Shown in pieces: positions 1-64,000 of a stretch of 64,000 nt of DNA; within the stretch, counting starts at the first letter, position 1; each line of letters starts with the position of its first letter. The stretch is taken from positions 576,001 to 640,000 of the forward strand of contig CBDEGZ010000003.1 of the NCBI GenBank assembly GCA_965238175.1, read 5' to 3'. Made by a program: the position numbers and the translations under genes. The DNA is from Gammaproteobacteria bacterium. GTDB taxonomy: Bacteria > Pseudomonadota > Gammaproteobacteria > CAJXQU01. A model generated the notes under the pieces. That model did not search any database. It was not told the origin of the DNA and saw nothing but the letters and a program-made list of their open reading frames with translations.

Positions 1-1545
1 CAGGTGGTTCTGAAAAAAGCATCGCGTCGTGCTCAGGCGGCCCCGCAAGAAACGCAGCAACAGTCTCAGGCGGTTCTGAAAAAAGCATCGCGTCGTGCTC
101 AGGCGGCCCCGCAAGAAACGCAGCAACAGTCTCAGGCGGTTCTGAAAAAAGCATCGCGTCGTGCTCAGGCGGCCCCGCAAGAAACGCAGCAACAGTCTCA
201 GGCGGTTCTGAAAAAAGCATCGCGTCGTGCTCAGGCGGCCCCGCAAGAAACGCAGCAACAGTCTCAGGTGGTTCTGAAAAAAGCATCGCGTCGTGCTCAG
301 GCGGCCCCGCAAGAAACGCAGCAACAGTCTCAGGCGGTTCTGAAAAAAGCATCGCGTCGTGCTCAGGCGGCCCCGCAAGAAACGCAGCAACAGTCTCAGG
401 CGGTTCTGAAAAAAGCATCGCGTCGTGCTCAGGCGGCCCCGCAAGAAACGCAGCAACAGTCTCAGGCGGTTCTGAAAAAAGCATCGCGTCGTGCTCAGGC
501 GGCCCCGCAAGAAACGCAGCAACAGTCTCAGGCGGTTCTGAAAAAAGCATCGCGTCGTGCTCAGGCGGCCCCGCAAGAAACGCAGCAACAGTCTCAGGCG
601 GTTCTGAAAAAAGCATCGCGTCGTGCTCAGGCGGCCCCGCAAGAAACGCAGCAACAGTCTCAGGCGGTTCTGAAAAAAGCATCGCGTCGTGCTCAGGCGG
701 CCCCGCAAGAAACGCAGCAACAGTCTCAGGCGGTTCTGAAAAAAGCATCGCGTCGTGCTCAGGCGGCCCCGCAAGAAACGCAGCAACAGTCTCAGGCGGT
801 TCTGAAAAAAGCATCGCGTCGTGCTCAGGCGGCCCCGCAAGAAACGCAGCAACAGTCTCAGGTGGTTCTGAAAAAAGCATCGCGTCGTGCTCAGGCGGCC
901 CCGCAAGAAACGCAGCAACAGTCTCAGGCGGTTCTGAAAAAAGCATCGCGTCGTGCTCAGGCGGCCCCGCAAGAAACGCAGCAACAGTCTCAGGCGGTTC
1001 TGAAAAAAGCATCGCGTCGTGCTCAGGCGGCCCCGCAAGAAACGCAGCAACAGTCTCAGGCGGTTCTGAAAAAAGCATCGCGTCGTGCTCAGGCGGCCCC
1101 GCAAGAAACGCAGCAACAGTCTCAGGCGGTTCTGAAAAAAGCATCGCGTCGTGCTCAGGCGGCCCCGCAAGAAACGCAGCAACAGTCTCAGGCGGTTCTG
1201 AAAAAAGCATCGCGTCGTGCTCAGGCGGCCCCGCAAGAAACGCAGCAACAGTCTCAGGCGGTTCTGAAAAAAGCATCGCGTCGTGCTCAGGCGGCCCCGC
1301 AAGAAACGCAGCAACAGTCTCAGGCGGTTCTGAAAAAAGCATCGCGTCGTGCTCAGGCGGCCCCGCAAGAAACGCAGCAACAGTCTCAGGCGGTTCTGAA
1401 AAAAGCATCGCGTCGTGCTCAGGCGGCCCCGCAAGAAACGCAGCAACAGTCTCAGGCGGTTCTGAAAAAAGCATCGCGTCGTGCTCAGGCGGCCCCGCAA
1501 GAAACGCAGCAACAGTCTCAGGTGGTTCTGAAAAAAGCATCGCAG
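1..1545 (+). repeat. 66-bp coding tandem repeat, 23 full units plus a partial 24th, open at the window start (QAVLKKASRRAQAAPQETQQQS)
   Basis: Unit caggcggttctgaaaaaagcatcgcgtcgtgctcaggcggccccgcaagaaacgcagcaacagtct recurs every 66 nt (units start at 1, 661, 1321, 1519). The only variant is GCG>GTG in the units starting at 1, 265, 859 and 1519. Confidence 0.97.
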
Positions 1546-3666
1546 CAATCTCAGTTTGATCCAATGACACGTGAGCAACCACAAAACGTACAGTCGCCTA
1601 AGCCTGGTAGTGATCGCTACTACAGCGTAGATGACCGTAGAAATAGCTATCAAAAACCCATGTGGGGTAGTACTGGCAGTGAGCTATATCGAATGATGAA
1701 TTCGGGCTATAGTAATGAGCGAGGTGGCATATCTGGTTCCGAACGACCAGGTGCTGGAGAGGTAAGCAATGCAGTCTTAGCTCAAGGTGGAGACACTCAA
1801 AACAAGAAAGGTACGAGTGATCTATTTTGGCAATGGGGCCAATTTATCGATAATGATATTACTCTAGTGAAGGCTGAAGGTGGTGAAAGCCAGCCTATTT
1901 ATATTCCTAAAGGTGATCCTTGGTTTGATCCTGAGAGACAAGGTAATGTTAAAATTCCATTTACACGTTCAGAAACTTCTGGCGGTAAAGAACAAGTTAA
2001 TAGCATCACTAGTTTTCTCGACGACTCAATGATCTATGGTTCTGATCAAGAAACATTAGACAAATTACGTAGTTTTGAAGGCGGTAAAATGCGCATGACT
2101 GAAGATGGGCTCTTACCGCGCGATGAAAAAGGAATGTTTATAGCTGGGGATGAACGCGCCAATGAACCATCCGGTTTAACCTCAATGCGTACTCTTTGGG
2201 TACGTGAGCATAATTATCAAGCAGATAAAATTTCTGCAGAGAATCCAGCTTGGTCAGATGAAGCTATTTTCCAGGAAGTGATACGGTTAATAGCTGCTAT
2301 AATCCAACACATCACCGATAGCGAATACCTATCTCTTTTGGTTGGTAGAGAAGCTATAAGTGATTATCAGGGTTACGATCCAAGTGTTAATCCAAATATA
2401 AGTAACGAGTTTTCAGCTGCTGCCTATCGTTTTGGACACCCTACGTTGTCGCCAGCACTCTTAAGATTAGATGAAAATGGTGCGGAAATTCCTGAAGGTT
2501 ATTTATCACTCAAAGCTGCTTTCTTCAAGCCAGACTCAACCGCAGAAGCAGGTATTGACCCCATCGTTCGTGAACAAGCAAATCAGGTAGCCCAAGCACT
2601 AGACCCAGCCATAATCGACGAGGTTCGTAATCTCTTATTTGGCCCTCCGGGGGCAGGTGGTCTGGACTTGGGTGCGCTAAATACACAGCGTGGTCGGGAT
2701 CATGGTTTGCCTAGCTATAATGATGCTCGTGAGGCGTTAGGTTTAGATCGAATTGAGAGTTTTGATGATCCTATATTCCAAGATGGTTATGGCGCGAAGT
2801 TAGCATCAGTTTATGACAGTGTCGACGACGTAGATCTCTGGGTTGGTGGGCTTGCCGAAAGGGCAGAAGGGTCTGGTCTGGTTGGAGAAACATTCCAGAA
2901 TATTTTGGTTGATCAGTTTGAGCGACTCCGTTCAGATGATCGTCTCAAGTATGAAAATAATCTAAGCGATCAGGAACTGGCTGAAGTTAAAAGTGTTTCA
3001 CTGACAGATGTTATCGAGCGAAATAGCAATGTTGAAATTGATGATGACACTGTAATGACAGTCCCTGATCAAAACCCAATAGATCCATGGTGTGAAGAAC
3101 CTCAAGAGTGTATTTCTGATAATGGAGGTACTACTGCTTTTGATTGGGAGAACTTCGATTTTGATAATAACAACGCTTCGGGTACACACAACACAGACGA
3201 GGCTGGTGCCAATTACAATGATTTTTTCACTAGCAGTAACTTCTCTTATAGCAAAAGTAATAACTCATGGTATAACGACGATTGCAGTTTCTCGTACAGC
3301 AGTAGCAGTTGTTTTTCATATAACAGCAACAGTAATTTCTCATTCAACAGTGACAGTTTCTCGTATGGCCATAGTAGTTATTATTCCAGCAGTGATAGTA
3401 GCTATTCCTATTCCAGCAGTGGCTATTCCTATCACAGTACTAAGGTGATAGAAGGAATGGGCCACGTTGCTTGGGATGGAAGCGACAACTATGTGTTCGG
3501 GCATATTAAAAACGATTGTTCCTTGGATACGAGTAGCTTGATCGAAAGCTTGAGTTTTAACTATGCTTTAGTGACTTTGGCTGTGGCTTGGGTTTGGGTG
3601 AGTAAGAAAATAAATTTGGAAAGTAACTTTAACAGTAGAAAATTTCGTGACAAGGTAAAAAGTTAG
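1..3666 (+). CDS. 5'-partial repeat-containing protein with an animal heme peroxidase-like domain, a Ser/Tyr-rich region and a C-terminal hydrophobic segment
   Basis: The frame is open from base 1. Motifs WGQFIDND, GDERANE, REHN, YRFGH, QRGRDHGLP and VDLWVGGLAE match the peroxidase-cyclooxygenase superfamily. C-terminal segment YALVTLAVAWVWVSKK. Confidence 0.85.
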   Translation, partial: QVVLKKASRRAQAAPQETQQQSQAVLKKASRRAQAAPQETQQQSQAVLKKASRRAQAAPQETQQQSQAVLKKASRRAQAAPQETQQQSQVVLKKASRRAQAAPQETQQQSQAVLKKASRRAQAAPQETQQQSQAVLKKASRRAQAAPQETQQQSQAVLKKASRRAQAAPQETQQQSQAVLKKASRRAQAAPQETQQQSQAVLKKASRRAQAAPQETQQQSQAVLKKASRRAQAAPQETQQQSQAVLKKASRRAQAAPQETQQQSQAVLKKASRRAQAAPQETQQQSQVVLKKASRRAQAAPQETQQQSQAVLKKASRRAQAAPQETQQQSQAVLKKASRRAQAAPQETQQQSQAVLKKASRRAQAAPQETQQQSQAVLKKASRRAQAAPQETQQQSQAVLKKASRRAQAAPQETQQQSQAVLKKASRRAQAAPQETQQQSQAVLKKASRRAQAAPQETQQQSQAVLKKASRRAQAAPQETQQQSQAVLKKASRRAQAAPQETQQQSQVVLKKASQQSQFDPMTREQPQNVQSPKPGSDRYYSVDDRRNSYQKPMWGSTGSELYRMMNSGYSNERGGISGSERPGAGEVSNAVLAQGGDTQNKKGTSDLFWQWGQFIDNDITLVKAEGGESQPIYIPKGDPWFDPERQGNVKIPFTRSETSGGKEQVNSITSFLDDSMIYGSDQETLDKLRSFEGGKMRMTEDGLLPRDEKGMFIAGDERANEPSGLTSMRTLWVREHNYQADKISAENPAWSDEAIFQEVIRLIAAIIQHITDSEYLSLLVGREAISDYQGYDPSVNPNISNEFSAAAYRFGHPTLSPALLRLDENGAEIPEGYLSLKAAFFKPDSTAEAGIDPIVREQANQVAQALDPAIIDEVRNLLFGPPGAGGLDLGALNTQRGRDHGLPSYNDAREALGLDRIESFDDPIFQDGYGAKLASVYDSVDDVDLWVGGLAERAEGSGLVGETFQNILVDQFERLRSDDRLKYENNLSDQELAEVKSVSLTDVIERNSNVEIDDDTVMTVPDQNPIDPWCEEPQECISDNGGTTAFDWENFDFDNNNASGTHNTDEAGANYNDFFTSSNFSYSKSNNSWYNDDCSFSYSSSSCFSYNSNSNFSFNSDSFSYGHSSYYSSSDSSYSYSSSGYSYHSTKVIEGMGHVAWDGSDNYVFGHIKNDCSLDTSSLIESLSFNYALVTLAVAWVWVSKKINLESNFNSRKFRDKVKS

Positions 3667-3699
3667 ACTCGCAGACCTCAAATTGGAATTAAAATAATA

Positions 3700-4085
3700 A
3701 GGCTGATCCAGATAATTAGTTAATATCGATTATAACCCATTGTTTTAATTAAATTTTTAGTTCTCTGTTGTTAAATCGCCATTCACACTCCTTCAAAAAG
3801 AGATGGAAATGTGACTTTGGAATACCACTAAACTTACGTAAATGGCGTTTGGCTTGATTCCAAAAGTTCTCAATGCCATTAACGTGGTTCTGTTTATCAG
3901 CAAATAGCTACTGTGGTTAATACGATAATGTTTAAATTCTGAGGCATCAAGTGCGTTATAACCGCGCCAACAGTTTGAATAAACTATGCTGTCCGGCATT
4001 ACTTTCTCACCAATAACCAGCCGTAATGTCTATGTTTTAGCGTCAGGTATCATAATTGCGTAAACCTTACCATTGTGTTTAAGTA
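3700..4085 (-). pseudogene. IS1595-family (IS1016-like) transposase fragment
   Basis: PDSIVYSNCWRGYNALDASEFKHYRINHS, then a frameshifted ...INGIENFWNQAKRHLRK. An IR-like ggctgatccagata lies near 3701. Confidence 0.8.
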
Positions 4086-4226
4086 TCTTTTATCTAACTT
4101 GCCCTGGATTCAACCCTACCTCATTTGATTAGTTCAGAGTTTAGGTTCTTTTCACCAAATTCAAACGCAACTACCCTACATAACGCTGACCTACTAAGCC
4201 ATAAACTGTCGTGTTTTTAGCAAGCC

Positions 4227-4560
4227 TTATGAATCAAGTACGTGCAAATCCAGCGTCACACTTTGACGATGAATAAAGCCATCTTTATCTAACCCCGCAT
4301 GAACTGAAAATCCATATGTAGATTTTGGGTGGCCATGCCTGTCGTTCTTAACATGCCAACTCGCTTCAGGGGCTTTTGACAGTTTTCCATCCTTGCCTTT
4401 GCTTGAACCCGATTGGGGAGCCTCAATTGGCGTGGCATCAATGATATTGATTCGTCCCTCGGTCATAATGATGTTTTTGGCTTCGCACTGACGGTCAATT
4501 TCGTCTAATAGTCTGTCCCACAAATCCTGTTCGATCTGCTGTGCTGCGAAGAATCGGAGG
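4227..4560 (-). pseudogene. IS5-family transposase fragment
   Basis: WDRLLDEIDRQ...GRINIIDATPIEAPQSG...EASWHVKND...STYGFSVHAGLDKDGFIH; truncated at both ends. Confidence 0.75.
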
Positions 4561-4907
4561 CTGAAACGAAAAGTTTAGGCTGGGTTGAGAAGGACTTTTG
4601 CATGTCGTATTTACCAAAAAAGCACGCTGTTTTGGGTGATGCTGAGGTTTCTTGGTATAAAAAATGCTTATCTCCCTAAAGAAATTAACAAACTTAAGCA
4701 CAGCCTGATTTAAGTTTTCTCTAAAAAATAAGGAGGCCATAAAACGTACCTCAGAATTAGGGTTTAACCAACATGTGTCTGGAAGACAAAATATTTAAAA
4801 ACATCGTTAGTGAGATTCCTTTTCCTGTCGTCGTCAAAATGACTTTTGCACTGTCATCCTGCACCTTCGTAAAAGAGCTTGTTGATGGAGGTTAACAATA
4901 TTCATTC

Positions 4908-5606
4908 ATGCTAAACAGAAAGCTCACCACTCTCTGCCTGATAGGGCTCTGTGCTGTTCTAGGCGACACCATCCATAAGCAATGGCAAACTCCACAATCA
5001 TCTATTGCTGGCTCACTAGCAAATAAGGCGACTAATACCGCTGATTTACCCAATATCCAACCCTTGCGACACGCTGGGACTTTCGGCCGCCTCACTGTTT
5101 TTGAAGAGATTATTCAACGCCCTTTATTTACCGAGGGACGAGAACCTTTTGTAGAAGAAATTATCGTTGAAAAAAAAGTCACGCCACCTGCTCCGTTCAG
5201 ACAACCAAACCTAACGTTAATGGGTATTATTGTGACTGAAGACAAAAAAATTGCGCTCGTTAAAACTCAGAATAACAATAAAACCCAACGTATCCGCCTC
5301 AATGAAAATATTAATAGCTGGAAAGTCTCCAAGGTCGGTGTTCGTTCAATTACATTAGAATCCAGAGGTCAATCATTCGAACTCGAGATGGCAAAAAAAA
5401 CCAACAAGAATAAAAAGCATAGCAACATGTCTCGCTCACAAATGCCTATTAATATGCCTGATATGAACAATAGACCTGACATGGTCATGCACAATATCCC
5501 TATGCCATTACTTCCCATACAAAATGGTGCTGAAAATAAACCGCCCATCCCTAATGCATTGGGAGCAGTCCCTGATAATCTTCCGCTAGATAGTCAAGAT
5601 CCATAA
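4908..5606 (+). CDS. Type II secretion accessory protein (GspC/XpsN-like)
   Basis: N-terminal TM segment, RPLFTEGREP motif, LTLMGIIVT...KIALVK...INSWKVSKVG..SITL domain, Pro-rich tail; adjacent to a secretin. Confidence 0.6.
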   Translation: MLNRKLTTLCLIGLCAVLGDTIHKQWQTPQSSIAGSLANKATNTADLPNIQPLRHAGTFGRLTVFEEIIQRPLFTEGREPFVEEIIVEKKVTPPAPFRQPNLTLMGIIVTEDKKIALVKTQNNNKTQRIRLNENINSWKVSKVGVRSITLESRGQSFELEMAKKTNKNKKHSNMSRSQMPINMPDMNNRPDMVMHNIPMPLLPIQNGAENKPPIPNALGAVPDNLPLDSQDP

Positions 5607-5673
5607 GGGTAGTACAGGACATTGTACAGGTGGATGATCCGAACCGACCCTTTAAAAATGTTAAAGAACTAAC

Positions 5674-7899
5674 CTATTCTTTTATTTCGTCGATAGTCTC
5701 GTAAAGATCTTGCAGCCTGCCTTTGTACTCATTAGTGATTTGCCAAGCATCTTCTTTGCTTAAGATCGCCCGTGGCGTCAACAAAACGACCAACTCTGTG
5801 CGGCGTAGAATGTTGCTGGTCCTTCCAAACAAAGGGCCAATAAAAGGGGTTTTATGTAGCCATGGAAAACCACTCTTACTACTCGATCGATTGTCTCGAA
5901 TCAGTCCACCGAGCACAATACTGTTACCACTATTGACTGAAATAGTACTTTCAATACTTCGCTGCTGGAATGTTGGCGCATCAATGCCTGAGCTTTCTGT
6001 CCTCACCACATCGGTGACTTCCTGAACGATATCCATAATGATCAGGCCACTGGCATTCACTCTGGGCGTGACGGTCATTAACACACCTGTATCACGGTAT
6101 TCGATCTGATTAACAGTACGTGCATCATCTGTCACATTACTGGTGGACTCACTGGTAAGGACAGGGACTTGATCACCAATATTTATTGTCGCCGTATGAT
6201 TATCCAGCACCATCAGAGAAGGTGAGGAAAGCACATTTACTTTTGATTCACTGGCTAAAGAATTAAAAATGGCACGAACATCACCACCACTGTCGACAAT
6301 CCCGTACGAAAAGCCAGGCACTAACGCATCTAACCCACCGTCTCCAAGATCAAGCGTGGCTAAGCCATTTTTACCGCCAATCCCAGTATTGGTTTTAAAA
6401 AACCATTCAAGACCGTAGCTTAGATCATCCGTTAAGGTGACTTCGATAATACTCGCTTCTATCAGCACTTGCAGTGGTGTAACGTCCAATTTGCGCAATG
6501 CATTTTCAACCATCTGATGATCTGAGGGTGTTGCTAAAATGAGTAAGGAATTGTTCGTCTCATCGGCAATAATTTTTACCGCATCCGCACCCGGTAAAAC
6601 AATGCCCTCGCCAGCAACCACCGTTGGGGACGCGGCTTGCGATACTTGTTGTTCTAGTGTGCCAGCTTGAGGTACTGCATTATTATTTTCCTCTCCACTT
6701 GTAAGCACCACAGGCTCTAGACCTGGTGCCAAAGAAGGCGCCAAAAAAGTCGAAGTTGACGTTTGTTGGCTGCTAAAAATATTGTTAAGAACTTGTGCCA
6801 ACTCACCCGCCCGTTTATTTTGAACGGGATAAACATACAGCTGTTGTCCACCAATGCCTTCTGAACGATCGAGCCGTTCAATCCAGAGACTCATTTCCTT
6901 TAGGTAACGCGGCTGCTGGGTAACGACAATAACGCCATTAAGACGTTGCAGTGGCATGAATCGCACAATATTGGCCATTGGACTGCCAGACGCTTTACCA
7001 AACAAGGTATCCAATTCTCGAACAATCTCGGTTGCATCGGCATGTTTCAAAGGGATCATTGCCAGTGACATCCCTTTCAACCAGTCAATATCAAACAGAT
7101 GTATGGTTTCAGTCAATCGATTTAGATCAGATTGAGTCCCCGTCAAAATGATGATATTTCGTTCAGGGTACGTCTGAGCGACGGCTTCTTTCAGAAAGGG
7201 CTGCAAGATCTTGTGGATCTCTTCAACGCCCACATAGCGTAGAGGAACAACCTGGGTGTAAACACCACCGGAATTATTGGAGATTCGGCGGCCAATCTTC
7301 GGTGGCAAGGAGGATAAGGTTGCTTTGGAGGCTGGTACAATTTTGATCAAACCACCCGATTGAATCATCGTCGCTCCAGACATTTGCAACAAGTCATTCA
7401 TAACATGCATAAGATCGGCTCGATGAAAAGGTCGACTCGTTTGAATATTGACGACGCCCCGCACTTCCGGATCGATAACATAATTTTTCTTCAATACATC
7501 CCCTAATACTACCTTGGCTAAATCATGAATATCGGTATCTTGAAAGTTGAGAGACACATCGTCTTTGAGCTTGACGGAACTGGCTGTTGTGTTTGCATCT
7601 ACACTGTGCGAATGCCCCACAAACACCCCGGATCCTGGAAAGAATTCGGGTTGTTTTTGTAGCGGTTCATTTAGTAGACCGAGGTCATTCGTCGTGGCAA
7701 CGGATTTGATTTTAGACTTAGCGCCCAGCTTTGTATCATCCACCGGCATCGGTTCCGCCAACAGCAATTTATCAATTTCAGGGGCGACAGATTCATGATT
7801 GACTAATGTTTCACAGGCAGACAGTAAAGACAAACTTATCAATAAAGTAAATATGCCAAGAAAATATCTATATAAATCAAAATGAAATAAGCAACACAT
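5674..7899 (-). CDS. gspD: Type II secretion system secretin (lipoprotein type)
   Basis: N0 domain SLNFQDTDI...NYVIDPEVRG, N-domain repeats, secretin core QVLIEASIIEV...VLSSPSLMVLDN...TGV...TPRVN...GGLI...RTELVVLLTP; lipobox LSAC. Confidence 0.92.
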   Translation of the reverse strand: MCCLFHFDLYRYFLGIFTLLISLSLLSACETLVNHESVAPEIDKLLLAEPMPVDDTKLGAKSKIKSVATTNDLGLLNEPLQKQPEFFPGSGVFVGHSHSVDANTTASSVKLKDDVSLNFQDTDIHDLAKVVLGDVLKKNYVIDPEVRGVVNIQTSRPFHRADLMHVMNDLLQMSGATMIQSGGLIKIVPASKATLSSLPPKIGRRISNNSGGVYTQVVPLRYVGVEEIHKILQPFLKEAVAQTYPERNIIILTGTQSDLNRLTETIHLFDIDWLKGMSLAMIPLKHADATEIVRELDTLFGKASGSPMANIVRFMPLQRLNGVIVVTQQPRYLKEMSLWIERLDRSEGIGGQQLYVYPVQNKRAGELAQVLNNIFSSQQTSTSTFLAPSLAPGLEPVVLTSGEENNNAVPQAGTLEQQVSQAASPTVVAGEGIVLPGADAVKIIADETNNSLLILATPSDHQMVENALRKLDVTPLQVLIEASIIEVTLTDDLSYGLEWFFKTNTGIGGKNGLATLDLGDGGLDALVPGFSYGIVDSGGDVRAIFNSLASESKVNVLSSPSLMVLDNHTATINIGDQVPVLTSESTSNVTDDARTVNQIEYRDTGVLMTVTPRVNASGLIIMDIVQEVTDVVRTESSGIDAPTFQQRSIESTISVNSGNSIVLGGLIRDNRSSSKSGFPWLHKTPFIGPLFGRTSNILRRTELVVLLTPRAILSKEDAWQITNEYKGRLQDLYETIDEIKE

Positions 7900-7929
7900 A
7901 ATGTTAAGTATAGCATTGTAGTAATTTTA

Positions 7930-8165
7930 GTTTCTACTCTTTTGATGGCTGCATCGCAAACTCAAGCATAAAAAATTTTCTAACAACTCAACAGGTCATC
8001 AGGCATTATTAACGTGGCCCAACCAACACACTGTACCTAATCTGCATGTATGTATGGAAGCGACGGGGCTCTATGGTGAAGCATTCGCCAAATACCTTAG
8101 ACAATTAAATAGTGATTAGTATTTGTTAATCCAGCACGAATATAGAGGCTTTGCACAAAGTGTCT
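7930..8165 (+). pseudogene. IS110-family transposase N-terminal relic
   Basis: LHVCMEATGLYGEAFAKYL (~8042-8098) and VNPARI (~8125), with stops and frameshifts. Confidence 0.65.
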
Positions 8166-8184
8166 TTAACATCTATTAGCGCTA

Positions 8185-8545
8185 CGATTGATTGAACAAC
8201 AATCCCAGCCTATTATTCTCGTGAACTGGTCGGACTGTGACCCACGGAAACTGCATTTTTTATTACGTGTTTCTGTTGCAGTGGCGGAACGAACCCTAAC
8301 ACTTTCATCTTGTTAGCACGAAAGAAAAACCAACAACCCATAAACAGTTTATGACGCCACTGAAGGTAATGTTTCCAACAACAAACTGTTGTCCAATTAT
8401 AGTGACCGATGCAGGTTTTAGAACATTCTGGTTTGAGTTAATGCGCTCACTGGGTTGGGACTTTGTTGGTCGGATGAGAAACCGGATCTTCTGTTAACCC
8501 ACCTCAGCACTTGGCTGGTTTCTGGCCAAGGATTTATACCTATAA
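8185..8545 (+). pseudogene. IS4-family (IS10-like) transposase relic
   Basis: PIILVNWSD...HFLLRVSVAV and PIIVTDAGFRTFWFELMRSLGWDFVGRMRN, typical of IS10-like DDE enzymes; frameshifted. Confidence 0.75.
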
Positions 8546-8820
8546 GATAGAAAAGCCAAAGTTGGCCCAAACTGTTCTATATATGTTGAGAATGGTCGTT
8601 AAAATCACCAACTGCCATCATCGTTATTAAGCTAACTCTGTCAAAGATAAAACCATTTTATCTTAATCAGTTTATTGGTTTGAGAGCGTTTTAAAGATAG
8701 AAAATTAAAATTCAATCAAAGATTGAATACGCGCGTTTGAATGTTTGTAACAACTCATGAGAGAACCGTTGTGTGTTTAAATATTTATACCATGTTGTGG
8801 GGAAGCTAAGAGTCAGTGCT

Positions 8821-8837
8821 TGCACCAAAATAGTGCA
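8821..8837 (+). promoter_or_regulatory. NtrC binding site upstream of ntrB
   Basis: TGCACCAAAATAGTGCA matches the NtrC consensus TGCACY-N5-RGTGCA and ends 17 nt before the ntrB ATG (autoregulatory position). Confidence 0.85.
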
Positions 8838-8854
8838 AGTGCTTAAATATTAAT

Positions 8855-9922
8855 ATGAACCTGATCGAAGAAACCACAAGCTTAATAGATAACTTGAGCA
8901 CAGCAATACTGATTTTTGATTCAGAAAAGCGACTCAACTCCGTCAATGCGGCTGGGGAAGATCTACTATCTATGAGCAAGCGAACCATTAATGGCTTACA
9001 CATTGAGGAGTTGTTTATAGACTTTCCTTTGATTGAAGCAATGTCTGACTGTTTTACTTTAGGCCAATCTTTTATGGAACGGGATATAGAGCTTCGGATT
9101 AGTTCAGATCAAAATATCATTGTTGACTGTAGTTTAACGCCATTATCGGACAGCACCTTGCCAAAGGGTGTGGTTTTAGAATGCATTAATGTTGATCGTA
9201 ATCACCGCATCACACGAGAAGGTGACGTTCTTGTGCGTTACCAGGCTACCAGTACATTGATCCGTGGTATGGCGCATGAGATCAAAAATCCATTAGGTGG
9301 TTTACGAGGGGCGGCACAATTATTAGAAAGGGAACTCGATAGTGATGAGTTAAAAGAATATACCGGAATCATTATTAGCGAAGCTGATCGCTTGCGTAAG
9401 TTAATCGACAGGATCCTTGGACCAAGTGATGATCCGATAATACAGAGCATTAACATTCACGAAGTTTTGGAACACATACGACACCTTGTAGATGCAGAAA
9501 CATCTGATCAAATTACTGTTGTTCAAGATTATGATCCAAGCTTGCCGAACATTAGTGCAGATCGTGATCAATTAATTCAAGCATTTTTAAATATTGTCAG
9601 GAATGCAGTGCAAGCAATTGGTGATGAAGGAACAATCACATTAAAAACACGTGTAGAACGACAGTTCACTATTGCTAACAAACGCCACAAGTCAATGGTA
9701 AAGGTGGATGTGATCGACAATGGTCCAGGAATACCAAAAGCTTTAAAAGAAACCATTTTTTATCCTATGGTCACGGGAAGAGCAGACGGGACAGGGCTTG
9801 GGCTATCAATAGCACAAGCTTTGATTCATCGACACGATGGTTTAATTAATTTTGAATCATCCGTTGGACAAACAACATTTACGATCTGGATACCTTTGGA
9901 GATAGAAAAGAATGCAAACTAA
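8855..9922 (+). CDS. glnL: Nitrogen regulation sensor kinase NtrB
   Basis: PAS domain, H-box RGMAHEIKNPLGGLRGAAQLL, DYDPSLP, FYPMVTGRADGTGLGL. Confidence 0.96.
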   Translation: MNLIEETTSLIDNLSTAILIFDSEKRLNSVNAAGEDLLSMSKRTINGLHIEELFIDFPLIEAMSDCFTLGQSFMERDIELRISSDQNIIVDCSLTPLSDSTLPKGVVLECINVDRNHRITREGDVLVRYQATSTLIRGMAHEIKNPLGGLRGAAQLLERELDSDELKEYTGIIISEADRLRKLIDRILGPSDDPIIQSINIHEVLEHIRHLVDAETSDQITVVQDYDPSLPNISADRDQLIQAFLNIVRNAVQAIGDEGTITLKTRVERQFTIANKRHKSMVKVDVIDNGPGIPKALKETIFYPMVTGRADGTGLGLSIAQALIHRHDGLINFESSVGQTTFTIWIPLEIEKNAN

Positions 9923-11303
9923 AGTTTGGGTAGTCGATGATGATCGTTCAATTCGTTGGGTGCTTGAAAAGGCACTTCAGAAAGCCGAGATGCATATCAC
10001 TTGTTTCGAAGATGCAGATAGTGCCTTAGAACAGCTAAAATTAAGTCAGCCAGATGTGATCATTTCAGACATAAGAATGCCGGGTACTAGTGGGCTGAAT
10101 TTATTAGACGAAGTGCAACGCCTGTATACTGAACTGCCAGTTATTATTATGACCGCTTATGCAGATTTGGGTCGCGCAGTTGCAGCATTTCAAGGTGGTG
10201 CATTTGAATATTTACCAAAGCCTTTTGATGTCGATGATGCTGTTACTACAGTACGTCGAGCAGTTAGATCAGAAAAAGTGCAGCCAGAAAAAGAGGTTTC
10301 TGAACCAGTACACGTTTCAGGGATCATTGGTGCTGCGCCAGCAATGCAAGAAGTATTTCGTGCGATAGGTAGATTGTCGCGATCGAATATGACCGTATTG
10401 CTGTCAGGTGAATCCGGTACTGGTAAAGAGTTAGTCGCTCGTGCATTGCATGACAATAGCTCAAGGGTTAAAAAACCATTCATTGCTCTAAACACTGCTG
10501 CAATCCCCAAAGATCTACTTGAAAGTGAACTGTTTGGGCATGAAAAAGGTGCATTTACGGGTGCGGCCACGCAAAGGAAAGGACGCTTTGAACAAGCAGA
10601 TGCTGGTAGTTTATTTTTGGATGAGATTGGCGATATGCCATCCGAGTTACAGACACGCTTGTTACGTGTATTAGCAGATGGAGAATTTTACCGGGTTGGT
10701 GGACATACCCCTATAAGAGTTGATGTCCGTATCATTGCAGCTACCCATCAAAAGTTAGAAGATCTGGTTCTACAAGGTAGCTTTAGAGAAGATTTATTTC
10801 ACCGTTTAAATGTTATACGTTTAAAACTCCCCGCCCTCAGAGAACGTAGTGAAGATATTAGTTTATTGATGAATCATTTTTTAAAAAAAGTTGCCAAAGA
10901 ACTACGGGTTGAATCAAAAACCTTACATGCGGATACTGAATCTTTTCTTCAAAGATATAACTGGCCCGGAAATGTTAGACAGCTCGAAAATGTTTGTCGC
11001 TGGTTAATGGTGATGGCGCCTGCCCAACAAATTTTAATTGAAGAATTGCCAACTGAGATTACAAATTCTTTACAAGTGGAAACCTCCGGAGACTGGCAAT
11101 CACAACTAAAAAGTTGGGTTGATTCACGATTAGCGAAAGGCGATATAGATTTGCTTGCAGAAGCGACGCCTATTTTTGAAAGCATAATGATCAGATCTGC
11201 TTTGATGAAAACCGGTGGTCGACGACAGGATGCAGCAAAGCTACTTGGTTGTGGACGCAACACCTTGACCCGCAAAATAAAGGAGTTAGAAATTGAAGAA
11301 TAA
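9912..11303 (+). CDS. glnG: Nitrogen regulation response regulator NtrC
   Basis: WVVDDDRSIRWVLE receiver, GESGTGKE, ESELFGHEKGAFTGA, Fis-type HTH LGCGRNTLTRK. Confidence 0.97.
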   Translation: MQTKVWVVDDDRSIRWVLEKALQKAEMHITCFEDADSALEQLKLSQPDVIISDIRMPGTSGLNLLDEVQRLYTELPVIIMTAYADLGRAVAAFQGGAFEYLPKPFDVDDAVTTVRRAVRSEKVQPEKEVSEPVHVSGIIGAAPAMQEVFRAIGRLSRSNMTVLLSGESGTGKELVARALHDNSSRVKKPFIALNTAAIPKDLLESELFGHEKGAFTGAATQRKGRFEQADAGSLFLDEIGDMPSELQTRLLRVLADGEFYRVGGHTPIRVDVRIIAATHQKLEDLVLQGSFREDLFHRLNVIRLKLPALRERSEDISLLMNHFLKKVAKELRVESKTLHADTESFLQRYNWPGNVRQLENVCRWLMVMAPAQQILIEELPTEITNSLQVETSGDWQSQLKSWVDSRLAKGDIDLLAEATPIFESIMIRSALMKTGGRRQDAAKLLGCGRNTLTRKIKELEIEE

Positions 11304-11429
11304 GTTAATGTTTTTAGCTCAGATTAAAATTGACAGTTAGGAATTTTGAGTTATATTTGGCCTGGTAGCTAGTGAAATATTAGCTATGAAAATCTCGACT
11401 TAGATAGGCAGTATACTTTTTAAAATTTC

Positions 11430-12045
11430 TAGAAATACTTATTCGAAATAAGTTAAACAGACTCCCTGAAAACATCAAGAAACGTTCACGTAGTCAGGTT
11501 TAAGCGCTACGAAAAGAAGGTACCCGGACATCCGTTCAGATCGATGTTAAATTCTTATTTTTCAAAGATAAGTATGGAAAGTGAATTAATCGATTTCAGT
11601 ATACCGCCATTGATGTTTGCACGAAAATACGTGCGCTTAAAGTCTACGACAAACATACACAAGCTAACGCGATTAGTTTTCTCAATTATGTCGTCAACAG
11701 TTCCCCTTTCCATATCAAAACCATACGTACAGACAATGGACACGAGTTTCAAACGAAGTTTTATTGGCATGTAGCCGACTTGGGCATGGAGCATGTTTAC
11801 ATTACCAGCATCACCCAGACTGAATAGAAAGGTTGAACGCTCTCACCTTACTGATAAGCGAGAGCTTTACCAGTGCCTCGAATACACAGGTGGTGATGTT
11901 GACCTGAATAAAAAGTTGTCACAGTGGGAAAGCTATTATAATTTTCTACGACCTCATTCAGCACTCCTGGGGAGAGGATCCTTATGAAAAATTTAAGCGC
12001 CGTATACTAGGATAGAGGACGTCTATCGAAGTCGTAGAAAAAACA
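11430..12045 (+). pseudogene. Degraded IS481-family transposase
   Basis: Frameshifted pieces KRYEKKVPGH, IRTDNGHEF and PASPRLNRKVERSHLTDKRE...WESYYNFLRPH. Confidence 0.75.
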
Positions 12046-12194
12046 ATTTATATGTAGAAGTTTATATGTAGAAGTTTAGACCCAATCTGACACATCACTA
12101 AATCAAGCGGAGCGTAGCGACGCTTGATTTAGTGAGAGTTACCCGCTTTGATGTAACTGCAACGTAAACATCAAAACACAAAGAGGTAACTCTC

Positions 12195-13229
12195 ATGATT
12201 CATACTAATGACAAAGTTATAAAACATAAAGTTGGTCTACTCAATCTCGCTGAAGAACTCGGCAATGTCTCAAAAGCCTGCAAGATGATGGGTTTGTCCA
12301 GAGATACATTTTATCGCTACAAAGAAGCGGCTGATGAAGGCGGTGTAGAAGCCTTGTTTGATCGTAATCGGCGTACCCCAAATCTTAAAAACAGAATCGA
12401 CCCGGCTATTGAAACCGTTGTGCTCGAGTATGCACTGGAAGAGCCCGCACATGGTCAAACGCGCACCAGTAACGAGCTGCGCAAACGGGGAACATTTGTC
12501 TCACCCAGTGGCGTTCGTTGTATCTGGCTTCGTCATGGTCTTGCTTGCTTTAAAGATCGCCTGAAGGCATTGTCTGATAAGGTAGCTGGTGAAGGCTTGA
12601 TCCTCACTGAGTCTCAAGTCGCGGCGATGGAACGCAAAAAAGACGACGATGAGGCTTGTGGCGAGATAGAGACGGCACACCCTGGTTATCTTGGCTCGCA
12701 AGATACTTACTATGTCGGTACTTTCAAAGGCATTGGTCGGGTTTATCAACAAACGTTTGTTGATACTTACAGCAAGGTCGCTCACGCGAAACTGTACCCG
12801 ACTAAAACACCGATTACGGCAGCTGACATGCTCAATGACCGCGTCCTCCCATTCTACGAAGAACAACGTTTGCCTATGTTGCGCATTTTGACAGATAGAG
12901 GGACGGAGTATTGTGGGCGAGCTGACCAGCATGATTATCAGCTTTATATGGCGTTGAACAATATCGAACACACCAAAACCAAGGTCAAATCACCTCAGAC
13001 GAATGGTATTTGTGAGCGATTCCATAAGACGATCCTCAATGAGTTTTATCAAGTCGCTTTGCGTAAGAAAATTTACCAATCGATTGATGAACTGCAACTC
13101 GACCTTGACGAATGGTTGCTCAAATACAATACTCAACGAACTCACCAAGGCAAAATGTGCTGCGGGAGGACGCCGATGGAAACACTCATCGACGGACAAG
13201 CTATCTGGAAGGAAAAGTTTGTGAATTAA
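12195..13229 (+). CDS. IS481-family transposase
   Basis: HKVGLLNLAEELGNVSKACK HTH; rve core GYLGSQDTYYVG...LTDRGTEYCG...SPQTNGICERFH. Confidence 0.95.
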   Translation: MIHTNDKVIKHKVGLLNLAEELGNVSKACKMMGLSRDTFYRYKEAADEGGVEALFDRNRRTPNLKNRIDPAIETVVLEYALEEPAHGQTRTSNELRKRGTFVSPSGVRCIWLRHGLACFKDRLKALSDKVAGEGLILTESQVAAMERKKDDDEACGEIETAHPGYLGSQDTYYVGTFKGIGRVYQQTFVDTYSKVAHAKLYPTKTPITAADMLNDRVLPFYEEQRLPMLRILTDRGTEYCGRADQHDYQLYMALNNIEHTKTKVKSPQTNGICERFHKTILNEFYQVALRKKIYQSIDELQLDLDEWLLKYNTQRTHQGKMCCGRTPMETLIDGQAIWKEKFVN

Positions 13230-13322
13230 ACTTAACCTGATGTGATGGTCTCCTCCCCCTAACGGCATCTAGGTGCCATGATTGAACTGACATACACACA
13301 ATCAAAAGAGGAGAAGACCAAA

Positions 13323-14336
13323 ATGAAGACTACAACAATCGGGTTAGACATAGCAAAAAACGTATTTCATGCTGTCTGCTGTAATCAACAAGGGCGTATA
13401 ATCAAAAAGAAAATGTTAAAGCGAGCGCAGGTACTCTCCTTTTTTCAATCTCAACCTCCTTGTTTAGTCGCAATAGAATCTTGTGCAACGTCACAGTATT
13501 GGGCCCGAGCGATACAACAACAGGGACATCAGGTGAAATTACTACCACCTCAGCATGTTAACGCATTTCTAATCGGCAATAAGAATGATTATAACGATGC
13601 CTTGGCCATCGCCGTTGCTGCGAAACAACCTCATTTAAAAAGTGTGGGCATTAAATCAGTTGAGCAACAAGACAACCAGGCACAACATAAAGCAAGAGAC
13701 TTAGCGGTCAGACAAAGAACCGCATTATGTAACCAAATGAGAGCGCTTGTTGCAGAATATGGCATTAGCCTTCGTCCCGGCCTAAATACCCTACGTCAAT
13801 CTATCCCGTTGCTATTAAGTGATGAGAACGAACGGTTGTCCGTTACTTTCAAAAGGATACTGCGCCAGCTAAAGGAACAATGGCAATCACTTGATGCCTG
13901 TATTGCGACATTTGACCAATTGATCATTCAATCGGCAAAAAACAATGCGATTTGCCAACGCTTACAAACTATTCCAGGGTTTGGGCCGATGGTCTCGAGC
14001 GCGTATTTTAATGAAGTGGGAAACGGCGCTCATTATCACAAAGGGCGCGATGTGTCCGCCTCATTAGGACTTGTTCCACGACAGTACAGTAGTGGTGGTA
14101 AAGAGGTGCTACTGGGGATCAGTAAACGCGGCAATAAATACCTTCGTTGTTTGTTAATTCTAGGCGCGAAGGCCGTGGTATCAAGAGCCAAAACGAAAGG
14201 CGATAAACTGAGTCAATGGATTAATCGTTTAGTTGAGACGCGGGGGCATAATCGAGCGTGTGTGGCGTATGCCAACAAAATGGCAAGAATGGCCTGGGCT
14301 ATAACGGTTTCTGGTGATGACTACTCACCGGCCTAA
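13323..14336 (+). CDS. IS110/IS1111 DEDD recombinase (transposase)
   Basis: IGLDIAKNVF, AIESC, KNDYNDALAI, LGLVPRQYSSGGK...GISKRGNKYLR; RBS gaggag upstream of ATG 13323. Confidence 0.95.
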   Translation: MKTTTIGLDIAKNVFHAVCCNQQGRIIKKKMLKRAQVLSFFQSQPPCLVAIESCATSQYWARAIQQQGHQVKLLPPQHVNAFLIGNKNDYNDALAIAVAAKQPHLKSVGIKSVEQQDNQAQHKARDLAVRQRTALCNQMRALVAEYGISLRPGLNTLRQSIPLLLSDENERLSVTFKRILRQLKEQWQSLDACIATFDQLIIQSAKNNAICQRLQTIPGFGPMVSSAYFNEVGNGAHYHKGRDVSASLGLVPRQYSSGGKEVLLGISKRGNKYLRCLLILGAKAVVSRAKTKGDKLSQWINRLVETRGHNRACVAYANKMARMAWAITVSGDDYSPA

Positions 14337-14566
14337 ATAGAGAGAACAAATCATTTCAACGAATTGCGAAGGTAAAACTAAAGATGGCATAACAGGTCAA
14401 ACCAGCCTATTGAAAACCTGTCGAGCTCAGGGGTAACTAATACCGATAACCTGATAAGGAAAATAGGCGCGTAATACATCCAGGTCAGAAGTTGAAAACT
14501 TCATTGAAGGCCGTATATATGACAGCAATCCTGTCCCTGTTATCTGAATGTTTTATCTTGCAATAC
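14337..14566 (+). ncRNA. Putative bridge/seekRNA of the IS1111 element
   Basis: Non-coding region downstream of the transposase. Stem gcctatt/aataggc encloses ctgtc and taacctga (target matches). A second region holds acatc and atatatga (element-end matches) around the hairpin gaagtt-gaa-aacttc. Boundaries approximate. Confidence 0.7.
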
Positions 14567-14702
14567 GGGAGGAGACCATATATGACAGTCGGTTACTGAT
14601 AATTGGGTAACTGTCAGATCAAATCTGAATTTCTACAACTTAACCTGACAGTCGGTTACTGATAATTGGGTAACTGTCAGATCAAATCTGAATTTCTACA
14701 GT

Positions 14703-17054
14703 TTATACTTTGAATCTTACAACACTCGCTTTAAGTTCTTCCGATAATGTCGCTAAAGACAGGCTTTCTGATGATAATTGAATCGCCGCTTCCGAATTTT
14801 GTTCAGATACATCATTGATGCTGACAATGTTGCGATTTATTTCTTCGGCCACAGCGCCTTGCTCATTGGCTGCGATAGCGATTTGCGTTGAAACATGTTC
14901 CAGTTCGGACACTTTCGCAGCAATATCAGATAAAGCTTGACCGGTTGCTTGTGCTTGTTCAACACTTACAACAGCTTGTTGCTTACCTTCAGACATTACC
15001 GTTACCGCTTCTTTCGAACGCGTTTGAAGCCTGCTAATAATAGTTTGTATTTCTTGTGTAGAATCTTGAGTTCGGCTTGCCAGTGACCTTACTTCATCTG
15101 CGACCACGGCAAACCCACGCCCTTGCTCACCTGCCCTTGCTGCTTCTATTGCCGCGTTTAGTGCAAGCAGGTTAGTTTGTTCGGCAATACCCTGGATCAC
15201 ATCCAGCACTGAACCTATACTGTCGCTATCTTTTTCCAATTCATTGATAACATCACCGGCTCTTTCGACGTTAGCTGCAAGCGAGCTTATTTCAGATATT
15301 GTCTCTTCAACCACTTTTGATCCCTGAACCGTTTGTTGATCTGCCTGCTTAGCATACTCAGCACCGTTGGTTGCATTTTTTGCCACTTCTTGCGCAGATG
15401 CTGTCATTTGAGTCATCGCAGTGGCGACTTGTTCAGATTCGGAACGTTGACGATGAGTACTGTCTTGTGCGCTTTGTGCCATCTGGGTTAAGCCTGTCGA
15501 TGATTCCGCCACTTGTGCAGAGGAATCGGAGACATCGCGTATAATCTTGGCAAAAGCGGAAACCAATTTGTTTATTGCATCTGTCAACCGTTCTCCAATA
15601 GGACTGGCACTTGGTTCCAGTTGATTAGTGAGGTCACAGTTTCCAGAATCAATTTCATCGGAAATAGTTTCGATAGAACTGACCACGTAGTCAATTATTC
15701 CGAAAATAAACTTGGCGAATAAGTGACCGATAATGGAAGAGATAAGCCCTACCAAGGCAAGTCCCATCAAACTCCAGAACAATATTTTTTCCGTAAGCCC
15801 AGTTACCCCAGCAAATGCTTCAGATTCATCAATTTCACTAAGGATTACCCAATCTAAACCTTTTATAGATAGCGGCGCATAGGCAGAGACAACCGGCACA
15901 CCTCTATAGTCTGGAAAAATACCCGTTCCAGCCTCACCCGCTAAGGCTTTTTTTGTTCCTGGTGACTGAACAGTTTGCAAACCTATGGTTGTTTCTTTTA
16001 ATGCAATTACATCGACGAGTGCAGAGTCTGTACCAGTACTTTTCAAGACATCAAGATAACCTTGTTTATCATCGACGATAAACCGTCCAAGACTTCGCAT
16101 TTTAGAATCGGAGCCAACAATGTAGGTTTCACCAGATTCTCCCATACCTTGCTGATCCCAGTTTTGACCATAAGTCATAATGCCATTGATACGATCTATT
16201 GGCATCTGAAAAACCAATACACCCACTTTACGACCGTTGTCAAAAATAGGCGAGGCAATGAATGCCGCCGGATCTTCGTATGATGGTGTATAAGGTGCAA
16301 AATCCGTTAGTGCGACCGAAGATTCCCCAGTCGCGGAATTAGCAGCATTAAACACTTTTCCCAAACCACTTTTAGCGTATGGTCCATCAATCAGAGATGT
16401 TGTGTAATCAAGCTCCTTAAAAACTGAATAGACAACATCGCCAGTCTCAGAATCAACCAAAAATATGTCATAGAACTCAAATTTCTGTAGAAAATCTCGA
16501 ATGTGTGGATGATACTTAGAATGCAAAGCAGAGTATTCTGAAGCATCATTAGATGTAATTAGCGCATCTTTTTCACCCAAAGGATTTGGGTTAGCTGTAA
16601 TATATTGATGTTGTAAAGCAATTGAATCCGCATCAAGTGAATTCAAAATCTCGTCAGCGTCAAAATGGGAATCACGGTTCCTTGTTTTATATTTTGCGAG
16701 AAACTGCTCTGTATAATAAGGCTTCAACTCATTTTTTAGCTGCCCTGTATCATATAAGCTTCGATCATTTCGGTATTCTCCAAATGCATTTTTAAACTCG
16801 GTCATAGCATTAATGATCATTGTGTTGTTGGAAAATGTTTGTACCTGACCCTTCAGCGTTTCAAAATACGCTTCAATCTCAGATTTTTTTCCCTCTCGTT
16901 GCGCAACAAGTTTCTCAAGTGCCTGTTCTTCAATGGTAGTACGGCCAGAGTCGACGGCAATCCAGCCAATATAGGTCGCGATAATTGCAGCGGGTAATAC
17001 GCCAAGAAGAATTGACATAAGAACGAGCTTCGTTTTGAGTTGTAAATTAAGCAT
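14703..17054 (-). CDS. Methyl-accepting chemotaxis protein with a periplasmic Cache-type sensor
   Basis: Two TM segments, YDIFLVD Cache motif, [41 protein letters not shown] favours ATG 17054. Confidence 0.95.
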
Positions 17055-17193
17055 TATAATCTCCATCTATGTTACTCAAATATGTATGTATCATTGTGTA
17101 AACTAGCGTCCGTAGAATTTATATCTTTAGTTTTTTTAAGAAATAGTGCTCTATGACTAAATATATCTACTTTTCATATAATTAAAAATGCAA

Positions 17194-17225
17194 TTAACAT
17201 TCCTCCGTTACTGGAGGAATGTTAA
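17194..17225. repeat. Perfect 13-bp inverted repeat in a divergent intergenic region
   Basis: ttaacattcctcc-gttact-ggaggaatgttaa. Confidence 0.8.
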
Positions 17226-17333
17226 AGTTTTTCTATTAAGTGAGAGAGAGATGAGCATTACAAACTTTATTATATCGTGGTAGTTTAATCACCATTCAGC
17301 AAAAATTAAGAACTGATTCATAGGAGAACAAAA

Positions 17334-20682
<3,349 letters not shown>

Positions 20683-21106
20683 TTGTCTTTCAGCATCAAA
20701 CAAATTAGATGTTCCTTCGCCCAACTTTTTCTACAATGAAGCAACCGCTGACACAGCTTAAAGTTTATCAATTTAGAAAAATTGGATCAGGTTAGAACAC
20801 GAACATTGAAACCTAAAGTGTCTCAAAATCGATACTTTATTAACTGCCTAAACTTTGAAATTCAATAGACAGTTTTCTATCCAATTAATTTTTATGAGTA
20901 TAATTTCCAAACTTCACATTGACACACTATTTATTCCCTTGAGAGGATTAATAATTAAAGGGGCTGAGGTTGCCACAAAATAACGGAATATTTACGATCC
21001 ATATAAATACTAGCCTATACATGAGCACTTAACTTCGCCACGGATGGTTGAGAAACTTTCAAGTAATCATTTAACCGCGGTCTTAATCAACACATCTTAA
21101 AAAAAC

Positions 21107-21688
21107 ATGACAACAGAAAAAATACTACACATGCGTAGCAAATCCAAATGCGAGTTATGTACCTCCGCAGCAGGATTAGCTGTATACGAAATACCTCCCG
21201 AGTCAAATGGAAGTGCAGAACAATGTATTTTGATCTGTGAGACTTGCAATGATCAAATTAAAAACCCTGACAACATAGATCCTAACCACTGGCGTTGTTT
21301 GAACGACAACATGTGGAGCCAAATCCCAGCAGTACAAGTGATGGCCTGGCGAATGCTAAATCGACTCAGCACCGAAAGCTGGCCAAATGATTTGTTAGAA
21401 ATTCTCTATTTAGACGACGACACCCTGGAATGGGCCAAGGCGGCTGGTGACAGGAAAAACGATCAAGATACAATCACACATCTGGACAGCAACGGTGCAA
21501 CACTAGAAGCTGGCGACACCGTCACCTTGATAAAAGATCTAAATGTAAAAGGCACAAATTTCACCGCTAAACGCGGGACGGCAGTACGTGGTATTTCTCT
21601 AGTCACTGATAATGCTGATCAGATCGAAGGGAAGATAAATGGTCAGCGGATTGTGATCTTGACTAAGTTTGTTAAGAAGAATGGTTGA
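21107..21688 (+). CDS. PhnA/YjdM-domain zinc-ribbon protein
   Basis: CELC...CETC, HWRCLND.MWS, DSNGATLEAGDTVTLIKDLNVKG...KRGT. Confidence 0.85.
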   Translation: MTTEKILHMRSKSKCELCTSAAGLAVYEIPPESNGSAEQCILICETCNDQIKNPDNIDPNHWRCLNDNMWSQIPAVQVMAWRMLNRLSTESWPNDLLEILYLDDDTLEWAKAAGDRKNDQDTITHLDSNGATLEAGDTVTLIKDLNVKGTNFTAKRGTAVRGISLVTDNADQIEGKINGQRIVILTKFVKKNG

Positions 21689-21705
21689 TTTCAGACTTAG
21701 TTATT

Positions 21706-21735
21706 CATGTTAGGGTACGCTGCTAATCTAACATG
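21706..21735. repeat. Degenerate REP-like palindrome
   Basis: catgttagggtacgctgctaatctaacatg resembles gttgggttacgctatgctaacccaac at 22291. Confidence 0.5.
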
Positions 21736-21785
21736 TCCGACTTTTGGAAAAGTTCTTCAAGTAGATGCTCTATGTAATTAGCATT

Positions 21786-22223
21786 TTATAATGGACAGCT
21801 TGGATCTTGGCCTTGAATCTTTTGATTAACTCTTTCGAACATACTTCTCCAAAAGCTGCTAGCTCCGTACATCACAACTTTTGTTTTGCATCCTTCCATT
21901 TCTGGAAATACGTTAGCACTATAACCAAAACCAGAAAAGGTTCTAAAAGAATAACGCATTCCATTCTTTAATTTTTCTTGAATTACCTGAGTACCCGCAG
22001 GCAAAGGTATATAAGCTGAACCAACAGTAATCACAGTTTCAGCATCCCCATAACATTTGCTTAAATATTCGGTGATTCTTGTACCAACTGTTTGTTCTTC
22101 AATATCATAACAATAACTTTCTACAGTTTTGCTATTTTCAACTAATCCAGTTGAAGTTTTTGGTACTATTGAACATCCTCCTATCCAAAATATTAAACTT
22201 AGCATAGCTATTTTTAGTTTCAC
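21786..22223 (-). CDS. Hypothetical lipoprotein
   Basis: Signal peptide with IGGC lipobox-like site; GTG start after a purine-rich RBS; AT-rich. Confidence 0.7.
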   Translation of the reverse strand: MKLKIAMLSLIFWIGGCSIVPKTSTGLVENSKTVESYCYDIEEQTVGTRITEYLSKCYGDAETVITVGSAYIPLPAGTQVIQEKLKNGMRYSFRTFSGFGYSANVFPEMEGCKTKVVMYGASSFWRSMFERVNQKIQGQDPSCPL

Positions 22224-22251
22224 ATATACCCCTTAGATAGTCTTACGTATT

Positions 22252-22320
22252 GTAGGTCAGATTAGCGCAGTGTAATCTGGCATTCTTGATGTTGGGTTAC
22301 GCTATGCTAACCCAACCTAC
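22252..22320. repeat. Inverted GTAG-type REP doublet (REPIN-like)
   Basis: GTAG-gtcagattagc-gca-gtgtaatctggc on +, and GTAG-gttgggttagc-ata-gcgtaacccaac on -. Confidence 0.75.
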
Positions 22321-22347
22321 TATTCATATGAAAAAATAATTACCGTA

Positions 22348-23028
22348 TTAATCTGCTCGATAAAAATATACCTTCTGCTCACTAGCTAGATATTTCTTTT
22401 CAAAAGGTGACATTGGTTTAAAGTTTGGATCGGTTGTTGAAATTTCTTCCACCGCGTTTTTATTCGTTGTGGCTATTTCAATCGCTTTTGAAAATTCATC
22501 TGCATAGATCTTCCAATTGGTTCTGAGTTCCAACCTTTTACTTATTTGTAATAGATCAGGAAAAATCGGATGTCCATGCCAGCGTCTTTGCAGGTGTTTC
22601 TTTTTTGGCCAAGGGTTTGGGTAGAACAGAAAATGTTGATCAATTTTCAAGCCTTGTTTTTGCATTAAAGACCATACGTCGATCAAGTTTGCGCGAAAAA
22701 AAAGTACGTTTTCTTTTTCACTTTTTTTCTTATTGAGGCGAACGATAGATTGATCAATTCCTACGATCAGATCATTAGGAAATTGTTCGGCTAAGTTAAG
22801 CGAACTTACACCGGTTCCACAGCCAGAATCTAGAATTAATTTGCCGCTTGTTTGCGTTAAGTTTTTTTCTATCTGATCTAGAACTTGGTAGGTGTATTCT
22901 GGAATTGGTTTTTGAAATGTTGAGTTGAGATGTCGTTTTACAACTTCTTCTAGATCAGGGTGAATTCCATCCTGATTACTGGAGACTATTCTTGAAAGAT
23001 CAGGGGAAGACAACCGTGCTGGCTTCAA
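22348..23028 (-). CDS. TrmB-like SAM-dependent methyltransferase
   Basis: LDSGCGTG, FYPNPWPKKKHLQRR, LRTNWKIYA, SPFEKKY. Confidence 0.75.
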   Translation of the reverse strand: MKPARLSSPDLSRIVSSNQDGIHPDLEEVVKRHLNSTFQKPIPEYTYQVLDQIEKNLTQTSGKLILDSGCGTGVSSLNLAEQFPNDLIVGIDQSIVRLNKKKSEKENVLFFRANLIDVWSLMQKQGLKIDQHFLFYPNPWPKKKHLQRRWHGHPIFPDLLQISKRLELRTNWKIYADEFSKAIEIATTNKNAVEEISTTDPNFKPMSPFEKKYLASEQKVYFYRAD

Positions 23029-23908
23029 AGATTGGGCCGTCTACACAAACGCGTTTCATCGCTGGTCCATTTTCGGTTTCAATTTCGACTACGCAACCTG
23101 CACATCCGCCGACCGCGCAAGCCATGTATTCTTCGAGAGATATCTGACAGGGCAGATCATATTCTGCTGCGAGTGCTTTGACGGCTTTTAACATGGGCGT
23201 TGGGCCGCAAGAAAAAATCTCAATTTCTGATCGTTCCTCTGTACTCATTGCATCTAACCAACATCGTGCGAGATCGGTGACATAACCTTCATAGCAGCCT
23301 GCGTAATTTTGTAAGCTGGCTAAGCGACATGCAATGTTCCAATCTTCCATTAATGGCATGGTTGCGATTACGCCGTCTGGCATTCCATCTATCATGATCT
23401 GTGAAGGTTTGGTGATGAAAGGAAAAGGAACTTCTGATCCCATTATCACTAAGGGTGATAAGCTGGGTTTATTTTTTTTGGGATCAGACTTTTTTGCATA
23501 TTCTTTTAAATGCTCAGCAAGAAAAACCATTGGTGGTAAACCAACACCGCCGCCGATCAATAATGGTTTTCTTCGATAATTTTCCAGCTTAAACGGCATC
23601 CCAATCGGTCCCATTAAACTGAGACTTTCACCCGCTTTGCATTGTGCTAACAGCGCCGTTCCGTGACCATGTTTTTTATACAAAATATCGACTTCGCCCT
23701 TGTTCGCATCAACTCGCATCAGTGACATTGGGCGTCGCATGGGTAGTAAGTCATCGCATTGAAGATGCACGAAACCACCGGGGAGTGCATTCTCCGCTGT
23801 TTTTGGAGCAATCAGTTTTAAAATATATTGATCGCCATCAAAGGCATCATGCTGGAGTATTTTTGCATCTTCAACGAAGATAGTATTTCGGTGTGAGTGG
23901 TCGATCAT
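23000..23908 (-). CDS. pyrK: Dihydroorotate dehydrogenase electron transfer subunit
   Basis: RRPMS FAD motif, GGGVGLPP, SCGPTPML, EEYMACAVGGCAGC...VCVDGPIF 2Fe-2S motif. Confidence 0.85.
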   Translation of the reverse strand: MIDHSHRNTIFVEDAKILQHDAFDGDQYILKLIAPKTAENALPGGFVHLQCDDLLPMRRPMSLMRVDANKGEVDILYKKHGHGTALLAQCKAGESLSLMGPIGMPFKLENYRRKPLLIGGGVGLPPMVFLAEHLKEYAKKSDPKKNKPSLSPLVIMGSEVPFPFITKPSQIMIDGMPDGVIATMPLMEDWNIACRLASLQNYAGCYEGYVTDLARCWLDAMSTEERSEIEIFSCGPTPMLKAVKALAAEYDLPCQISLEEYMACAVGGCAGCVVEIETENGPAMKRVCVDGPIFEASTVVFP

Positions 23909-25176
23909 TTATTGTATACAAGCCGTCCGTTGAGAATTGCGTGCGTTACTTTACCTTTCATTTCCCAGCCGAGTGTTGGCGTATTTTTACCTTCACTGAT
24001 CAAGCTCTTTTCTGTCACTGTCCATTCTTTTTCTGGATCAAAAATACAAAGATCTGCTACTGTGCCTTCTGTCAAACTACCCGATTCAAGCCCTAAGATT
24101 TGTGCTGGGGCGGCAGTCATTGCATTGATTACAGTATCCAAATCCATGTGTTTGTCATCTGCTAATTTAAAGGCCAATGGTAGCAAAACATCTAGTGCTG
24201 AAACACCGGGTTCCGTCACACTGAATGGCGCTGTTTTATCATCATGATCTTGAGGTTGATGATCTGAACAGAGCGCGGTAATCGTCCCTTCTTTAAGCCC
24301 TTTGATCAGTTTTTCTTTATCCGTATGATGTCGGAACGGTGGTTTGACGTGACAGAGCGTATTGTAGTCCTCGGTATCTTTATCGGTAAAATAAAGTTGG
24401 TGGATACTGACATCTGCAGTAACGGGTAAGCCTCGCTTTTGAGCATCGCGGATCATCTCAACACTTCTTGCCGTTGATAAGCGCATGAAATGTGCTCTTG
24501 CGCCGGTTGCCTCGATCAAAAGTAGATCCCGTGCAATAGCAACCGTTTCTGCTGTTTCCGGAATTGGTGGAATTCCCATACGTGTACTATAAGCACCTTC
24601 GTGCATTGCACCACCACCCAGCCATTTATCTTCTGGTTGGATGAAAACCGGAAGATCGCAAGTTACCGCATATTCCAATGCTCTGCGCATAACCTCAGTA
24701 TCAGGAACGGTCTGCATGGCATTACTCACACCGACGCAACCGGCCTCTTTTAAGGAATACATTTCAGCCAGTCGCTTACTTCCAAGCCCGTGAGTGAGTG
24801 CTCCCAAACAGACAACTCTTGCTTTGCCCGATTGCTCTGAACGTTGATGTATGAGTTCTACGACAGCAGGTGTGTCTATTATGGGAAATGTATCTGGTGG
24901 ACAGCAAAGTGTGGTTATACCACCCGCTGCCGCTGCTTTGGTTTCTGATGCGATATCGGCCTTACAACCTTCTCCCGGTTCACGGAGTCGAGCACTAAGA
25001 TCAACCAAACCGGGAAGGACGATTTGCCCACTCGCATCGATCTGCTTTTTTATCTCAAAACCAACCGGTTTGCGTCCAACAGAAACTATTTTACCTTTAC
25101 TGATATAAATATTGCTGATCTTATCCAGACCATTTTTTGGATCAATTACACGACCTTTTGTGATGCAGATATTCAT
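23905..25176 (-). CDS. pyrC: Dihydroorotase-like protein (PyrC', probably non-catalytic ATCase subunit)
   Basis: [14 protein letters not shown] (the metal-binding HxH is replaced by S-A-R), [13 protein letters not shown]; follows pyrB. Confidence 0.85.
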
Positions 25177-26135
25177 TCAACCGGCCCCATGCAAAGTGAC
25201 ATCACCGCCATCCTGATCGCAATCCCATAACTAACTTGTTCAAGAATAACTGAGCGAGGTCCATCGGCTACTTCTGAGTCTATTTCAACACCACGATTGA
25301 TTGGCCCTGGGTGCAAGACAATAGCATCTGGGTTAGCAACAGAAAGTCGTTCCTCTGTCAGGCCATACATTTTGAAAAATTCATCTGCACTTGGTAAGAG
25401 TGAACCTTCCATACGCTCATTTTGTAGTCGCAGCATTATGACTGCATCGACGTTTTGTAACCCTGTTTCTATATCATGAAATACTTTCACACCAAGGGTA
25501 TGCATATAAGCGGGTATTAATGTTTTCGGCGCAATCACACGTAACTCTTTTACACCCAGTGTGTTCAGGGCATGTATTTCTGATCGAGCTACTCGCGAGT
25601 GCATGATGTCACCAACGATAGCGATTTTAAGCCCGGTAAATTTTCCTTTATGTCGACGAATCGTAAAGGCATCTAACATCGCTTGTGTTGGATGTGCATG
25701 ACGACCATCTCCAGCATTGATCACTCGAATTCCAGGAGCAACCTGCGAAGCAATAAAATGTGCGGCGCCACTGTTGGAATGTCTGACAATGAACATATCA
25801 CAGTGCATCGCCTCCAGTGTTTGCAAAGTGTCTAGCAGGGATTCGCCTTTCTTGGTCGCCGAGGATTCTATGTTGATATTCAGAACATCGGCAGATAGTC
25901 TTTTTGCTGCAAGTTCAAAGGTTGTTCTGGTTCGAGTACTCGGCTCGAAGAATAAATTCGCAATGATTTTACCGCGAAGAAGGGGGACTTTCTTTATTGC
26001 ACGTTCTGCAACACCGACGAAGTTTTCAGTGTTATCTAAAATTTCTGTGAGTAATTGACGGCTAAGCCTTTCAGTAGAAAGGAAATGTTTGAGGCGACCT
26101 TTTTTATTTATCTGGATATCTCTATATAGCGTCAT
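25173..26135 (-). CDS. pyrB: Aspartate carbamoyltransferase catalytic subunit
   Basis: [40 protein letters not shown]. Confidence 0.97.
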
Positions 26136-26641
26136 TTAGTGACCAGAGTTAGTTTTTTTATTCCCGTAAGTTTAACATGTTCTCCCTCCGAGAGAGACAT
26201 TGTTGTACCAATGACATCTGCTTTGAAAGGAAGCTCTTGTTCCGCACGATCAACCAGCACAGTGAGGGTAATACTCGAAGGGCGTCCATAATCAAATATC
26301 TCATTCAACGCAGCACGGATTGTTCGACCTGTATACAAAATATCATCGACTAACACAATATGTCGGTCATCAACATCGAATGATAAATTGGAAGGTTCAA
26401 CACTGGGATGCATTCCTATTCGACTAAAATCATCGCGATAAAAAGCAATATTCAATTCACCTAAAGGTTCCTTAATTTTAAGTAACTCGTGCAGTCGTTG
26501 TGCGATCCTGACACCACCAGTATGAATCCCGATAATCGCAACTTTCTTTCGCCCATGTTCTTTCAAAAAGACTTTTAAATCCTTCGCCATTGTTTCGAGG
26601 ATTTTTTCGATTTCAGCACTACTTATTTTTGTGGCGGTCAT
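26132..26641 (-). CDS. pyrR: Pyrimidine regulator / uracil phosphoribosyltransferase PyrR
   Basis: [31 protein letters not shown]. Confidence 0.95.
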
Positions 26642-26674
26642 AAGTTACATAATCTATATTTGTTTATCTTTAAT

Positions 26675-26815
26675 GAGACCTTTTCACGAAATCTATTTTC
26701 GTTCCCAAGCGGCGTTAAAAACATGCTCAATCGGTTATTTATGAAGTATAAACTCCCTCTTTGAGCGTGTTTTTGCCTTGCTTGGAAACAAAATATTCTT
26801 TCGTGCAAAGGTCTC
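26675..26815. mobile_element. ~141-bp MITE-like element, copy 1
   Basis: Terminal IRs gagaccttttcacgaaa and tttcgtgcaaaggtctc; a diverged inverted copy lies at 31220-31361. Confidence 0.8.
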
Positions 26816-26849
26816 CTTTTATAACTTAATTTCAGGTCAGTGTTCGAAT

Positions 26850-27263
26850 TCACATTTTTTGTTCTTGTAACCAAGTCTCAAGGATAACTTGCGCGGCGAT
26901 AGCGTCAAGTCCTTCTTGCTGCGCCTTTTCACCTAAACGTTGTTTTGCTTCTACTGATGAGAGATTTTCATTGATGGTCTGAACGGGCAAAGAGTAACGC
27001 CCTTCAAGTTGGCGACAAAATCGTTTTACCCTGTCTGCTATCCCAAATTCTTGACCTGCAAAATTGGTTGGCATACCAACCACCAGTAATTCTGGTTGCC
27101 ATTCCTCGATCAAATTTGTTAGTGCTTCCCAATCAATTTTGCCATTATGAACTTTGAGGATTTTGAGAGGTTCAGCAGTGCCACTAATGGTTTGACCCTT
27201 TGCTACGCCAATCCTTTTCTCTCCAAAATCGAAAGCAAGGATCGAACCATAGTCTGGGGTCAT
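26850..27263 (-). CDS. ruvX: Pre-16S rRNA nuclease YqgF/RuvX
   Basis: LAFDFGEKRIGVA, VVGMP, NENLSSVEA, DAIAAQVILE. Confidence 0.93.
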   Translation of the reverse strand: MTPDYGSILAFDFGEKRIGVAKGQTISGTAEPLKILKVHNGKIDWEALTNLIEEWQPELLVVGMPTNFAGQEFGIADRVKRFCRQLEGRYSLPVQTINENLSSVEAKQRLGEKAQQEGLDAIAAQVILETWLQEQKM

Positions 27264-27820
27264 GCGTGACCAATATCCCGTGAGAATTGATAGAGATCAA
27301 AACCCAATAATTCTGTGGCTTTTTCCCAGCGCTTTTCAGGCGGAGTGTCAAATATAATTGATTCATCAGCAGGTGTACTTAACCATATATTTTCGGCCAA
27401 TTCTTTCTCAAGCTGCCCTGTCTCCCAACTTGCATAACCAAGTGCGATGAGTGATTTTTTCGGGCCATCACCTTTTGAGATTGCTTCGAGGATATCTTTT
27501 GAAGTTGCCACGCCTAAATTATCCGTAACATTAATCGTAGAATCCCAACTAGTGGGTGGTTCATGAATAATGATACCTCGATCCTGCTGGACAGGGCCGC
27601 CCAGAAAAACCTGAGTCTGTTCTACTTCTGAATTGTCAGATGCCAATTCCATTTGCGACAAAATCTCACCAAGTTCAATTTCCATTGGACGATTGATCAC
27701 GATTCCCATTGCGCCTTCATTACTATGAGCGCACATGTAAGTTACTGTTTGTTGGAACTCAGGATCATCCATGGTTGGCATTGCGATCAAAAAATGGCCT
27801 GTTAGGTCTAAATTTGTCAT
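27260..27820 (-). CDS. yqgE: YqgE/AlgH family protein
   Basis: FLIAMPTMDDP, GAMGIVINRP, GGPV, LGYASW..GQLEKE. Confidence 0.93.
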   Translation of the reverse strand: MTNLDLTGHFLIAMPTMDDPEFQQTVTYMCAHSNEGAMGIVINRPMEIELGEILSQMELASDNSEVEQTQVFLGGPVQQDRGIIIHEPPTSWDSTINVTDNLGVATSKDILEAISKGDGPKKSLIALGYASWETGQLEKELAENIWLSTPADESIIFDTPPEKRWEKATELLGFDLYQFSRDIGHA

Positions 27821-28246
27821 TCGATTATTATACCTACTGATTTGAATTATGGATCTTATTCCTCAACCAAGCATTGGCCTAGATATATGAAAAAAATGTG
27901 GCGTTAACAATTAAGATGCTCCATTGTTTTCATAAAGAAGATATCTAATGATTATAAAATCAAATAAATAATAAGCTTATTTTAAGTAGATCCTAGAATT
28001 TTCTTAGTTTGTTTACTAACAATTAAAAGATCAATGCCTTTAGAAAATTCACAATAATTTTGAAAAAGCGAAAAGAAAATTAGATAAGTCCACACAAGAA
28101 AAATAGATTTTATACCTGTAATACTTAGAAATGCGTGTTTTAGATGACTCCAGGGATGCACTGATAACTAGGCGGTACATTTAGAGCAATAATATTTGAA
28201 CAAAAAATTGAAAAACACATTCAGCTACTAGCTAAATAAATGTACT

Positions 28247-29227
28247 CTATTTGCCTGAAAAGGTACTGTTATGTAAAAATTTCCAAGTACGAGTGATATG
28301 CAAAATATCAACCGTCTTGCGGATGTTCTCTGGGAAAGACGCATATGGTGAAGCTAACCTGACAATTTGAAGTGCTGCATCATCAAGAACTTGATGTCCT
28401 GAAGACTTGTCGATAGTAATCTCATTAATCGTACCATCGGCATTCAGAGCAACCGTCATACGTAAAATGCCAGAGAGCCGATTCCGTCGCGCTTCATCGG
28501 GATAGTTGATATTCCCGATCCGTTCCACTTTTGCGCGCCAGGCTTCCATATATGAAGCATATTTATATTCACGGGTGCTAGCTGATATAAAATCTCGTCG
28601 CGGTCTTTTTGCTTTAGCTTCCAAACGTCGATCAATTTCTGCGCTAAGGCTTGCCATTGAAAGACTACGCGACATTAACTCGGTCACGGAGGGGGTTTCG
28701 GGTTGTGGTTGCGGCTGATTTTCCGGTTCTAGCTTTTCAGCTTCAACAGCCTTAGCTTTTGGTTTACTTTGCAGTTTGGGGATCTGTATCTCGGTTTTTA
28801 CTCGCTCAACAACAATCAATTCTTCCAGTTTTTCTTCTGATTCCTCCTCAACAACACTGAGTTCAGTCTCTGAAACTTGTTTTTCTAACTTTCGTTTATT
28901 CATGGGTTCAAAAGGGATAACTGATGGCGTCACTATTTCTGGAGACTGTTCTGGGTTCGGTGCTACAAAAGGTGTTGCAGGTCTTTCGGAATCCTCACTT
29001 TCACCACCACCTTCGGAATTTGCCTGAGCCAGAAAATCAACCTCCTCCGGTGCTTCTTTGCTGGATTGTTGTACCAGAATCACTTCTATATCTTTCATAT
29101 CTGGTTGATCATTACCAGAAAAACTGATCCCAAAAATCCCGGCAGCATGCAAAATGATTGCAAAGCTTAGTGCCATCGCCATCATGTCGCTTGAACCAGT
29201 TGAATAATTGGGTTGTTGAAAAATCAT
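28247..29227 (-). CDS. TonB-family energy transducer
   Basis: N-terminal TM segment, FLAQAN motif, C-terminal KVERIGNINYP...SSGHQVLDDAA...HITRTW. Confidence 0.88.
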   Translation of the reverse strand: MIFQQPNYSTGSSDMMAMALSFAIILHAAGIFGISFSGNDQPDMKDIEVILVQQSSKEAPEEVDFLAQANSEGGGESEDSERPATPFVAPNPEQSPEIVTPSVIPFEPMNKRKLEKQVSETELSVVEEESEEKLEELIVVERVKTEIQIPKLQSKPKAKAVEAEKLEPENQPQPQPETPSVTELMSRSLSMASLSAEIDRRLEAKAKRPRRDFISASTREYKYASYMEAWRAKVERIGNINYPDEARRNRLSGILRMTVALNADGTINEITIDKSSGHQVLDDAALQIVRLASPYASFPENIRKTVDILHITRTWKFLHNSTFSGK

Positions 29228-29242
29228 GTTGGATCTATGCGA

Positions 29243-29773
29243 TTAGTTTTTGAGTGAGTCTTGAGATGTCTTAACCATTGCGTTCGCAATTATACCGCTA
29301 AGTAAACCGAAAACGAGTGCAAGCGTCATAAAAACCGGCAATAATCTCAATAAGCCTTGATTAGGAATAAATACTAGATATGCCATTAGAAACTGCCCCA
29401 TCATGTGCGCCTGCGCAGCCAGCAAACTATAACCAACCGCTCCCAAATTATGCTCAAATAATTTCCAACATAGTCCTAAAACCATCACGCTTGAAATAGC
29501 TCCAGCAAGGCTCATTGCAAAAGTCGGTGACAAAAAAGTACCAATTAACAAACTACCAACCAATACACGCAATAATGATACCCAAGCTGCCGCTTTCCAA
29601 CCGAAAAGTAATAAAGTGGCTATGGTGATTACATTTGCAAGGCCCAATTTAACACCCGGGAAAGGACTTGGGAGTGCCGCCTCGAAAATATGGATCATGA
29701 TCGCAAAAGCCGCCAGATAGGCAATACGTACATCTTCTCTTGTAGGTTGTAACGTCAGGGTCAGGGTTGACAT
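29243..29773 (-). CDS. Gx-transporter / heptaprenyl diphosphate synthase component I-like membrane protein
   Basis: EAALPSPFPGVKLGLAN motif; multiple TM segments. Confidence 0.85.
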   Translation of the reverse strand: MSTLTLTLQPTREDVRIAYLAAFAIMIHIFEAALPSPFPGVKLGLANVITIATLLLFGWKAAAWVSLLRVLVGSLLIGTFLSPTFAMSLAGAISSVMVLGLCWKLFEHNLGAVGYSLLAAQAHMMGQFLMAYLVFIPNQGLLRLLPVFMTLALVFGLLSGIIANAMVKTSQDSLKN

Positions 29774-30198
29774 CAGAAATTGATCGCGTCGAAAAAAGTA
29801 TTGTTTGTGACAAGCTCAACGGCAACGCGGTTAGGCAGGCAGGCGGCAAATTCACCACCTTTTTCTAACCAACCACTATGAACACAGATCTGATTGGGGC
29901 ACGGTGAGCTTTTAAAACGGACTCTCCCATCGGCTATCTCTAACTCTGAGATACCTACTTTTCCAACTATTTGTATAGTCCTATTTTCGGACAAACTAAT
30001 TAATTGTTTCCCTTCCTGCACATTGTGATCATCATTTTCAGATTTTTTTTGATCCATTCTAATTTGATCAACCTTGCCTTGTTCAACTGTGACTTGTGCA
30101 AAATCGCCCCGTCCTTCACTAAACCAGAACATCTTATACAAGGAACCGACGAAAAATATCACTGAAACCAAAACCAACTTGTCTCCCAATTTTAACAA
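29773..30198 (-). CDS. NusG domain II-like periplasmic protein
   Basis: N-terminal TM segment; SSPCPNQICVHSGW...AACLPNRV. Confidence 0.85.
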   Translation of the reverse strand: MLKLGDKLVLVSVIFFVGSLYKMFWFSEGRGDFAQVTVEQGKVDQIRMDQKKSENDDHNVQEGKQLISLSENRTIQIVGKVGISELEIADGRVRFKSSPCPNQICVHSGWLEKGGEFAACLPNRVAVELVTNNTFFDAINF

Positions 30199-30202
30199 AG
30201 GA

Positions 30203-31219
30203 TCAGAATTCCAAATGGTCGACAGCTAATTTCATTCGTGGCTTCAATTCAGGTGTCATATGTATTTCCCCTCGGTTATCGATTAACATGACTTTATCAA
30301 TCCCCATTTGTTCCGCAATTTTTTGCCAGTCCTTCAACCCTGCCACAAATAATGCGGTTGCTGCCGCATCTGCTAAAGATGCATTTTCAGTGACAATCGT
30401 AACGGAAATAAAATCCGATGCAGGATAGCCAGTGCGCGGATCCAGAATATGGTGGTATCGCTGTCCTTCATACATAAAGTAACGTTCATAATCACCCGAT
30501 GTAAATACACTCTCACCATCGTTAACATCTAACGAAGCAAGAACACCTGCTTTCCGTGGATGACGTATTCCAATCCGCCAGGGTCGATCTATGCGTTGGC
30601 CGATCACTTTCAGATCACCGCCTGCATTCACAATCGCATTTTCAAATCCCTTAGATTTCAAATAAGCGAATGCAAGATCAATTCCATAACCTTTTGCGAA
30701 ACCACCCAAATCGAATTGCAGATTAGGATTTTTTGATTTGACCAGATTTTGATCTAATACTAACTCCGAGAGATCCGAAGCGGTTTGCAAATATTGGACT
30801 ATGGCTTGTTTTTCCGGTGGTTTTTCTGGTTGCTCATCGCCATGATACCCCCACAAAACCAGCAGATTTCCCATCGCGGGATTAAATGTATCATTGCTCA
30901 TTGCTGCCAGCTCTTTTGCTCGGTTCAATAACGGCAAAATTTCCTCATCGGCTTTTGCACTTTCTCCTCTGGCTAGTTGTTGGTTAATTGAAACCAACAA
31001 TCCGGGCTGCCAGGCATGCCAGTCTGAATGCCATGTATTGAATTTTCTCTCCAGCTCACCAGCGGCCTGATCTGCGGTAGTTTTATCAACTCCAGCAAGG
31101 GTTAATTCGATAATTGTTCCAAATGCGAAAAAAGAATATTTGTGCAATTCTTTTTTGGGGTCGCTACAAGAACTTAATAGGATAGCTGCAATTAACAACC
31201 AGATCAGTTCTTTTATCAT
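30203..31219 (-). CDS. apbE: FAD:protein FMN transferase (ApbE lipoprotein)
   Basis: Lipobox LSSC after ATG 31219; AFGT, DLGGFAKGY, NAGGD, TSGDYERY, YHHILDPRTGYP, ADAAATA. The ORF-track extension to 31384 runs through a MITE. Confidence 0.92.
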   Translation of the reverse strand: MIKELIWLLIAAILLSSCSDPKKELHKYSFFAFGTIIELTLAGVDKTTADQAAGELERKFNTWHSDWHAWQPGLLVSINQQLARGESAKADEEILPLLNRAKELAAMSNDTFNPAMGNLLVLWGYHGDEQPEKPPEKQAIVQYLQTASDLSELVLDQNLVKSKNPNLQFDLGGFAKGYGIDLAFAYLKSKGFENAIVNAGGDLKVIGQRIDRPWRIGIRHPRKAGVLASLDVNDGESVFTSGDYERYFMYEGQRYHHILDPRTGYPASDFISVTIVTENASLADAAATALFVAGLKDWQKIAEQMGIDKVMLIDNRGEIHMTPELKPRMKLAVDHLEF

Positions 31220-31361
31220 GAGACCTCTGCACGGAAGAATACTTTGCTTCCAGACAAGGCAAAAATGCGCGCAAAGAGAGTACTTGTACATTATAAATAA
31301 CCGATCGTGCATGCTTTGTAACGCCGTATAGGAAACAAAATAGCTTCTGTGCGAAGGTTTC
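31220..31361. mobile_element. ~142-bp MITE-like element, copy 2 (inverted relative to copy 1)
   Basis: gagacctctgcacggaa...ttctgtgcgaaggtttc; internal caaggcaaaaa and ataaataaccgat shared with copy 1. Confidence 0.8.
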
Positions 31362-31370
31362 ATCACCTGC

Positions 31371-32336
31371 TTAGTTCTTAACAAGGTCGTGACCTAATCG
31401 AATCTCAATCGCGTCCATTAAATCTCCCGCAATATCCAGATCATAAAGGGAGTCCAACTCTCGGATACAAGTCGGGCTGGTAACATTAATCTCGGTTAGA
31501 TAGTCACCAATAATATCAAGACCAACAAAGATCAAGCCTTTTTCGCGCAAGGTTTCTCCCACCTGTTCACATATCCAACGATCACGATCTGTCAATTCAA
31601 CACCTTTACTGTGACCACCTGCCGCCAAATTCCCACGTGTTTCACCTTTGGCTGGAATTCTGGCCAATGCGTAATTGGCCGGTTTACCCTCAATCAATAA
31701 CACGCGTTTATCACCCTCGCTAATTTCTGGGATAAATCGCTGCGTCATAACCTGACTCTGACCAAGATTGGTCAGCGTTTCGATAATAACATTCAAATTT
31801 GGATCAGCTTCTCGCACACGAAAAATTGAAGTACCACCCATGCCATCTAGAGGTTTAAGAATAATATCCTTATATTTTTGCAGGAACGTTTTGATGCGAT
31901 CCGCATCTTGCGTCACCATATTCGGCGGACAACATTGAGGAAACCAGGCAGTAAATAACTTCTCGTTCGCATCGCGCAAACTTTGTGGTTTATTGACGAT
32001 CAAAACACCGGCTGCTTCGGCTTGCTCTAACAAATAGGTGGAATAAATGTATTCCATGTCGAAAGGAGGATCTTTACGCATCAGGATAACGTCCAGATCT
32101 TTCAACAATCGTGTTTGCTGCTCGCCCAGATTAAACCAACTTGCAGGATTATCTTTCACTGATAATTCTCGGCACTGGGCTTTTATTTCACCTTCGTCGA
32201 GAAATAGATCGGATTGCTGCATATAGATGAGTTTCCAACCTCTTGCCTGAGCGGCAAGCAACATTGCAAAACTTGAATCCTTTTTGATCGTGATTTGATC
32301 AATCGGATCCATAACAATTCCTAACGTGATAGACAT
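31371..32336 (-). CDS. gshB: Glutathione synthetase
   Basis: GIVMDPI...KKDSSFAML, MRKDPPFD, NEKLF, KPLDGMGG, RGNLAAGG, TEINVTSPT. Confidence 0.97.
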   Translation of the reverse strand: MSITLGIVMDPIDQITIKKDSSFAMLLAAQARGWKLIYMQQSDLFLDEGEIKAQCRELSVKDNPASWFNLGEQQTRLLKDLDVILMRKDPPFDMEYIYSTYLLEQAEAAGVLIVNKPQSLRDANEKLFTAWFPQCCPPNMVTQDADRIKTFLQKYKDIILKPLDGMGGTSIFRVREADPNLNVIIETLTNLGQSQVMTQRFIPEISEGDKRVLLIEGKPANYALARIPAKGETRGNLAAGGHSKGVELTDRDRWICEQVGETLREKGLIFVGLDIIGDYLTEINVTSPTCIRELDSLYDLDIAGDLMDAIEIRLGHDLVKN

Positions 32337-32472
32337 GTCTAACTGAGTCCAAAAGAGAAAACCCGATTTTACAGTAATCCGCCCAGCTGAAATACCTGAA
32401 CTACCTAATTAAGACGAAATTATAATCAAAATTCAGTTGCGACCGGTCGCGGCAATTCGTAGCATGTCACCT

Positions 32473-33399
32473 ATGAAAACACTCAAAATTGTTACTCGCA
32501 AAAGTCCGCTTGCTATGTGGCAAGCTGAACATGTCCAAGATTTACTCCTGAAAACCCACCATGATCTGAAAGTTGAATTGATCGGCATACAAACTCAAGG
32601 GGACAAAATTCTCGACTCACCACTGGCAAAAATTGGGGGTAAAGGTTTATTCGTTAAAGAACTGGAAACTGCATTATTAGAAAAACGCGCCGATATTGCT
32701 GTCCATTCAATGAAGGATGTCACCGTCGATATGCCGGAAGGTTTAGCCTTACCTGTGATTTTGGAACGAGAAGATCCGCGTGATGTTTTAATCTCTGCGA
32801 CAGGCGAGAATCTGGACATTTCTGTTCTGCCAGAAAATGCACGGGTTGGAACTTCCAGCTTACGCCGACAATGTCAGATCAAAAACCTCAGACCTGACCT
32901 AAATATTCTTGATCTACGCGGCAATGTAGGGACACGTCTCGGCAAACTCGAAAAGGGTGAATACGATGTGATTATTCTGGCCGCCGCTGGCATTATCCGT
33001 TTAGGTCTTGAAGAAAAAGTTAGCCACTTTATAGCAAGCGATGTTCTGCTGCCCGCTATTGGGCAGGGTGCTATCGGCATACAATCCCGTGATCAGGATA
33101 AAGAAACACTTTCTTTGATTAATCCACTAAATCATAATGATACACATACCCGCGTTCTTGCCGAACGTGCTGTCAATCGCCGACTTTTTGGTGGTTGCCA
33201 AGTACCTATTGCCGGTTTTTCTGAGTTAAATGGTGATCAAATTCAAATTCGTGCGCTGGTTGGAGAAGTGGATGGAACTGAGATTATTCGCAGTGAAATT
33301 AGCGGCCACCGTGACGATGCGGAAAAACTCGGCACGACATTAGCAGAAGAATTGTTGTCGCAAGGTGCGGGTGAAATTTTGGATAAATTGAGTCACTAA
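32473..33399 (+). CDS. hemC: Hydroxymethylbilane synthase (porphobilinogen deaminase)
   Basis: [48 protein letters not shown]. Start could be 32464. Confidence 0.97.
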
Positions 33400-33401
33400 T
33401 T

Positions 33402-34193
33402 TTGGATCAATCGCTTCAAGATCTTTGGGTGGTGGTTACCCGGCCAGCCGATCAAGCCGCTGGACTTTCTGCAGCGATTGAAAAAAGAGGCGGGCATACT
33501 ATCTCCTGGCCTGCGCTTTCAATTGAGCCGATCAAAATATCAAGCCAAACTCAGACAAATATTGCTGAAATAGAATTTTACGATCACATTGTTTTTATTA
33601 GTGTGAATGCTGTCAATTACGGATTTGATACGATAAAAAAATATCGACCAGATCTGAATCTGAACACCATAAATGATAAGAAAATTTTTGCTGTAGGTAA
33701 AACAACCGCTAGTGCATTACAGGCTGAAGGAATAGAGAATGTCCATATCCCCGCAATTGCGTCAAGTGAAGGCTTGTTACAGATGCCGATTTTTGGCCGA
33801 GATGCTATCTGTGGAAAACGGTGTTTAATCTTCAGAGGTATTGGTGGTAATGAAAAGTTGGCTGAAGGTTTATTAACGCGCGGCGCAATTGTGGATTATA
33901 CGGAGGTTTATCAGCGCAAATCGGCGTATTCTGATCCAACAATTCTTGAAACATATTGGAAACAAGAACAGCTGGACGTAATCATCATTACAAGTATTGC
34001 AGGGCTAGAGAATTTATTTGATACAATGGGAGTAGAAAATCGAGCACGGCTTTTCTCAACACCATTATTGACTGTCAGTAGTCGTGTAGCAGAATTTGCA
34101 CAGAGAATCGGCTTTACGCATCAGCTATTGATCGCAAACAGTGCGAGAGACAATGACATTATTGCTGCGTTAGAATTGTGGCAACAATCTTAA
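33402..34193 (+). CDS. hemD: Uroporphyrinogen-III synthase
   Basis: VVTRPADQA, FISVNAV, AVGKTTA, SEGLL, EVYQR. Confidence 0.92.
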   Translation: MDQSLQDLWVVVTRPADQAAGLSAAIEKRGGHTISWPALSIEPIKISSQTQTNIAEIEFYDHIVFISVNAVNYGFDTIKKYRPDLNLNTINDKKIFAVGKTTASALQAEGIENVHIPAIASSEGLLQMPIFGRDAICGKRCLIFRGIGGNEKLAEGLLTRGAIVDYTEVYQRKSAYSDPTILETYWKQEQLDVIIITSIAGLENLFDTMGVENRARLFSTPLLTVSSRVAEFAQRIGFTHQLLIANSARDNDIIAALELWQQS

Positions 34194-34217
34194 TAAATCC
34201 TTAGGGAGAATTGAATA

Positions 34218-35318
34218 ATGAGCGAGAACACCGCTAAAGACATCAGCGAAGATGTTGATTTTGATCAGGTTCAAGAAGTTGCCCAGCCTGAAAAAAAAGG
34301 CAACACCGGGCTGGTTGCCTTAATTGTATTACTCGTCCTCATCCTTGGTGGAGGCGCTGTTTATTGGCTTTATGATAAGCAACAAGCTATCCAGTTGCGT
34401 GCCGATGATCAGATCAAACAATACGATAGTAAAATGGAAGATCTGGCCTCGCAGGTTGAAAAAGGCTCTTCAAAAATTGAAGAAATTTCTTCTTCTCAGC
34501 AGAAGGCATCCACTGCAATTAATTCCAATATACAAGAATTGGTCGGCAAACAAACCGTGCTCGCCGAAACATTGGAAACTGTTCAGAATGCAAAACCCAA
34601 ACAAGAAACTGACTGGATTATTGCTGAAGTAGAGTATCTATTAACCGTTGCTCAGCAACGTCTTAGTTTAGAACGAGATGTTCCCACTGCACTCTCAGCA
34701 ATGCAGGGCGCTGATAATCGCTTGCGTGATTTAGGTAATCCAAATTTAAATGGCGTGCGTGAACAATTGATTAAGGAAATGAATGCGTTACGTGAAGTCG
34801 AAGATGCCGATATTAGTGGCATGGTTTTGTATCTTGCTGATGCAACTTCCCGCGTTGAATCTCTACCACTTAAGAACTTTGAAGTGCCAACAATGAACAA
34901 ATTGAAAATTCCAACAAAGGAAGAAGCCATTGCTGGGAACTGGAAAGATATGACACTTTCCATGTGGGGAGATCTGGTCAAACTGGTTGAAATTAAAGAT
35001 CAGCAAGTGCCCGATGAGATTCTTTTTGATCCTGAACTAAGATACTTTCTTCACCAAAATCTTCAACTAGAGCTAACCAGTGCGAAACTCTCAGTGTTAC
35101 GTAGAGACAGTGGCAGTATGCAAGCTTCGTTGACACGTGTTTCCGATATTCTGAAGCGTTATTTTGATGTTGAAGCCGCTCCTGTAAAAAGCCTGTTAGA
35201 ACAGGTAGGTAGTATGGGGAAAACCGATCTTAAACCAGCGATGCCGGAAGTAACGCAAGCATTAAATTTGCTTAAAGAATACAAAAAAGTAACCATCCAA
35301 GAGGAGCAATCTTCATGA
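34218..35318 (+). CDS. hemX: HemX family membrane protein
   Basis: TM segment plus coiled coil; DWIIAEVEYLL..AQQRL; position in hemCDXY. Confidence 0.88.
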   Translation: MSENTAKDISEDVDFDQVQEVAQPEKKGNTGLVALIVLLVLILGGGAVYWLYDKQQAIQLRADDQIKQYDSKMEDLASQVEKGSSKIEEISSSQQKASTAINSNIQELVGKQTVLAETLETVQNAKPKQETDWIIAEVEYLLTVAQQRLSLERDVPTALSAMQGADNRLRDLGNPNLNGVREQLIKEMNALREVEDADISGMVLYLADATSRVESLPLKNFEVPTMNKLKIPTKEEAIAGNWKDMTLSMWGDLVKLVEIKDQQVPDEILFDPELRYFLHQNLQLELTSAKLSVLRRDSGSMQASLTRVSDILKRYFDVEAAPVKSLLEQVGSMGKTDLKPAMPEVTQALNLLKEYKKVTIQEEQSS

Positions 35319-36529
35319 AACTGCTCTTAATTACACTCGTCTTACTATTAGCTGCGATCTATGTTGGATCCGTTGCAATGGATGATCCTGGCTTTATTAT
35401 TATTGGTTATCATGGACAGGTATTACGAACTAGTTTTATCTTCTTTGCACTTTGTATTATTTTGGCTGGCGTCATTTTATACTATGCAGTTCGCTTCCTT
35501 GCTAACCTTTTGACAGCACCCAAAAAAGTCAGTGACTGGAACGCAGACCGCAAAGAATTAAAGGCCCAAAAATCGCTGTCTAAAGGGTTTGTAGCCTTGG
35601 CAGAAGGGAAGTGGGAAGTCGCTGAGCGTTCACTTTCTCATGATGCAGGAACCAGTGATCGGCTATCATATATTCATTATCTTGGTGCTGCTGAAGCTGC
35701 ACAAAATCTTGGACATATAGAAAAGCGTGACGATTATCTTCAACTCGCACATTCCGCTGCACCACAGGCCGATGTTGCAGTTGGAATAACAAGAGCTGAA
35801 CTACAAATGCAAGAGGGTCAAAGTGAAATGGCCCGGTTCACACTGGAAGAACTATTATCTTCTCATCAGAACCATCCGCGTATCTTAAAATTATTATCTG
35901 AAATCTATGTTGAAAACCGTGAATGGAGTGTTCTACAGCCATTGATGGCGCGCATCAGAAAAAATCGTGTATTGCCCTCAGCAGGTTTAGATGACTTAGA
36001 AAAACAAATTTGGACTGGGTTATTGGAAGAGTCCACTGCTGACATTTCAAAAATGAAGCAAACATGGTCAACTTTGCCGAAAAAATTGAAAGCTGATTTC
36101 GATCTATTATTTACTTATTTAGACAAACTAGCTAATTCTGATAGTAGTTCTGAAGCCGTGCCGATGATCGAAAGAGCTTTGAAAAATAATTGGGACGATC
36201 GCTTGGTTAATTTATACGGAATTGCGAATGGATCAAACCCAGCCAAACAACTGGAACAGGCTGAAAAATGGTTACTTGATCATCCTGAAAATCATCAACT
36301 ACTTTCAATATTAGGAAAAATCGCCAACAAAAACGAGTTGTGGGGGAAGGCCAAACACTATTTAGAAACGGCAATCGACTTTGGAGCTGGCCCAGAAATA
36401 TACCGACAACTTGCAGAAACGCTGGAAAAAATGGGTGAAACTGAAGAAGCGTCTAACTGTTGTAAAAAAGGGTTGTATTTAGCGACAGAACAATCGCAGG
36501 AAATTGCGATAGTTAAAGAAAATATTTAA
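35315..36529 (+). CDS. hemY: HemY family TPR membrane protein
   Basis: DPGFIII N-terminus, ALAEGKW, TPR-like LWGKAKHYLE; follows hemX. Confidence 0.88.
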   Translation: MKLLLITLVLLLAAIYVGSVAMDDPGFIIIGYHGQVLRTSFIFFALCIILAGVILYYAVRFLANLLTAPKKVSDWNADRKELKAQKSLSKGFVALAEGKWEVAERSLSHDAGTSDRLSYIHYLGAAEAAQNLGHIEKRDDYLQLAHSAAPQADVAVGITRAELQMQEGQSEMARFTLEELLSSHQNHPRILKLLSEIYVENREWSVLQPLMARIRKNRVLPSAGLDDLEKQIWTGLLEESTADISKMKQTWSTLPKKLKADFDLLFTYLDKLANSDSSSEAVPMIERALKNNWDDRLVNLYGIANGSNPAKQLEQAEKWLLDHPENHQLLSILGKIANKNELWGKAKHYLETAIDFGAGPEIYRQLAETLEKMGETEEASNCCKKGLYLATEQSQEIAIVKENI

Positions 36530-36799
36530 GCTGATTTAACTAAGTTTAAACTGCATATAAATTTTTTCATGCAGTCGTTACAGGGTTATATAGCCCGAGA
36601 GAGTCCCACGAAATAGTTAATAGAATCAGTAATTAAGGTATAATGACCTTTCCTGGTGTTAGTTGATCTGAGCAATCACTCAACATGCATAAAGTTCGAG
36701 GCCAAAGTTTTCATGATATGGTACTTTTAGTTCTTTACTCAAAACTCACACGAATGTTTTCTGAGAAAGAAAAATTATAGCTGAAACTATTGGTTTTAA

Positions 36800-36965
36800 T
36801 GGTGGCTCGGGGCAGAATCGAATTGCCGACACAAGGATTTTCAGTCAAGCGAATAGAATTTCGCCTCTTTATATTCAATAACTTACCGGAGCGCCCGTTG
36901 CTCTATTTGCATGACAATGTACAACTGCGCAGGACCGAGTTACGCAAAACTCACGCAAGAAGCAA
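36800..36965 (-). repeat. att-like scar 1: 3' half of tRNA-Phe(GAA) (36800-36846) plus ~120 bp arm sequence
   Basis: Minus strand reads gactGAAaatccttgtgtcggcaattcgattctgccccgagccaCCA (anticodon loop to CCA); no 5' half present. Repeated at 38951-39110. Confidence 0.8.
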
Positions 36966-37332
36966 TGGCTAAATGATCATAAATGGCTTGTTCATCAAAT
37001 ACTTTATACTTTTTATTGATGCACTCACTGCATTTAATAGTTGGTTTATTGCACAGTCCCTGACGCCATTCGTGATGGCATGCGACTGAATATCCGCTGC
37101 GTCCTTTTGCGTTTTGCCATTGCGTCGCATAGATATCGGTGCGACCCTGGAATCGGTCTTGGAATAATGCAACTTTTTGGTTTACGCTAAATAGATGAGT
37201 TTCAGAACTATTTACGTGCTGTTGATTTTCTAGTCTTTGTTTTCTCTGTTGCAACGCTTCCTTTTCTGCATCCAACAATTGGAGGCGAGAAGTGATTTGC
37301 CGAAGTTCATCATTGATGTTCTTTTCTTTCAT
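36940..37332 (-). pseudogene. N-terminal fragment of a primase-domain/DEAD-box helicase-type protein
   Basis: KVALF..RFQGRTDIYA..W....GRSGYS.AC.HEW..GLC.KP.IKC.EC...AIYDHL is normally the start of a large helicase; here it is cut off at att scar 1. Confidence 0.6.
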
Positions 37333-37558
37333 TTCAGAACTATTGGCTGTGAAAGCATTGCATAATCACCTCTAGGATAGTTCGCGGGAAATCCGATACC
37401 ACCTATCTCCATATTCACATCCTTATTCATAAATTGAGCCTCAACATCCTGAAACTTAATTGATCGTACATTTAGATTTCGATCTCTAATCATTTACTCC
37501 AAACAATATCCAATCGTCCCGTCTCGACATTGAGGATCATGGCTCCGCCAACAAAAGA

Positions 37559-38045
37559 TTATCCTCTTCTGGCTTTTTCCGAATCCTCATGCTCAAAAGC
37601 GAAAGCCATCCGTTCAATCTCTCGCGTGCTTAACCCTAGCTGCTTGGTTATCACTTTCTCTTCGGGTACAACTGCCGCCACTTCACTAACAATTTTCTGG
37701 GCTTGTTCTTTTGATAATCTAAATTCATCGATCACGGATAGCGCAATGTCAACAGAAGCTGTGCTATCTTCAAAGTCTATGGCCGTTGAGAGAATTCTTG
37801 GTTTTATATTGACAGGTGTTGGATTCAGATCGTAAGCAGGTGACAGCCACCATTCATGATGTTGCTCATAAACAAACCCGTGATTACGCAAATGGTCATC
37901 TGTATTTGAAATCAGAATACTGAAAGATAATACGTCGCCATAATTCTGCCATGTTCAAGTTCGGATCAGCACCATTTTGTACTAAGCCATAGGCAATGTC
38001 TAAATAGCTGTGTTGTTCGTTATTTTTTGCCCCCAGCATACTCGT
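37559..38045 (-). pseudogene. HipA-family kinase toxin C-terminal fragment
   Basis: TSMLGA...SYLDIA...ELWRRI / frameshift / SNTDDHLRNHGF...LSPAYDLNP; N-terminus missing. Confidence 0.8.
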
Positions 38046-38250
38046 ATCTTATCGATTGACTAAAATTGGACGGATTTTTAGTCCATACACAACTGTGGAC
38101 TTTGTTACGCAAGACTCACGCATCAAATTCTGATATTCAAGATATTTTGAATTCAGGTAACTTACATTAACCATGTTTGTTTTTTCTTGACTATTCACCT
38201 TCTCATGATATACATTTAAACAATGTATATCTTTTCGAAAGGAGGCCATT

Positions 38251-38484
38251 ATGCAAGTTTCAAAATGGGGCAATAGTCTCGCGATCCGTATACCCATCGC
38301 CATTATTGAAGCCTTGAAGCTCCGCGAAGGCGACGATATTGAAGTTCTAATTGCGGATGACCGTGTATTCAAGGTGAAGAAAAAACTTGGTAAAGAGGAT
38401 TTGCTCGCGCAGTTACGTAAGTTTCGGGGGAAACTACCAGACGATTTTAAATTCGACCGTGATGAGGAAAATGGCCGAAACTAA
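38251..38484 (+). CDS. AbrB/MazE-type antitoxin (VapB)
   Basis: MQVSKWGNSLAIRIP...LREGDDIE; aggagg RBS. Confidence 0.9.
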   Translation: MQVSKWGNSLAIRIPIAIIEALKLREGDDIEVLIADDRVFKVKKKLGKEDLLAQLRKFRGKLPDDFKFDRDEENGRN

Positions 38485-38881
38485 AGTATTTATCGATACA
38501 AACGTCTTACTCTATCTTCTCTCAAGCGATGAAGAAAAGGCGGGCCGCGCTGAAGCTATTCTACAGTCCGGTAGTTCTATCAGTGTCCAGGTCTTAAATG
38601 AAATAGTCAATGTCGCTCGTCGCAAGCTTGCCCTGCCTTGGGAAGAGATTGCCGAATTTTCTGATCTCATTCGGGCATTCTGTCCTGTTAAACCCTTAAC
38701 TACTGAGACACATGATAAAGGCCGTTATATCGCTGAGCGATACAAGCTTAATGTGTATGACGCAATGATTGTGGCTGCAGCATTGTTGGCAGACTGTAAA
38801 ATCCTGTATTCGGAAGATATGCAGGATAGCATATTAATAGATGATCAACTTCGGATCACCAACCCTTTTAACCTCAAATAA
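38471..38881 (+). CDS. PIN-domain toxin (VapC)
   Basis: VFIDTNVLLY, SVQVLNE, YDAMIVAAA, LYSEDMQ; overlaps the antitoxin stop; start taken as ATG 38471. Confidence 0.9.
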   Translation: MAETKVFIDTNVLLYLLSSDEEKAGRAEAILQSGSSISVQVLNEIVNVARRKLALPWEEIAEFSDLIRAFCPVKPLTTETHDKGRYIAERYKLNVYDAMIVAAALLADCKILYSEDMQDSILIDDQLRITNPFNLK

Positions 38882-38950
38882 GACGTAGGGTAGACCTAAA
38901 GCACTGGAACTTGATAGGAAACCCTGGCAATGAACGTCATAGTCTTTCAT

Positions 38951-39110
38951 TAGTGGCTGGTCAGAATCTGACTGCCGACACAAGGATTTTTAAACGGATA
39001 GAATTTCACATCTATATATTCAATAACTTACCGAGACGCCCGTTGCTCGATTTGCATGGCAAAGCACGACTGTACAGTACTGAGTCACGCAAAATTCACG
39101 CAAGAAGACG
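38951..39110 (-). repeat. att-like scar 2 (more degenerate direct repeat of 36800-36965)
   Basis: Shared tgccgacacaaggatttt, atagaatttc, tatattcaataacttaccg, cgcccgttgctc and cgcaaaa.tcacgcaagaag. Confidence 0.8.
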
Positions 39111-39576
39111 GTAGCAAAAGACAATACTACAACTATTCGCAGCGAGTCATTGAGCCTCTTTGCCCGGCTTTGGGGTAGTTAGATATCAATCCATCTCATT
39201 ATCAATCAGATCTTGTCTAGAAAAGTACTTCACCTACACTAACAAACTGCAAGTCATCTCCCATGTCTTATGTGACCCTATCACATTGTGCCTTATTTCT
39301 GTCACCTAAGGCTAAAGTTATTACCCCCCTGTTGCTACCCCGAAGACATCCTCAGCAGATAACAATAGTGCTTGGATGAACTAAAAATAATGGTGTTTGT
39401 GTACTTTAAAAAAACACATGAACTTAAAAAAAGTGGCACGAAACCTGAATAGTAAAACAAGAATAATTAAACATCGACACACGTTAAACCTAAAAAGCTG
39501 AACTAAATAATTTAAGACAACACCTGGGGGAGAGCCGTGTTTTGCGCATTCCCTGGGTCTGGATAGGAGAGCCGCA

Positions 39577-42500
39577 TTGAACATGCACCGCATATTTGCC
39601 ACCCCCAGAACGCTACTTCCAAGCATCCTTCTCCTGAGTTTTTTGAGCCTAACCAGTCAATCTACTATCGGTGCAAGTGTTAACTTTGAAGAAATGGTAA
39701 CAGGAGGTTCAAGCGGCTCCAGTAGAGTACAAACGTCCAGTAATGTTACTGCAGCGAGCGATCATTTGTATCTGGCCGCCATTACCAGCAAATCTTACAA
39801 AACAGTGACGTCAGTCACTGGTCTCGGACTTACCTGGTCGGAAGTACTCACACAATGTGGAGGCCGAAACCAGACAGGCGTGACGGTCTGGAAAGCACAA
39901 GGTACTCCAAGTGGCCCTGGCCCCGTGAGTGCAACATTATCGGGCTCGGCCAACAATGCGGCTATCGCCGTATCGCGCTATTCCGGTGTGGCGTTGAGCA
40001 ACCCGATAGGGAATACGGTTTCTGACAATAGCAACGGTATTGGAGGTGGTTGCTCTGGCGGTGTAGATACAGACGCCTATAGTTTTAGCTTAACCACGAC
40101 CGCAAGTGACTCGTTGGTTTATGGTGCGATCAGTATGCGCAATAAAACCCATACACCCGGCGCAGGTTATACAGAGCGCGTCGCCTTTGTTCAAGGCAGT
40201 GGTGGCGGTACAGCATCTGTTGCCGTGATGGAACGAGCGACTAATAGCCCATCATCGACAATCATTGATGGCGGATTCAGCAGTTCAGTGGACTATGGAG
40301 TCATCGGGATAGAGATAAAACCCGTAGGGAACAACAATACCGCACCAGACGTCACCAACCCAGGCAACCAGACAGGAACAGTCAATACAGCCATCACATC
40401 GTTACAAATTAATGCTACTGATAGCGACAACGGTGACATCCTGACGTTTAGTGACAATGGCAACAGCCTGCCTGCGGGCTTAAGTATTAGCAGTAGCGGT
40501 TTGATTACGGGAACACCGATCACGGTGAGTAATTACAACGTCACTATCAACATCAGTGATAATACCGATATCACCCCGACCAGTTTTGATTGGAACATCA
40601 GTCCGGCAACGAATAATAATAGTGCCCCCACGATAACTACGATTGGTGCACAGACTGCCACCAGTGGAACGAGCAAAACCATTAACGTAACGGCCACTGA
40701 CAGTGATAGCAGCGACACCTTAAGTTTTAGCTTAGGAAGCGGCCCAAGTTTTGTTAGCTTAACAGACAACGGTAATCGAACAGCTACCATCACGGTTGGT
40801 GCAGGTAGTACCGTAGGTAACCATAATATTACGGTCAATGTCAGTGATGGTAATAACGGCAATGACAGTGGAAGCTTTGTCTTAACTGTTTCCTCCACGG
40901 GCAGCAGTAGTTGTGGACCCCTAACCCAGGAAGCTGAAGCAGGAATCTTAAGTGGTGATTTTGAGATAAGTGACAACAGCTCTGCCAGTGGCGGACAGAT
41001 TGTGGAAGTCCCCGCCGACCCTTCCTACTATACTCAACAAGGAGTTACAGAACACTATGTAGAGCATTGCTTCAATGTCACCCAAGTAGGTACCTATCGA
41101 ATAGTCGGTACCGCGAAAGGATCCGGCAGCAATGACAACTCCTTCCGCGTTACCATGAATGACCAGCCGAGCGATGGCCATGCTTGGTCCTATACTCACA
41201 GTAATGGGTTTGTAACTGAAGAGATTAGTGGTGGTAATGGCAGTGGAGATGTAGAAGAGTTTTTCCTGAACACAGGGGACAACACCGTGCGATTTTATCT
41301 GCGTGAAGACGGCGCCCAGCTTGATAAAATCAGCCTCGTTTTACAGGGCAGTGGTAACACCGTGCCAAACGTGACCAACCCAGGTAACCAGACAGGTACC
41401 GTCAATACGGCCATCACACCATTACAGATTAATGCCACAGATGATGACGGTGACATTCTGACATTTAGCGAAAGTGGTAACAGCTTACCAGCGGGTCTAA
41501 GTATCAGTAGTAGCGGTCTGGTTATGGGAACACCGACAACAGCAAGTAACTACAACGTCACCATCAACGTCAGTGATAATGACAACACTACCCCAACCAG
41601 TTTTGATTGGAATATCAATCCTGCTGGTGGTGGCGGTAGCTGTGGCCCTCTGACCCAGGAAGCTGAAACCGGAACGTTAAGTGGTGCTTTTGGCCTAGTG
41701 GCAGACAGTGCCGCCAGTGGCGGACAATATGTCGAAGTGCCAGCTGACACTACCTCCACGGGTTCAGCACCATCGAGTAATTATGCCGAATATTGCTTTA
41801 ATGTCACCCAAGCCGGCACCTACCGAATTGAAGGCACCGCCCGCGCATCAAACAGCTCATACAACTCCTTCCGCGTGACCGTGAACGACAACCCAAGCAG
41901 TGGTCATGCCTGGGCCTTCAGCCACGGTAATGGCTTTGTGACCGAAGAAATAGCCGGTGGCAATGGCAGTGGCAGCCCCGAAGACTTCAGCCTAAACGCC
42001 GGCGACAACACCGTGCGCTTCTACCTACGCGAAGACGGTGCTCAACTGGACAAAGTCCGCCTTGTCCTACAAGGTGGCGGTAACACCGCCCCCAGTGTCA
42101 CCATCAGCAACCCCAACAACGGCACCAACGTCACCCAAGGCAGCAATATAACCTTAACCGCCACCGCCAATGACACCGAAGACGGCAGCCTAACCAACAC
42201 TATCAGCTGGAGCTCAAACCACGATGGCAGCTTAGGCACCGGTGGCAGCGTGAGCCTAAGTAATTTAAGTGCAAACACCCATACGATAACCGCCAGCGTC
42301 ACCGACAGTGGCGGATTGTCTGGAAACAGCACTATCAGTCTTACCGTCACCGTCACGACTACCGGTGGCAGTACCGTCACCGACATCATCGTCGACAACA
42401 GCGATAACAACACCCACACAACCGGCACCTGGTTAAACTCAAGCACAACACCAACACACGATGGAAGCAACTCTGTTTATAGCAATACCAATGGCAGCTT

Positions 42501-44376
42501 TCGGTGGACACCGAACATTATCACCGCCGGAGAATACACCGTCTATGCCTGGTGGACCTATTACGCAAGCCGACCTTCGGCCGCGTCCTACACCCTTCAA
42601 CACAATGGTGGCAGCAGTGTGGTGACCAAAGCCCAGAACGATCAATCACTGGGCGGACAATGGGTTGAATTAGGCACCTACACCTTCGCCGCCGGTAGTG
42701 CAGGCTATGTTGAACTCACCAGTAACACCAGCGGTAACTTCAGTGCCGATGCAATTAAATTAGTCCATGGTGGTGGGAGTAGGCCGAGCAGTAGTAATGC
42801 TGATCCAGTAATCAGCACAATTGGTACCCAAACGGCGACGGTGGGCAGTAGCAAGACCATCAATGTGAGTGCCAGCGACAGTGATAGTGGTGACACCTTG
42901 AGCTTTATTCTGGAGAGTGCGCCGAGTTTTGTGAGCTTGACCGACAATGGCAATCGCACCGCCACTCTCGCTGTGAGTAGCAACAGTACATCAGGTCATC
43001 ACAACATTGTTGTGAGTGTACGTGATGCTAACGGTAGCAGTGACAGCGAGAGCGTTGTGTTGACAGTGAGTGGTCAAATTGCCGCAAACCTCGTTGACTG
43101 GCAAGTAGTTGGAACGAATGATTTTGATGGCGATGGCAAGTTCGACACCTTGTTACACAACTTCAGTACGGGTGAAGTTTGGATGTATCTCATGGACGCG
43201 GCTCAAGTGAGCACGAGTGCCCATGTTACCAATGTTGGCGCGAATTGGCGCGTTGCAGGAACGGGTGATTTTAATGGCGACGGCAAAGCGGATGTTCTGT
43301 GGCGAGAAACAATCACACATAAGACCCGAGTCTACCTGATGAATGGAACAACGGTGAGTGCAGATCAAGCGGTCAGTAATGCTACGGAACTTCCAGAGTG
43401 GCAGATAAGAGGCGTCGATGATTTTGACGGTGATGGTAAAGCAGATATTTTGTGGCGCAATATCAATACAGAACGAAGCTGGATGTACTTAATGAATGGT
43501 TCCACCATCGTTAGTCAGGGGATTGTCGCTGATCACGGACCTAATTGGAGAATTAAAGGGACAGGTGATTTTAATGGCGATGGCAAGGCCGATATCTTAT
43601 TTAGAAATACGGTATCAGACAAGAATATTATCTTCCTGATGAACGGCAACAGCATCTTGCAGCAAAGCGCAGAGCTCACGTTTGCCGCCTTGGTTTGGGA
43701 AGTTCGCGGTGTTGCTGACTTCAATGGCGATGGTAAAGCAGACATCCTGTGGCGACACAAGACGACCGGTGAAAATCGGATCTATATGATGAATTCCTTC
43801 ACGGTAACGTCCAACCAGAGCGTGAATACAGAAGCGGATCTCGCCTGGAAGATTGTGGGTGTCGGTGATTTTAATGGCGATGGTAAATCGGATATCTATT
43901 GGCGTTATGACACGGATGGTCAGCACCGTTTGTACTTAATGAATGGCGCTAGCATCAATGCGAGTGTGCTTATCGATCAAACCCTTCCTCAGCAGACACT
44001 TACGGTTAGTGTTTCCACGCTCTCCTTTACATTAGACGAAGGGACTACTGGAACGCAGAGCATCTTTTTTACTAGCACGAGCAATGACGGTGTGAGTAGT
44101 CTACCTGACTTAATATCGCTAGAGGGATGGTTATCGTCAACGAATGGAAGATTTTCAAATGGCGCCAAGATCACGGTTGATACGACGGGATTAGCACTAG
44201 GCACCTACACCAGTGATGTCATCGCAATATTAGCGAATCATACAACGGCCACGATACGCGTAACGTTAGAGGTCACGCAAGCATCAGGCCTAGGCCCAGG
44301 ACCCGTCCTCGTCTTTGTCGAAAACGACTGCCCTACTGAGCCGGATGTTGCGTTCCCAACGCCCCTGACACCCTAA
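39577..44376 (+). CDS. Large secreted multidomain adhesin-like protein (putative Ig, cadherin-like, CBM-like, golvesin-like and FG-GAP/VCBS repeats)
   Basis: Sec signal; 2x NPGNQTGTVNTAIT..LPAGLSISSSG; 2x CGPLTQEAE...LREDGAQLDK; 2x TIG.QTAT...PSFVSLTDNGNRTAT; IIVDNSD...YTVYAWW; 6 clear DFNGDGKADILW-type repeats. Confidence 0.9.
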   Translation: MNMHRIFATPRTLLPSILLLSFLSLTSQSTIGASVNFEEMVTGGSSGSSRVQTSSNVTAASDHLYLAAITSKSYKTVTSVTGLGLTWSEVLTQCGGRNQTGVTVWKAQGTPSGPGPVSATLSGSANNAAIAVSRYSGVALSNPIGNTVSDNSNGIGGGCSGGVDTDAYSFSLTTTASDSLVYGAISMRNKTHTPGAGYTERVAFVQGSGGGTASVAVMERATNSPSSTIIDGGFSSSVDYGVIGIEIKPVGNNNTAPDVTNPGNQTGTVNTAITSLQINATDSDNGDILTFSDNGNSLPAGLSISSSGLITGTPITVSNYNVTINISDNTDITPTSFDWNISPATNNNSAPTITTIGAQTATSGTSKTINVTATDSDSSDTLSFSLGSGPSFVSLTDNGNRTATITVGAGSTVGNHNITVNVSDGNNGNDSGSFVLTVSSTGSSSCGPLTQEAEAGILSGDFEISDNSSASGGQIVEVPADPSYYTQQGVTEHYVEHCFNVTQVGTYRIVGTAKGSGSNDNSFRVTMNDQPSDGHAWSYTHSNGFVTEEISGGNGSGDVEEFFLNTGDNTVRFYLREDGAQLDKISLVLQGSGNTVPNVTNPGNQTGTVNTAITPLQINATDDDGDILTFSESGNSLPAGLSISSSGLVMGTPTTASNYNVTINVSDNDNTTPTSFDWNINPAGGGGSCGPLTQEAETGTLSGAFGLVADSAASGGQYVEVPADTTSTGSAPSSNYAEYCFNVTQAGTYRIEGTARASNSSYNSFRVTVNDNPSSGHAWAFSHGNGFVTEEIAGGNGSGSPEDFSLNAGDNTVRFYLREDGAQLDKVRLVLQGGGNTAPSVTISNPNNGTNVTQGSNITLTATANDTEDGSLTNTISWSSNHDGSLGTGGSVSLSNLSANTHTITASVTDSGGLSGNSTISLTVTVTTTGGSTVTDIIVDNSDNNTHTTGTWLNSSTTPTHDGSNSVYSNTNGSFRWTPNIITAGEYTVYAWWTYYASRPSAASYTLQHNGGSSVVTKAQNDQSLGGQWVELGTYTFAAGSAGYVELTSNTSGNFSADAIKLVHGGGSRPSSSNADPVISTIGTQTATVGSSKTINVSASDSDSGDTLSFILESAPSFVSLTDNGNRTATLAVSSNSTSGHHNIVVSVRDANGSSDSESVVLTVSGQIAANLVDWQVVGTNDFDGDGKFDTLLHNFSTGEVWMYLMDAAQVSTSAHVTNVGANWRVAGTGDFNGDGKADVLWRETITHKTRVYLMNGTTVSADQAVSNATELPEWQIRGVDDFDGDGKADILWRNINTERSWMYLMNGSTIVSQGIVADHGPNWRIKGTGDFNGDGKADILFRNTVSDKNIIFLMNGNSILQQSAELTFAALVWEVRGVADFNGDGKADILWRHKTTGENRIYMMNSFTVTSNQSVNTEADLAWKIVGVGDFNGDGKSDIYWRYDTDGQHRLYLMNGASINASVLIDQTLPQQTLTVSVSTLSFTLDEGTTGTQSIFFTSTSNDGVSSLPDLISLEGWLSSTNGRFSNGAKITVDTTGLALGTYTSDVIAILANHTTATIRVTLEVTQASGLGPGPVLVFVENDCPTEPDVAFPTPLTP

Positions 44377-44482
44377 AGGATACACACACAACAACCGATA
44401 AAGACAGCCGCCTCAACACATTGTGCTGAGGAAGCCTAAAGAGACACGGCACAGACGTGCCACACACGACAGGAAAATGCAG

Positions 44483-47400
44483 ATGACACGCCAAACACAG
44501 ACAGGCCTTGGAACTCACCCACGCAGAGTTAACGCTTTTGTTGCCAGCTTAATTTTCGCCTTAATGTCATTAACCACATCGGTGATGCAAGCGGCAGTGC
44601 CGGGCCTCACCCCGGGAGAGCTGAGTGTTGGTCAGTCGGGTGCGGCAGAATACAATGTGCCGATTGCAGTGCCACCGGGCACGGCTGGCATGGCACCGAT
44701 CTTATCGTTGAACTACAGCAGCAACAGCGGCAATGGGCCGCTAGGGGTCGGGTGGTCATTAAGTGGTCTATCGGCGATTACCCGCTGTCCACAGACCCTG
44801 GCACAAGATGGACAAATACGCGCAGTGAAGTTTGACACTCAGGATAAGTTTTGTCTGGATGGCCAGCGTCTAGTCGTCTCAAACGGCGGTGCCTATGGTG
44901 CCAATGGTACACAATATCGCACTGAGATGGATAACTTTAGTTTGATTACTTCGCACGGCAGTGGCTCAGGCTCACCTGTCAGTGGACCAAACTACTTCAC
45001 CGTCAAAACCAAAGCCGGTCAAACGATGTTTTACGGCACGACAACGGACTCAAACATTGACAGCCTCAACGGCGGACACGTGCGCACCTGGGCCTTAAAC
45101 CAGCTCCACGACACGGTCGGTAACTACATCAATTTCACTTATGAAGAAGATACCGACAAGCAAGATTACCGGATAGCGCGGATAGATTACACCGGCAACG
45201 TTAATGGCAGGGGCCCCTACAGCTCGGTACGGTTTGCGTACATGCCACGGCCAAGACTGGCCAAAGGTTACATTGCAGGCCACCCCTTTGCACAACGTAA
45301 GCTGATGACAAACATCAAGACCTATGCAGGTGAGACGCAGGTGAAAGACTATCGGCTGCATTATGAGATGACCGGTGTGGTGGGGCAACCGCGCATCGAA
45401 GAAATCAAAGAGTGTGATGGTGGTGGTCAGTGTTTTAATCCGTTGACGTTTGACTGGTCGCCGGAGTTATTTGGTTTTGTTGGCGCACAAAGCCTTGCAG
45501 ATGTGCCCCTTAAAGAAAGTCATGGTTTCCAGTGGGTGGATCATAATGGCGATGGTAAAACCGACTTTTGTTATATCGCCAAGTCCAATGAATTGCGCTG
45601 TCACCTCTCGACCTCCACTTTGGATGGCGGCAACGAGTTCAATCGTACACCAGTCAGATCAGCATCCACTATTGATAAGGGCTATGAAGAGGGAAGAGAA
45701 TGGGTGGATGTAAATGGTGATGGACGGGTGGATTTTTGTCGTTTAGTGGTGGATGGGTCTAGCAACAAATATATGGCATGCAACGCATCCACTGGCAATG
45801 GTTTTAATAATACGTTCTACAGTAGTATCTTAGCTGACGGTGGAGGTCAGTCAGAAGGTCGCCGATGGGTGGATTTTAATGGTGATGGACGAGCGGATTT
45901 TTGTCGGGTGACAGGATCTAGCAGTGCCGCCTGTACGCTCTCAACCGGTACTGGCTTTGGTCAGACTATTATTGGCACAGGTTTAACTTATGGAACCGGT
46001 GCGAATGGAAAAAATATCCGTGACTGGGAAGACGTCAATGGCGATGGTCTGGTGGATTTTTGTCGGACGCTGTCTGATAAAAGCAAAACGTGTAATTTTT
46101 CCACGGGTAGCGGGTTTGATCTTACTCCACATCAAACGGCAGCCAATACGGTGGGAACGAGCCTTAGCTTTGTGGGAGGAACGAACCCCAACCAAAATCG
46201 CTGGATCGACTTCAATGGTGACGGCAATAAAGATCTCTGTGTTGTACAAAGGGAAGGAGGTGAGAGGTACTCTGAGGAACGTCGAATAGTTCCGAATTTA
46301 GGCTATCCTATTCATCATAATATCATTGGTGAAGTGACTTATACAACAAAATGCACTTTGTTCACTGGGGTAGGTTTCGCACCTATTGCTATCGAATCAG
46401 AGCCGCTTGTCATCCCTGAACAATATTGTCAGGGTCGGTTCTGCACTCCTGAAGGCCTTGGAGTCGATTTTAAATGGAAAGATGTCAACAATGATGGGCT
46501 TGGCGATGTGTGCTTTAGGGTTGACAAAGGACGTTCTGGGTGTTTTTTTTCTGAAGGGCATCGCTTCCACTCTCTTATGAGTGTAACAGGTATAGTGTTT
46601 GGGGACAGCCGATTAATTGATGCGAACTTCGCCGATGTCAACGGCGATGCCATCGCTGATGCGTGCTATGTCCGATTTAGACGTAATCCGGACAATGACG
46701 ATCAAATCAACTGCAACATCGGCAACACCCGCCCCCAGATGCGCATTATCAAAGTCACCAACAGCCTTGGTAGCCCCACCGAGATTGAATACAAACCGAT
46801 GACCGACAGCAGCGTCTACAGTAAATCTGCGGATGTGGTTCCGAAAACAACAGGCTACCCTTACCTTGACGTCCAAGCCCCGATGTACGTAGTCTCCAAG
46901 GTTAAAAATGACAATGGCCTCGGCCTCGGCATCACCAACGACGTCGACTACACCTATGCAGGCGCCAAAGTCCACCTAAAAGGCCGTGGTTTTGCTGGTT
47001 TTCGTTGGATGTTTGCCTACAACAGAGCCCAAGGCACCTATGCGGCGACCGAGTTCCATCAAGACTTCCCACTCGCCGGCATGGTCGCCTACACACGTAG
47101 CAACCTGATTGCAGACAATAGCCTGATTAGTCAAACCAACAACACCTATAACGTTGTGGCAAGAACCGACGGCAGCTATTTTCCCTATCTTCAAACCAGT
47201 AACCAAGTCACATACGAACTCGGCGGAGCCATGGTCAAACAAACCGTTACAGACTACGTCTACGATGATTATGGTAACCCGATCTCGATTAAAGTGGCCA
47301 CCGCAGGCCTCGACCAAAATACCTTCCGCACAGAAACCACCAACACCTACGACGCGTCCAGTACCGCCATCAGCAAATGGTACCTAGGCCGCTTAACCAC

Positions 47401-50400
47401 CACCGCCGTCACGCAAACCGCCAACGGCAAGACCGCAACCCGTAAATCAGCGTTTGAATACGACATCAATGGTCACGGCATGCTGATGAAAGAAATCATC
47501 GAGCCGAATAACCCCGCACTTCGATTAGAAACCGCCTATCAATACGACGCCTACGGTAACAAAACCCGCGTCACCGCCTTGGGCGGCAGCGGATCTACCG
47601 CCATCACCGCCCGCAGCACACGAACAGAATATAGCGGCGGCGGTCACAACACCGGGCAATTCCCGATCAAAATCACCAATGCGATGGGCGAATCTGAAAC
47701 CCATACCTACGATGCGCGCTTTGGCGTCATGACCAAACTCACCGGCCCCAATGGTCTGGAGACCACCTGGCAATACGATAGCTTTGGACGCAAGATAAAA
47801 GAGACACGGGCAGATAGCACGACAACCACCTTTACTCGTAACTGGTGTGCTAAATACTGTAAGACCTCCCTGACCACCCAAAGCACTGGCAGTGCGCCTG
47901 CTCTGGAAGCCTTTGACCGACTCGGCCGAATTCAATATGTCAATACCTATGGTCTTGGAAATGATCTGTCTGGCAGCAATGTCTACACAGATCTAAATAT
48001 CATTAACCCCCGCATTATCAGTGTAGCAACCCAATACAATATTCGCGGTGAAATCAAACGAACCTCACAACCCTTCTATCTTCAGAGCCCCATTCACTGG
48101 ACCAACTTCACCTACGACGCCCTCGGCCGGCCGCTAACCGAAACCGACGCCAACGGCACCACCGGTTATGAATATAAGGGACTAACATCAACCCTCACCA
48201 ACCGCCTCAACCAAAAAACCACCCGGCGAGTTAATGCGCGTGACGAATTGATCCAAACCACCGACAACCTAGGCTTCAACACCTATTACCAATATGATGC
48301 ACAGGGCAACCAAACCCAAGTCACTGACCACCTCGGCAACATCACCACCATTGACTACGACGCCCGTGGTCGCAAAATCGCCATGAACGACCCCGACATG
48401 GGCGACTGGGAATACAGCTACAACGCCCTCGGAGAGCTGATAAGCCAAACCGACGCCAAAGGCCAAATCACCCGCATGGAATACGATATTCTAGGGCGCA
48501 TGATCACACGCACAGACGCGGAATGTAACAGCTTCTGGGTCTATGGCTCACACAGCAACACCGGCGCAAGTGATAAGGCCATCGGCAAACTCATCTACAG
48601 CCAAAAAGGCCAGCAAGAAAAAATCTTCACTCGCTACGACAGCCTAGGCCGTCCGAATGAAATTGAAACAAGACTACAGTTTGAAGCCACCAACAAAACC
48701 TACCTCACCCAAACAAATTACGACACGCTCGGACGAGTACAAGACATCACCTATCCGGCCAGCAACGACTACCCAACAGGCCTCGTAGTCAGAAACCACT
48801 ACGACGCCAACGGCCATATGCACAAAGTCACCGGCCCCAACAACATCACCTACTGGCAAGCCACCAAACAAAATGCGCGAGGCCAGATAACCGAGTTCCG
48901 TATGGGCAATGGCGCCACCGAAACCCAACGGTCTTATAATGCAATAAACGGCCTGGTAAGCAACATCAACACCCGTAACGATAATGGAACTGACAACATT
49001 CAGAAACTTGGCTTTACCTTTGACGTCGCCGGCAACCTCAAAACCCGCCGAGGCTACGACCAAGGCAATAACACCAACCTCGAAGAAAACTTCCATTATG
49101 ACGGCATCAATCGCCTCATCGTGTCACAGCTTGGCGATGGGTCACATCGAAAGCAATACGACTACGACGCGCTCGGCAACCTCACCTTCAAAACCGGGGT
49201 TGGCACCTACGACTACACCAACGGCCGTCCACATGCGGTGAGCAACACCTCGATTGGGAGTAAACAATACCAATACGACGACAATGGCAACATGATGAGC
49301 GGTGATGGTCGAACCATCACCTGGTCACCGTACAACAAACCGATCAAAATTGAGAAAGACGGTGTACAAACCGCCACCCAATTTGACTACGGCGCGAACC
49401 GCAACCGCATTCGGCAGGTAAATGATCAAAAAATCATTTATTACGTCAACGGCCTGTTTGAGCAGGAATACGATGGCACCACCACCACCGACGTGCACTA
49501 CATCAAAGCCGGTGGCAGCACCATTGCGATTGTTAAATCCAAAGGCACCAACGACCCACTAGAAACCCGCTACCTGCACAAAGACCACTTAGGCGGCATT
49601 GAGTCGATTACAAATGAACAAGGTAACCTAGTCCAACAGTTTAGCTATGACCCGCATGGCAAACGCCGGGCGGTTAACTGGACCGATGATGACAATGTCA
49701 GCAACCCGGCTATTTATCAATTTGACACCCAACGTGGCTTTACCGGGCATGAACACCTGGACGAGGTGGGGCTAATTCACATGAACGGCCGAGTCTATGA
49801 CCCGACGCTTGGACGGTTTATCAGTGCAGATCCGTTTGTGCAGTTCCCGGACAATGGCCAGTCATTGAACCGCTATTCGTATGTGTTGAATAATCCGTTG
49901 AGTTATAGTGACCCGAGTGGTTTCTTGTCTTTGGGCTTTTTAAAAAAAGCTTTTAAGGTTGTGGCGAGTTATTTTATCGCGGTAATCCCCGGGGTTAATG
50001 TATTCGTAGCTGGTTTTCTGATTGGTTTTTTAAATGGAGGCACTTTAAAATCAGGATTTATTGGTGCAGTGACGATGGGCGCATTCCAGAAACTGGGAGG
50101 TGCCGGTGCAATTGCAGGGAAAATTGGAGGTTTTACAGGTGATGTTGTCGAGGTCGTGGCTCATGGTGTTGTTGGAGGTGTCTCTGCCATCGCCCGTGGT
50201 GGTAGGTTTATCCAGGGGTTCTTGCCTGCCGGGTTGAGTAGTGCAACGAGCTTGTCTGGTTTCTTAAGGAACTTAGATGATGTGACGCAAGGTTTTGCGC
50301 AGGCTGTTATTGGTGGAACCGCTTCTGTGTTGGGTGGCGGTAAGTTCGCAAATGGGGCGATTACGGGGGCGTTTGTTTATGCGGCGGGGAGGGTTGGGCA

Positions 50401-53400
50401 GGCGAGTGCTGACGGTAATATCTGTAGTAGACGCCCAATCAACATCGCTACCGGTGAGAAGTACCTGACCATGCTGGATTATAAAGCCGCTGGCGCAAGC
50501 CAGCTTAAATTTGAGCGTTACTACAGTAGTCATGCAAAAGAAAAAACATCGTTAGGTTACGGTTGGCGTTCCAATTTTGATAAGAAACTCCGTTTTGAAG
50601 GGGTTGCAATGGGGATCCCATGGAAGGTTATCTATACCAAGACTAATCGTGAAGAAGTGGTTTTCTCACAAAATGATGAGGGCAACTGGATCACCTCAAG
50701 CGATACGTTAGAAAGCCTTCAGAAAACCGAAGCTGGTTGGCAGCTAACCGATGCCAGTGGCACGGTTGAAACCTTTAATACGGACGGTCAGTTTGAGACT
50801 GTTGAAAAACGCGGTGGTTATCAACAAGCGCTGTCATACAATGATAACGGTCAGCTTGTACAAGTGACCGACAGCTTCAATGTTAGCTTGAACTTTACAT
50901 ATAACCGTAAAGGCTTGCTGGAGAGCATGAGCGATCCAGAAGGCAATGTAACGCACTATCGCTACAATCATACCAAACAAGTCCTGGCACAAGTTCTCTA
51001 TCCGGATGAAACAGAAACCTTAGCGGATAACCCTTACAAACGATACTTCTATCGGGATAAACGCTTCCCTACCGCCATTACCGGGATTGAAAACGAGCTG
51101 GGTCAACGCATCCACTCAATGGCCTATGATGGACAAGGCCGCGCAATCTTAAGTGAACTCGGTGACTCCGGTGAACGTGTTGATATTGTCTTCCACAAAG
51201 GTGTCAATGCAGCTAACAAGAGCAGCACTGTACGCAACTCCCTAGGCCGTGAAACTAAATACTTCTTCGATGCAGATAATCGGCCACTCTCCGTTGAAGG
51301 TCACGCCACCAAAACCTGTATCGCCTCCAATCAAGGTTATACCTACGATGAGAATGGCAACATTGAGACCAAGACCGATTGGAACGGCGTAGTGACGCGA
51401 TACCAATATAACGATCGCAATCTTGAAATCCTGCGCATCGAAGCCGAAGGCACCGACAGCGAACGTGTTGTTACGACTTCATGGCATCCACACTACCGGA
51501 TCCCAACGCAAGTTGTAGCACCAGGTAACACCACTGAGTTTGATTATGATCAACGTGGATTACTCACCAAACGGACCGAGCGCGATACCTTATCCGCACG
51601 TACTGCCTGGCAAGAACTATTGTCAGTCTATCCAGAACGCGTCACCACCTATGCCTACAATGCACAAGGGCTGGTTGAAAAAATCGACGGACCGCTGACT
51701 GGCGAAGACGACGTACTCACCTTTGCTTATGACGCCATGGGTAATCGCACACAAGTGAACAACTCACTAGGTCATCAAAGTGAAACCCGTGCGTTTGATC
51801 AAAATGGACGACCATTACTCGTGGTCGATGCCAATGGCGTTGAAACCCATCTTGAATACAATGCGCGCGGCTGGCTTGCACGTAAAACCATCAAAGGGAA
51901 TGACGGTGAAGCCACCACACAGTATGAATACGCACACAGTGGCACCTATGAAGGCCAAGGGCTGATATCAAAAGTCACCTTACCAAACCAAAAAACAGTG
52001 AACTACGATTATGATAGCGCCTATAAATTGATCGGCCTGCATAATAGCCAAGGCGAGCGAATTGAATACACCCTTGACCTTGAAGGCAACCGCATTGCCG
52101 AAACCACCTTTAATGCCAGTAACGAACTGGTACGCACACAACGACGCGTGTTTGACGAACTCAGCCGACTGCTATCCAGCATCGGTGCAGATCAACAAAC
52201 CACTCGTTACCATTACGACAAAAACGGCAACCTAACCGGCAGAGTGGATCCACTCAATAATGAAACCCACTACGCCTTTGATGCACTCAATCGACTGATT
52301 GCCACCACCGATGCCAATGATGGCGTTGTGGCAACGGCGTATAATGGCCAGGGGCAAGTCACCTCTGTGACAGATCAACGCGGTCTGACCACCGAATACC
52401 ACTACAATGGCTTTGGTGAGAAGGTGGCTCAGATTAGCCCGGACACCGGCAAAACCGTGTTTGACTACAACAAAGCAGGACAATTGATCAAACAGATAGA
52501 CGCACGGGAAATCGAGACACAATACCACTATGACGCGATAGGACGAGTCACACAGATCCACTACCCCGCCGCCAATGACGATGACATTTACTATGCCTAT
52601 GATCAACAACGTACGGGTACCGATCATGCGATTGGACAGTTGACTGAGGTCACTGATCCAGCGGGCACCACCGAGTACGGTTATAACCAACATGGGCAAG
52701 TAAACCGTCAGGACTACACCCTCGGCGGTGTTGCATACCATACACAAAACCACTACAACGCCGCTGGCGAATTAACCGCCATGACCTACCCAAGCGGACG
52801 CGTGGTCAACTACCAACATGATAACCTGGGCCGCATTCAGGGAGTCACCACCCAAGCCTCAGCGACAAACCGTGCACAAACGGTCGTTAATCACCTTGAC
52901 TACCACGCCTTTGGCCCTGTCTCGCAAATGGACTATGGTAATGGCGCACAGATCAATATTGATCGCGATAAAGACTACCGCGTCACCCATATCCGGGTCA
53001 CCGACAGCAATAACGATGTCGCCTACTATGACGCCGGCTATCACTATGATGATGCCAGCAATATTAAACAGATCGACGATCAGATAGAAACCACCGACAG
53101 TCAAACCTTTGATTATGATGCACTCTATCGTTTAACCCGTGCAGAAGGACAATACGGTCAAATCGACTACGATTATGACGGTGTCGGCAATCGCCTGGAA
53201 CGACGGTTGAATGATAAATTGAGTGATACAGACACGCTAGACAGCCTGATAGAGACCTATGATTACGCCCATGACAGTAATCGTTTGATCTCCGTGGCCA
53301 AGCAAAAAGGCCAACATAGCACACAGCGCAGCCTGGATTATGATCCGGTAGGGAATATCATCCATGACAGCCGCTCAAGTGAAAATAATCTGGCCTTAAA

Positions 53401-54418
53401 CTACGGCGCCAACAACCGCCTGCAACAGGTGGATAAACAGACGGAAGGTGAGACAACCTCGGCCTATGTGTATAACGCCAAAAACCAACGTGTGATCAAA
53501 ACGGTCACACAAGCGGACGGTTCGCAAACCACGACGCACTTCCATTACAACGCGCTCGATCAATTGATTGCAGAAACCAGCAACAATGGCGCGGTGTTTA
53601 AGGAATACCTGTATGCCGGTGGTACGCGTGTAGCGATGGTGGATTATGCACAGGATAATGCGGGGCAGCTGGTGTTTATCCATAATGATCACTTAGGCAC
53701 ACCGAAGTTGATGACCGATGGTGACATGCGCGTGGTCTGGCAGGCACAAAGCTTACCGTTTGGTGAAACCCGTGCGTCGGTGGCGGATGTGAAACAATCA
53801 TTGCGCTTCCCGGGGCAGTACAAGGATGAGGAAACGGGGTATCATTATAATTATCATCGGGATTATGATCCGACGTTGGGAAGGTATATTCAGTCGGATC
53901 CGATTGGGTTGCTGGGTGGGGTTAATACGTTTGGGTATGTGGGGGGGAATCCGGTGACATCTTTTGATCCTAAAGGCCTAGTTGAATGGACTGGCCGAGT
54001 TGAATATATAAATGCTGGTCAAGTTGCTGGTACTATTAGAGCACGTTTTTTCTTAGAGTCTGAGGCTGTGAAAGGAGTGAAATGGAGAGTAAGGGTTAAT
54101 GCGGCCGGATCAGGTAGTGTAATTGGCAAAGGCCCTTATGCGGTTTCAGCATCAAAAATCACATTTAATGATGGGTTAACGTCTACTGGACCAACTGTTT
54201 TTGAAGGTAATTTTGTTATGGCAAATGCTGGTTTTTCTACACCTCTTGGTGGTGTTACTTATGGTGGGGTGATACTGGGAAATGCTGCTTCAAAAGGCTT
54301 CTCATTTTCAATAGGTATAGAGGTTCCCGGTGCATTAGATATGCATGGGGAGTCATCATTAGTCTCTGCAGAACAAATATTTGTTGAAGATGAAAATCAA
54401 CAACTGATGTGTCCTTAG
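44483..54418 (+). CDS. Giant secreted Rhs/YD protein: SpvB-like N-terminus, Cys-paired FG-GAP repeats, Rhs core 1, Gly-rich linker, DUF6531-like domain, Rhs core 2, C-terminal toxin
   Basis: Signal peptide ending VMQA; GAAEYNVPIAVPPG..LSLNYSS..GWSL; core 1 ends NPLSYSDPSG (49910-49921); PINIATGEK..FERYYSS..GYGW; core 2 ends NPVTSFDPKG (53966-53977). Start could be 44477. Confidence 0.92.
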   Translation: MTRQTQTGLGTHPRRVNAFVASLIFALMSLTTSVMQAAVPGLTPGELSVGQSGAAEYNVPIAVPPGTAGMAPILSLNYSSNSGNGPLGVGWSLSGLSAITRCPQTLAQDGQIRAVKFDTQDKFCLDGQRLVVSNGGAYGANGTQYRTEMDNFSLITSHGSGSGSPVSGPNYFTVKTKAGQTMFYGTTTDSNIDSLNGGHVRTWALNQLHDTVGNYINFTYEEDTDKQDYRIARIDYTGNVNGRGPYSSVRFAYMPRPRLAKGYIAGHPFAQRKLMTNIKTYAGETQVKDYRLHYEMTGVVGQPRIEEIKECDGGGQCFNPLTFDWSPELFGFVGAQSLADVPLKESHGFQWVDHNGDGKTDFCYIAKSNELRCHLSTSTLDGGNEFNRTPVRSASTIDKGYEEGREWVDVNGDGRVDFCRLVVDGSSNKYMACNASTGNGFNNTFYSSILADGGGQSEGRRWVDFNGDGRADFCRVTGSSSAACTLSTGTGFGQTIIGTGLTYGTGANGKNIRDWEDVNGDGLVDFCRTLSDKSKTCNFSTGSGFDLTPHQTAANTVGTSLSFVGGTNPNQNRWIDFNGDGNKDLCVVQREGGERYSEERRIVPNLGYPIHHNIIGEVTYTTKCTLFTGVGFAPIAIESEPLVIPEQYCQGRFCTPEGLGVDFKWKDVNNDGLGDVCFRVDKGRSGCFFSEGHRFHSLMSVTGIVFGDSRLIDANFADVNGDAIADACYVRFRRNPDNDDQINCNIGNTRPQMRIIKVTNSLGSPTEIEYKPMTDSSVYSKSADVVPKTTGYPYLDVQAPMYVVSKVKNDNGLGLGITNDVDYTYAGAKVHLKGRGFAGFRWMFAYNRAQGTYAATEFHQDFPLAGMVAYTRSNLIADNSLISQTNNTYNVVARTDGSYFPYLQTSNQVTYELGGAMVKQTVTDYVYDDYGNPISIKVATAGLDQNTFRTETTNTYDASSTAISKWYLGRLTTTAVTQTANGKTATRKSAFEYDINGHGMLMKEIIEPNNPALRLETAYQYDAYGNKTRVTALGGSGSTAITARSTRTEYSGGGHNTGQFPIKITNAMGESETHTYDARFGVMTKLTGPNGLETTWQYDSFGRKIKETRADSTTTTFTRNWCAKYCKTSLTTQSTGSAPALEAFDRLGRIQYVNTYGLGNDLSGSNVYTDLNIINPRIISVATQYNIRGEIKRTSQPFYLQSPIHWTNFTYDALGRPLTETDANGTTGYEYKGLTSTLTNRLNQKTTRRVNARDELIQTTDNLGFNTYYQYDAQGNQTQVTDHLGNITTIDYDARGRKIAMNDPDMGDWEYSYNALGELISQTDAKGQITRMEYDILGRMITRTDAECNSFWVYGSHSNTGASDKAIGKLIYSQKGQQEKIFTRYDSLGRPNEIETRLQFEATNKTYLTQTNYDTLGRVQDITYPASNDYPTGLVVRNHYDANGHMHKVTGPNNITYWQATKQNARGQITEFRMGNGATETQRSYNAINGLVSNINTRNDNGTDNIQKLGFTFDVAGNLKTRRGYDQGNNTNLEENFHYDGINRLIVSQLGDGSHRKQYDYDALGNLTFKTGVGTYDYTNGRPHAVSNTSIGSKQYQYDDNGNMMSGDGRTITWSPYNKPIKIEKDGVQTATQFDYGANRNRIRQVNDQKIIYYVNGLFEQEYDGTTTTDVHYIKAGGSTIAIVKSKGTNDPLETRYLHKDHLGGIESITNEQGNLVQQFSYDPHGKRRAVNWTDDDNVSNPAIYQFDTQRGFTGHEHLDEVGLIHMNGRVYDPTLGRFISADPFVQFPDNGQSLNRYSYVLNNPLSYSDPSGFLSLGFLKKAFKVVASYFIAVIPGVNVFVAGFLIGFLNGGTLKSGFIGAVTMGAFQKLGGAGAIAGKIGGFTGDVVEVVAHGVVGGVSAIARGGRFIQGFLPAGLSSATSLSGFLRNLDDVTQGFAQAVIGGTASVLGGGKFANGAITGAFVYAAGRVGQASADGNICSRRPINIATGEKYLTMLDYKAAGASQLKFERYYSSHAKEKTSLGYGWRSNFDKKLRFEGVAMGIPWKVIYTKTNREEVVFSQNDEGNWITSSDTLESLQKTEAGWQLTDASGTVETFNTDGQFETVEKRGGYQQALSYNDNGQLVQVTDSFNVSLNFTYNRKGLLESMSDPEGNVTHYRYNHTKQVLAQVLYPDETETLADNPYKRYFYRDKRFPTAITGIENELGQRIHSMAYDGQGRAILSELGDSGERVDIVFHKGVNAANKSSTVRNSLGRETKYFFDADNRPLSVEGHATKTCIASNQGYTYDENGNIETKTDWNGVVTRYQYNDRNLEILRIEAEGTDSERVVTTSWHPHYRIPTQVVAPGNTTEFDYDQRGLLTKRTERDTLSARTAWQELLSVYPERVTTYAYNAQGLVEKIDGPLTGEDDVLTFAYDAMGNRTQVNNSLGHQSETRAFDQNGRPLLVVDANGVETHLEYNARGWLARKTIKGNDGEATTQYEYAHSGTYEGQGLISKVTLPNQKTVNYDYDSAYKLIGLHNSQGERIEYTLDLEGNRIAETTFNASNELVRTQRRVFDELSRLLSSIGADQQTTRYHYDKNGNLTGRVDPLNNETHYAFDALNRLIATTDANDGVVATAYNGQGQVTSVTDQRGLTTEYHYNGFGEKVAQISPDTGKTVFDYNKAGQLIKQIDAREIETQYHYDAIGRVTQIHYPAANDDDIYYAYDQQRTGTDHAIGQLTEVTDPAGTTEYGYNQHGQVNRQDYTLGGVAYHTQNHYNAAGELTAMTYPSGRVVNYQHDNLGRIQGVTTQASATNRAQTVVNHLDYHAFGPVSQMDYGNGAQINIDRDKDYRVTHIRVTDSNNDVAYYDAGYHYDDASNIKQIDDQIETTDSQTFDYDALYRLTRAEGQYGQIDYDYDGVGNRLERRLNDKLSDTDTLDSLIETYDYAHDSNRLISVAKQKGQHSTQRSLDYDPVGNIIHDSRSSENNLALNYGANNRLQQVDKQTEGETTSAYVYNAKNQRVIKTVTQADGSQTTTHFHYNALDQLIAETSNNGAVFKEYLYAGGTRVAMVDYAQDNAGQLVFIHNDHLGTPKLMTDGDMRVVWQAQSLPFGETRASVADVKQSLRFPGQYKDEETGYHYNYHRDYDPTLGRYIQSDPIGLLGGVNTFGYVGGNPVTSFDPKGLVEWTGRVEYINAGQVAGTIRARFFLESEAVKGVKWRVRVNAAGSGSVIGKGPYAVSASKITFNDGLTSTGPTVFEGNFVMANAGFSTPLGGVTYGGVILGNAASKGFSFSIGIEVPGALDMHGESSLVSAEQIFVEDENQQLMCP

Positions 54419-54436
54419 GATAATAATTTCCGGTTT

Positions 54437-54748
54437 GTGAGAAGCATAATGACAGTTCATGATTATTTTGCACTTTTAATATTGGTTCAATTAGTGCTTT
54501 TTGCACTCGCTTTTGGGCAGCTGGAACGGAATCATCCTATAGAGCACAATGAATTGGGTGGCAGTAAAGCATTGCTTGGTTTCTTAAGCACAATGCGTTT
54601 CATTACTTTTTTTATGGCACTTAGATTTTTAAGGATGTCAGAAAAACCAGTACTTACTAATAGAGAATTGATTATATATTTTGGTTTTTTTATTTCTTCA
54701 TGGATAACTTTTGTAGGCTTGGTGTGGCTTTTGGTTGCGAGAATATAA
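54437..54748 (+). CDS. Probable cognate immunity protein (about 3 TM segments)
   Basis: Small AT-rich hydrophobic ORF directly after the Rhs C-terminus; ATG 54449 is an alternative start. Confidence 0.65.
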   Translation: MRSIMTVHDYFALLILVQLVLFALAFGQLERNHPIEHNELGGSKALLGFLSTMRFITFFMALRFLRMSEKPVLTNRELIIYFGFFISSWITFVGLVWLLVARI

Positions 54749-54801
54749 AGAACCAATGGGGTCAGCCTGAAAAACCAAGGGGTCAGCCAGCTTGATATTT
54801 T

Positions 54802-55050
54802 AGTTACATAGAGTTCTTCTATGAGGCGCGTCAAGATCAGGTTTCTGGCTACTATGCGGGCAATCTGGCTATCCAGAAGTTCCGCATGTCAAATATCAAA
54901 ACCTATAATGGTCAGATCTTGGTGCATGATTACCAGCTTGCGTATCTTCCTGAGCAAAGCGTCAATAGTAATTCTTACATAAAGACGCTGACACAATGTG
55001 ATGCCGCAGGTTTGTGTTTTAACCCAACAACCTTGGGCTGGAGTGCAGAG
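54802..55050 (+). pseudogene. Isolated fragment of a paralogous SpvB-type Rhs N-terminal region
   Basis: SYIEFFYEAR...GYYAG...MSNIKTYNG...DYQLAY...CDAAGLCFNPTTLGWS aligns by eye with Rhs segment 45221-45460 (SSVRFAY...GYIAG...MTNIKTYAG...DYRLHY...CDGGGQCFNPLTFDWS). Confidence 0.8.
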
Positions 55051-55077
55051 CAAAAAGAAACCAAGGGGTCAGCCATC

Positions 55078-55106
55078 TTGATATTTCACTTTGAAGCAAG
55101 TAATCT
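55078..55106 (+). promoter_or_regulatory. Sigma70-like promoter for a probably leaderless RAYT transcript
   Basis: TTGATA-N17-TAATCT, then 6 nt, then ATG 55113; no SD sequence. Confidence 0.55.
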
Positions 55107-55112
55107 ACCCAA

Positions 55113-55823
55113 ATGGCGCGCCTACCAAGAATAGTTATCCCAGACCAAGCACTGCATATCATGCACAGAGGCAATAATCGTCAAGTCATCTTTGAAACAG
55201 AAGAAGATTTTATAAGGCTTAAGGATGATATTAACCACACCTTATTAAAAGCAGACTGTCAGCTTCATGCCTATGTGATAATGAATAACCACCTACACTT
55301 ACTACTTACACCCAAAGATAAAGAGCAGCTCAAAGTCTTTATGCAATCGTTGAGTAATCGCTATGTGCGTTACTTCAATGCTGTACGAAAACGAACCGGC
55401 ACTCTTTGGGAAGGACGCTATAAATCTTGCTTAATCGACAGTGACAACTACCTGTTCACGCTCTATAAATACATCGAAATGAACCCGGTGAAAGCCAATA
55501 TTGTTGATAACTTAGAAGCCTATCGATGGTCGAGTTATCACCACAATGCGTTAGGAAAGAAAGACAAGCTCATCGCTACCCATCCACTCTATAAGAAATT
55601 AGGAAAGACATTTGATCAACAAACAGCTGCCTACAAGGCTTTGTTTGAAGGGTTAGACCTATCGCAAGATGTTGACATTACCCAAGCGACTCAAAAGGGT
55701 GAGGTTTTTGGTAAGGCGGGTTTTCATACACAAATGGCTGCAAAATTATCGAGACCGACAAAATTAACCTCGCACGGTGGAGATAGGAAAAGTGAGGCTT
55801 ATCGAGATAATCATGCTGGCTGA
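55113..55823 (+). CDS. RAYT-like HUH (Y1) tyrosine transposase
   Basis: MARLPR...HIMHRGNNRQ.IF, AYVIMNNHLHLL (HUH motif), GTLWEGRYKS, YIEMNPV.A, YRWSSY. The stop codon lies inside the inverted end repeat. Confidence 0.9.
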   Translation: MARLPRIVIPDQALHIMHRGNNRQVIFETEEDFIRLKDDINHTLLKADCQLHAYVIMNNHLHLLLTPKDKEQLKVFMQSLSNRYVRYFNAVRKRTGTLWEGRYKSCLIDSDNYLFTLYKYIEMNPVKANIVDNLEAYRWSSYHHNALGKKDKLIATHPLYKKLGKTFDQQTAAYKALFEGLDLSQDVDITQATQKGEVFGKAGFHTQMAAKLSRPTKLTSHGGDRKSEAYRDNHAG

Positions 55824-55874
55824 CCCCTTGATTCCGACCCCTTGATTCTTTAGCACGGGTATATATGCAGATTT

Positions 55875-56738
55875 TTATGCTGTTGCAGATAAAAAGGTAA
55901 CGCCAGAGACTATCAGCAAAACCCCACCCCACTGCGACCAACTCATTTTTTCTTTTAAGATAAATCTGGCTAGCAGTATTGTTACCACACAAAAACCTGA
56001 AGATGTGACTACAGCAATTTCGGCATTTTCTGTCCATGCAGCTAAGGTCAAGGCTGTCACTCCACAGGTATCCAGCAATCCTTGAAGAGTTATCAATCGC
56101 CAGCTTTTTACTATTGGGGCAGGTGAAATACGTTTTTTTATAAAAAAGCATCCGAGTACCAACAATCCGATCCCTCTTGTAAGGTAGATGGTTTGCATAC
56201 CTCCAAAGTACTCTGTTGCTGCTTGCGAGGTGGCGATAAAGATCCCAAATCCCAATGAGGAACATAAAGAAATAATTATGACACGTTGTAAATGTTGCTT
56301 GCTGTATTCTGGCTGCTTGAGGAAATGTCCGGAGGCCATTCCAACTATCCAAACACCTGCCAGCACACCGAATATTGTAAGCCATTGTACTAGGTTAGGA
56401 CGTGAACCAAGCACAACCGCTAATAGAAGGTTGAATACTGGGTAGCTACCGACAATAGGGGCAACAATTGTTACTGGACCTAATGCCAATGCTTGATACA
56501 AAAGTAGTGTTGAGACCATGACCAAAATACCCGAAACGATTAATAGCCATAGTTTGGAAAACTGCCAGATAAACTCAATGTCGTAGCACAAGAAAACTAT
56601 AGATAAGGCGATAATTCCTACCGCCATCATGCCAAATAGCGCTTGCTGATGTCCGATTGAGCGACTAGTGAATCGTGCGATGAAATCGGCACTTCCCCAA
56701 CCAAGTGCTGCAACAAGACCGTATAATCCAGCTGTCAT
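55875..56738 (-). CDS. EamA/DMT family transporter
   Basis: About 10 TM segments; AALGWGSADF, LYQALALGPVTIVAPI, LARFILKEKMSW.QW.G. Confidence 0.9.
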   Translation of the reverse strand: MTAGLYGLVAALGWGSADFIARFTSRSIGHQQALFGMMAVGIIALSIVFLCYDIEFIWQFSKLWLLIVSGILVMVSTLLLYQALALGPVTIVAPIVGSYPVFNLLLAVVLGSRPNLVQWLTIFGVLAGVWIVGMASGHFLKQPEYSKQHLQRVIIISLCSSLGFGIFIATSQAATEYFGGMQTIYLTRGIGLLVLGCFFIKKRISPAPIVKSWRLITLQGLLDTCGVTALTLAAWTENAEIAVVTSSGFCVVTILLARFILKEKMSWSQWGGVLLIVSGVTFLSATA

Positions 56739-56889
56739 AAATAGATGTCCTTACTCTGATTCAAGAGAGCCTTCGAAGCTCGATGAATTGTAAATAGCAT
56801 GCAATCAGAAATGTGGTGAGATTTAAATACACATTTGTATGTATTGAGTTGCTGTACGGTATAGATTATATGAGTTCATGTAGAAAAGT

Positions 56890-57008
56890 TTAGGGGCTGT
56901 TGATCTTTCATGCGCATTAATTGTGGAGGCTAAACTTCACACCTTTTGCCTTGTTGAGATCAAAAAACATTCCAGTAGTTGTGTGCATGAAAGATCAATA
57001 GCCCCTAA
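56890..57008. mobile_element. ~119-bp MITE-like element
   Basis: 24-bp terminal IRs ttaggggctgttgatctttcatgc and gcatgaaagatcaatagcccctaa (1 mismatch). Confidence 0.8.
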
Positions 57009-57050
57009 CTAAAAATACAAACTAATAGCGACTATATTAAGGATATTGTT

Positions 57051-57629
57051 ATGACAGATACAGAGATACCTGAAAATGAAAGATCGGATGCAATAGTTGA
57101 TTCCACTATTAGCAGTTTTATGAACTGGCAATGTAGTTTGAGACAACAGACCGTACGAATGGGAGATGGTAGACCGCTGCCGGGAATGTGTCCTGAAGTT
57201 GTTGTAGGTAGTAATGAGTTACTTGGCAGAATTGTTGTCGTAATGTTGAAAAAGGAGCTTCAAAATTATACGGCACAGTTTCAGCATATGGTCAAAAAGA
57301 CTCGCGATCCTATTGAGCGATGGGAAGCAGCAATCAATACACTTTCTACGTCTTACTATCAGCAAGCCGATACCTTTTCACCAAGGTTAACAGCATTATT
57401 TGGTCCAGATTCCCAAATAAGAGATCGACTCTTAGAAACGGGGCAGTGCACTTTAATGTTTGAACAAAATGGGCGAACGTTTGAAGTTCCTTGTGAAGTA
57501 TGCGATTTACCCGAGGAGAATCCAGAATACATAGGAACCTTCTGGCATAACAGCATGTTTAACCCTAATTTGCCGGGAGGTGTAAAGATTTTGAGTTTTG
57601 AGCCCGATTGGATCCAGGCTAAGTTTTGA
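57051..57629 (+). CDS. Hypothetical protein
   Basis: Clean ORF with an aagga RBS; conserved-looking FMNWQC..RQ..VR..DGRP and WHN.MFNP motifs; family not recognised. Confidence 0.75.
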   Translation: MTDTEIPENERSDAIVDSTISSFMNWQCSLRQQTVRMGDGRPLPGMCPEVVVGSNELLGRIVVVMLKKELQNYTAQFQHMVKKTRDPIERWEAAINTLSTSYYQQADTFSPRLTALFGPDSQIRDRLLETGQCTLMFEQNGRTFEVPCEVCDLPEENPEYIGTFWHNSMFNPNLPGGVKILSFEPDWIQAKF

Positions 57630-57861
57630 GAATGACGGTCGTTTCGCTATTGTGAAAATTGATCCAACTAATTGGATTACAAGAAAATATTTCTACCACC
57701 AAAGGAATATATGAAAAAGTAACCTGCTCGTTTACAGTTGGTTACAAGGAATAGTTCAACGGTATTTCAGCCATTGAGCTTTCTCTTAATAAAAATATAC
57801 TGGGCTAATAGTTTTCTAACTATGAAAAGGCCTTAAACAATAATAAAAGGGGATGTTAAGA

Positions 57862-59304
57862 ATGGATAATGAATTATCATCACTGGTAGTTATATTTACA
57901 GAGTTTTACTACTGGGTAACAGTAGTAATGATGTTTCTAATACATGTTGGATTCTGCATGTATGAGGTGGGTGTCACTCGTTATAAAAATCATTTGCACA
58001 CATTAATGAAGAACACAATGGTAATACCTTTGATTACTATTACATTCTTCTTCTTTGGTTGGTGGATCTATTTTGCCTTTCCAAACGGGCCGTTTATCAA
58101 CATGGCCGGTTTACAGGCTGAAGGCGGAGGCTTAGTTCCTTCTCCACATGCGTTACCATGGAGTGAGTTCATGGGTACACATATGGGTGGCTCAACTGTT
58201 CAAGAAGGTACTACAGCGGAAGATCATGGTTGGTGGGCACGTATCAACGGTGTATTCTGGGCGGCATTTTTGCTATTTTCATGGACAACCGCTTCTATTG
58301 TCTCAGGTGCTGTGATTGAACGAATTCGTTCTGGCGCATTCTGGATAATGGCAGTAGTTCTTGGTTCTGGACTTTGGATCCTTGATGCATCTTGGGGTTG
58401 GCACTGGGATGGCTGGATGGTCGCCAAGCTTGGTTATCATGATGCCTATGCCTCTGGAGTCGTACATGCCATTGCTGGTGGTTTTGCACTTGCAGTTTTG
58501 ATGGTGCTTGGACCACGTGTTGGTAAGTTTAGAGATGATGGTACACCTCGCGATATTCGTCCGCGTAGTCCTTGGTTGGTAACAGTAGGGATTTTTCTAA
58601 TTTTCACTGGTTTTTGGGGATTTTATGCAGCGTGTAATATCCCAATCATTGATTTCTACAGCGATGCGATGACTGCAAGGGGAGATGGTACGAGTTTTTT
58701 CACTGCTACTAATATTTATCTTGCACCAACGTCATTATCAGCGATTACCTTTAATTTTCTAATGGCTTTAGCTGGCGGACTGCTAGCGGGTTATTTTGTG
58801 TCTAAAGGTGATCCGTTCTGGTCTTACTCAGGTGGTTTAGCAGGTTTGATTACAGCATCTGCAGGTAATGATTTGTACCATCCGATACAAGCGATGATTA
58901 TTTCAATGATTGGTGTAGTTATTATTTACAATATGCACTATTGGGTTGAACGTAAATTCAAGCTTGATGATGCGGTAGGCGCAGTCGCAGTTCATGGCTA
59001 TGCTGGTTTTCTTGGTGTCGTTATTGCTGGCTTCATGCTATGGGGTTACCCGGCATCACCATTCCTAGAAGTTACAGTTACTCCATGGGGTAATTTTCTA
59101 GGTGCGCTTATTATGTTCTTTGGTTTGGGATTCTTCCCAGGTTTGATCTTAGCGCTAATTCTGAACAGTATGGGTATATTACGTATCCCACGAGCTGTTG
59201 AGATTGCTGGTCTTGATCTGGACTATATGGTCGAAGATGAAAATGCCAGTAAGGATATTGATGAAGCAGTTCGAGAAGAAGCAAAAAAAATGGGCATTCT
59301 TTAA
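57862..59304 (+). CDS. Divergent ammonium transporter (Amt family)
   Basis: MFLIHVGF.MYE.G, IVSGAVIER, HDAYASGVVH, LGPRVGKF, DDAVGAVAVHG; about 11 TM segments. RBS spacing favours ATG 57862. Confidence 0.9.
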   Translation: MDNELSSLVVIFTEFYYWVTVVMMFLIHVGFCMYEVGVTRYKNHLHTLMKNTMVIPLITITFFFFGWWIYFAFPNGPFINMAGLQAEGGGLVPSPHALPWSEFMGTHMGGSTVQEGTTAEDHGWWARINGVFWAAFLLFSWTTASIVSGAVIERIRSGAFWIMAVVLGSGLWILDASWGWHWDGWMVAKLGYHDAYASGVVHAIAGGFALAVLMVLGPRVGKFRDDGTPRDIRPRSPWLVTVGIFLIFTGFWGFYAACNIPIIDFYSDAMTARGDGTSFFTATNIYLAPTSLSAITFNFLMALAGGLLAGYFVSKGDPFWSYSGGLAGLITASAGNDLYHPIQAMIISMIGVVIIYNMHYWVERKFKLDDAVGAVAVHGYAGFLGVVIAGFMLWGYPASPFLEVTVTPWGNFLGALIMFFGLGFFPGLILALILNSMGILRIPRAVEIAGLDLDYMVEDENASKDIDEAVREEAKKMGIL

Positions 59305-59343
59305 GAATAAATTAATAAATTTCATAATCAGGAGTACATTGTT

Positions 59344-59565
59344 ATGTCAACTGGAGTTGAAACTTGGGCAGATGTTCATACTTTAGGCGCAGTTTATCCT
59401 TTCGCCGGTAGTGAATTTATGCTGACCGTTGTAGGAGTAACTTTATGGGGTGTCTGGCATTTTTGGCAGTTAGCGAATGAAGCTAAAGAACTCGACACTG
59501 AGGCTACAGAGTTAAAAGATAAAGCGAGGATCAGTAAGATTCTTGAGAGTAAATCAATTAATTAG
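59344..59565 (+). CDS. Small single-TM protein co-transcribed with amt
   Basis: aggag RBS; GAVYPFAGSE plus TM segment plus WHFWQ; starts 39 nt after the amt stop. Confidence 0.75.
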   Translation: MSTGVETWADVHTLGAVYPFAGSEFMLTVVGVTLWGVWHFWQLANEAKELDTEATELKDKARISKILESKSIN

Positions 59566-59616
59566 GAGTAAGAAAGTAATTTCTTAACTTTTCAATAGTT
59601 GATAGTCACTTTGCAC

Positions 59617-59653
59617 ATCCCCTGGGTATCTTAGGTATCCAGGGGATTTTTTA
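59617..59653 (+). terminator. Rho-independent terminator of the amt operon
   Basis: atcccctgggtatc-tta-ggtatccaggggat followed by a T tract. Confidence 0.8.
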
Positions 59654-59837
59654 TTTCTAAACTGCTGATAATATGAACAGTCTAAGTTTATACCCGTGCT
59701 ACTTGGAATTGCAGATTTCGGCGAGCCCAAGGGTCTACACAGCAAGGCAGCCACTGAATCCTGCAGTTTCAAGTAGCACAGGTATATACATTGGGCTTAA
59801 AGTCTAAGACTTTTAATTTTAATTAAGGTGTATCTCA

Positions 59838-60341
59838 ATGATCGGTCGTATGTTAGAAGGGTATCCAAGCAAACCTGCTGTTGTTGTTGCAATCATTCTT
59901 ACCATAGGTGTCATGTCATACTATTATTACGATTTGAACCGAACGTGTATAGGTAATGATACGAGTCGATCTCTGCTTTTTTCTTTGGTAGAAAAGAATC
60001 AAAGTAACAAAATTCATCTTGTGAACGCAATAGATTTCAAATGGGACAATGCAAGAATTATTGTTGATTATAAAACTGAGGGTAAATCTTTAGACTGTCC
60101 TTTTGGTTGGGGGTGGAGCCAGGAATATCGACAAGAATTAATGAGTAAGGGAATGCTAAATATGATTGTTTTTACCTGGAAAGGTGTGGTGATATCTTAC
60201 CTTGATCTCGATCGAAGTATGCTTGATTTTGAGCTGCGTGAAACATTACTTACTCCTGATAAAGCCGTGTTCTTAGTTAGAAAAAAAGAGCAAGGGAAAC
60301 CGGGTTACTTGTTGTTTCAAAACGAATCCATTCTAAAATAG
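59838..60341 (+). CDS. Hypothetical membrane-anchored protein
   Basis: aaggtg RBS; N-terminal TM segment followed by a soluble domain. Confidence 0.65.
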   Translation: MIGRMLEGYPSKPAVVVAIILTIGVMSYYYYDLNRTCIGNDTSRSLLFSLVEKNQSNKIHLVNAIDFKWDNARIIVDYKTEGKSLDCPFGWGWSQEYRQELMSKGMLNMIVFTWKGVVISYLDLDRSMLDFELRETLLTPDKAVFLVRKKEQGKPGYLLFQNESILK

Positions 60342-60374
60342 ATCGAAGAAAATTTTATAGTCATACTCGTGAAC

Positions 60375-62522
60375 TTATCGTTGTGTAGAAAGTTCTTCCC
60401 ACGGCCACTTAGGCGTATGAAGTATAGTTTCAATGGTGGAAAAATTAACAGGTTTACAGATATTTGAACCTTGCAAATAATTGGGGTTGAGTTTGCGTAT
60501 TGAATCAATATTTGTATCTGGGTAGATATTACAAATAATGACAGGAATATTGTGGCTATGTACAAAATTAATTTTGGATTTGATCATGTGGTAGTGGTCG
60601 TGACTAACAGGGCTATCTGGGTTTTTGATCATGATCATATCTGTATTAGTATTTTTTAATTCATTATCAAACAGCATTCCTGGACCTTGTAATTCAACAC
60701 ATTTACTAAAATTGTTTTTACTACATAAGTCCTGAAGCAAATCAGATTGTTTTTTTGTTAGAGATTGATTCTCTTCATCTGTGAGATAAAGATAATATCG
60801 AACTCTACTACTCAGATTTTTTAGCATAAGACGATCCAATCTTTTTATGAAAGTTTCGTGCAAATAATAAGAATTGAAAAAATCGAAGATGATAAAAAAA
60901 TCTGGTTCGAAGTAAGTTAGAGCATCGCTATTGATGATCTGTTTATCTAGAATATCAAGAATATGATTATTGATTTTATCTGAAATTCTTTTTTCATTTA
61001 CTACTGACAAATAGTCCTTAAGATAGATTGTACCTCTACGTGGGTGTTCCCAAACCAGAATGGTCTCAACACCGGAGATCAGGTCACTTTCTGACGAAAC
61101 TATAGGCTGATAGAGTAGATTAATTTCATCATTACTTATTGCGTTATTGATATCTGCTTCAAAGCGAGAAAGTAAAGAGACTTTAAGGTTCAATTTTTCG
61201 TCAAAAATTTCATCACAACCACCACCCAATACTTTAGCTCTAATTAAAGCAGTATTTGCATCTCGAATAACGTGGTTGTGATCAGAGTATTGAGGTGAGC
61301 TGGTCGCAATACCAACACTTACGGTTATAAATAGATTCGAGTTTTCTAATATTATCGATGTTGATAAGCTGTTGTGAATTTTTTCTGTGAAATTAGTAAT
61401 CTCATCGAGTGATGAGATATTCTCAATTAATATTGCAAACTTATCATCTTTAATCATACAGATCGTATCAAGAGGTCTCATAATATCTGATAAGGTTTGT
61501 TGCATCTGGATTCGTACTTTGTTGCGACTTTCTTCACTAAAGTTCATAAGTAATTTATTTATTCTATCTGCTTGAACCATCAGTAAAGCAAAATTAAAGT
61601 CATTGAGCTCACTAGATCGGGTGACAGCTAGCATCAACCTGTCCATGAATAAATGTCGGTGTGTTAGATCTGTATTACCCACATATAGAGTATCATTTAA
61701 TGATTGTAGATAGTCTTTTTTCCAACTGGTGATGTTGGTCATATGACCTTCAAGGCTTAACAATTCACCGTTGGATGAATAATTTCCTTGTCCTCGTTCC
61801 CAGATCCATTTTTCTTCGCCTTTAATCGTTGTTATTTGATATATGAGTTCAAAAGGAGTGCGATCATTTAAAGCCAGTTGAACTTCATTCCATACGTTTT
61901 CTCTATCTTCCGGATGAATTAGTGATGCAAATGTTACGGATTTATTTATCAAGTCTTCAGGCTTATAACCTGTCAGTTTATAACAGCCTGATGAAACATA
62001 CTCCATAGTCCAGTCATGATCATTTCTTCCTCGATATATAAGACCACTCAGGTTATCGACAAGGCTTGATAAGCTACGGTGTGTTGCTTCAAACTCACCT
62101 GCCTCACGTACTTCATCACTAATATCTGTTAACGATCCAACGATGACCGGAGTAGTTTCATCAAATTTGTTAGCATGCAAACTTGCCCAGAAAAAATTTT
62201 CTTCCTTAGAAATAAAACGTACCTTTATATGAAAGTGTTCTTTCTCTTTTTTAATTAAACTTATAATATTCTGGTTGCATAAATCACGATCATTTGGATG
62301 AACAAACTCAAGAAAATTTTTGCCTAGACTTTCTTCAAGAGAAAATCCAGTAAATGTTACCCACGTTCCATTTAAAAAAATCCAGCTTCCAGCTACATCT
62401 ATCTGGAATATAACTTGATTGAGGTGTTCAATTAGATCTAATGAGCTGTTTAATAAATCTCTGGAAGGTTTGCTTCTAGATTTTATTATAGCCGGCAGCA
62501 AGATTTTTTTTAAAAAATTCAT
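60375..62522 (-). CDS. PAS-PAS-GGDEF-EAL protein with degenerate catalytic motifs
   Basis: Two PAS/PAC domains (FVHPNDR; LIHPEDR...KWIWERG). The GGDEF site reads IKDDKF; the EAL site reads YQPIV...GVETIL. Confidence 0.85.
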   Translation of the reverse strand: MNFLKKILLPAIIKSRSKPSRDLLNSSLDLIEHLNQVIFQIDVAGSWIFLNGTWVTFTGFSLEESLGKNFLEFVHPNDRDLCNQNIISLIKKEKEHFHIKVRFISKEENFFWASLHANKFDETTPVIVGSLTDISDEVREAGEFEATHRSLSSLVDNLSGLIYRGRNDHDWTMEYVSSGCYKLTGYKPEDLINKSVTFASLIHPEDRENVWNEVQLALNDRTPFELIYQITTIKGEEKWIWERGQGNYSSNGELLSLEGHMTNITSWKKDYLQSLNDTLYVGNTDLTHRHLFMDRLMLAVTRSSELNDFNFALLMVQADRINKLLMNFSEESRNKVRIQMQQTLSDIMRPLDTICMIKDDKFAILIENISSLDEITNFTEKIHNSLSTSIILENSNLFITVSVGIATSSPQYSDHNHVIRDANTALIRAKVLGGGCDEIFDEKLNLKVSLLSRFEADINNAISNDEINLLYQPIVSSESDLISGVETILVWEHPRRGTIYLKDYLSVVNEKRISDKINNHILDILDKQIINSDALTYFEPDFFIIFDFFNSYYLHETFIKRLDRLMLKNLSSRVRYYLYLTDEENQSLTKKQSDLLQDLCSKNNFSKCVELQGPGMLFDNELKNTNTDMIMIKNPDSPVSHDHYHMIKSKINFVHSHNIPVIICNIYPDTNIDSIRKLNPNYLQGSNICKPVNFSTIETILHTPKWPWEELSTQR

Positions 62523-62597
62523 GAATAATATTTTTTATAAATAAGCCGAAAAAAATATTGCCGATAGTTGATAATGAAATTACTAAAACTAATTGTG

Positions 62598-63251
62598 TTA
62601 GACATCTTTATGTTCTAAAGCCCAAACAGCTGCTTCTAATCGAGACTTAAGCTTCAATTTTCGCAAAAGATTTTTAACATGAACTTTCACTGTGCCGTCA
62701 CTGATTTCAAGCTTTCTTGCAATTACTTTATTACACGAACCTTCTGAAATATATGACAAAATTTCAGATTCTCTATTTGTCAAAGAGGATTTGTCAGTGG
62801 GAGAGTCATACTTGTCTTCCCTAATTGCTTGGGACAATATTGAAGCTAATGAGTCATCAAGCACAGTTTCGCCTTTTGCTGCTTGTCTAATTTTATTGAG
62901 CATATCTTCAGGCTCAGAATCCTTTAGTAGATAACCATCTGCACCTAAACGAATAGCTGTGACCAGGTCTTTCTCAACGTCAGATACAGTTAACATGATT
63001 ACCAGCGAATCAAGATCTGTTTCTTTAATATATTTTAATACTTGAAAGCCATCCATCTGCTTCATATTTAGATCAAGTAGGATAAGGTCAGGTTTTTTAA
63101 GGTTTGCAATCTGAATACCTTCTTTACCTGATGCAGATTCACCGACAACATTTAAATCATTTTGTGAGTTTATGAGCTGTACAACGCCTTTTCGAAATAA
63201 AGGGTGATCATCAATAATCAGTACGGAATTTATTTCTGGTTCTAGCTCCAT
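62598..63251 (-). CDS. NarL/NarP-family response regulator
   Basis: IIDDHPLFRKG, LLDLNM, LTVSD, GADGYLLKD, LTNRE...TVKVHVKNLLRKL. GGAG RBS favours ATG 63251. Confidence 0.92.
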   Translation of the reverse strand: MELEPEINSVLIIDDHPLFRKGVVQLINSQNDLNVVGESASGKEGIQIANLKKPDLILLDLNMKQMDGFQVLKYIKETDLDSLVIMLTVSDVEKDLVTAIRLGADGYLLKDSEPEDMLNKIRQAAKGETVLDDSLASILSQAIREDKYDSPTDKSSLTNRESEILSYISEGSCNKVIARKLEISDGTVKVHVKNLLRKLKLKSRLEAAVWALEHKDV

Positions 63252-63268
63252 TTCTATTTCTCCAGGAT

Positions 63269-64000
63269 TCAATCAGAAGATTGATTATTCGTATTAAATT
63301 TTATCAAAACAATAGTCCCACCACCCAAATTTTCTTTAAACTGAATATTCCCATTTAATGCTAACACTCTTTCTTGCATAATAATGATCCCATGATGTCT
63401 ATCACGGTTATATGTTTTCGGTAATCCAATACCGTTGTCCTCAATGCGGATACTGATTGGAGAGTTATTATTATAGTGTAAAGATACTTGTGCAGTAGTA
63501 GCTTGAGAGTGTCTGATCATATTTGATAAACCTTCACGAATGATTTGTAGGAGTTGGACTTCTTCAGGCACTGATAATAAATTTTCCGGTATTCTGTTAT
63601 CGACATTAATATCAATAATACTCCTGTTCGAAAATTCTCTTATGGAATCATTTAATGCTTGTTTAAAGCCTCTCCCACCTAAGGTAATTCTGTAAGATGA
63701 CATGAGTTCTCGAAGGTGGCGATATGCAATATTTAATGACGTTCGTAATTCCTGGATCACATTATCAATAACCAGCGCATCATCATTTGATAAAGCAGAT
63801 ACTGAAATTATTTCTTGTAATCGGCTTACTTGAATTTTCATATAAGATAGAGACTGGGCAATGGAATCGTGCAGTTCTCGTGCGATTGATGCACGCTCAT
63901 CATACTGAACATTTCTAATATTTTCTTCAGTTAGTCTTGAGATATAGAGAATGTTAGCCATGAATTTCGAATATAATTTGAAAGTATCTTCGACCTGTTT
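63269..64000 (-). CDS. NarX/NarQ-like HisKA_3 sensor kinase, 5'-partial
   Basis: ERASIARELHDSIAQSLSY, QIIREGLSN..RHS, EDNGIG, HHGIIIMQER; the frame stays open to the window end. Confidence 0.9.
   Translation of the reverse strand, partial: KQVEDTFKLYSKFMANILYISRLTEENIRNVQYDERASIARELHDSIAQSLSYMKIQVSRLQEIISVSALSNDDALVIDNVIQELRTSLNIAYRHLRELMSSYRITLGGRGFKQALNDSIREFSNRSIIDINVDNRIPENLLSVPEEVQLLQIIREGLSNMIRHSQATTAQVSLHYNNNSPISIRIEDNGIGLPKTYNRDRHHGIIIMQERVLALNGNIQFKENLGGGTIVLIKFNTNNQSSD

Follow-up and report, generated by a model that had tools for sequence, protein, structure and literature searches.

What is an IS1111-type insertion sequence programmed to find when it lies in the end of another insertion sequence? 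The window, the whole 64,000-nucleotide stretch of DNA analyzed here, contains such an element at 13238–14582 on the forward strand. It is 1345 bp long including the left copy of a TGA core (13238–13240), and a second TGA follows at 14583–14585. The insertion lies at ...acttaacc/tgacagtc, 8 nt past the stop of an IS481 transposase ORF (12195–13229), and a first-pass annotation correctly remarked that the ORF and the inverted repeat of IS481 are left unbroken in the window sequence. It also proposed that the non-coding RNA of the element targets the IS481 end, which would make the element a parasite of that IS. Our analysis points to a different host. With a probability of about 0.88, this is an RNA-guided IS1111 element that has the terminal repeat of IS982-type elements as its programmed target, and the window copy is an off-target landing.

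The gene at 13323–14336 (forward strand) encodes a 337-aa DEDD recombinase/transposase that matches PF01548 (DEDD/RuvC-like, N-terminal; 59.8 bits), PF02371 (IS116/IS110/IS902, C-terminal; 71.8 bits), and NF033542, the "IS110 family RNA-guided transposase" model (302.6 bits against a cut-off of 140). Its start, MKTTT after GAGGAG, is where the alignments of relatives begin (49–78% identity). GLVPRQYSSG in the translation fits, by eye, the pattern GL-P----S(t)G, which an excerpt of PMC11187229 gives as the C-terminal motif of the IS1111 group. The same excerpt lists a longer non-coding region downstream of tnp as a criterion of the group. Here the left non-coding end is 85 nt (13238–13322), and the right end, downstream of tnp, is 246 nt (14337–14582). 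Subterminal inverted repeats were read from the sequence as ATGGTCTCCTCCC on the left (13245–13257, 13 bp) and GGGAGGAGACCAT on the right (14567–14579), and the ATGG.../...CCAT pair is present in 63 related rows as well. The left repeat has 7 nt outside it and the right repeat has 3 nt and the core, and an excerpt of PMC11208160 describes IS1111-group subterminal repeats as ~7–17 bp with short extensions outside. TGA stands at both junctions without target duplication, and in intact IS481 the two sides of the window insertion join without a gap. All five features of the group that were tested were found, and the element is a member of the IS1111 group of the IS110 family. A genome search returned 24 full copies and one cut by a contig end, at 99.9–100% identity. 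These 25 near-identical copies indicate that the element was recently active.

A bridge/seekRNA was modeled on the forward strand at 14389–14543, where a target-binding loop and a second, donor-binding loop lie within a closing stem (14391–14396/14536–14541). The covariance model of this region, R1, which the first-pass annotation had suggested building, scores 173.2 bits at the window locus and matches 79 of 80 related loci. In the alignment fitted to R1 itself, from which the structure counts were taken, 92.9% of the R1 cells are paired compared to 34–42% in slid controls, and changes on both sides occur in 27 of the 35 pairs. The covariation score is 0.383 compared to 0.04–0.07 in the slid controls, and it was reached by 0 of 500 shuffles. 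The target-binding loop (14405–14468) is composed of an outer stem (14405–14412/14461–14468), a 3-bp helix formed by CCT 14417–14419 and AGG 14457–14459, and a capping hairpin (14431–14445). The outer stem, which is helix 2 in the structure shared by the family, has changes on both sides in all eight of its pairs and 98.6% of its cells paired, which bears out the gcctatt/aataggc stem read earlier. In the donor loop, the inner helices (14483–14512) consist of GGTC 14483–14486 paired with GGCC 14509–14512 and a hairpin at 14488–14502. Helices 5 and 6 are 100% and 98.3% paired, with changes on both sides in 3/4 and 4/4 pairs. A GACAG/CTGTC hairpin followed by a U-rich tail (14521–14535) is a terminator-like match, 86.4% paired as helix 7, and possibly forms the 3' end of the RNA.

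An Rfam scan of 11500–15200 returned no bridge-RNA family and gave only weak psRNA2-like matches on IS481 ends. A promoter scan of the integrated context reported neither a plus-strand promoter for the guide RNA nor the candidate junction promoter that was picked out by eye at 14558–14586 (forward strand). This candidate consists of TTGCAA, 17 nt, and TATGA plus the next base, which reads TATGAT on a circle junction and TATGAC in the window context. Its CTTGC is invariant in 9 close relatives, and a junction promoter at this position is possible.

The target loop carries two guides on the forward strand. The right-target guide CGAGCTCA (14422–14429) is complementary to the top strand TGAGCTCG, the core plus 5 nt, and the left-target guide TAACCTGA (14447–14454) is identical to the top-strand left flank plus the core. 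All strings named in the first-pass annotation are in the sequence, namely gcctatt (14405–14411), aataggc (14462–14468), ctgtc (14418–14422), taacctga (14447–14454), acatc (14476–14480), and atatatga (14515–14522). Its left guide was well chosen, since TAACCTGA matches the left target and core and tracks the flanks of each element across relatives. Its right guide, ctgtc, was not. C14418 and T14419 belong to the CCT/AGG helix, which is 99.5% paired, and CCTG is invariant in 9/9 close relatives whatever their target, which marks it as scaffold. The true guide is the adjacent CGAGCTCA. By our estimate, chance is not an unlikely source of a 5-mer match when either strand of a 10-nt flank may supply it. 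For TAACCTGA, the expected number is 1.84 in 64 kb with both strands counted and ~0.004 in 246 nt of a single strand.

The guides were compared with the flanks of 58 distinct relatives, and 18 of the 81 rows were left out because they had no anchored repeat pair or flank. At the non-core positions, the left-target guide matches its own left flank at 4.48/5 compared to 1.48/5 in the control and is perfect in 37 of the 58, and the right-target guide matches its own right flank at 3.81/5 compared to 1.48/5 in the cross-locus control. Several relatives are retargeted. L035 carries the guides TAACCTCA and GATCTGA and lies at GATC|TGA|GGTTA, L036 carries CGATCTCA and lies at TGAGATCG, and L039 and L040 carry TATACCCA and lie at TGGGTATA. 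L091 and L099 have degraded or cut right ends, and their flank is unreadable. The strands of the target loop complement the two strands of the natural target and change along with it.

The donor loop would read the ends of the element itself. The right-donor guide UACAUC (14475–14480, forward strand) can pair with GATGTG at the left end (13239–13244), with G-U as the last pair, and the last 8 nt of the left-donor guide UAUAUAUGA (14514–14522, forward strand) equal the right end ATATA plus the core TGA. ACATC (14476–14480) and ATATATGA (14515–14522), which had been proposed as donor guides, do track the element ends across relatives. A GATGT left end is accompanied by ACATC in 8/8 distinct rows, and a GATGA left end by TCATC or TCATT in most. 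The form of the left-donor guide (ATATAC or ATATAT) follows the right end of the relative, and just one of 46 distinct rows clearly departs from this. The donor-loop strands thus appear complementary to the joined element ends, in a test that is weaker than the target-loop test because the element ends vary little. The structure and the covariation of guides with flanks and ends agree with the first-pass description of an IS1111-type element with a target loop and a donor loop that share a TGA core.

The insertion sites in the genome identify the preferred target. AACC|TGA is the target in 24/24 full copies, each of which stands between AACC and TGA, and T is at position −5 in 23/24. At least 19 of the 24 copies lie at TAACC|TGAACTCGGGATAAG, the inverted repeat that terminates IS982-family elements and their short, transposase-less relatives. 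The element lands 5 bp inside this repeat and always points inward. Fourteen sites have at most two mismatches to TGAACTCGGGATAAG, two are IS982 right ends, and three are TGAAC truncated by a later IS481 insertion. The site at C3:3074123 has only a partial likeness to the IS982-type repeat, and four sites (the window, C3:393963, C3:1284574, and C3:1575763) have no recognizable repeat. The ORF behind the target repeat is of the IS982 type (NF033520, 279.4 bits against a cut-off of 130). The genome has five IS982-type copies with a full or frameshifted ORF, and an IS1111 copy sits at one end of three of them. Units of ~215 bp bear the target repeat as inverted pairs and are MITE-like, palindromic, and transposase-less. 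The same hosts are seen in relatives. L061 adjoins an IS982 homologue (61% identity) and has its partner repeat at +993, L041 is inside a MITE-like unit and has its partner repeat at +219, and an inverted partner repeat was found in 2 of 4 close relatives checked. A search of five relatives' genomes gave one full copy each plus fragments, without further site statistics. An integron was also sought because the target begins with TAAC and is palindromic. The genome has an intI gene (TIGR02249, 396.5 bits against a cut-off of 265) and a cassette array, and attC was rejected as the target: the attC beside intI reads TAACAAG...GGCGTTA and holds no IS1111 copy. A search of literature listings returned no paper on IS982 ends as an IS1111 target, and this host-element target is apparently new for IS1111 elements.

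These sites bear directly on the idea that the guide RNA is programmed for the right end of IS481 (TAACC|TGACAG) and that the element is a dedicated IS481 rider. The window copy does sit precisely in TTAACC|TGACAGTC with the IS481 ORF and inverted repeat unbroken, the guide RNA does contain TAACCTGA, and no other class of TAACCTGA sites in the genome is as large as the IS481-type one (61/214). However, just one of the 61 IS481-type TAACCTGACAGTC sites is occupied and 60 are empty. The first-pass annotation suggested checking whether all copies lie at TAACC|TGACAG of IS481 ends. One of 24 does, and the full copies elsewhere, 23 of the 24, have flanks unrelated to the right end of IS481, an outcome that the annotation itself had named as refuting its proposal. 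The guide strings are the same in all 25 RNA copies of the genome, their right-target guide specifies TGAGCTCG rather than TGACAGTC, and the ctgtc that had seemed to fit IS481 is the invariant scaffold. Against the window right flank TGACAGTC, the true right-target guide makes 3/8 matches, all of them in the core. The IS481::IS1111 composite has no second copy. A guide RNA dedicated to IS481 is hardly credible on these counts. The guide RNA reads as set for the inverted repeat that terminates IS982-type elements, and the view of the element as a parasite of another mobile element holds for IS982-family and MITE-like terminal repeats and fails for IS481.

A census sorted the 214 TAACCTGA sites by how many positions match the right-target guide and shows how occupancy varies. 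The occupied sites are 1 of 107 with three matches, 1 of 55 with four, 5 of 23 with five, 7 of 16 with six, and 9 of 12 with seven. Comparing at least six with at most five matches gives a Fisher odds ratio of 31 and p = 2e-11, a p value that is inflated because sites in repeated elements are not independent. The right-flank consensus of the genome, TGAACTCG (written as ACTCGGGATAAG), is a 7/8 match to the right-target guide. The guide has a C facing the A at +4 of the majority target, so the site scores 7/8 rather than 8/8. The single site that is perfect for both guides (TAACCTGAGCTCGGGG, C3:393936) is empty. The census suggests that the two target guides contribute unequally. We put at even odds the stronger statement that the left-target guide and core are obligatory and that the rate is set by the right-target guide across a range of about two orders of magnitude.

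The empty perfect site might instead suggest that the target is chosen mainly by protein or by the folded shape of palindromic repeats, with the RNA matches as a by-product, and most targets do lie in palindromic units able to extrude hairpins. This explanation is very improbable. Guides and flanks co-vary over 58 distinct elements with unrelated targets, and the off-target copies in non-palindromic DNA, including the window, keep 8/8 matches to the left guide and core. Moreover, an excerpt of PMC11187229 reports experiments showing that IS1111 members require the RNA and that it can be reprogrammed.

If the target is the IS982-type repeat, the window copy needs its own account. The left part of the host (12067–13240, forward strand) comprises the inverted repeat from 12067, the transposase (12195–13229; 279.1 bits with NF033577, for which the cut-off is 224), and the landing site TAACCTGA (13233–13240). 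The right part after the insertion (14586–14637, forward strand) has an intact right inverted repeat that ends in TTTCTACA. Elsewhere in the genome, IS481 is present in 57 full copies with the landing site uninterrupted. Landing at IS481 is explained as an off-target event: TAACCTGA there fits the left-target guide and core perfectly, but past the core nothing fits the right-target guide. Pairings of that guide with TGACAGTCGG in a shifted register or with a bulge were sought by eye, and nothing convincing was found. The composite occurs once, and the genome copies give no sign that it has moved. The window copy thus appears to be a rare off-target landing.

The right end of IS481 is then repeated in tandem as an exact second copy of 63 bp at 14638–14700 (forward strand), with an empty TAACCTGA site at 14641–14648. 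The duplicate starts 8 nt before the core and stops at the IS481 tip, and the 7-bp duplication GTTTATA (12060–12066 and 14701–14707) lies outside it. The 63-bp duplicate was found in this IS481 copy alone (1/58), the one that bears IS1111, which raises the alternative that the window is the product of a larger recombination, such as insertion of a larger circle or an unequal exchange, that also made the duplicate. Many IS481 copies have unmatched 7-bp duplications, which points to frequent exchange between copies, and an excerpt of PMC11208160 reports that IS621 gives deletions and inversions between sites. We regard such an event as unlikely. In intact IS481, the sequences on either side of IS1111 adjoin exactly, which is what a simple insertion would give, and no one-step mechanism that yields the 63-bp duplicate was found. 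In public contigs over 13100–14760, the sole joint was 13228 to 14637, which is the ordinary uninterrupted IS481 end of other copies, and no record bridged the duplicate. These contigs come from three runs of one sample, drop rare forms, and contained no circle (end-to-end) joint.

In the reading that we prefer, an IS982-targeted element with an off-target copy in the window, the element would move by RNA-guided site-specific recombination. The right-end non-coding region would yield a structured RNA of ~155 nt that has two internal loops. Within its target loop, CGAGCUCA would pair with the top strand at the core and right target (TGAGCTCG), and UAACCUGA with the bottom strand at the left target and core (TAACC-TGA). 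UACAUC and UAUAUAUGA, which lie in the donor loop, would pair likewise with the joined ends ...CCATATA-TGA-TGTGATGG... of the excised element. Recombination would fall at the shared TGA core, which would explain why there is no target duplication. From published work on ISEc11, ISKpn4, ISPa11, and IS621, we infer that the RNA is produced and that the recombinase binds it, that a circle forms, and that the strand-exchange chemistry is of the same kind.

It is an evenly balanced proposition that a clade of IS1111 elements in marine Gammaproteobacteria, comprising those of this genome and their Colwellia, Pseudoalteromonas, Paraglaciecola, and Shewanella relatives, has its bridge RNA fixed on the terminal repeats of IS982-family elements and MITEs. 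If so, the clade would join IS4321/IS5075 as a second and independent example of RNA-guided insertion sequences living on the ends of a different transposon family, landings would probably disable the ends of the host transposon, and the 214-site census would be a natural specificity profile. The element is in any case a further example of one IS that uses the end repeats of another family as a landing pad, and its landings may limit the activity of the host elements. Bridge/seekRNA recombinases are under development as programmable genome-editing tools. The guides of this element can be read straight from sequence, and it has dozens of natural retargeted relatives. The genome provides a ready-made on- and off-target census, and unequal guide contributions matter for off-target prediction.

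The element resembles ISEc11, ISKpn4, ISPst6, and ISPa11 of the IS1111 group in its DEDD recombinase, subterminal repeats, and long non-coding region downstream of tnp, and like these seekRNA elements it has a second loop that matches its own ends and makes no target duplication. Excerpts of PMC11187229 and PMC11208160 describe IS1111 seekRNAs as having the top-strand match 5' of the bottom-strand match, an overlap at the core, and the RNA downstream of tnp, and the guide RNA here has that layout. It differs from those members in its guide pair and its target, TAACC|TGA|ACTCG in the IS982-type repeat, with a 3-nt core, as read from the sequence. The likeness to the IS621 bridge RNA of the IS110 group lies in two programmable internal loops, each of which reads the two strands at a common core. 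The subterminal repeats of IS621 are short, and its core is CT. According to an excerpt of PMC11187229, its RNA is in the left end and its guide order is reversed relative to IS1111.

Like the IS1111-attC group, this element targets one arm of a repeated, imperfectly palindromic TAAC... site. That group (ISKpn4, ISPst6, ISPa21), reportedly the subject of Post & Hall 2009 and Tetu & Holmes 2008, is said to target integron attC sites, whereas the target repeat here flanks an IS982 transposase gene and the attC sites of the genome are unoccupied. IS4321/IS5075 reportedly land in the inverted repeats at the termini of Tn21-type (Tn3-family) transposons at a fixed position and orientation. The element described here shares this fixed position and orientation in the terminal repeat of another element, a likeness of behavior rather than of clade, but its hosts are IS982-family insertion sequences and their MITE-like derivatives rather than Tn3-family transposons.

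An IS481-family element on the forward strand has an inverted repeat from 12067 and encodes a transposase at 12195–13229 (NF033577, 279.1 bits; cut-off, 224). Sequence reading of 11500–15200 together with the ORF list identified an inner IS1111-type element of 1345 bp at 13238–14582 on the same strand, inserted 8 nt 3′ of the IS481 transposase stop codon. The inner element encodes a 337-residue recombinase (13323–14336, forward strand; PF01548 and PF02371) that scores 302.6 bits on the NCBIfam model "IS110 family RNA-guided transposase" (cut-off 140). Its 13-bp subterminal inverted repeats are located at 13245–13257 and 14567–14579, its left and right ends are 85 and 246 nt, and TGA is found at both junctions. 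Subterminal repeats, unequal ends, and a shared junction core mark the IS1111 group according to section 6 of PMC11187229, and passages of PMC11208160 likewise give the marks of the group. On sequence, the 1345-bp element carries these marks. Inspection by eye alone suggests a candidate junction promoter made up of TTGCAA, 17 nt, and TATGA with the base that follows it. The circle junction was not found in public contigs from three runs of one sample, and contigs drop rare forms.

The IS481 right end is present in a 63-bp exact tandem second copy with an empty site (14638–14700), and this duplicate occurs in 1 of the 58 IS481 copies, the one in the window that bears the IS1111 element. GTTTATA, the 7-bp IS481 target duplication (12060–12066 and 14701–14707), flanks the whole composite and lies outside the 63-bp duplicate. 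The stretch 11500–12066 holds what is left of a different IS of the integrase-core (rve) type, its frames broken. TGTAGAA at 12053–12059 and the target duplication together mimic the IS481 left inverted repeat, indicating that IS481 landed in sequence resembling its own end. Weak, sub-threshold matches to Rfam psRNA2 (20–25 bits; gathering score, 65) cover the IS481 ends at 14610–14715 and 11990–12192, and the psRNA2 sRNA family may be derived from a related IS end. A 787-residue ORF on the minus strand (14703–17066) has its stop codon inside the duplication at 14701–14707, at the end of the composite; by eye, the end of this ORF resembles the signalling domain of methyl-accepting chemotaxis proteins.

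The first-pass annotation proposed that the downstream region of the IS1111 element holds a two-loop guide RNA, and all strings and coordinates that it listed are present in the sequence. A scan of one genome per species yielded 80 related loci with recombinases at 49–78% identity. The right ends of the window element and its eight closest relatives align over 192 nt with a mean column identity of 87%, and the variable blocks coincide exactly with the expected guide positions. A search with a covariance model (156 positions, 35 pairs) recovered the RNA in the window and at 79 of the 80 loci. Locus L043 is cut inside the gene, and L080 gave a second, weak match. In the structure alignment (81 rows, 74 distinct), which was fitted to the model and so favors the structure, 92.9% of the cells hold standard pairs compared to 34–42% with slid partners. 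In the same alignment, 27 of the 35 pairs change on both sides, and none of 500 shuffles reached the observed values. The RNA consists of a closing stem enclosing two internal loops, each with a hairpin cap, and a terminator-like 3′ hairpin lies at 14521–14535 on the forward strand. The stem 14405/14462 singled out in the first pass is helix 2 of the family structure, and its covarying pairs are 8 of 8.

The strands of the first loop vary together with the flanks in close relatives. The guides of L035 are TAACCTCA and GATCTGA, and its site is GATC/TGA/GGTTA. The guide CGATCTCA of L036 goes with the site TGAGATCG, TATACCCA of L039 and L040 with TGGGTATA, and TAACTTGA of L038 with TAACT/TGA. Guides were compared with flanks in the 63 of 81 rows that have an anchored repeat pair and readable flanks (18 dropped; 58 distinct rows). 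Of the 5 non-core positions, the 3′ guide agreed with the left flank of its own locus at 4.48, perfectly in 37 of the 58 rows, and the 5′ guide agreed with the corresponding right flank at 3.81, perfectly in 25. Guides paired with the flanks of other loci gave 1.48 of 5 for both guides and ∼1% perfect matches. One-base register shifts account for some of the low scores. In the donor loop, all 8 rows with a GATGT left end have ACATC, and the other strand, in its ATATAC or ATATAT version, tracks the right end of the element. These data establish TAACCTGA, ACATC, and ATATATGA as true guide segments that co-vary with flanks or element ends. The same role had been assigned to ctgtc and was not borne out: two of its bases lie in the CCT/AGG helix, and CCTG is invariant across relatives with unrelated targets. 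The order of the guides is that of IS1111 seekRNAs, with the top-strand match 5′ of the bottom-strand match and an overlap at the core (PMC11187229, section 9).

The idea that the RNA is programmed for the IS481 end is not supported. In the 3.35-Mb genome the IS1111-type element is present 24 times in full and once at a contig end, with 99.9–100% identity. Only the window copy among the 24 lies in an IS481 end, the other 57 full IS481 copies are uninterrupted there, and genome-wide mapping of TAACCTGACAGTC sites found 60 empty and 1 occupied. All 25 RNA copies sit inside IS copies and have the same guides; therefore, the window copy is not specially programmed. A single variant was seen among them, an A-to-G change that corresponds to position 14508 and does not touch the guides. 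The right-target guide CGAGCTCA (14422–14429, forward strand) specifies TGAGCTCG; it matches the usual target TGAACTCG at 7 of 8 positions and the window's TGACAGTC at 3 of 8, the core only.

Flanking AACC and TGA are found in 24/24 full copies and T at −5 in 23/24, and the right-flank consensus is ACTCGGGATAAG. Fourteen copies have sites with at most two mismatches to TGAACTCGGGATAAG, two are in IS982 right ends (TGAGATCGGTTTAAG), three have TGAAC followed by a later IS481 insertion, one has a partial repeat likeness, and four, including the window copy, have no recognisable repeat. TAA at −9 to −7 of the left flanks, outside the guide match, is enriched (17, 21, and 15 of 24 copies), and this may reflect the insertion preference of IS982-type hosts rather than of the IS1111 element. 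A census of the 214 TAACCTGA sites in the genome, leaving out the RNA's own copies, scored the core plus 5 nt against the right-target guide. Occupancy climbs with the number of matches, from 1/107 at three and 1/55 at four to 5/23 at five, 7/16 at six, and 9/12 at seven; the one site with eight is empty (0/1). Fisher's test compared at least 6 with at most 5 matches (odds ratio 31, p = 2e-11); this p-value is optimistic, since sites located in repeats do not count as independent. The three copies that a later IS481 insertion truncates were entered at five matches, which works against the trend. The sole genomic site perfect for both target guides, C3:393936–393955 (TAACCTGAGCTCGGGG; C3 is the contig label for genome-wide positions), is nevertheless empty. 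An IS copy sits 6 bp from it in an inverted half-site.

The usual target is the terminal repeat of IS982-type elements. TAACCTGAACTCGGGATAAG is present as inverted pairs ∼190 bp apart that bound palindromic units of ∼215 bp, and its variants bound ∼1-kb elements with an IS982-family transposase ORF (NF033520, 279.4 bits; cut-off, 130). Five genomic copies of this ORF, full or frameshifted, were found, and three have the IS1111 element at one end. L061 (a Pseudoalteromonas record) occupies the end of an IS982 homologue that is 61% identical, and the partner repeat is at +993; L041 (a Paraglaciecola record) lies inside a ∼240-bp unit with a partner at +219. L036 shows this form of the repeat, with no partner within the DNA examined, L037 shows none, and more distant relatives aim at other repeats. 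A listing-level literature search, without supplements or ISfinder, brought up no publication in which IS1111 elements target IS982 ends. An integron attC origin was considered because the target repeat starts with TAAC, and was rejected: the attC sites of this genome read TAACAAG...GGCGTTA and hold no IS copy. An integron integrase gene is present at C3:2174968–2175916 (TIGR02249, 396.5 bits; cut-off, 265) with a cassette array; a stretch apart from the rest, with an internal TAG, matches the first 40 positions of the model. The adjacent array (C3:2161000–2174800) has small ORFs between two kinds of attC-like repeats, of ∼75 bp (TAACAAGTTGC...GGCGTTA) and ∼105 bp.

Rearrangements surround several copies. 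IS481 is inserted at an identical place 5 nt beyond the IS1111 right end, directly after CCATATATGAAC, at C3:946626, 1051587, and 2867340. A contig junction near 3332122 is a fourth case; the sequence on its far side is TATGAAC-TCGGGATAAG, in which a 7-bp duplication takes in bases of IS1111. This placement could be a preferred IS481 site or a repeated rearrangement. The IS481-like element of C3 makes 7-bp AT-rich target duplications, and many copies have unmatched ones (for example, cataagt is split between 1391413 and 2867340), which points to frequent recombination among the 58 copies. A 66-bp perfect palindrome at C3:1393274–1393339 joins two inverted IS1111 left ends at a GGCA-TCTAGG-TGCC hairpin and lies between TAACC and GGTTA (TAACC...GGTTA); it resembles what a deletion between two IS1111 copies facing inward would leave. 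Isolated left-end fragments (∼83 bp) were found at C3:1154716 and 2897431, and a relative's genome (G003) has four more.

On every defining trait that sequence can address, the element agrees with the IS1111 group and with bridge/seekRNAs, and it appears as a further member of this known kind. It would work in the same way as ISEc11 and ISKpn4. Its working would also be similar to that of IS621, but with the guide order reversed. IS4321/IS5075 reportedly land inside the terminal repeat of another transposon, and the present element likewise lands within another transposon's terminal repeat.

Follow-up and report, generated by a model that had tools for sequence, protein, structure and literature searches.

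A single open reading frame in a gammaproteobacterial genome encodes two complete Rhs units, one behind the other, and this double layout is a rare but recurrent, new and uncharacterised variant of the Rhs polymorphic toxins. The accepted picture of an Rhs or Tc cocoon is one shell around one small unfolded toxin. In the protein described here (P0001), found in a 64,000-nucleotide stretch of DNA (the window), a whole second Rhs of the DUF6531 type stands behind a first shell of the SpvB/propeller type. The preliminary description of this DNA had presented the protein as a candidate novel system. Its layout recurs, although rarely, in 29 other protein clusters and is thus not unique to the source genome, and the literature searched holds no characterisation of it, as had been supposed.

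Two complete Rhs units in one open reading frame

The double-Rhs frame is open across 9996 nt. ATG codons stand at aa 19 and 21, giving a product of ~3310 aa, and the likely start is the ATG at 44477 or 44483. The features of the protein and of the genes on either side of it are as follows.

39577..44376, forward strand: upstream gene P0002, 1599 aa from a TTG, with a signal-peptide-like N-terminus
44423..54418, forward strand: double-Rhs ORF (P0001), one uninterrupted frame, 3331 aa long when read from its first GTG
44528..44584, forward strand: aa 36-54, the hydrophobic core of a Sec-type signal peptide, with RR before it and VMQA/A after it
44630..45160, forward strand: SpvB-type N-terminal domain, aa 70-246 (Pfam PF03534, E 8.6e-18)
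45467..46732, forward strand: FG-GAP / integrin-like β-propeller region, aa ~349-770 (Pfam FG-GAP_3, PF13517, 4 stretches)
46733..49666, forward strand: YD-repeat shell 1, with RHS_repeat and YD_repeat matches
49667..49924, forward strand: Rhs-associated core 1, aa 1749-1834, ending ...SADP...SYSDPSGF (TIGR03696)
49925..50434, forward strand: linker (pre-toxin module), aa 1835-2004, with a Pfam DUF637 match
50435..50602, forward strand: N-terminal DUF6531 plug of shell 2, which begins P2005-INIATGEKY (Pfam PF20148, E 8.2e-17)
50603..53731, forward strand: YD-repeat shell 2, with RHS_repeat matches
53732..53980, forward strand: Rhs-associated core 2, aa 3104-3186, DPIG-x19-DPKGL (TIGR03696)
53981..54418, forward strand: C-terminal tip, 145 aa and stop, all-β in its model
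54437..54748, forward strand: 103-aa ORF, 19 nt after the double-Rhs ORF, whose two ends carry strongly hydrophobic segments

The signal peptide, which was judged by eye, has a core with a Kyte-Doolittle value of 1.79 and is one of just three hydrophobic regions in the protein; besides it, hydrophobic windows occur only in the linker. Profile searches matched RHS_repeat (PF05593) in 15 stretches (E 4.8e-97), YD_repeat (TIGR01643) in 11, the Pfam RHS family at aa 3085-3117 and DUF6531 at aa 2004-2060. The NCBIfam core family TIGR03696 (Rhs_assc_core) matched in two stretches, scoring 75.2 bits at core 1 and 93.1 bits at core 2 against a cut-off of 32.5, and core 1 scored 132 bits with a purpose-built core HMM; a whole-genome profile search likewise placed both cores within one 3338-aa open frame. 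With two core matches in a single frame, the earlier claim of two complete Rhs units inside one ORF is upheld, as are its coordinates: G1833 (...NPLSYSDPSG) ends at nt 49921 and G3185 (...NPVTSFDPKG) at nt 53977, with 146 aa after it. The shell-1 and shell-2 halves are only 25% identical, so the double did not come from a tandem duplication. Pfam and NCBIfam searches found no PAAR, VgrG or prePAAR domain in the protein, and PF12256 (TcdB_toxin_midN), which many homologues have, is absent from it.

Residues at the three putative cleavage sites are conserved across the doubles. In 30 of 30 aligned doubles the aspartates of core 1 (D1803, D1830) and core 2 (D3159, D3182) are invariant, together with P1831 and G1833 in core 1, G3185 in core 2, and P2005, I2006, G2011 and K2013 at the DUF6531 start (P-I-x4-G-x-K). 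The DPSG(F/Y) end of core 1 is invariant or nearly so in doubles and common to single-shell relatives too. According to the accessible text of the Tse5 study, D1141 and D1164 of that effector cut at L1168/I1169, and its N-terminal cut falls at K47/P48, the first residue of its DUF6531 plug, with residues 30-47 lying inside the shell (PMC10684867). The available portion of the report on Rhs1 describes a PVYVASGE signature, fragments that stay associated and EagR-bound transmembrane segments N-terminal to the cut (PMC8636562). Core 2 of P0001 has the same motif spacing as Tse5, and the PINIATGE of its shell 2 resembles PVYVASGE and PVSMVTGE (P-[VI]-x4-G-E; PVxxxxGE, with X/P cleavage of Rhs1 and Tse5), so far as those sources describe them. 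By analogy, self-cleavage of core 1 is predicted after F1834, N-terminal autocleavage of shell 2 just before P2005, and self-cleavage of core 2 after L3186.

A misassembly at the junction, considered in the preliminary description, is not borne out by the reads. A read-derived Logan contig of 5280 nt from run X1 crosses the junction, covering 49808 to beyond 51400 with 0 differences. The graph of run X2 forks at 50044-50086 and at 50377-50406, where the loose ends are paralogue sequence; since each left-hand variant consists of 'core 1 + linker', the fusion is kept in either pairing. Both runs may derive from the same sample as the genome assembly. Given the junction-crossing contig and the recurrence in other proteins, the double-Rhs layout is not an artefact.

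The pre-toxin module and the dedicated second shell among relatives

Two cores in one protein were found in 29 other clusters defined at 90% identity (33-51% identity, 2821-5285 aa), and a metagenome contig (L131) carries a 5'-open frame of 2819 aa with two cores. The linkers of the doubles measure 166-212 aa, except for one of 76 aa (P0010), and their tips, of 97-168 aa, are mutually dissimilar. The junction was absent from 40 of 40 relatives and from 399 of 399 other genomes of the class searched, and a contig scan found no double of the P0001 kind among the best 80 of 641 relatives. One of those 80 (L040) has a frame with two cores ~650 aa apart, unlike the P0001 layout. In a core survey of 401 genomes of the phylum, a tally that takes in one unpublished genome (G768), no two cores share an open frame among the matches listed (150 of 301), which hold just one of the two cores of the source genome (G000).

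The segment between the two units, formerly regarded as a spacer, is instead a conserved pre-toxin module which, judged from its sequence and model, is helical, glycine-zipper-rich, hydrophobic and membrane-like. Single-shell relatives, including a paralogue in the same genome (P0003), have the same module between an SpvB-type shell and a toxin of ~150 aa. In 114 fetched loci, tblastn matches covered 110 or more of the module's 170 residues, and of 78 metagenome loci found by a search with the junction alignment, 77 match core 1 and linker alone. The module is 20.6% glycine, carries a net charge of +8 and many GxxxG motifs, and has its strongest hydrophobic segment at aa 1852-1870 and a conserved GGKFANGA motif near its end. 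Its AlphaFold2 model comprises 7 helices (pLDDT 81.9). The match to DUF637 (PF04830; 28 bits, E 2.2e-6, just above the Pfam gathering cut-off of 26.6) covers only profile positions 101-166 of 168 and is thus marginal and partial. DUF637 (PT637) appears as a pre-toxin domain of type V secretion systems in the lists consulted from Zhang et al. (PMC3482391). In CdiA it is a glycine-rich module directly before the exchangeable toxin, acting as a recombination joint, as the P0001 linker does; the carrier in P0001, however, is an Rhs shell and not a filamentous haemagglutinin-type stalk. Fold searches with the linker model gave no significant match in Foldseek (best E 0.84), and in VIA a best Z of 8.7, under the tool's caution level of ~13 for helical models. 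Among the best-scoring rows are helical membrane proteins, some of them of the Tim22/Tim23 type (Z 7-8.7), a likeness that, being below that level, is a lead only.

Over aa 1-1996, P0001 shares 88.8% identity with the paralogue P0003 (2153 aa), which then continues into an ordinary tail of ~160 aa. Shell 1 is 100% identical between the two over aa ~800-1800, and its sole long stretch of difference is the propeller, which is 35-68% identical in most 50-aa windows (one at 96%, the last at 84%) and flanked by ~100% identity on both sides. We found no likeness in the propeller specific to doubles: that of P0001 scores a median of 43.5 bits against doubles and 43.9 against singles, and that of P0003 scores 44.7 and 45.6, respectively. 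What follows core 1 falls into two size classes, 247-360 aa in 89 single-shell relatives versus 1429-1559 aa in 30 doubles, with no tails of intermediate length save in two probably truncated doubles. These sizes exclude shell 2 as the cargo of shell 1, in agreement with the original argument that a 'tip' of ~1500 aa is too big for it.

The second shell has a history of its own. In its tree, a branch with support 99 separates the second shells of 29 doubles, together with 3 fragments, from 56 singles. On the shell-1 tree, where the shell 1 of P0001 groups in a starred set of 21 singles and itself, explaining the double state takes 8 changes, of which no fewer than 6 are forced; since two proteins scored as 'single' there (P0011 and P0034) are probably truncated doubles, this count may be too high by up to two. 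One shell-2 lineage set against at least 6 changes among carriers points to a dedicated second shell exchanged between them by recombination. A whole Rhs can thus act as an exchangeable 'toxin cassette'. In the sample examined, the shell-2 lineage was not found on its own. Its closest stand-alone relatives are at most 37% identical, and the three closest 'shorter' matches with a visible start (P0167, P0169 and P0170) open with linker or core-1 sequence and are therefore pieces of doubles. Several stand-alone relatives have signal-peptide-like N-termini, by eye, and no PAAR family is listed by Pfam for any of the 120 shorter relatives nearest to shell 2. In the source genome (97.7% complete) there was no match to TssC (PF05943) or Hcp (PF05638), both of which matched in E. 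coli as controls. [quoted passage not shown]

The tip, a candidate immunity gene and the surrounding genome

The tip has no Pfam family match. Its family has 41 relatives, which form the C-terminal ends of ordinary Rhs proteins and of orphan fragments; at position 29 the P0001 tip has Ala in place of a near-invariant Cys of the family, and it could therefore be a decayed copy. Its model (pLDDT 92.5) is an all-β, eight-stranded closed barrel with the topology of the Vap proteins of Rhodococcus equi. VIA aligned it to VapB over 99 of 111 residues (Z 10.2, rmsd 2.6 Å) and to VapG (Z 9.9), both well above the next row at Z 5.7, and Foldseek gave a probability of 0.97 (E 3.3e-3) with TM-scores of 0.31-0.49. 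The fold is common to both, with 8-13% identity and no sequence-family match, so the likeness of the modelled tip is at the level of fold and says nothing on a common activity. An ESM Atlas search with the tip returned only unnamed clusters, at 0.91, with low recognition. We read the tip as a probable membrane-active β-barrel. The small membrane protein encoded by the 103-aa ORF downstream is, by its sequence and position, a candidate immunity protein; a similarly built ORF of 94 aa follows a tip homologue elsewhere (L051), its BLASTP match to the 103-aa ORF being weak (E 0.083).

The product of the upstream gene P0002 has a C-terminal FG-GAP propeller besides its He_PIG Ig domains, Golvesin_C and Big_9. 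The paralogous Rhs gene is likewise preceded by a copy, 98.7% identical over aa 691-1599. Good matches occur only at that locus and as inserts within this genome's own broken Rhs loci, whereas in the other loci nothing comparable was matched ahead of the Rhs genes, and P0002 is not a conserved neighbour of relatives elsewhere. The TcA families PF18276 and PF03538 had no match in the source genome, but were silent in all 14 control genomes too.

Several Rhs remnants lie in the same genome. The paralogous locus carries an orphan core fragment, two DUF6531-type loci are broken over several frames, and an SpvB-domain remnant and an IS200-type transposase sit directly downstream of the double-Rhs region.

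A stepwise two-shell reading and its alternatives

The TcdB/TcaC class of Zhang et al. 2012, as set out in the consulted part of that survey, comprises a signal peptide, an SpvB domain, an integrin-like β-propeller and RHS repeats (PMC3482391). In common with the TcdB/TcaC toxins and with the cocoon that TcB-TcC forms in Tc (ABC) toxins, shell 1 of P0001 has all the parts listed for the class, plus an aspartyl-protease core end; unlike them, it has in its cargo slot a pre-toxin helical module and a whole second Rhs instead of a single toxin domain. Shell 2, in turn, shares with the T6SS Rhs effectors (Tse5, Rhs1, RhsA, TseI) a DUF6531 plug, a YD shell, a core of the DPxG-x19-DPxG pattern and a small tip enclosed within, and the hydrophobic segment just N-terminal to its plug is placed like the transmembrane domains in prePAAR effectors. 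In contrast to these effectors, what stands N-terminal to shell 2 is another Rhs shell and not a spike adaptor.

We give about an even chance to the reading that P0001 is a Sec-exported toxin of the 'TcdB/TcaC' class whose toxin slot is filled by a specialised DUF6531-type Rhs enclosing its own 145-aa β-barrel toxin, and that it works by a stepwise two-shell mechanism. By analogy with the systems above, we infer its cleavages, topology, secretion route beyond Sec, target and toxin activity along the following lines. Three self-cleavages, after F1834, before P2005 and after L3186, would yield four pieces that stay together, namely shell 1, linker, shell 2 and toxin. Shell 1 could house only the linker (~17 kDa, net charge +8), which would be shielded there much as Eag proteins shield the transmembrane segments preceding the DUF6531 site in T6SS Rhs effectors; shell 2 would lie outside, tethered via the linker, the final residues of which probably extend into shell 2. 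Once at the target, insertion of the linker into a membrane would be followed by release of the toxin of shell 2, with the downstream small membrane protein protecting the producer. The earlier suggestion of a 'two-stage or two-cargo device' is a reasonable idea in this light.

How a toxin leaves its shell and crosses a membrane is a general question, above all for the SpvB/propeller Rhs class. We know of no injector for the large class of SpvB/propeller Rhs proteins with a signal peptide. A second shell in the cargo slot, behind a hydrophobic helical module, raises the matter of what shell 1 truly encloses, and the doubles offer a natural construct for asking whether the pre-toxin module is the true cargo, whether a chain can leave a closed YD shell and how two shells cooperate.

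The stepwise two-shell mechanism faces a topological problem, in that a chain starting inside shell 1 must reach a shell of 1200 aa outside it. Tc-type cocoons are closed except at the propeller. With the linker alone inside, the load of shell 1 would be about half that of single-shell relatives. A bolder proposal, which we regard as tentative, is a two-chamber device that dispenses with both the T6SS and a TcA needle: shell 1 would be a chaperone-container for a membrane-inserting linker, shell 2, found only as a passenger in our sample, would hold the toxin, and the linker would bridge both lumens, so that opening of shell 1 at the target membrane would anchor and open shell 2.

The two shells may instead have no joint action on the target. 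Shell 1 would then serve export and folding only, and after cuts at 1834 and 2004 shell 2 and its toxin would leave as an independent Rhs particle, the linker being discarded or separate. All three cleavage motifs are conserved, shell 2 has the full set of a stand-alone DUF6531 Rhs (plug, shell, core, tip), and its cassette moves among different shell-1 backbones as a self-sufficient unit might. We nonetheless consider such a carrier or polyprotein unlikely, because shell 2 of this lineage was not found alone, its true stand-alone relatives being no closer than 37%, because fragments of studied Rhs proteins remain associated after cleavage, at least in the part of the Rhs1 report available (PMC8636562), and because the length and motifs of the linker are conserved in doubles, which fits a role rather than a spacer.

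Quite improbable, in our judgement, is a teneurin-like arrangement in which core 1 stays uncut and the chain exits through the wall of shell 1, leaving shell 2 permanently outside as part of one covalent, two-lobed protein. It would solve the topological problem without a pore; the Teneurin YD-shell family of Pfam is among the precomputed families of the homologues, and the C-terminal domain of teneurins sits on the outer surface of the YD shell, as stated in the accessible text of one study (PMC8636562). However, both core-1 aspartates and the DPSG(F/Y) end are kept in all or nearly all 30 doubles, just as in single-shell relatives, and the latter require the core-1 cut to free their small toxin.

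A precedent for two Rhs regions in one chain is WapA-CT1 of Streptococcus suis (3158 aa), for which the consulted part of a 2025 report describes two Rhs domains each ending in TDPSG, four fragments shown experimentally, and an AlphaFold model in which Rhs1-2 form a single column that has one DUF6531 as its lid and one core as its bottom (PMC12704120). WapA-CT1, so described, and P0001 are both Sec-exported and longer than 3000 aa, with two Rhs regions with DPSG-type sites and a DUF6531 cleavage site. In WapA-CT1 the DUF6531 precedes the first Rhs region, whereas in P0001 it lies between the regions, after a complete core and the 170-aa module; unlike in WapA-CT1 as reported there, each Rhs of P0001 has its own N-terminal closure and core, and the first is of the SpvB/propeller type. 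Stacking of both YD regions into a single elongated shell around the final tip only, on the model of that column, is accordingly highly improbable for P0001: a complete core plug, the helical hydrophobic module and a DUF6531 plug all stand between its YD regions, and its shell 1 is, over aa ~800-1800, 100% identical to that of the paralogue, which works with a normal tail, so that each half has its own closures at both ends.

Finally, an accident without function, whether the product of recent recombination, a gene in decay or a chimera of the assembly, retains a very slim chance, for although the genome is rich in Rhs fragments and recombination scars (the orphan core, split DUF6531 loci, SpvB remnant and IS200-type transposase), the tip lacks its near-invariant Cys and the junction was found in none of the 40 relatives and 399 other genomes of the class that were searched, the frame stays open for all its 9996 nt, the layout recurs with all motifs kept in the 29 other clusters as well as on L131, and a read contig crosses the junction, with the fusion retained along both alternative paths.

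Two Rhs shells in one open frame

P0001, the window's double-Rhs protein, carries an SpvB/propeller-type Rhs (shell 1) followed by a DUF6531-type Rhs (shell 2). Its parts, the gene behind it and a paralogous locus elsewhere in the source genome (G000) are as follows.

Window 44423..54418, + strand: double-Rhs ORF, single open frame, 3331 aa from the first GTG
aa 36-54: hydrophobic core of a signal-peptide-like segment at the P0001 N-terminus
aa 70-246: SpvB domain (Pfam)
aa ~349-770: β-propeller
ending at aa 1834: YD shell 1 and core 1, closing with SYSDPSGF
aa 1835-2004: linker, or pre-toxin module, 170 aa
from P2005: DUF6531 plug, starting P2005-INIATGEKY
ending at aa 3186: YD shell 2 and core 2, with DPIG-x19-DPKGL
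after core 2: C-terminal tip, 145 aa
19 bases after the P0001 stop: candidate immunity ORF, 103 aa, strongly hydrophobic ends
G000:C3:908000-927900, outside the window: paralogous locus L001, with a single-shell Rhs (P0003) and a copy of the upstream Ig/propeller gene (1345 aa)

The length of ~3310 aa in the preliminary description is obtained from the ATG codons at aa 19 and 21, and the motif ends that it placed at nt 49921 and 53977 are exact. As it had also proposed, the Rhs-associated core (TIGR03696) is found twice in one ORF, with scores of 75.2 and 93.1 bits against a cut-off of 32.5 in a whole-genome search, both in the same 3338-aa open frame. Pfam further recognizes, besides SpvB, FG-GAP repeats, 15 RHS-repeat stretches, DUF6531 (aa 2004-2060) and the RHS family (aa 3085-3117). 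Because the two halves are only 25% identical, P0001 represents two different kinds of Rhs in tandem, without duplication.

Misassembly at the junction had been raised as a possibility, and the evidence goes against it. Two sequencing runs (X1 and X2, as Logan contigs) contain the P0001 stretch, and an X1 contig of 5280 nt spans 49808 to beyond 51400 with 0 differences. The X2 assembly graph branches at 50044-50086 and 50377-50406, with loose ends of paralogue sequence, and an exact 350-nt linker stretch is common to the P0001 gene and the paralogue. Both left-hand X2 branches are core 1 plus linker, so that either resolution of the repeat leaves a DUF6531 Rhs fused in frame behind a core and linker. 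As X1 and X2 may be source data of the genome assembly, independent support for the double layout is comparative. A homologue search with residues 1780-2280 listed 120 proteins including the window's own entry; two core domains, spaced 1350-1390 aa apart, occur in 29 of the 119 others, and both cores also lie in a 2819-aa frame, open at the 5' end, on a metagenome contig (L131). Two further proteins (P0011 and P0034) resemble doubles broken by a contig end.

The layout is rare in the samples surveyed: no genome other than the window's showed the full junction, either among 41 relatives or among 400 scored genomes of the class, and the double layout occurred in 1 of 85 core-bearing frames of metagenome loci. 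In a gammaproteobacterial MAG (L040:17187-21035), an open frame of 1283 aa has two Rhs cores ~650 aa apart; it is a different kind of double, perhaps made of fused orphan fragments.

The linker as a pre-toxin module

The segment first described as a ~170-aa linker is present, but it is not peculiar to the double protein: it is a module common to single-shell relatives (P0003 and metagenome loci) and carries a match to DUF637 (28 bits, barely over the cut-off of 26.6), which Zhang et al. (PMC3482391) give as a pre-toxin domain of T5SS toxins. In a junction-alignment search, 77 of 78 metagenome loci matched core 1 and the linker, after which the match ended, and tblastn matched at least 110 of the 170 residues in 114 fetched loci; by these matches the linker is a widespread module. 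It is 20.6% glycine, with a net charge of +8 and abundant GxxxG motifs. Signal peptide aside, the hydrophobic windows of P0001 lie only in this segment. A model from a 61-sequence alignment has seven helices (pLDDT 81.9, pTM 0.64), and structure searches with it gave no significant match.

P0003 (2153 aa) follows P0001 at 88.8% identity through aa 1-1996 and then has an ordinary tail of ~160 aa. By windows, identity is 98-100% over aa 1-350 and ~800-1800, whereas the propeller (45467..46732) is mostly 35-68% identical between essentially identical flanks; this near confinement of the shell-1 differences suggests that the propeller serves specificity and is swapped independently of the rest. 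Within the linker the first ~45 aa diverge, the remainder is 100% identical to aa ~1996, and the sequences beyond are unrelated. Downstream of P0003 lies a lipoprotein-like small ORF (147 aa) and, farther on, an orphan C-terminal piece of an Rhs (877 aa), whose linker is a third variant and whose tip is different.

Shell capacity, predicted cleavage and proposed assembly

The tail after the core measures 247-360 aa in 89 single-shell relatives (median 320 over all 91 rows), a narrow range that fits a cavity limit. The 30 doubles (proteins with both shells), by comparison, have 1429-1559 aa after core 1 and 97-168 aa after core 2, which upholds the earlier claim that the second Rhs, as a ~1500-aa tip, is too large for shell 1. 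The cocoon of Tc toxins has a capacity of ~30 kDa, and the linker alone could lie inside shell 1.

The best reading of the product is a four-piece complex. Shell 1 would hold and shield the hydrophobic pre-toxin module, in the way that Eag chaperones cover the corresponding segments in Rhs effectors of the T6SS; shell 2 would hold the toxin; and the C-terminal end of the module would extend into shell 2, like the N-terminal fragment of Tse5. The weak point of this reading is topology, that is, the exit of the chain from shell 1. Unlikely, though deserving some weight, is a carrier in which shell 1 merely releases shell 2.

Among the 30 aligned doubles, D1803, D1830, P1831 and G1833 of core 1, P2005, I2006, G2011 and K2013 at the DUF6531 start, and D3159, D3182 and G3185 of core 2 are invariant, and a cysteine four residues N-terminal of P2005 is nearly so. 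In Tse5 (PMC10684867), cleavage falls between K47 and P48, P48 being where the DUF6531 plug begins; residues 30-47 are fixed within the shell, and a DPxG-x19-DPxG motif (D1141 and D1164) cuts between L1168 and I1169. Photorhabdus Rhs1 (PMC8636562) bears PVYVASGE as the signature of its N-terminal cut, has EagR-bound transmembrane segments N-terminal to that cut, and yields fragments that remain associated after cleavage. The motifs of P0001 match these published cases, and three self-cleavage sites are therefore predicted; a teneurin-like protein, uncleaved and two-lobed, seems to us improbable.

In the full text of openly readable papers, the only relevant two-Rhs protein was WapA-CT1 of S. 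suis (PMC12704120), which has two Rhs regions, two TDPSG cuts, a single lid and a single bottom, and is modelled as a single barrel. That P0001 likewise forms one long barrel is very doubtful. Zhang et al. (PMC3482391) describe the TcdB/TcaC class, and the terms 'two RHS' and 'multiple RHS' do not occur in the 300,000 characters of that paper that were searched. On the basis of this literature, the layout of SpvB-type shell, pre-toxin module and DUF6531-type shell is an undescribed variant within a known kind of Rhs. A recombination product without function we hardly credit.

Shell-2 lineage, tip and neighbouring genes

In a FastTree phylogeny built from the final 600 aa of shell 1 (121 rows), the double state requires 8 changes, with at least 6 forced by well-supported branches; shuffled labels require ~27. 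The number of changes may be up to two too high, as two of the rows treated as single are likely to be truncated doubles. P0001 groups with its paralogue P0003 in a supported set of 21 singles and P0001. A phylogeny from the N-terminal 500 aa of shell 2 separates 29 doubles and 3 fragments, counted as doubles because their N-terminal sequence is linker or core 1, from 56 single DUF6531 Rhs proteins (support 99). Stand-alone relatives are at most 37% identical to shell 2 (the nearest among 120 listed); several have signal-peptide-like starts by eye, and the PAAR family is absent from the Pfam lists of these 120. We read shell 2 as a specialised lineage, occurring in this sample only as a passenger, that would have been transferred from one SpvB-type carrier to another, unlike one, with recombination taking place where the pre-toxin module ends. 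Rhs tips are usually exchanged in this way.

No Pfam family matched the tip. HMMER, run in full over 1.84 billion representatives, gave 41 relatives; they form the C-terminal ends of ordinary Rhs proteins of the DUF6531 type and of orphan fragments. The tip model is confident (pLDDT 92.5, pTM 0.86) and resembles R. equi VapB (Z 10.2, rmsd 2.6 Å, 99 of 111 residues) and VapG (Z 9.9; the following row has Z 5.7), more weakly by Foldseek (E 3.3e-3). Vap proteins act on membranes. The family alignment has a nearly invariant cysteine near the start, which is Ala in the window's tip, and a C-x-C near the end, a pattern suggestive of disulfide bonds in a protein destined for export. At another locus (L051), a 94-aa ORF of similar build to the 103-aa candidate immunity ORF directly follows a 46%-identical tip homologue, though a pairwise alignment of these ORFs reaches only E 0.083. 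That the toxin acts on membranes and is paired with a membrane immunity protein can be put forward as a sensible guess only. G+C drops to 0.39-0.45 from the tip onward.

TssC and Hcp had no match in G000 (estimated 97.7% complete), while both families matched in controls; TcA families were without match in G000 and equally silent in controls. The upstream Ig/propeller protein P0002 (1599 aa) is common to L001 and was not found adjoining relatives in other loci. Elsewhere in G000, L094 (C3:2001500-2013500) and L095 (C3:3175500-3194500) are DUF6531-type Rhs loci broken into several adjacent frames, whose inserts share 39-43% identity with the Ig/Golvesin part of P0002. A third shell-1 fragment lies in L095, with 84% identity to P0001 aa 393-1454. 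An 82-aa ORF at 54886..55134 in the window is like the end of an SpvB domain (…CFNPTTLGWSAEQ; cf. P0001 aa ~300-347) and has the appearance of a leftover from another Rhs gene; adjoining it is a gene for an IS200-type Y1 transposase (55113..55823; Pfam E 1.6e-13). Upstream of the toxin locus, a PIN-domain ORF of 164 aa (38387..38881; Pfam E 1.2e-15) may be part of a toxin-antitoxin pair.
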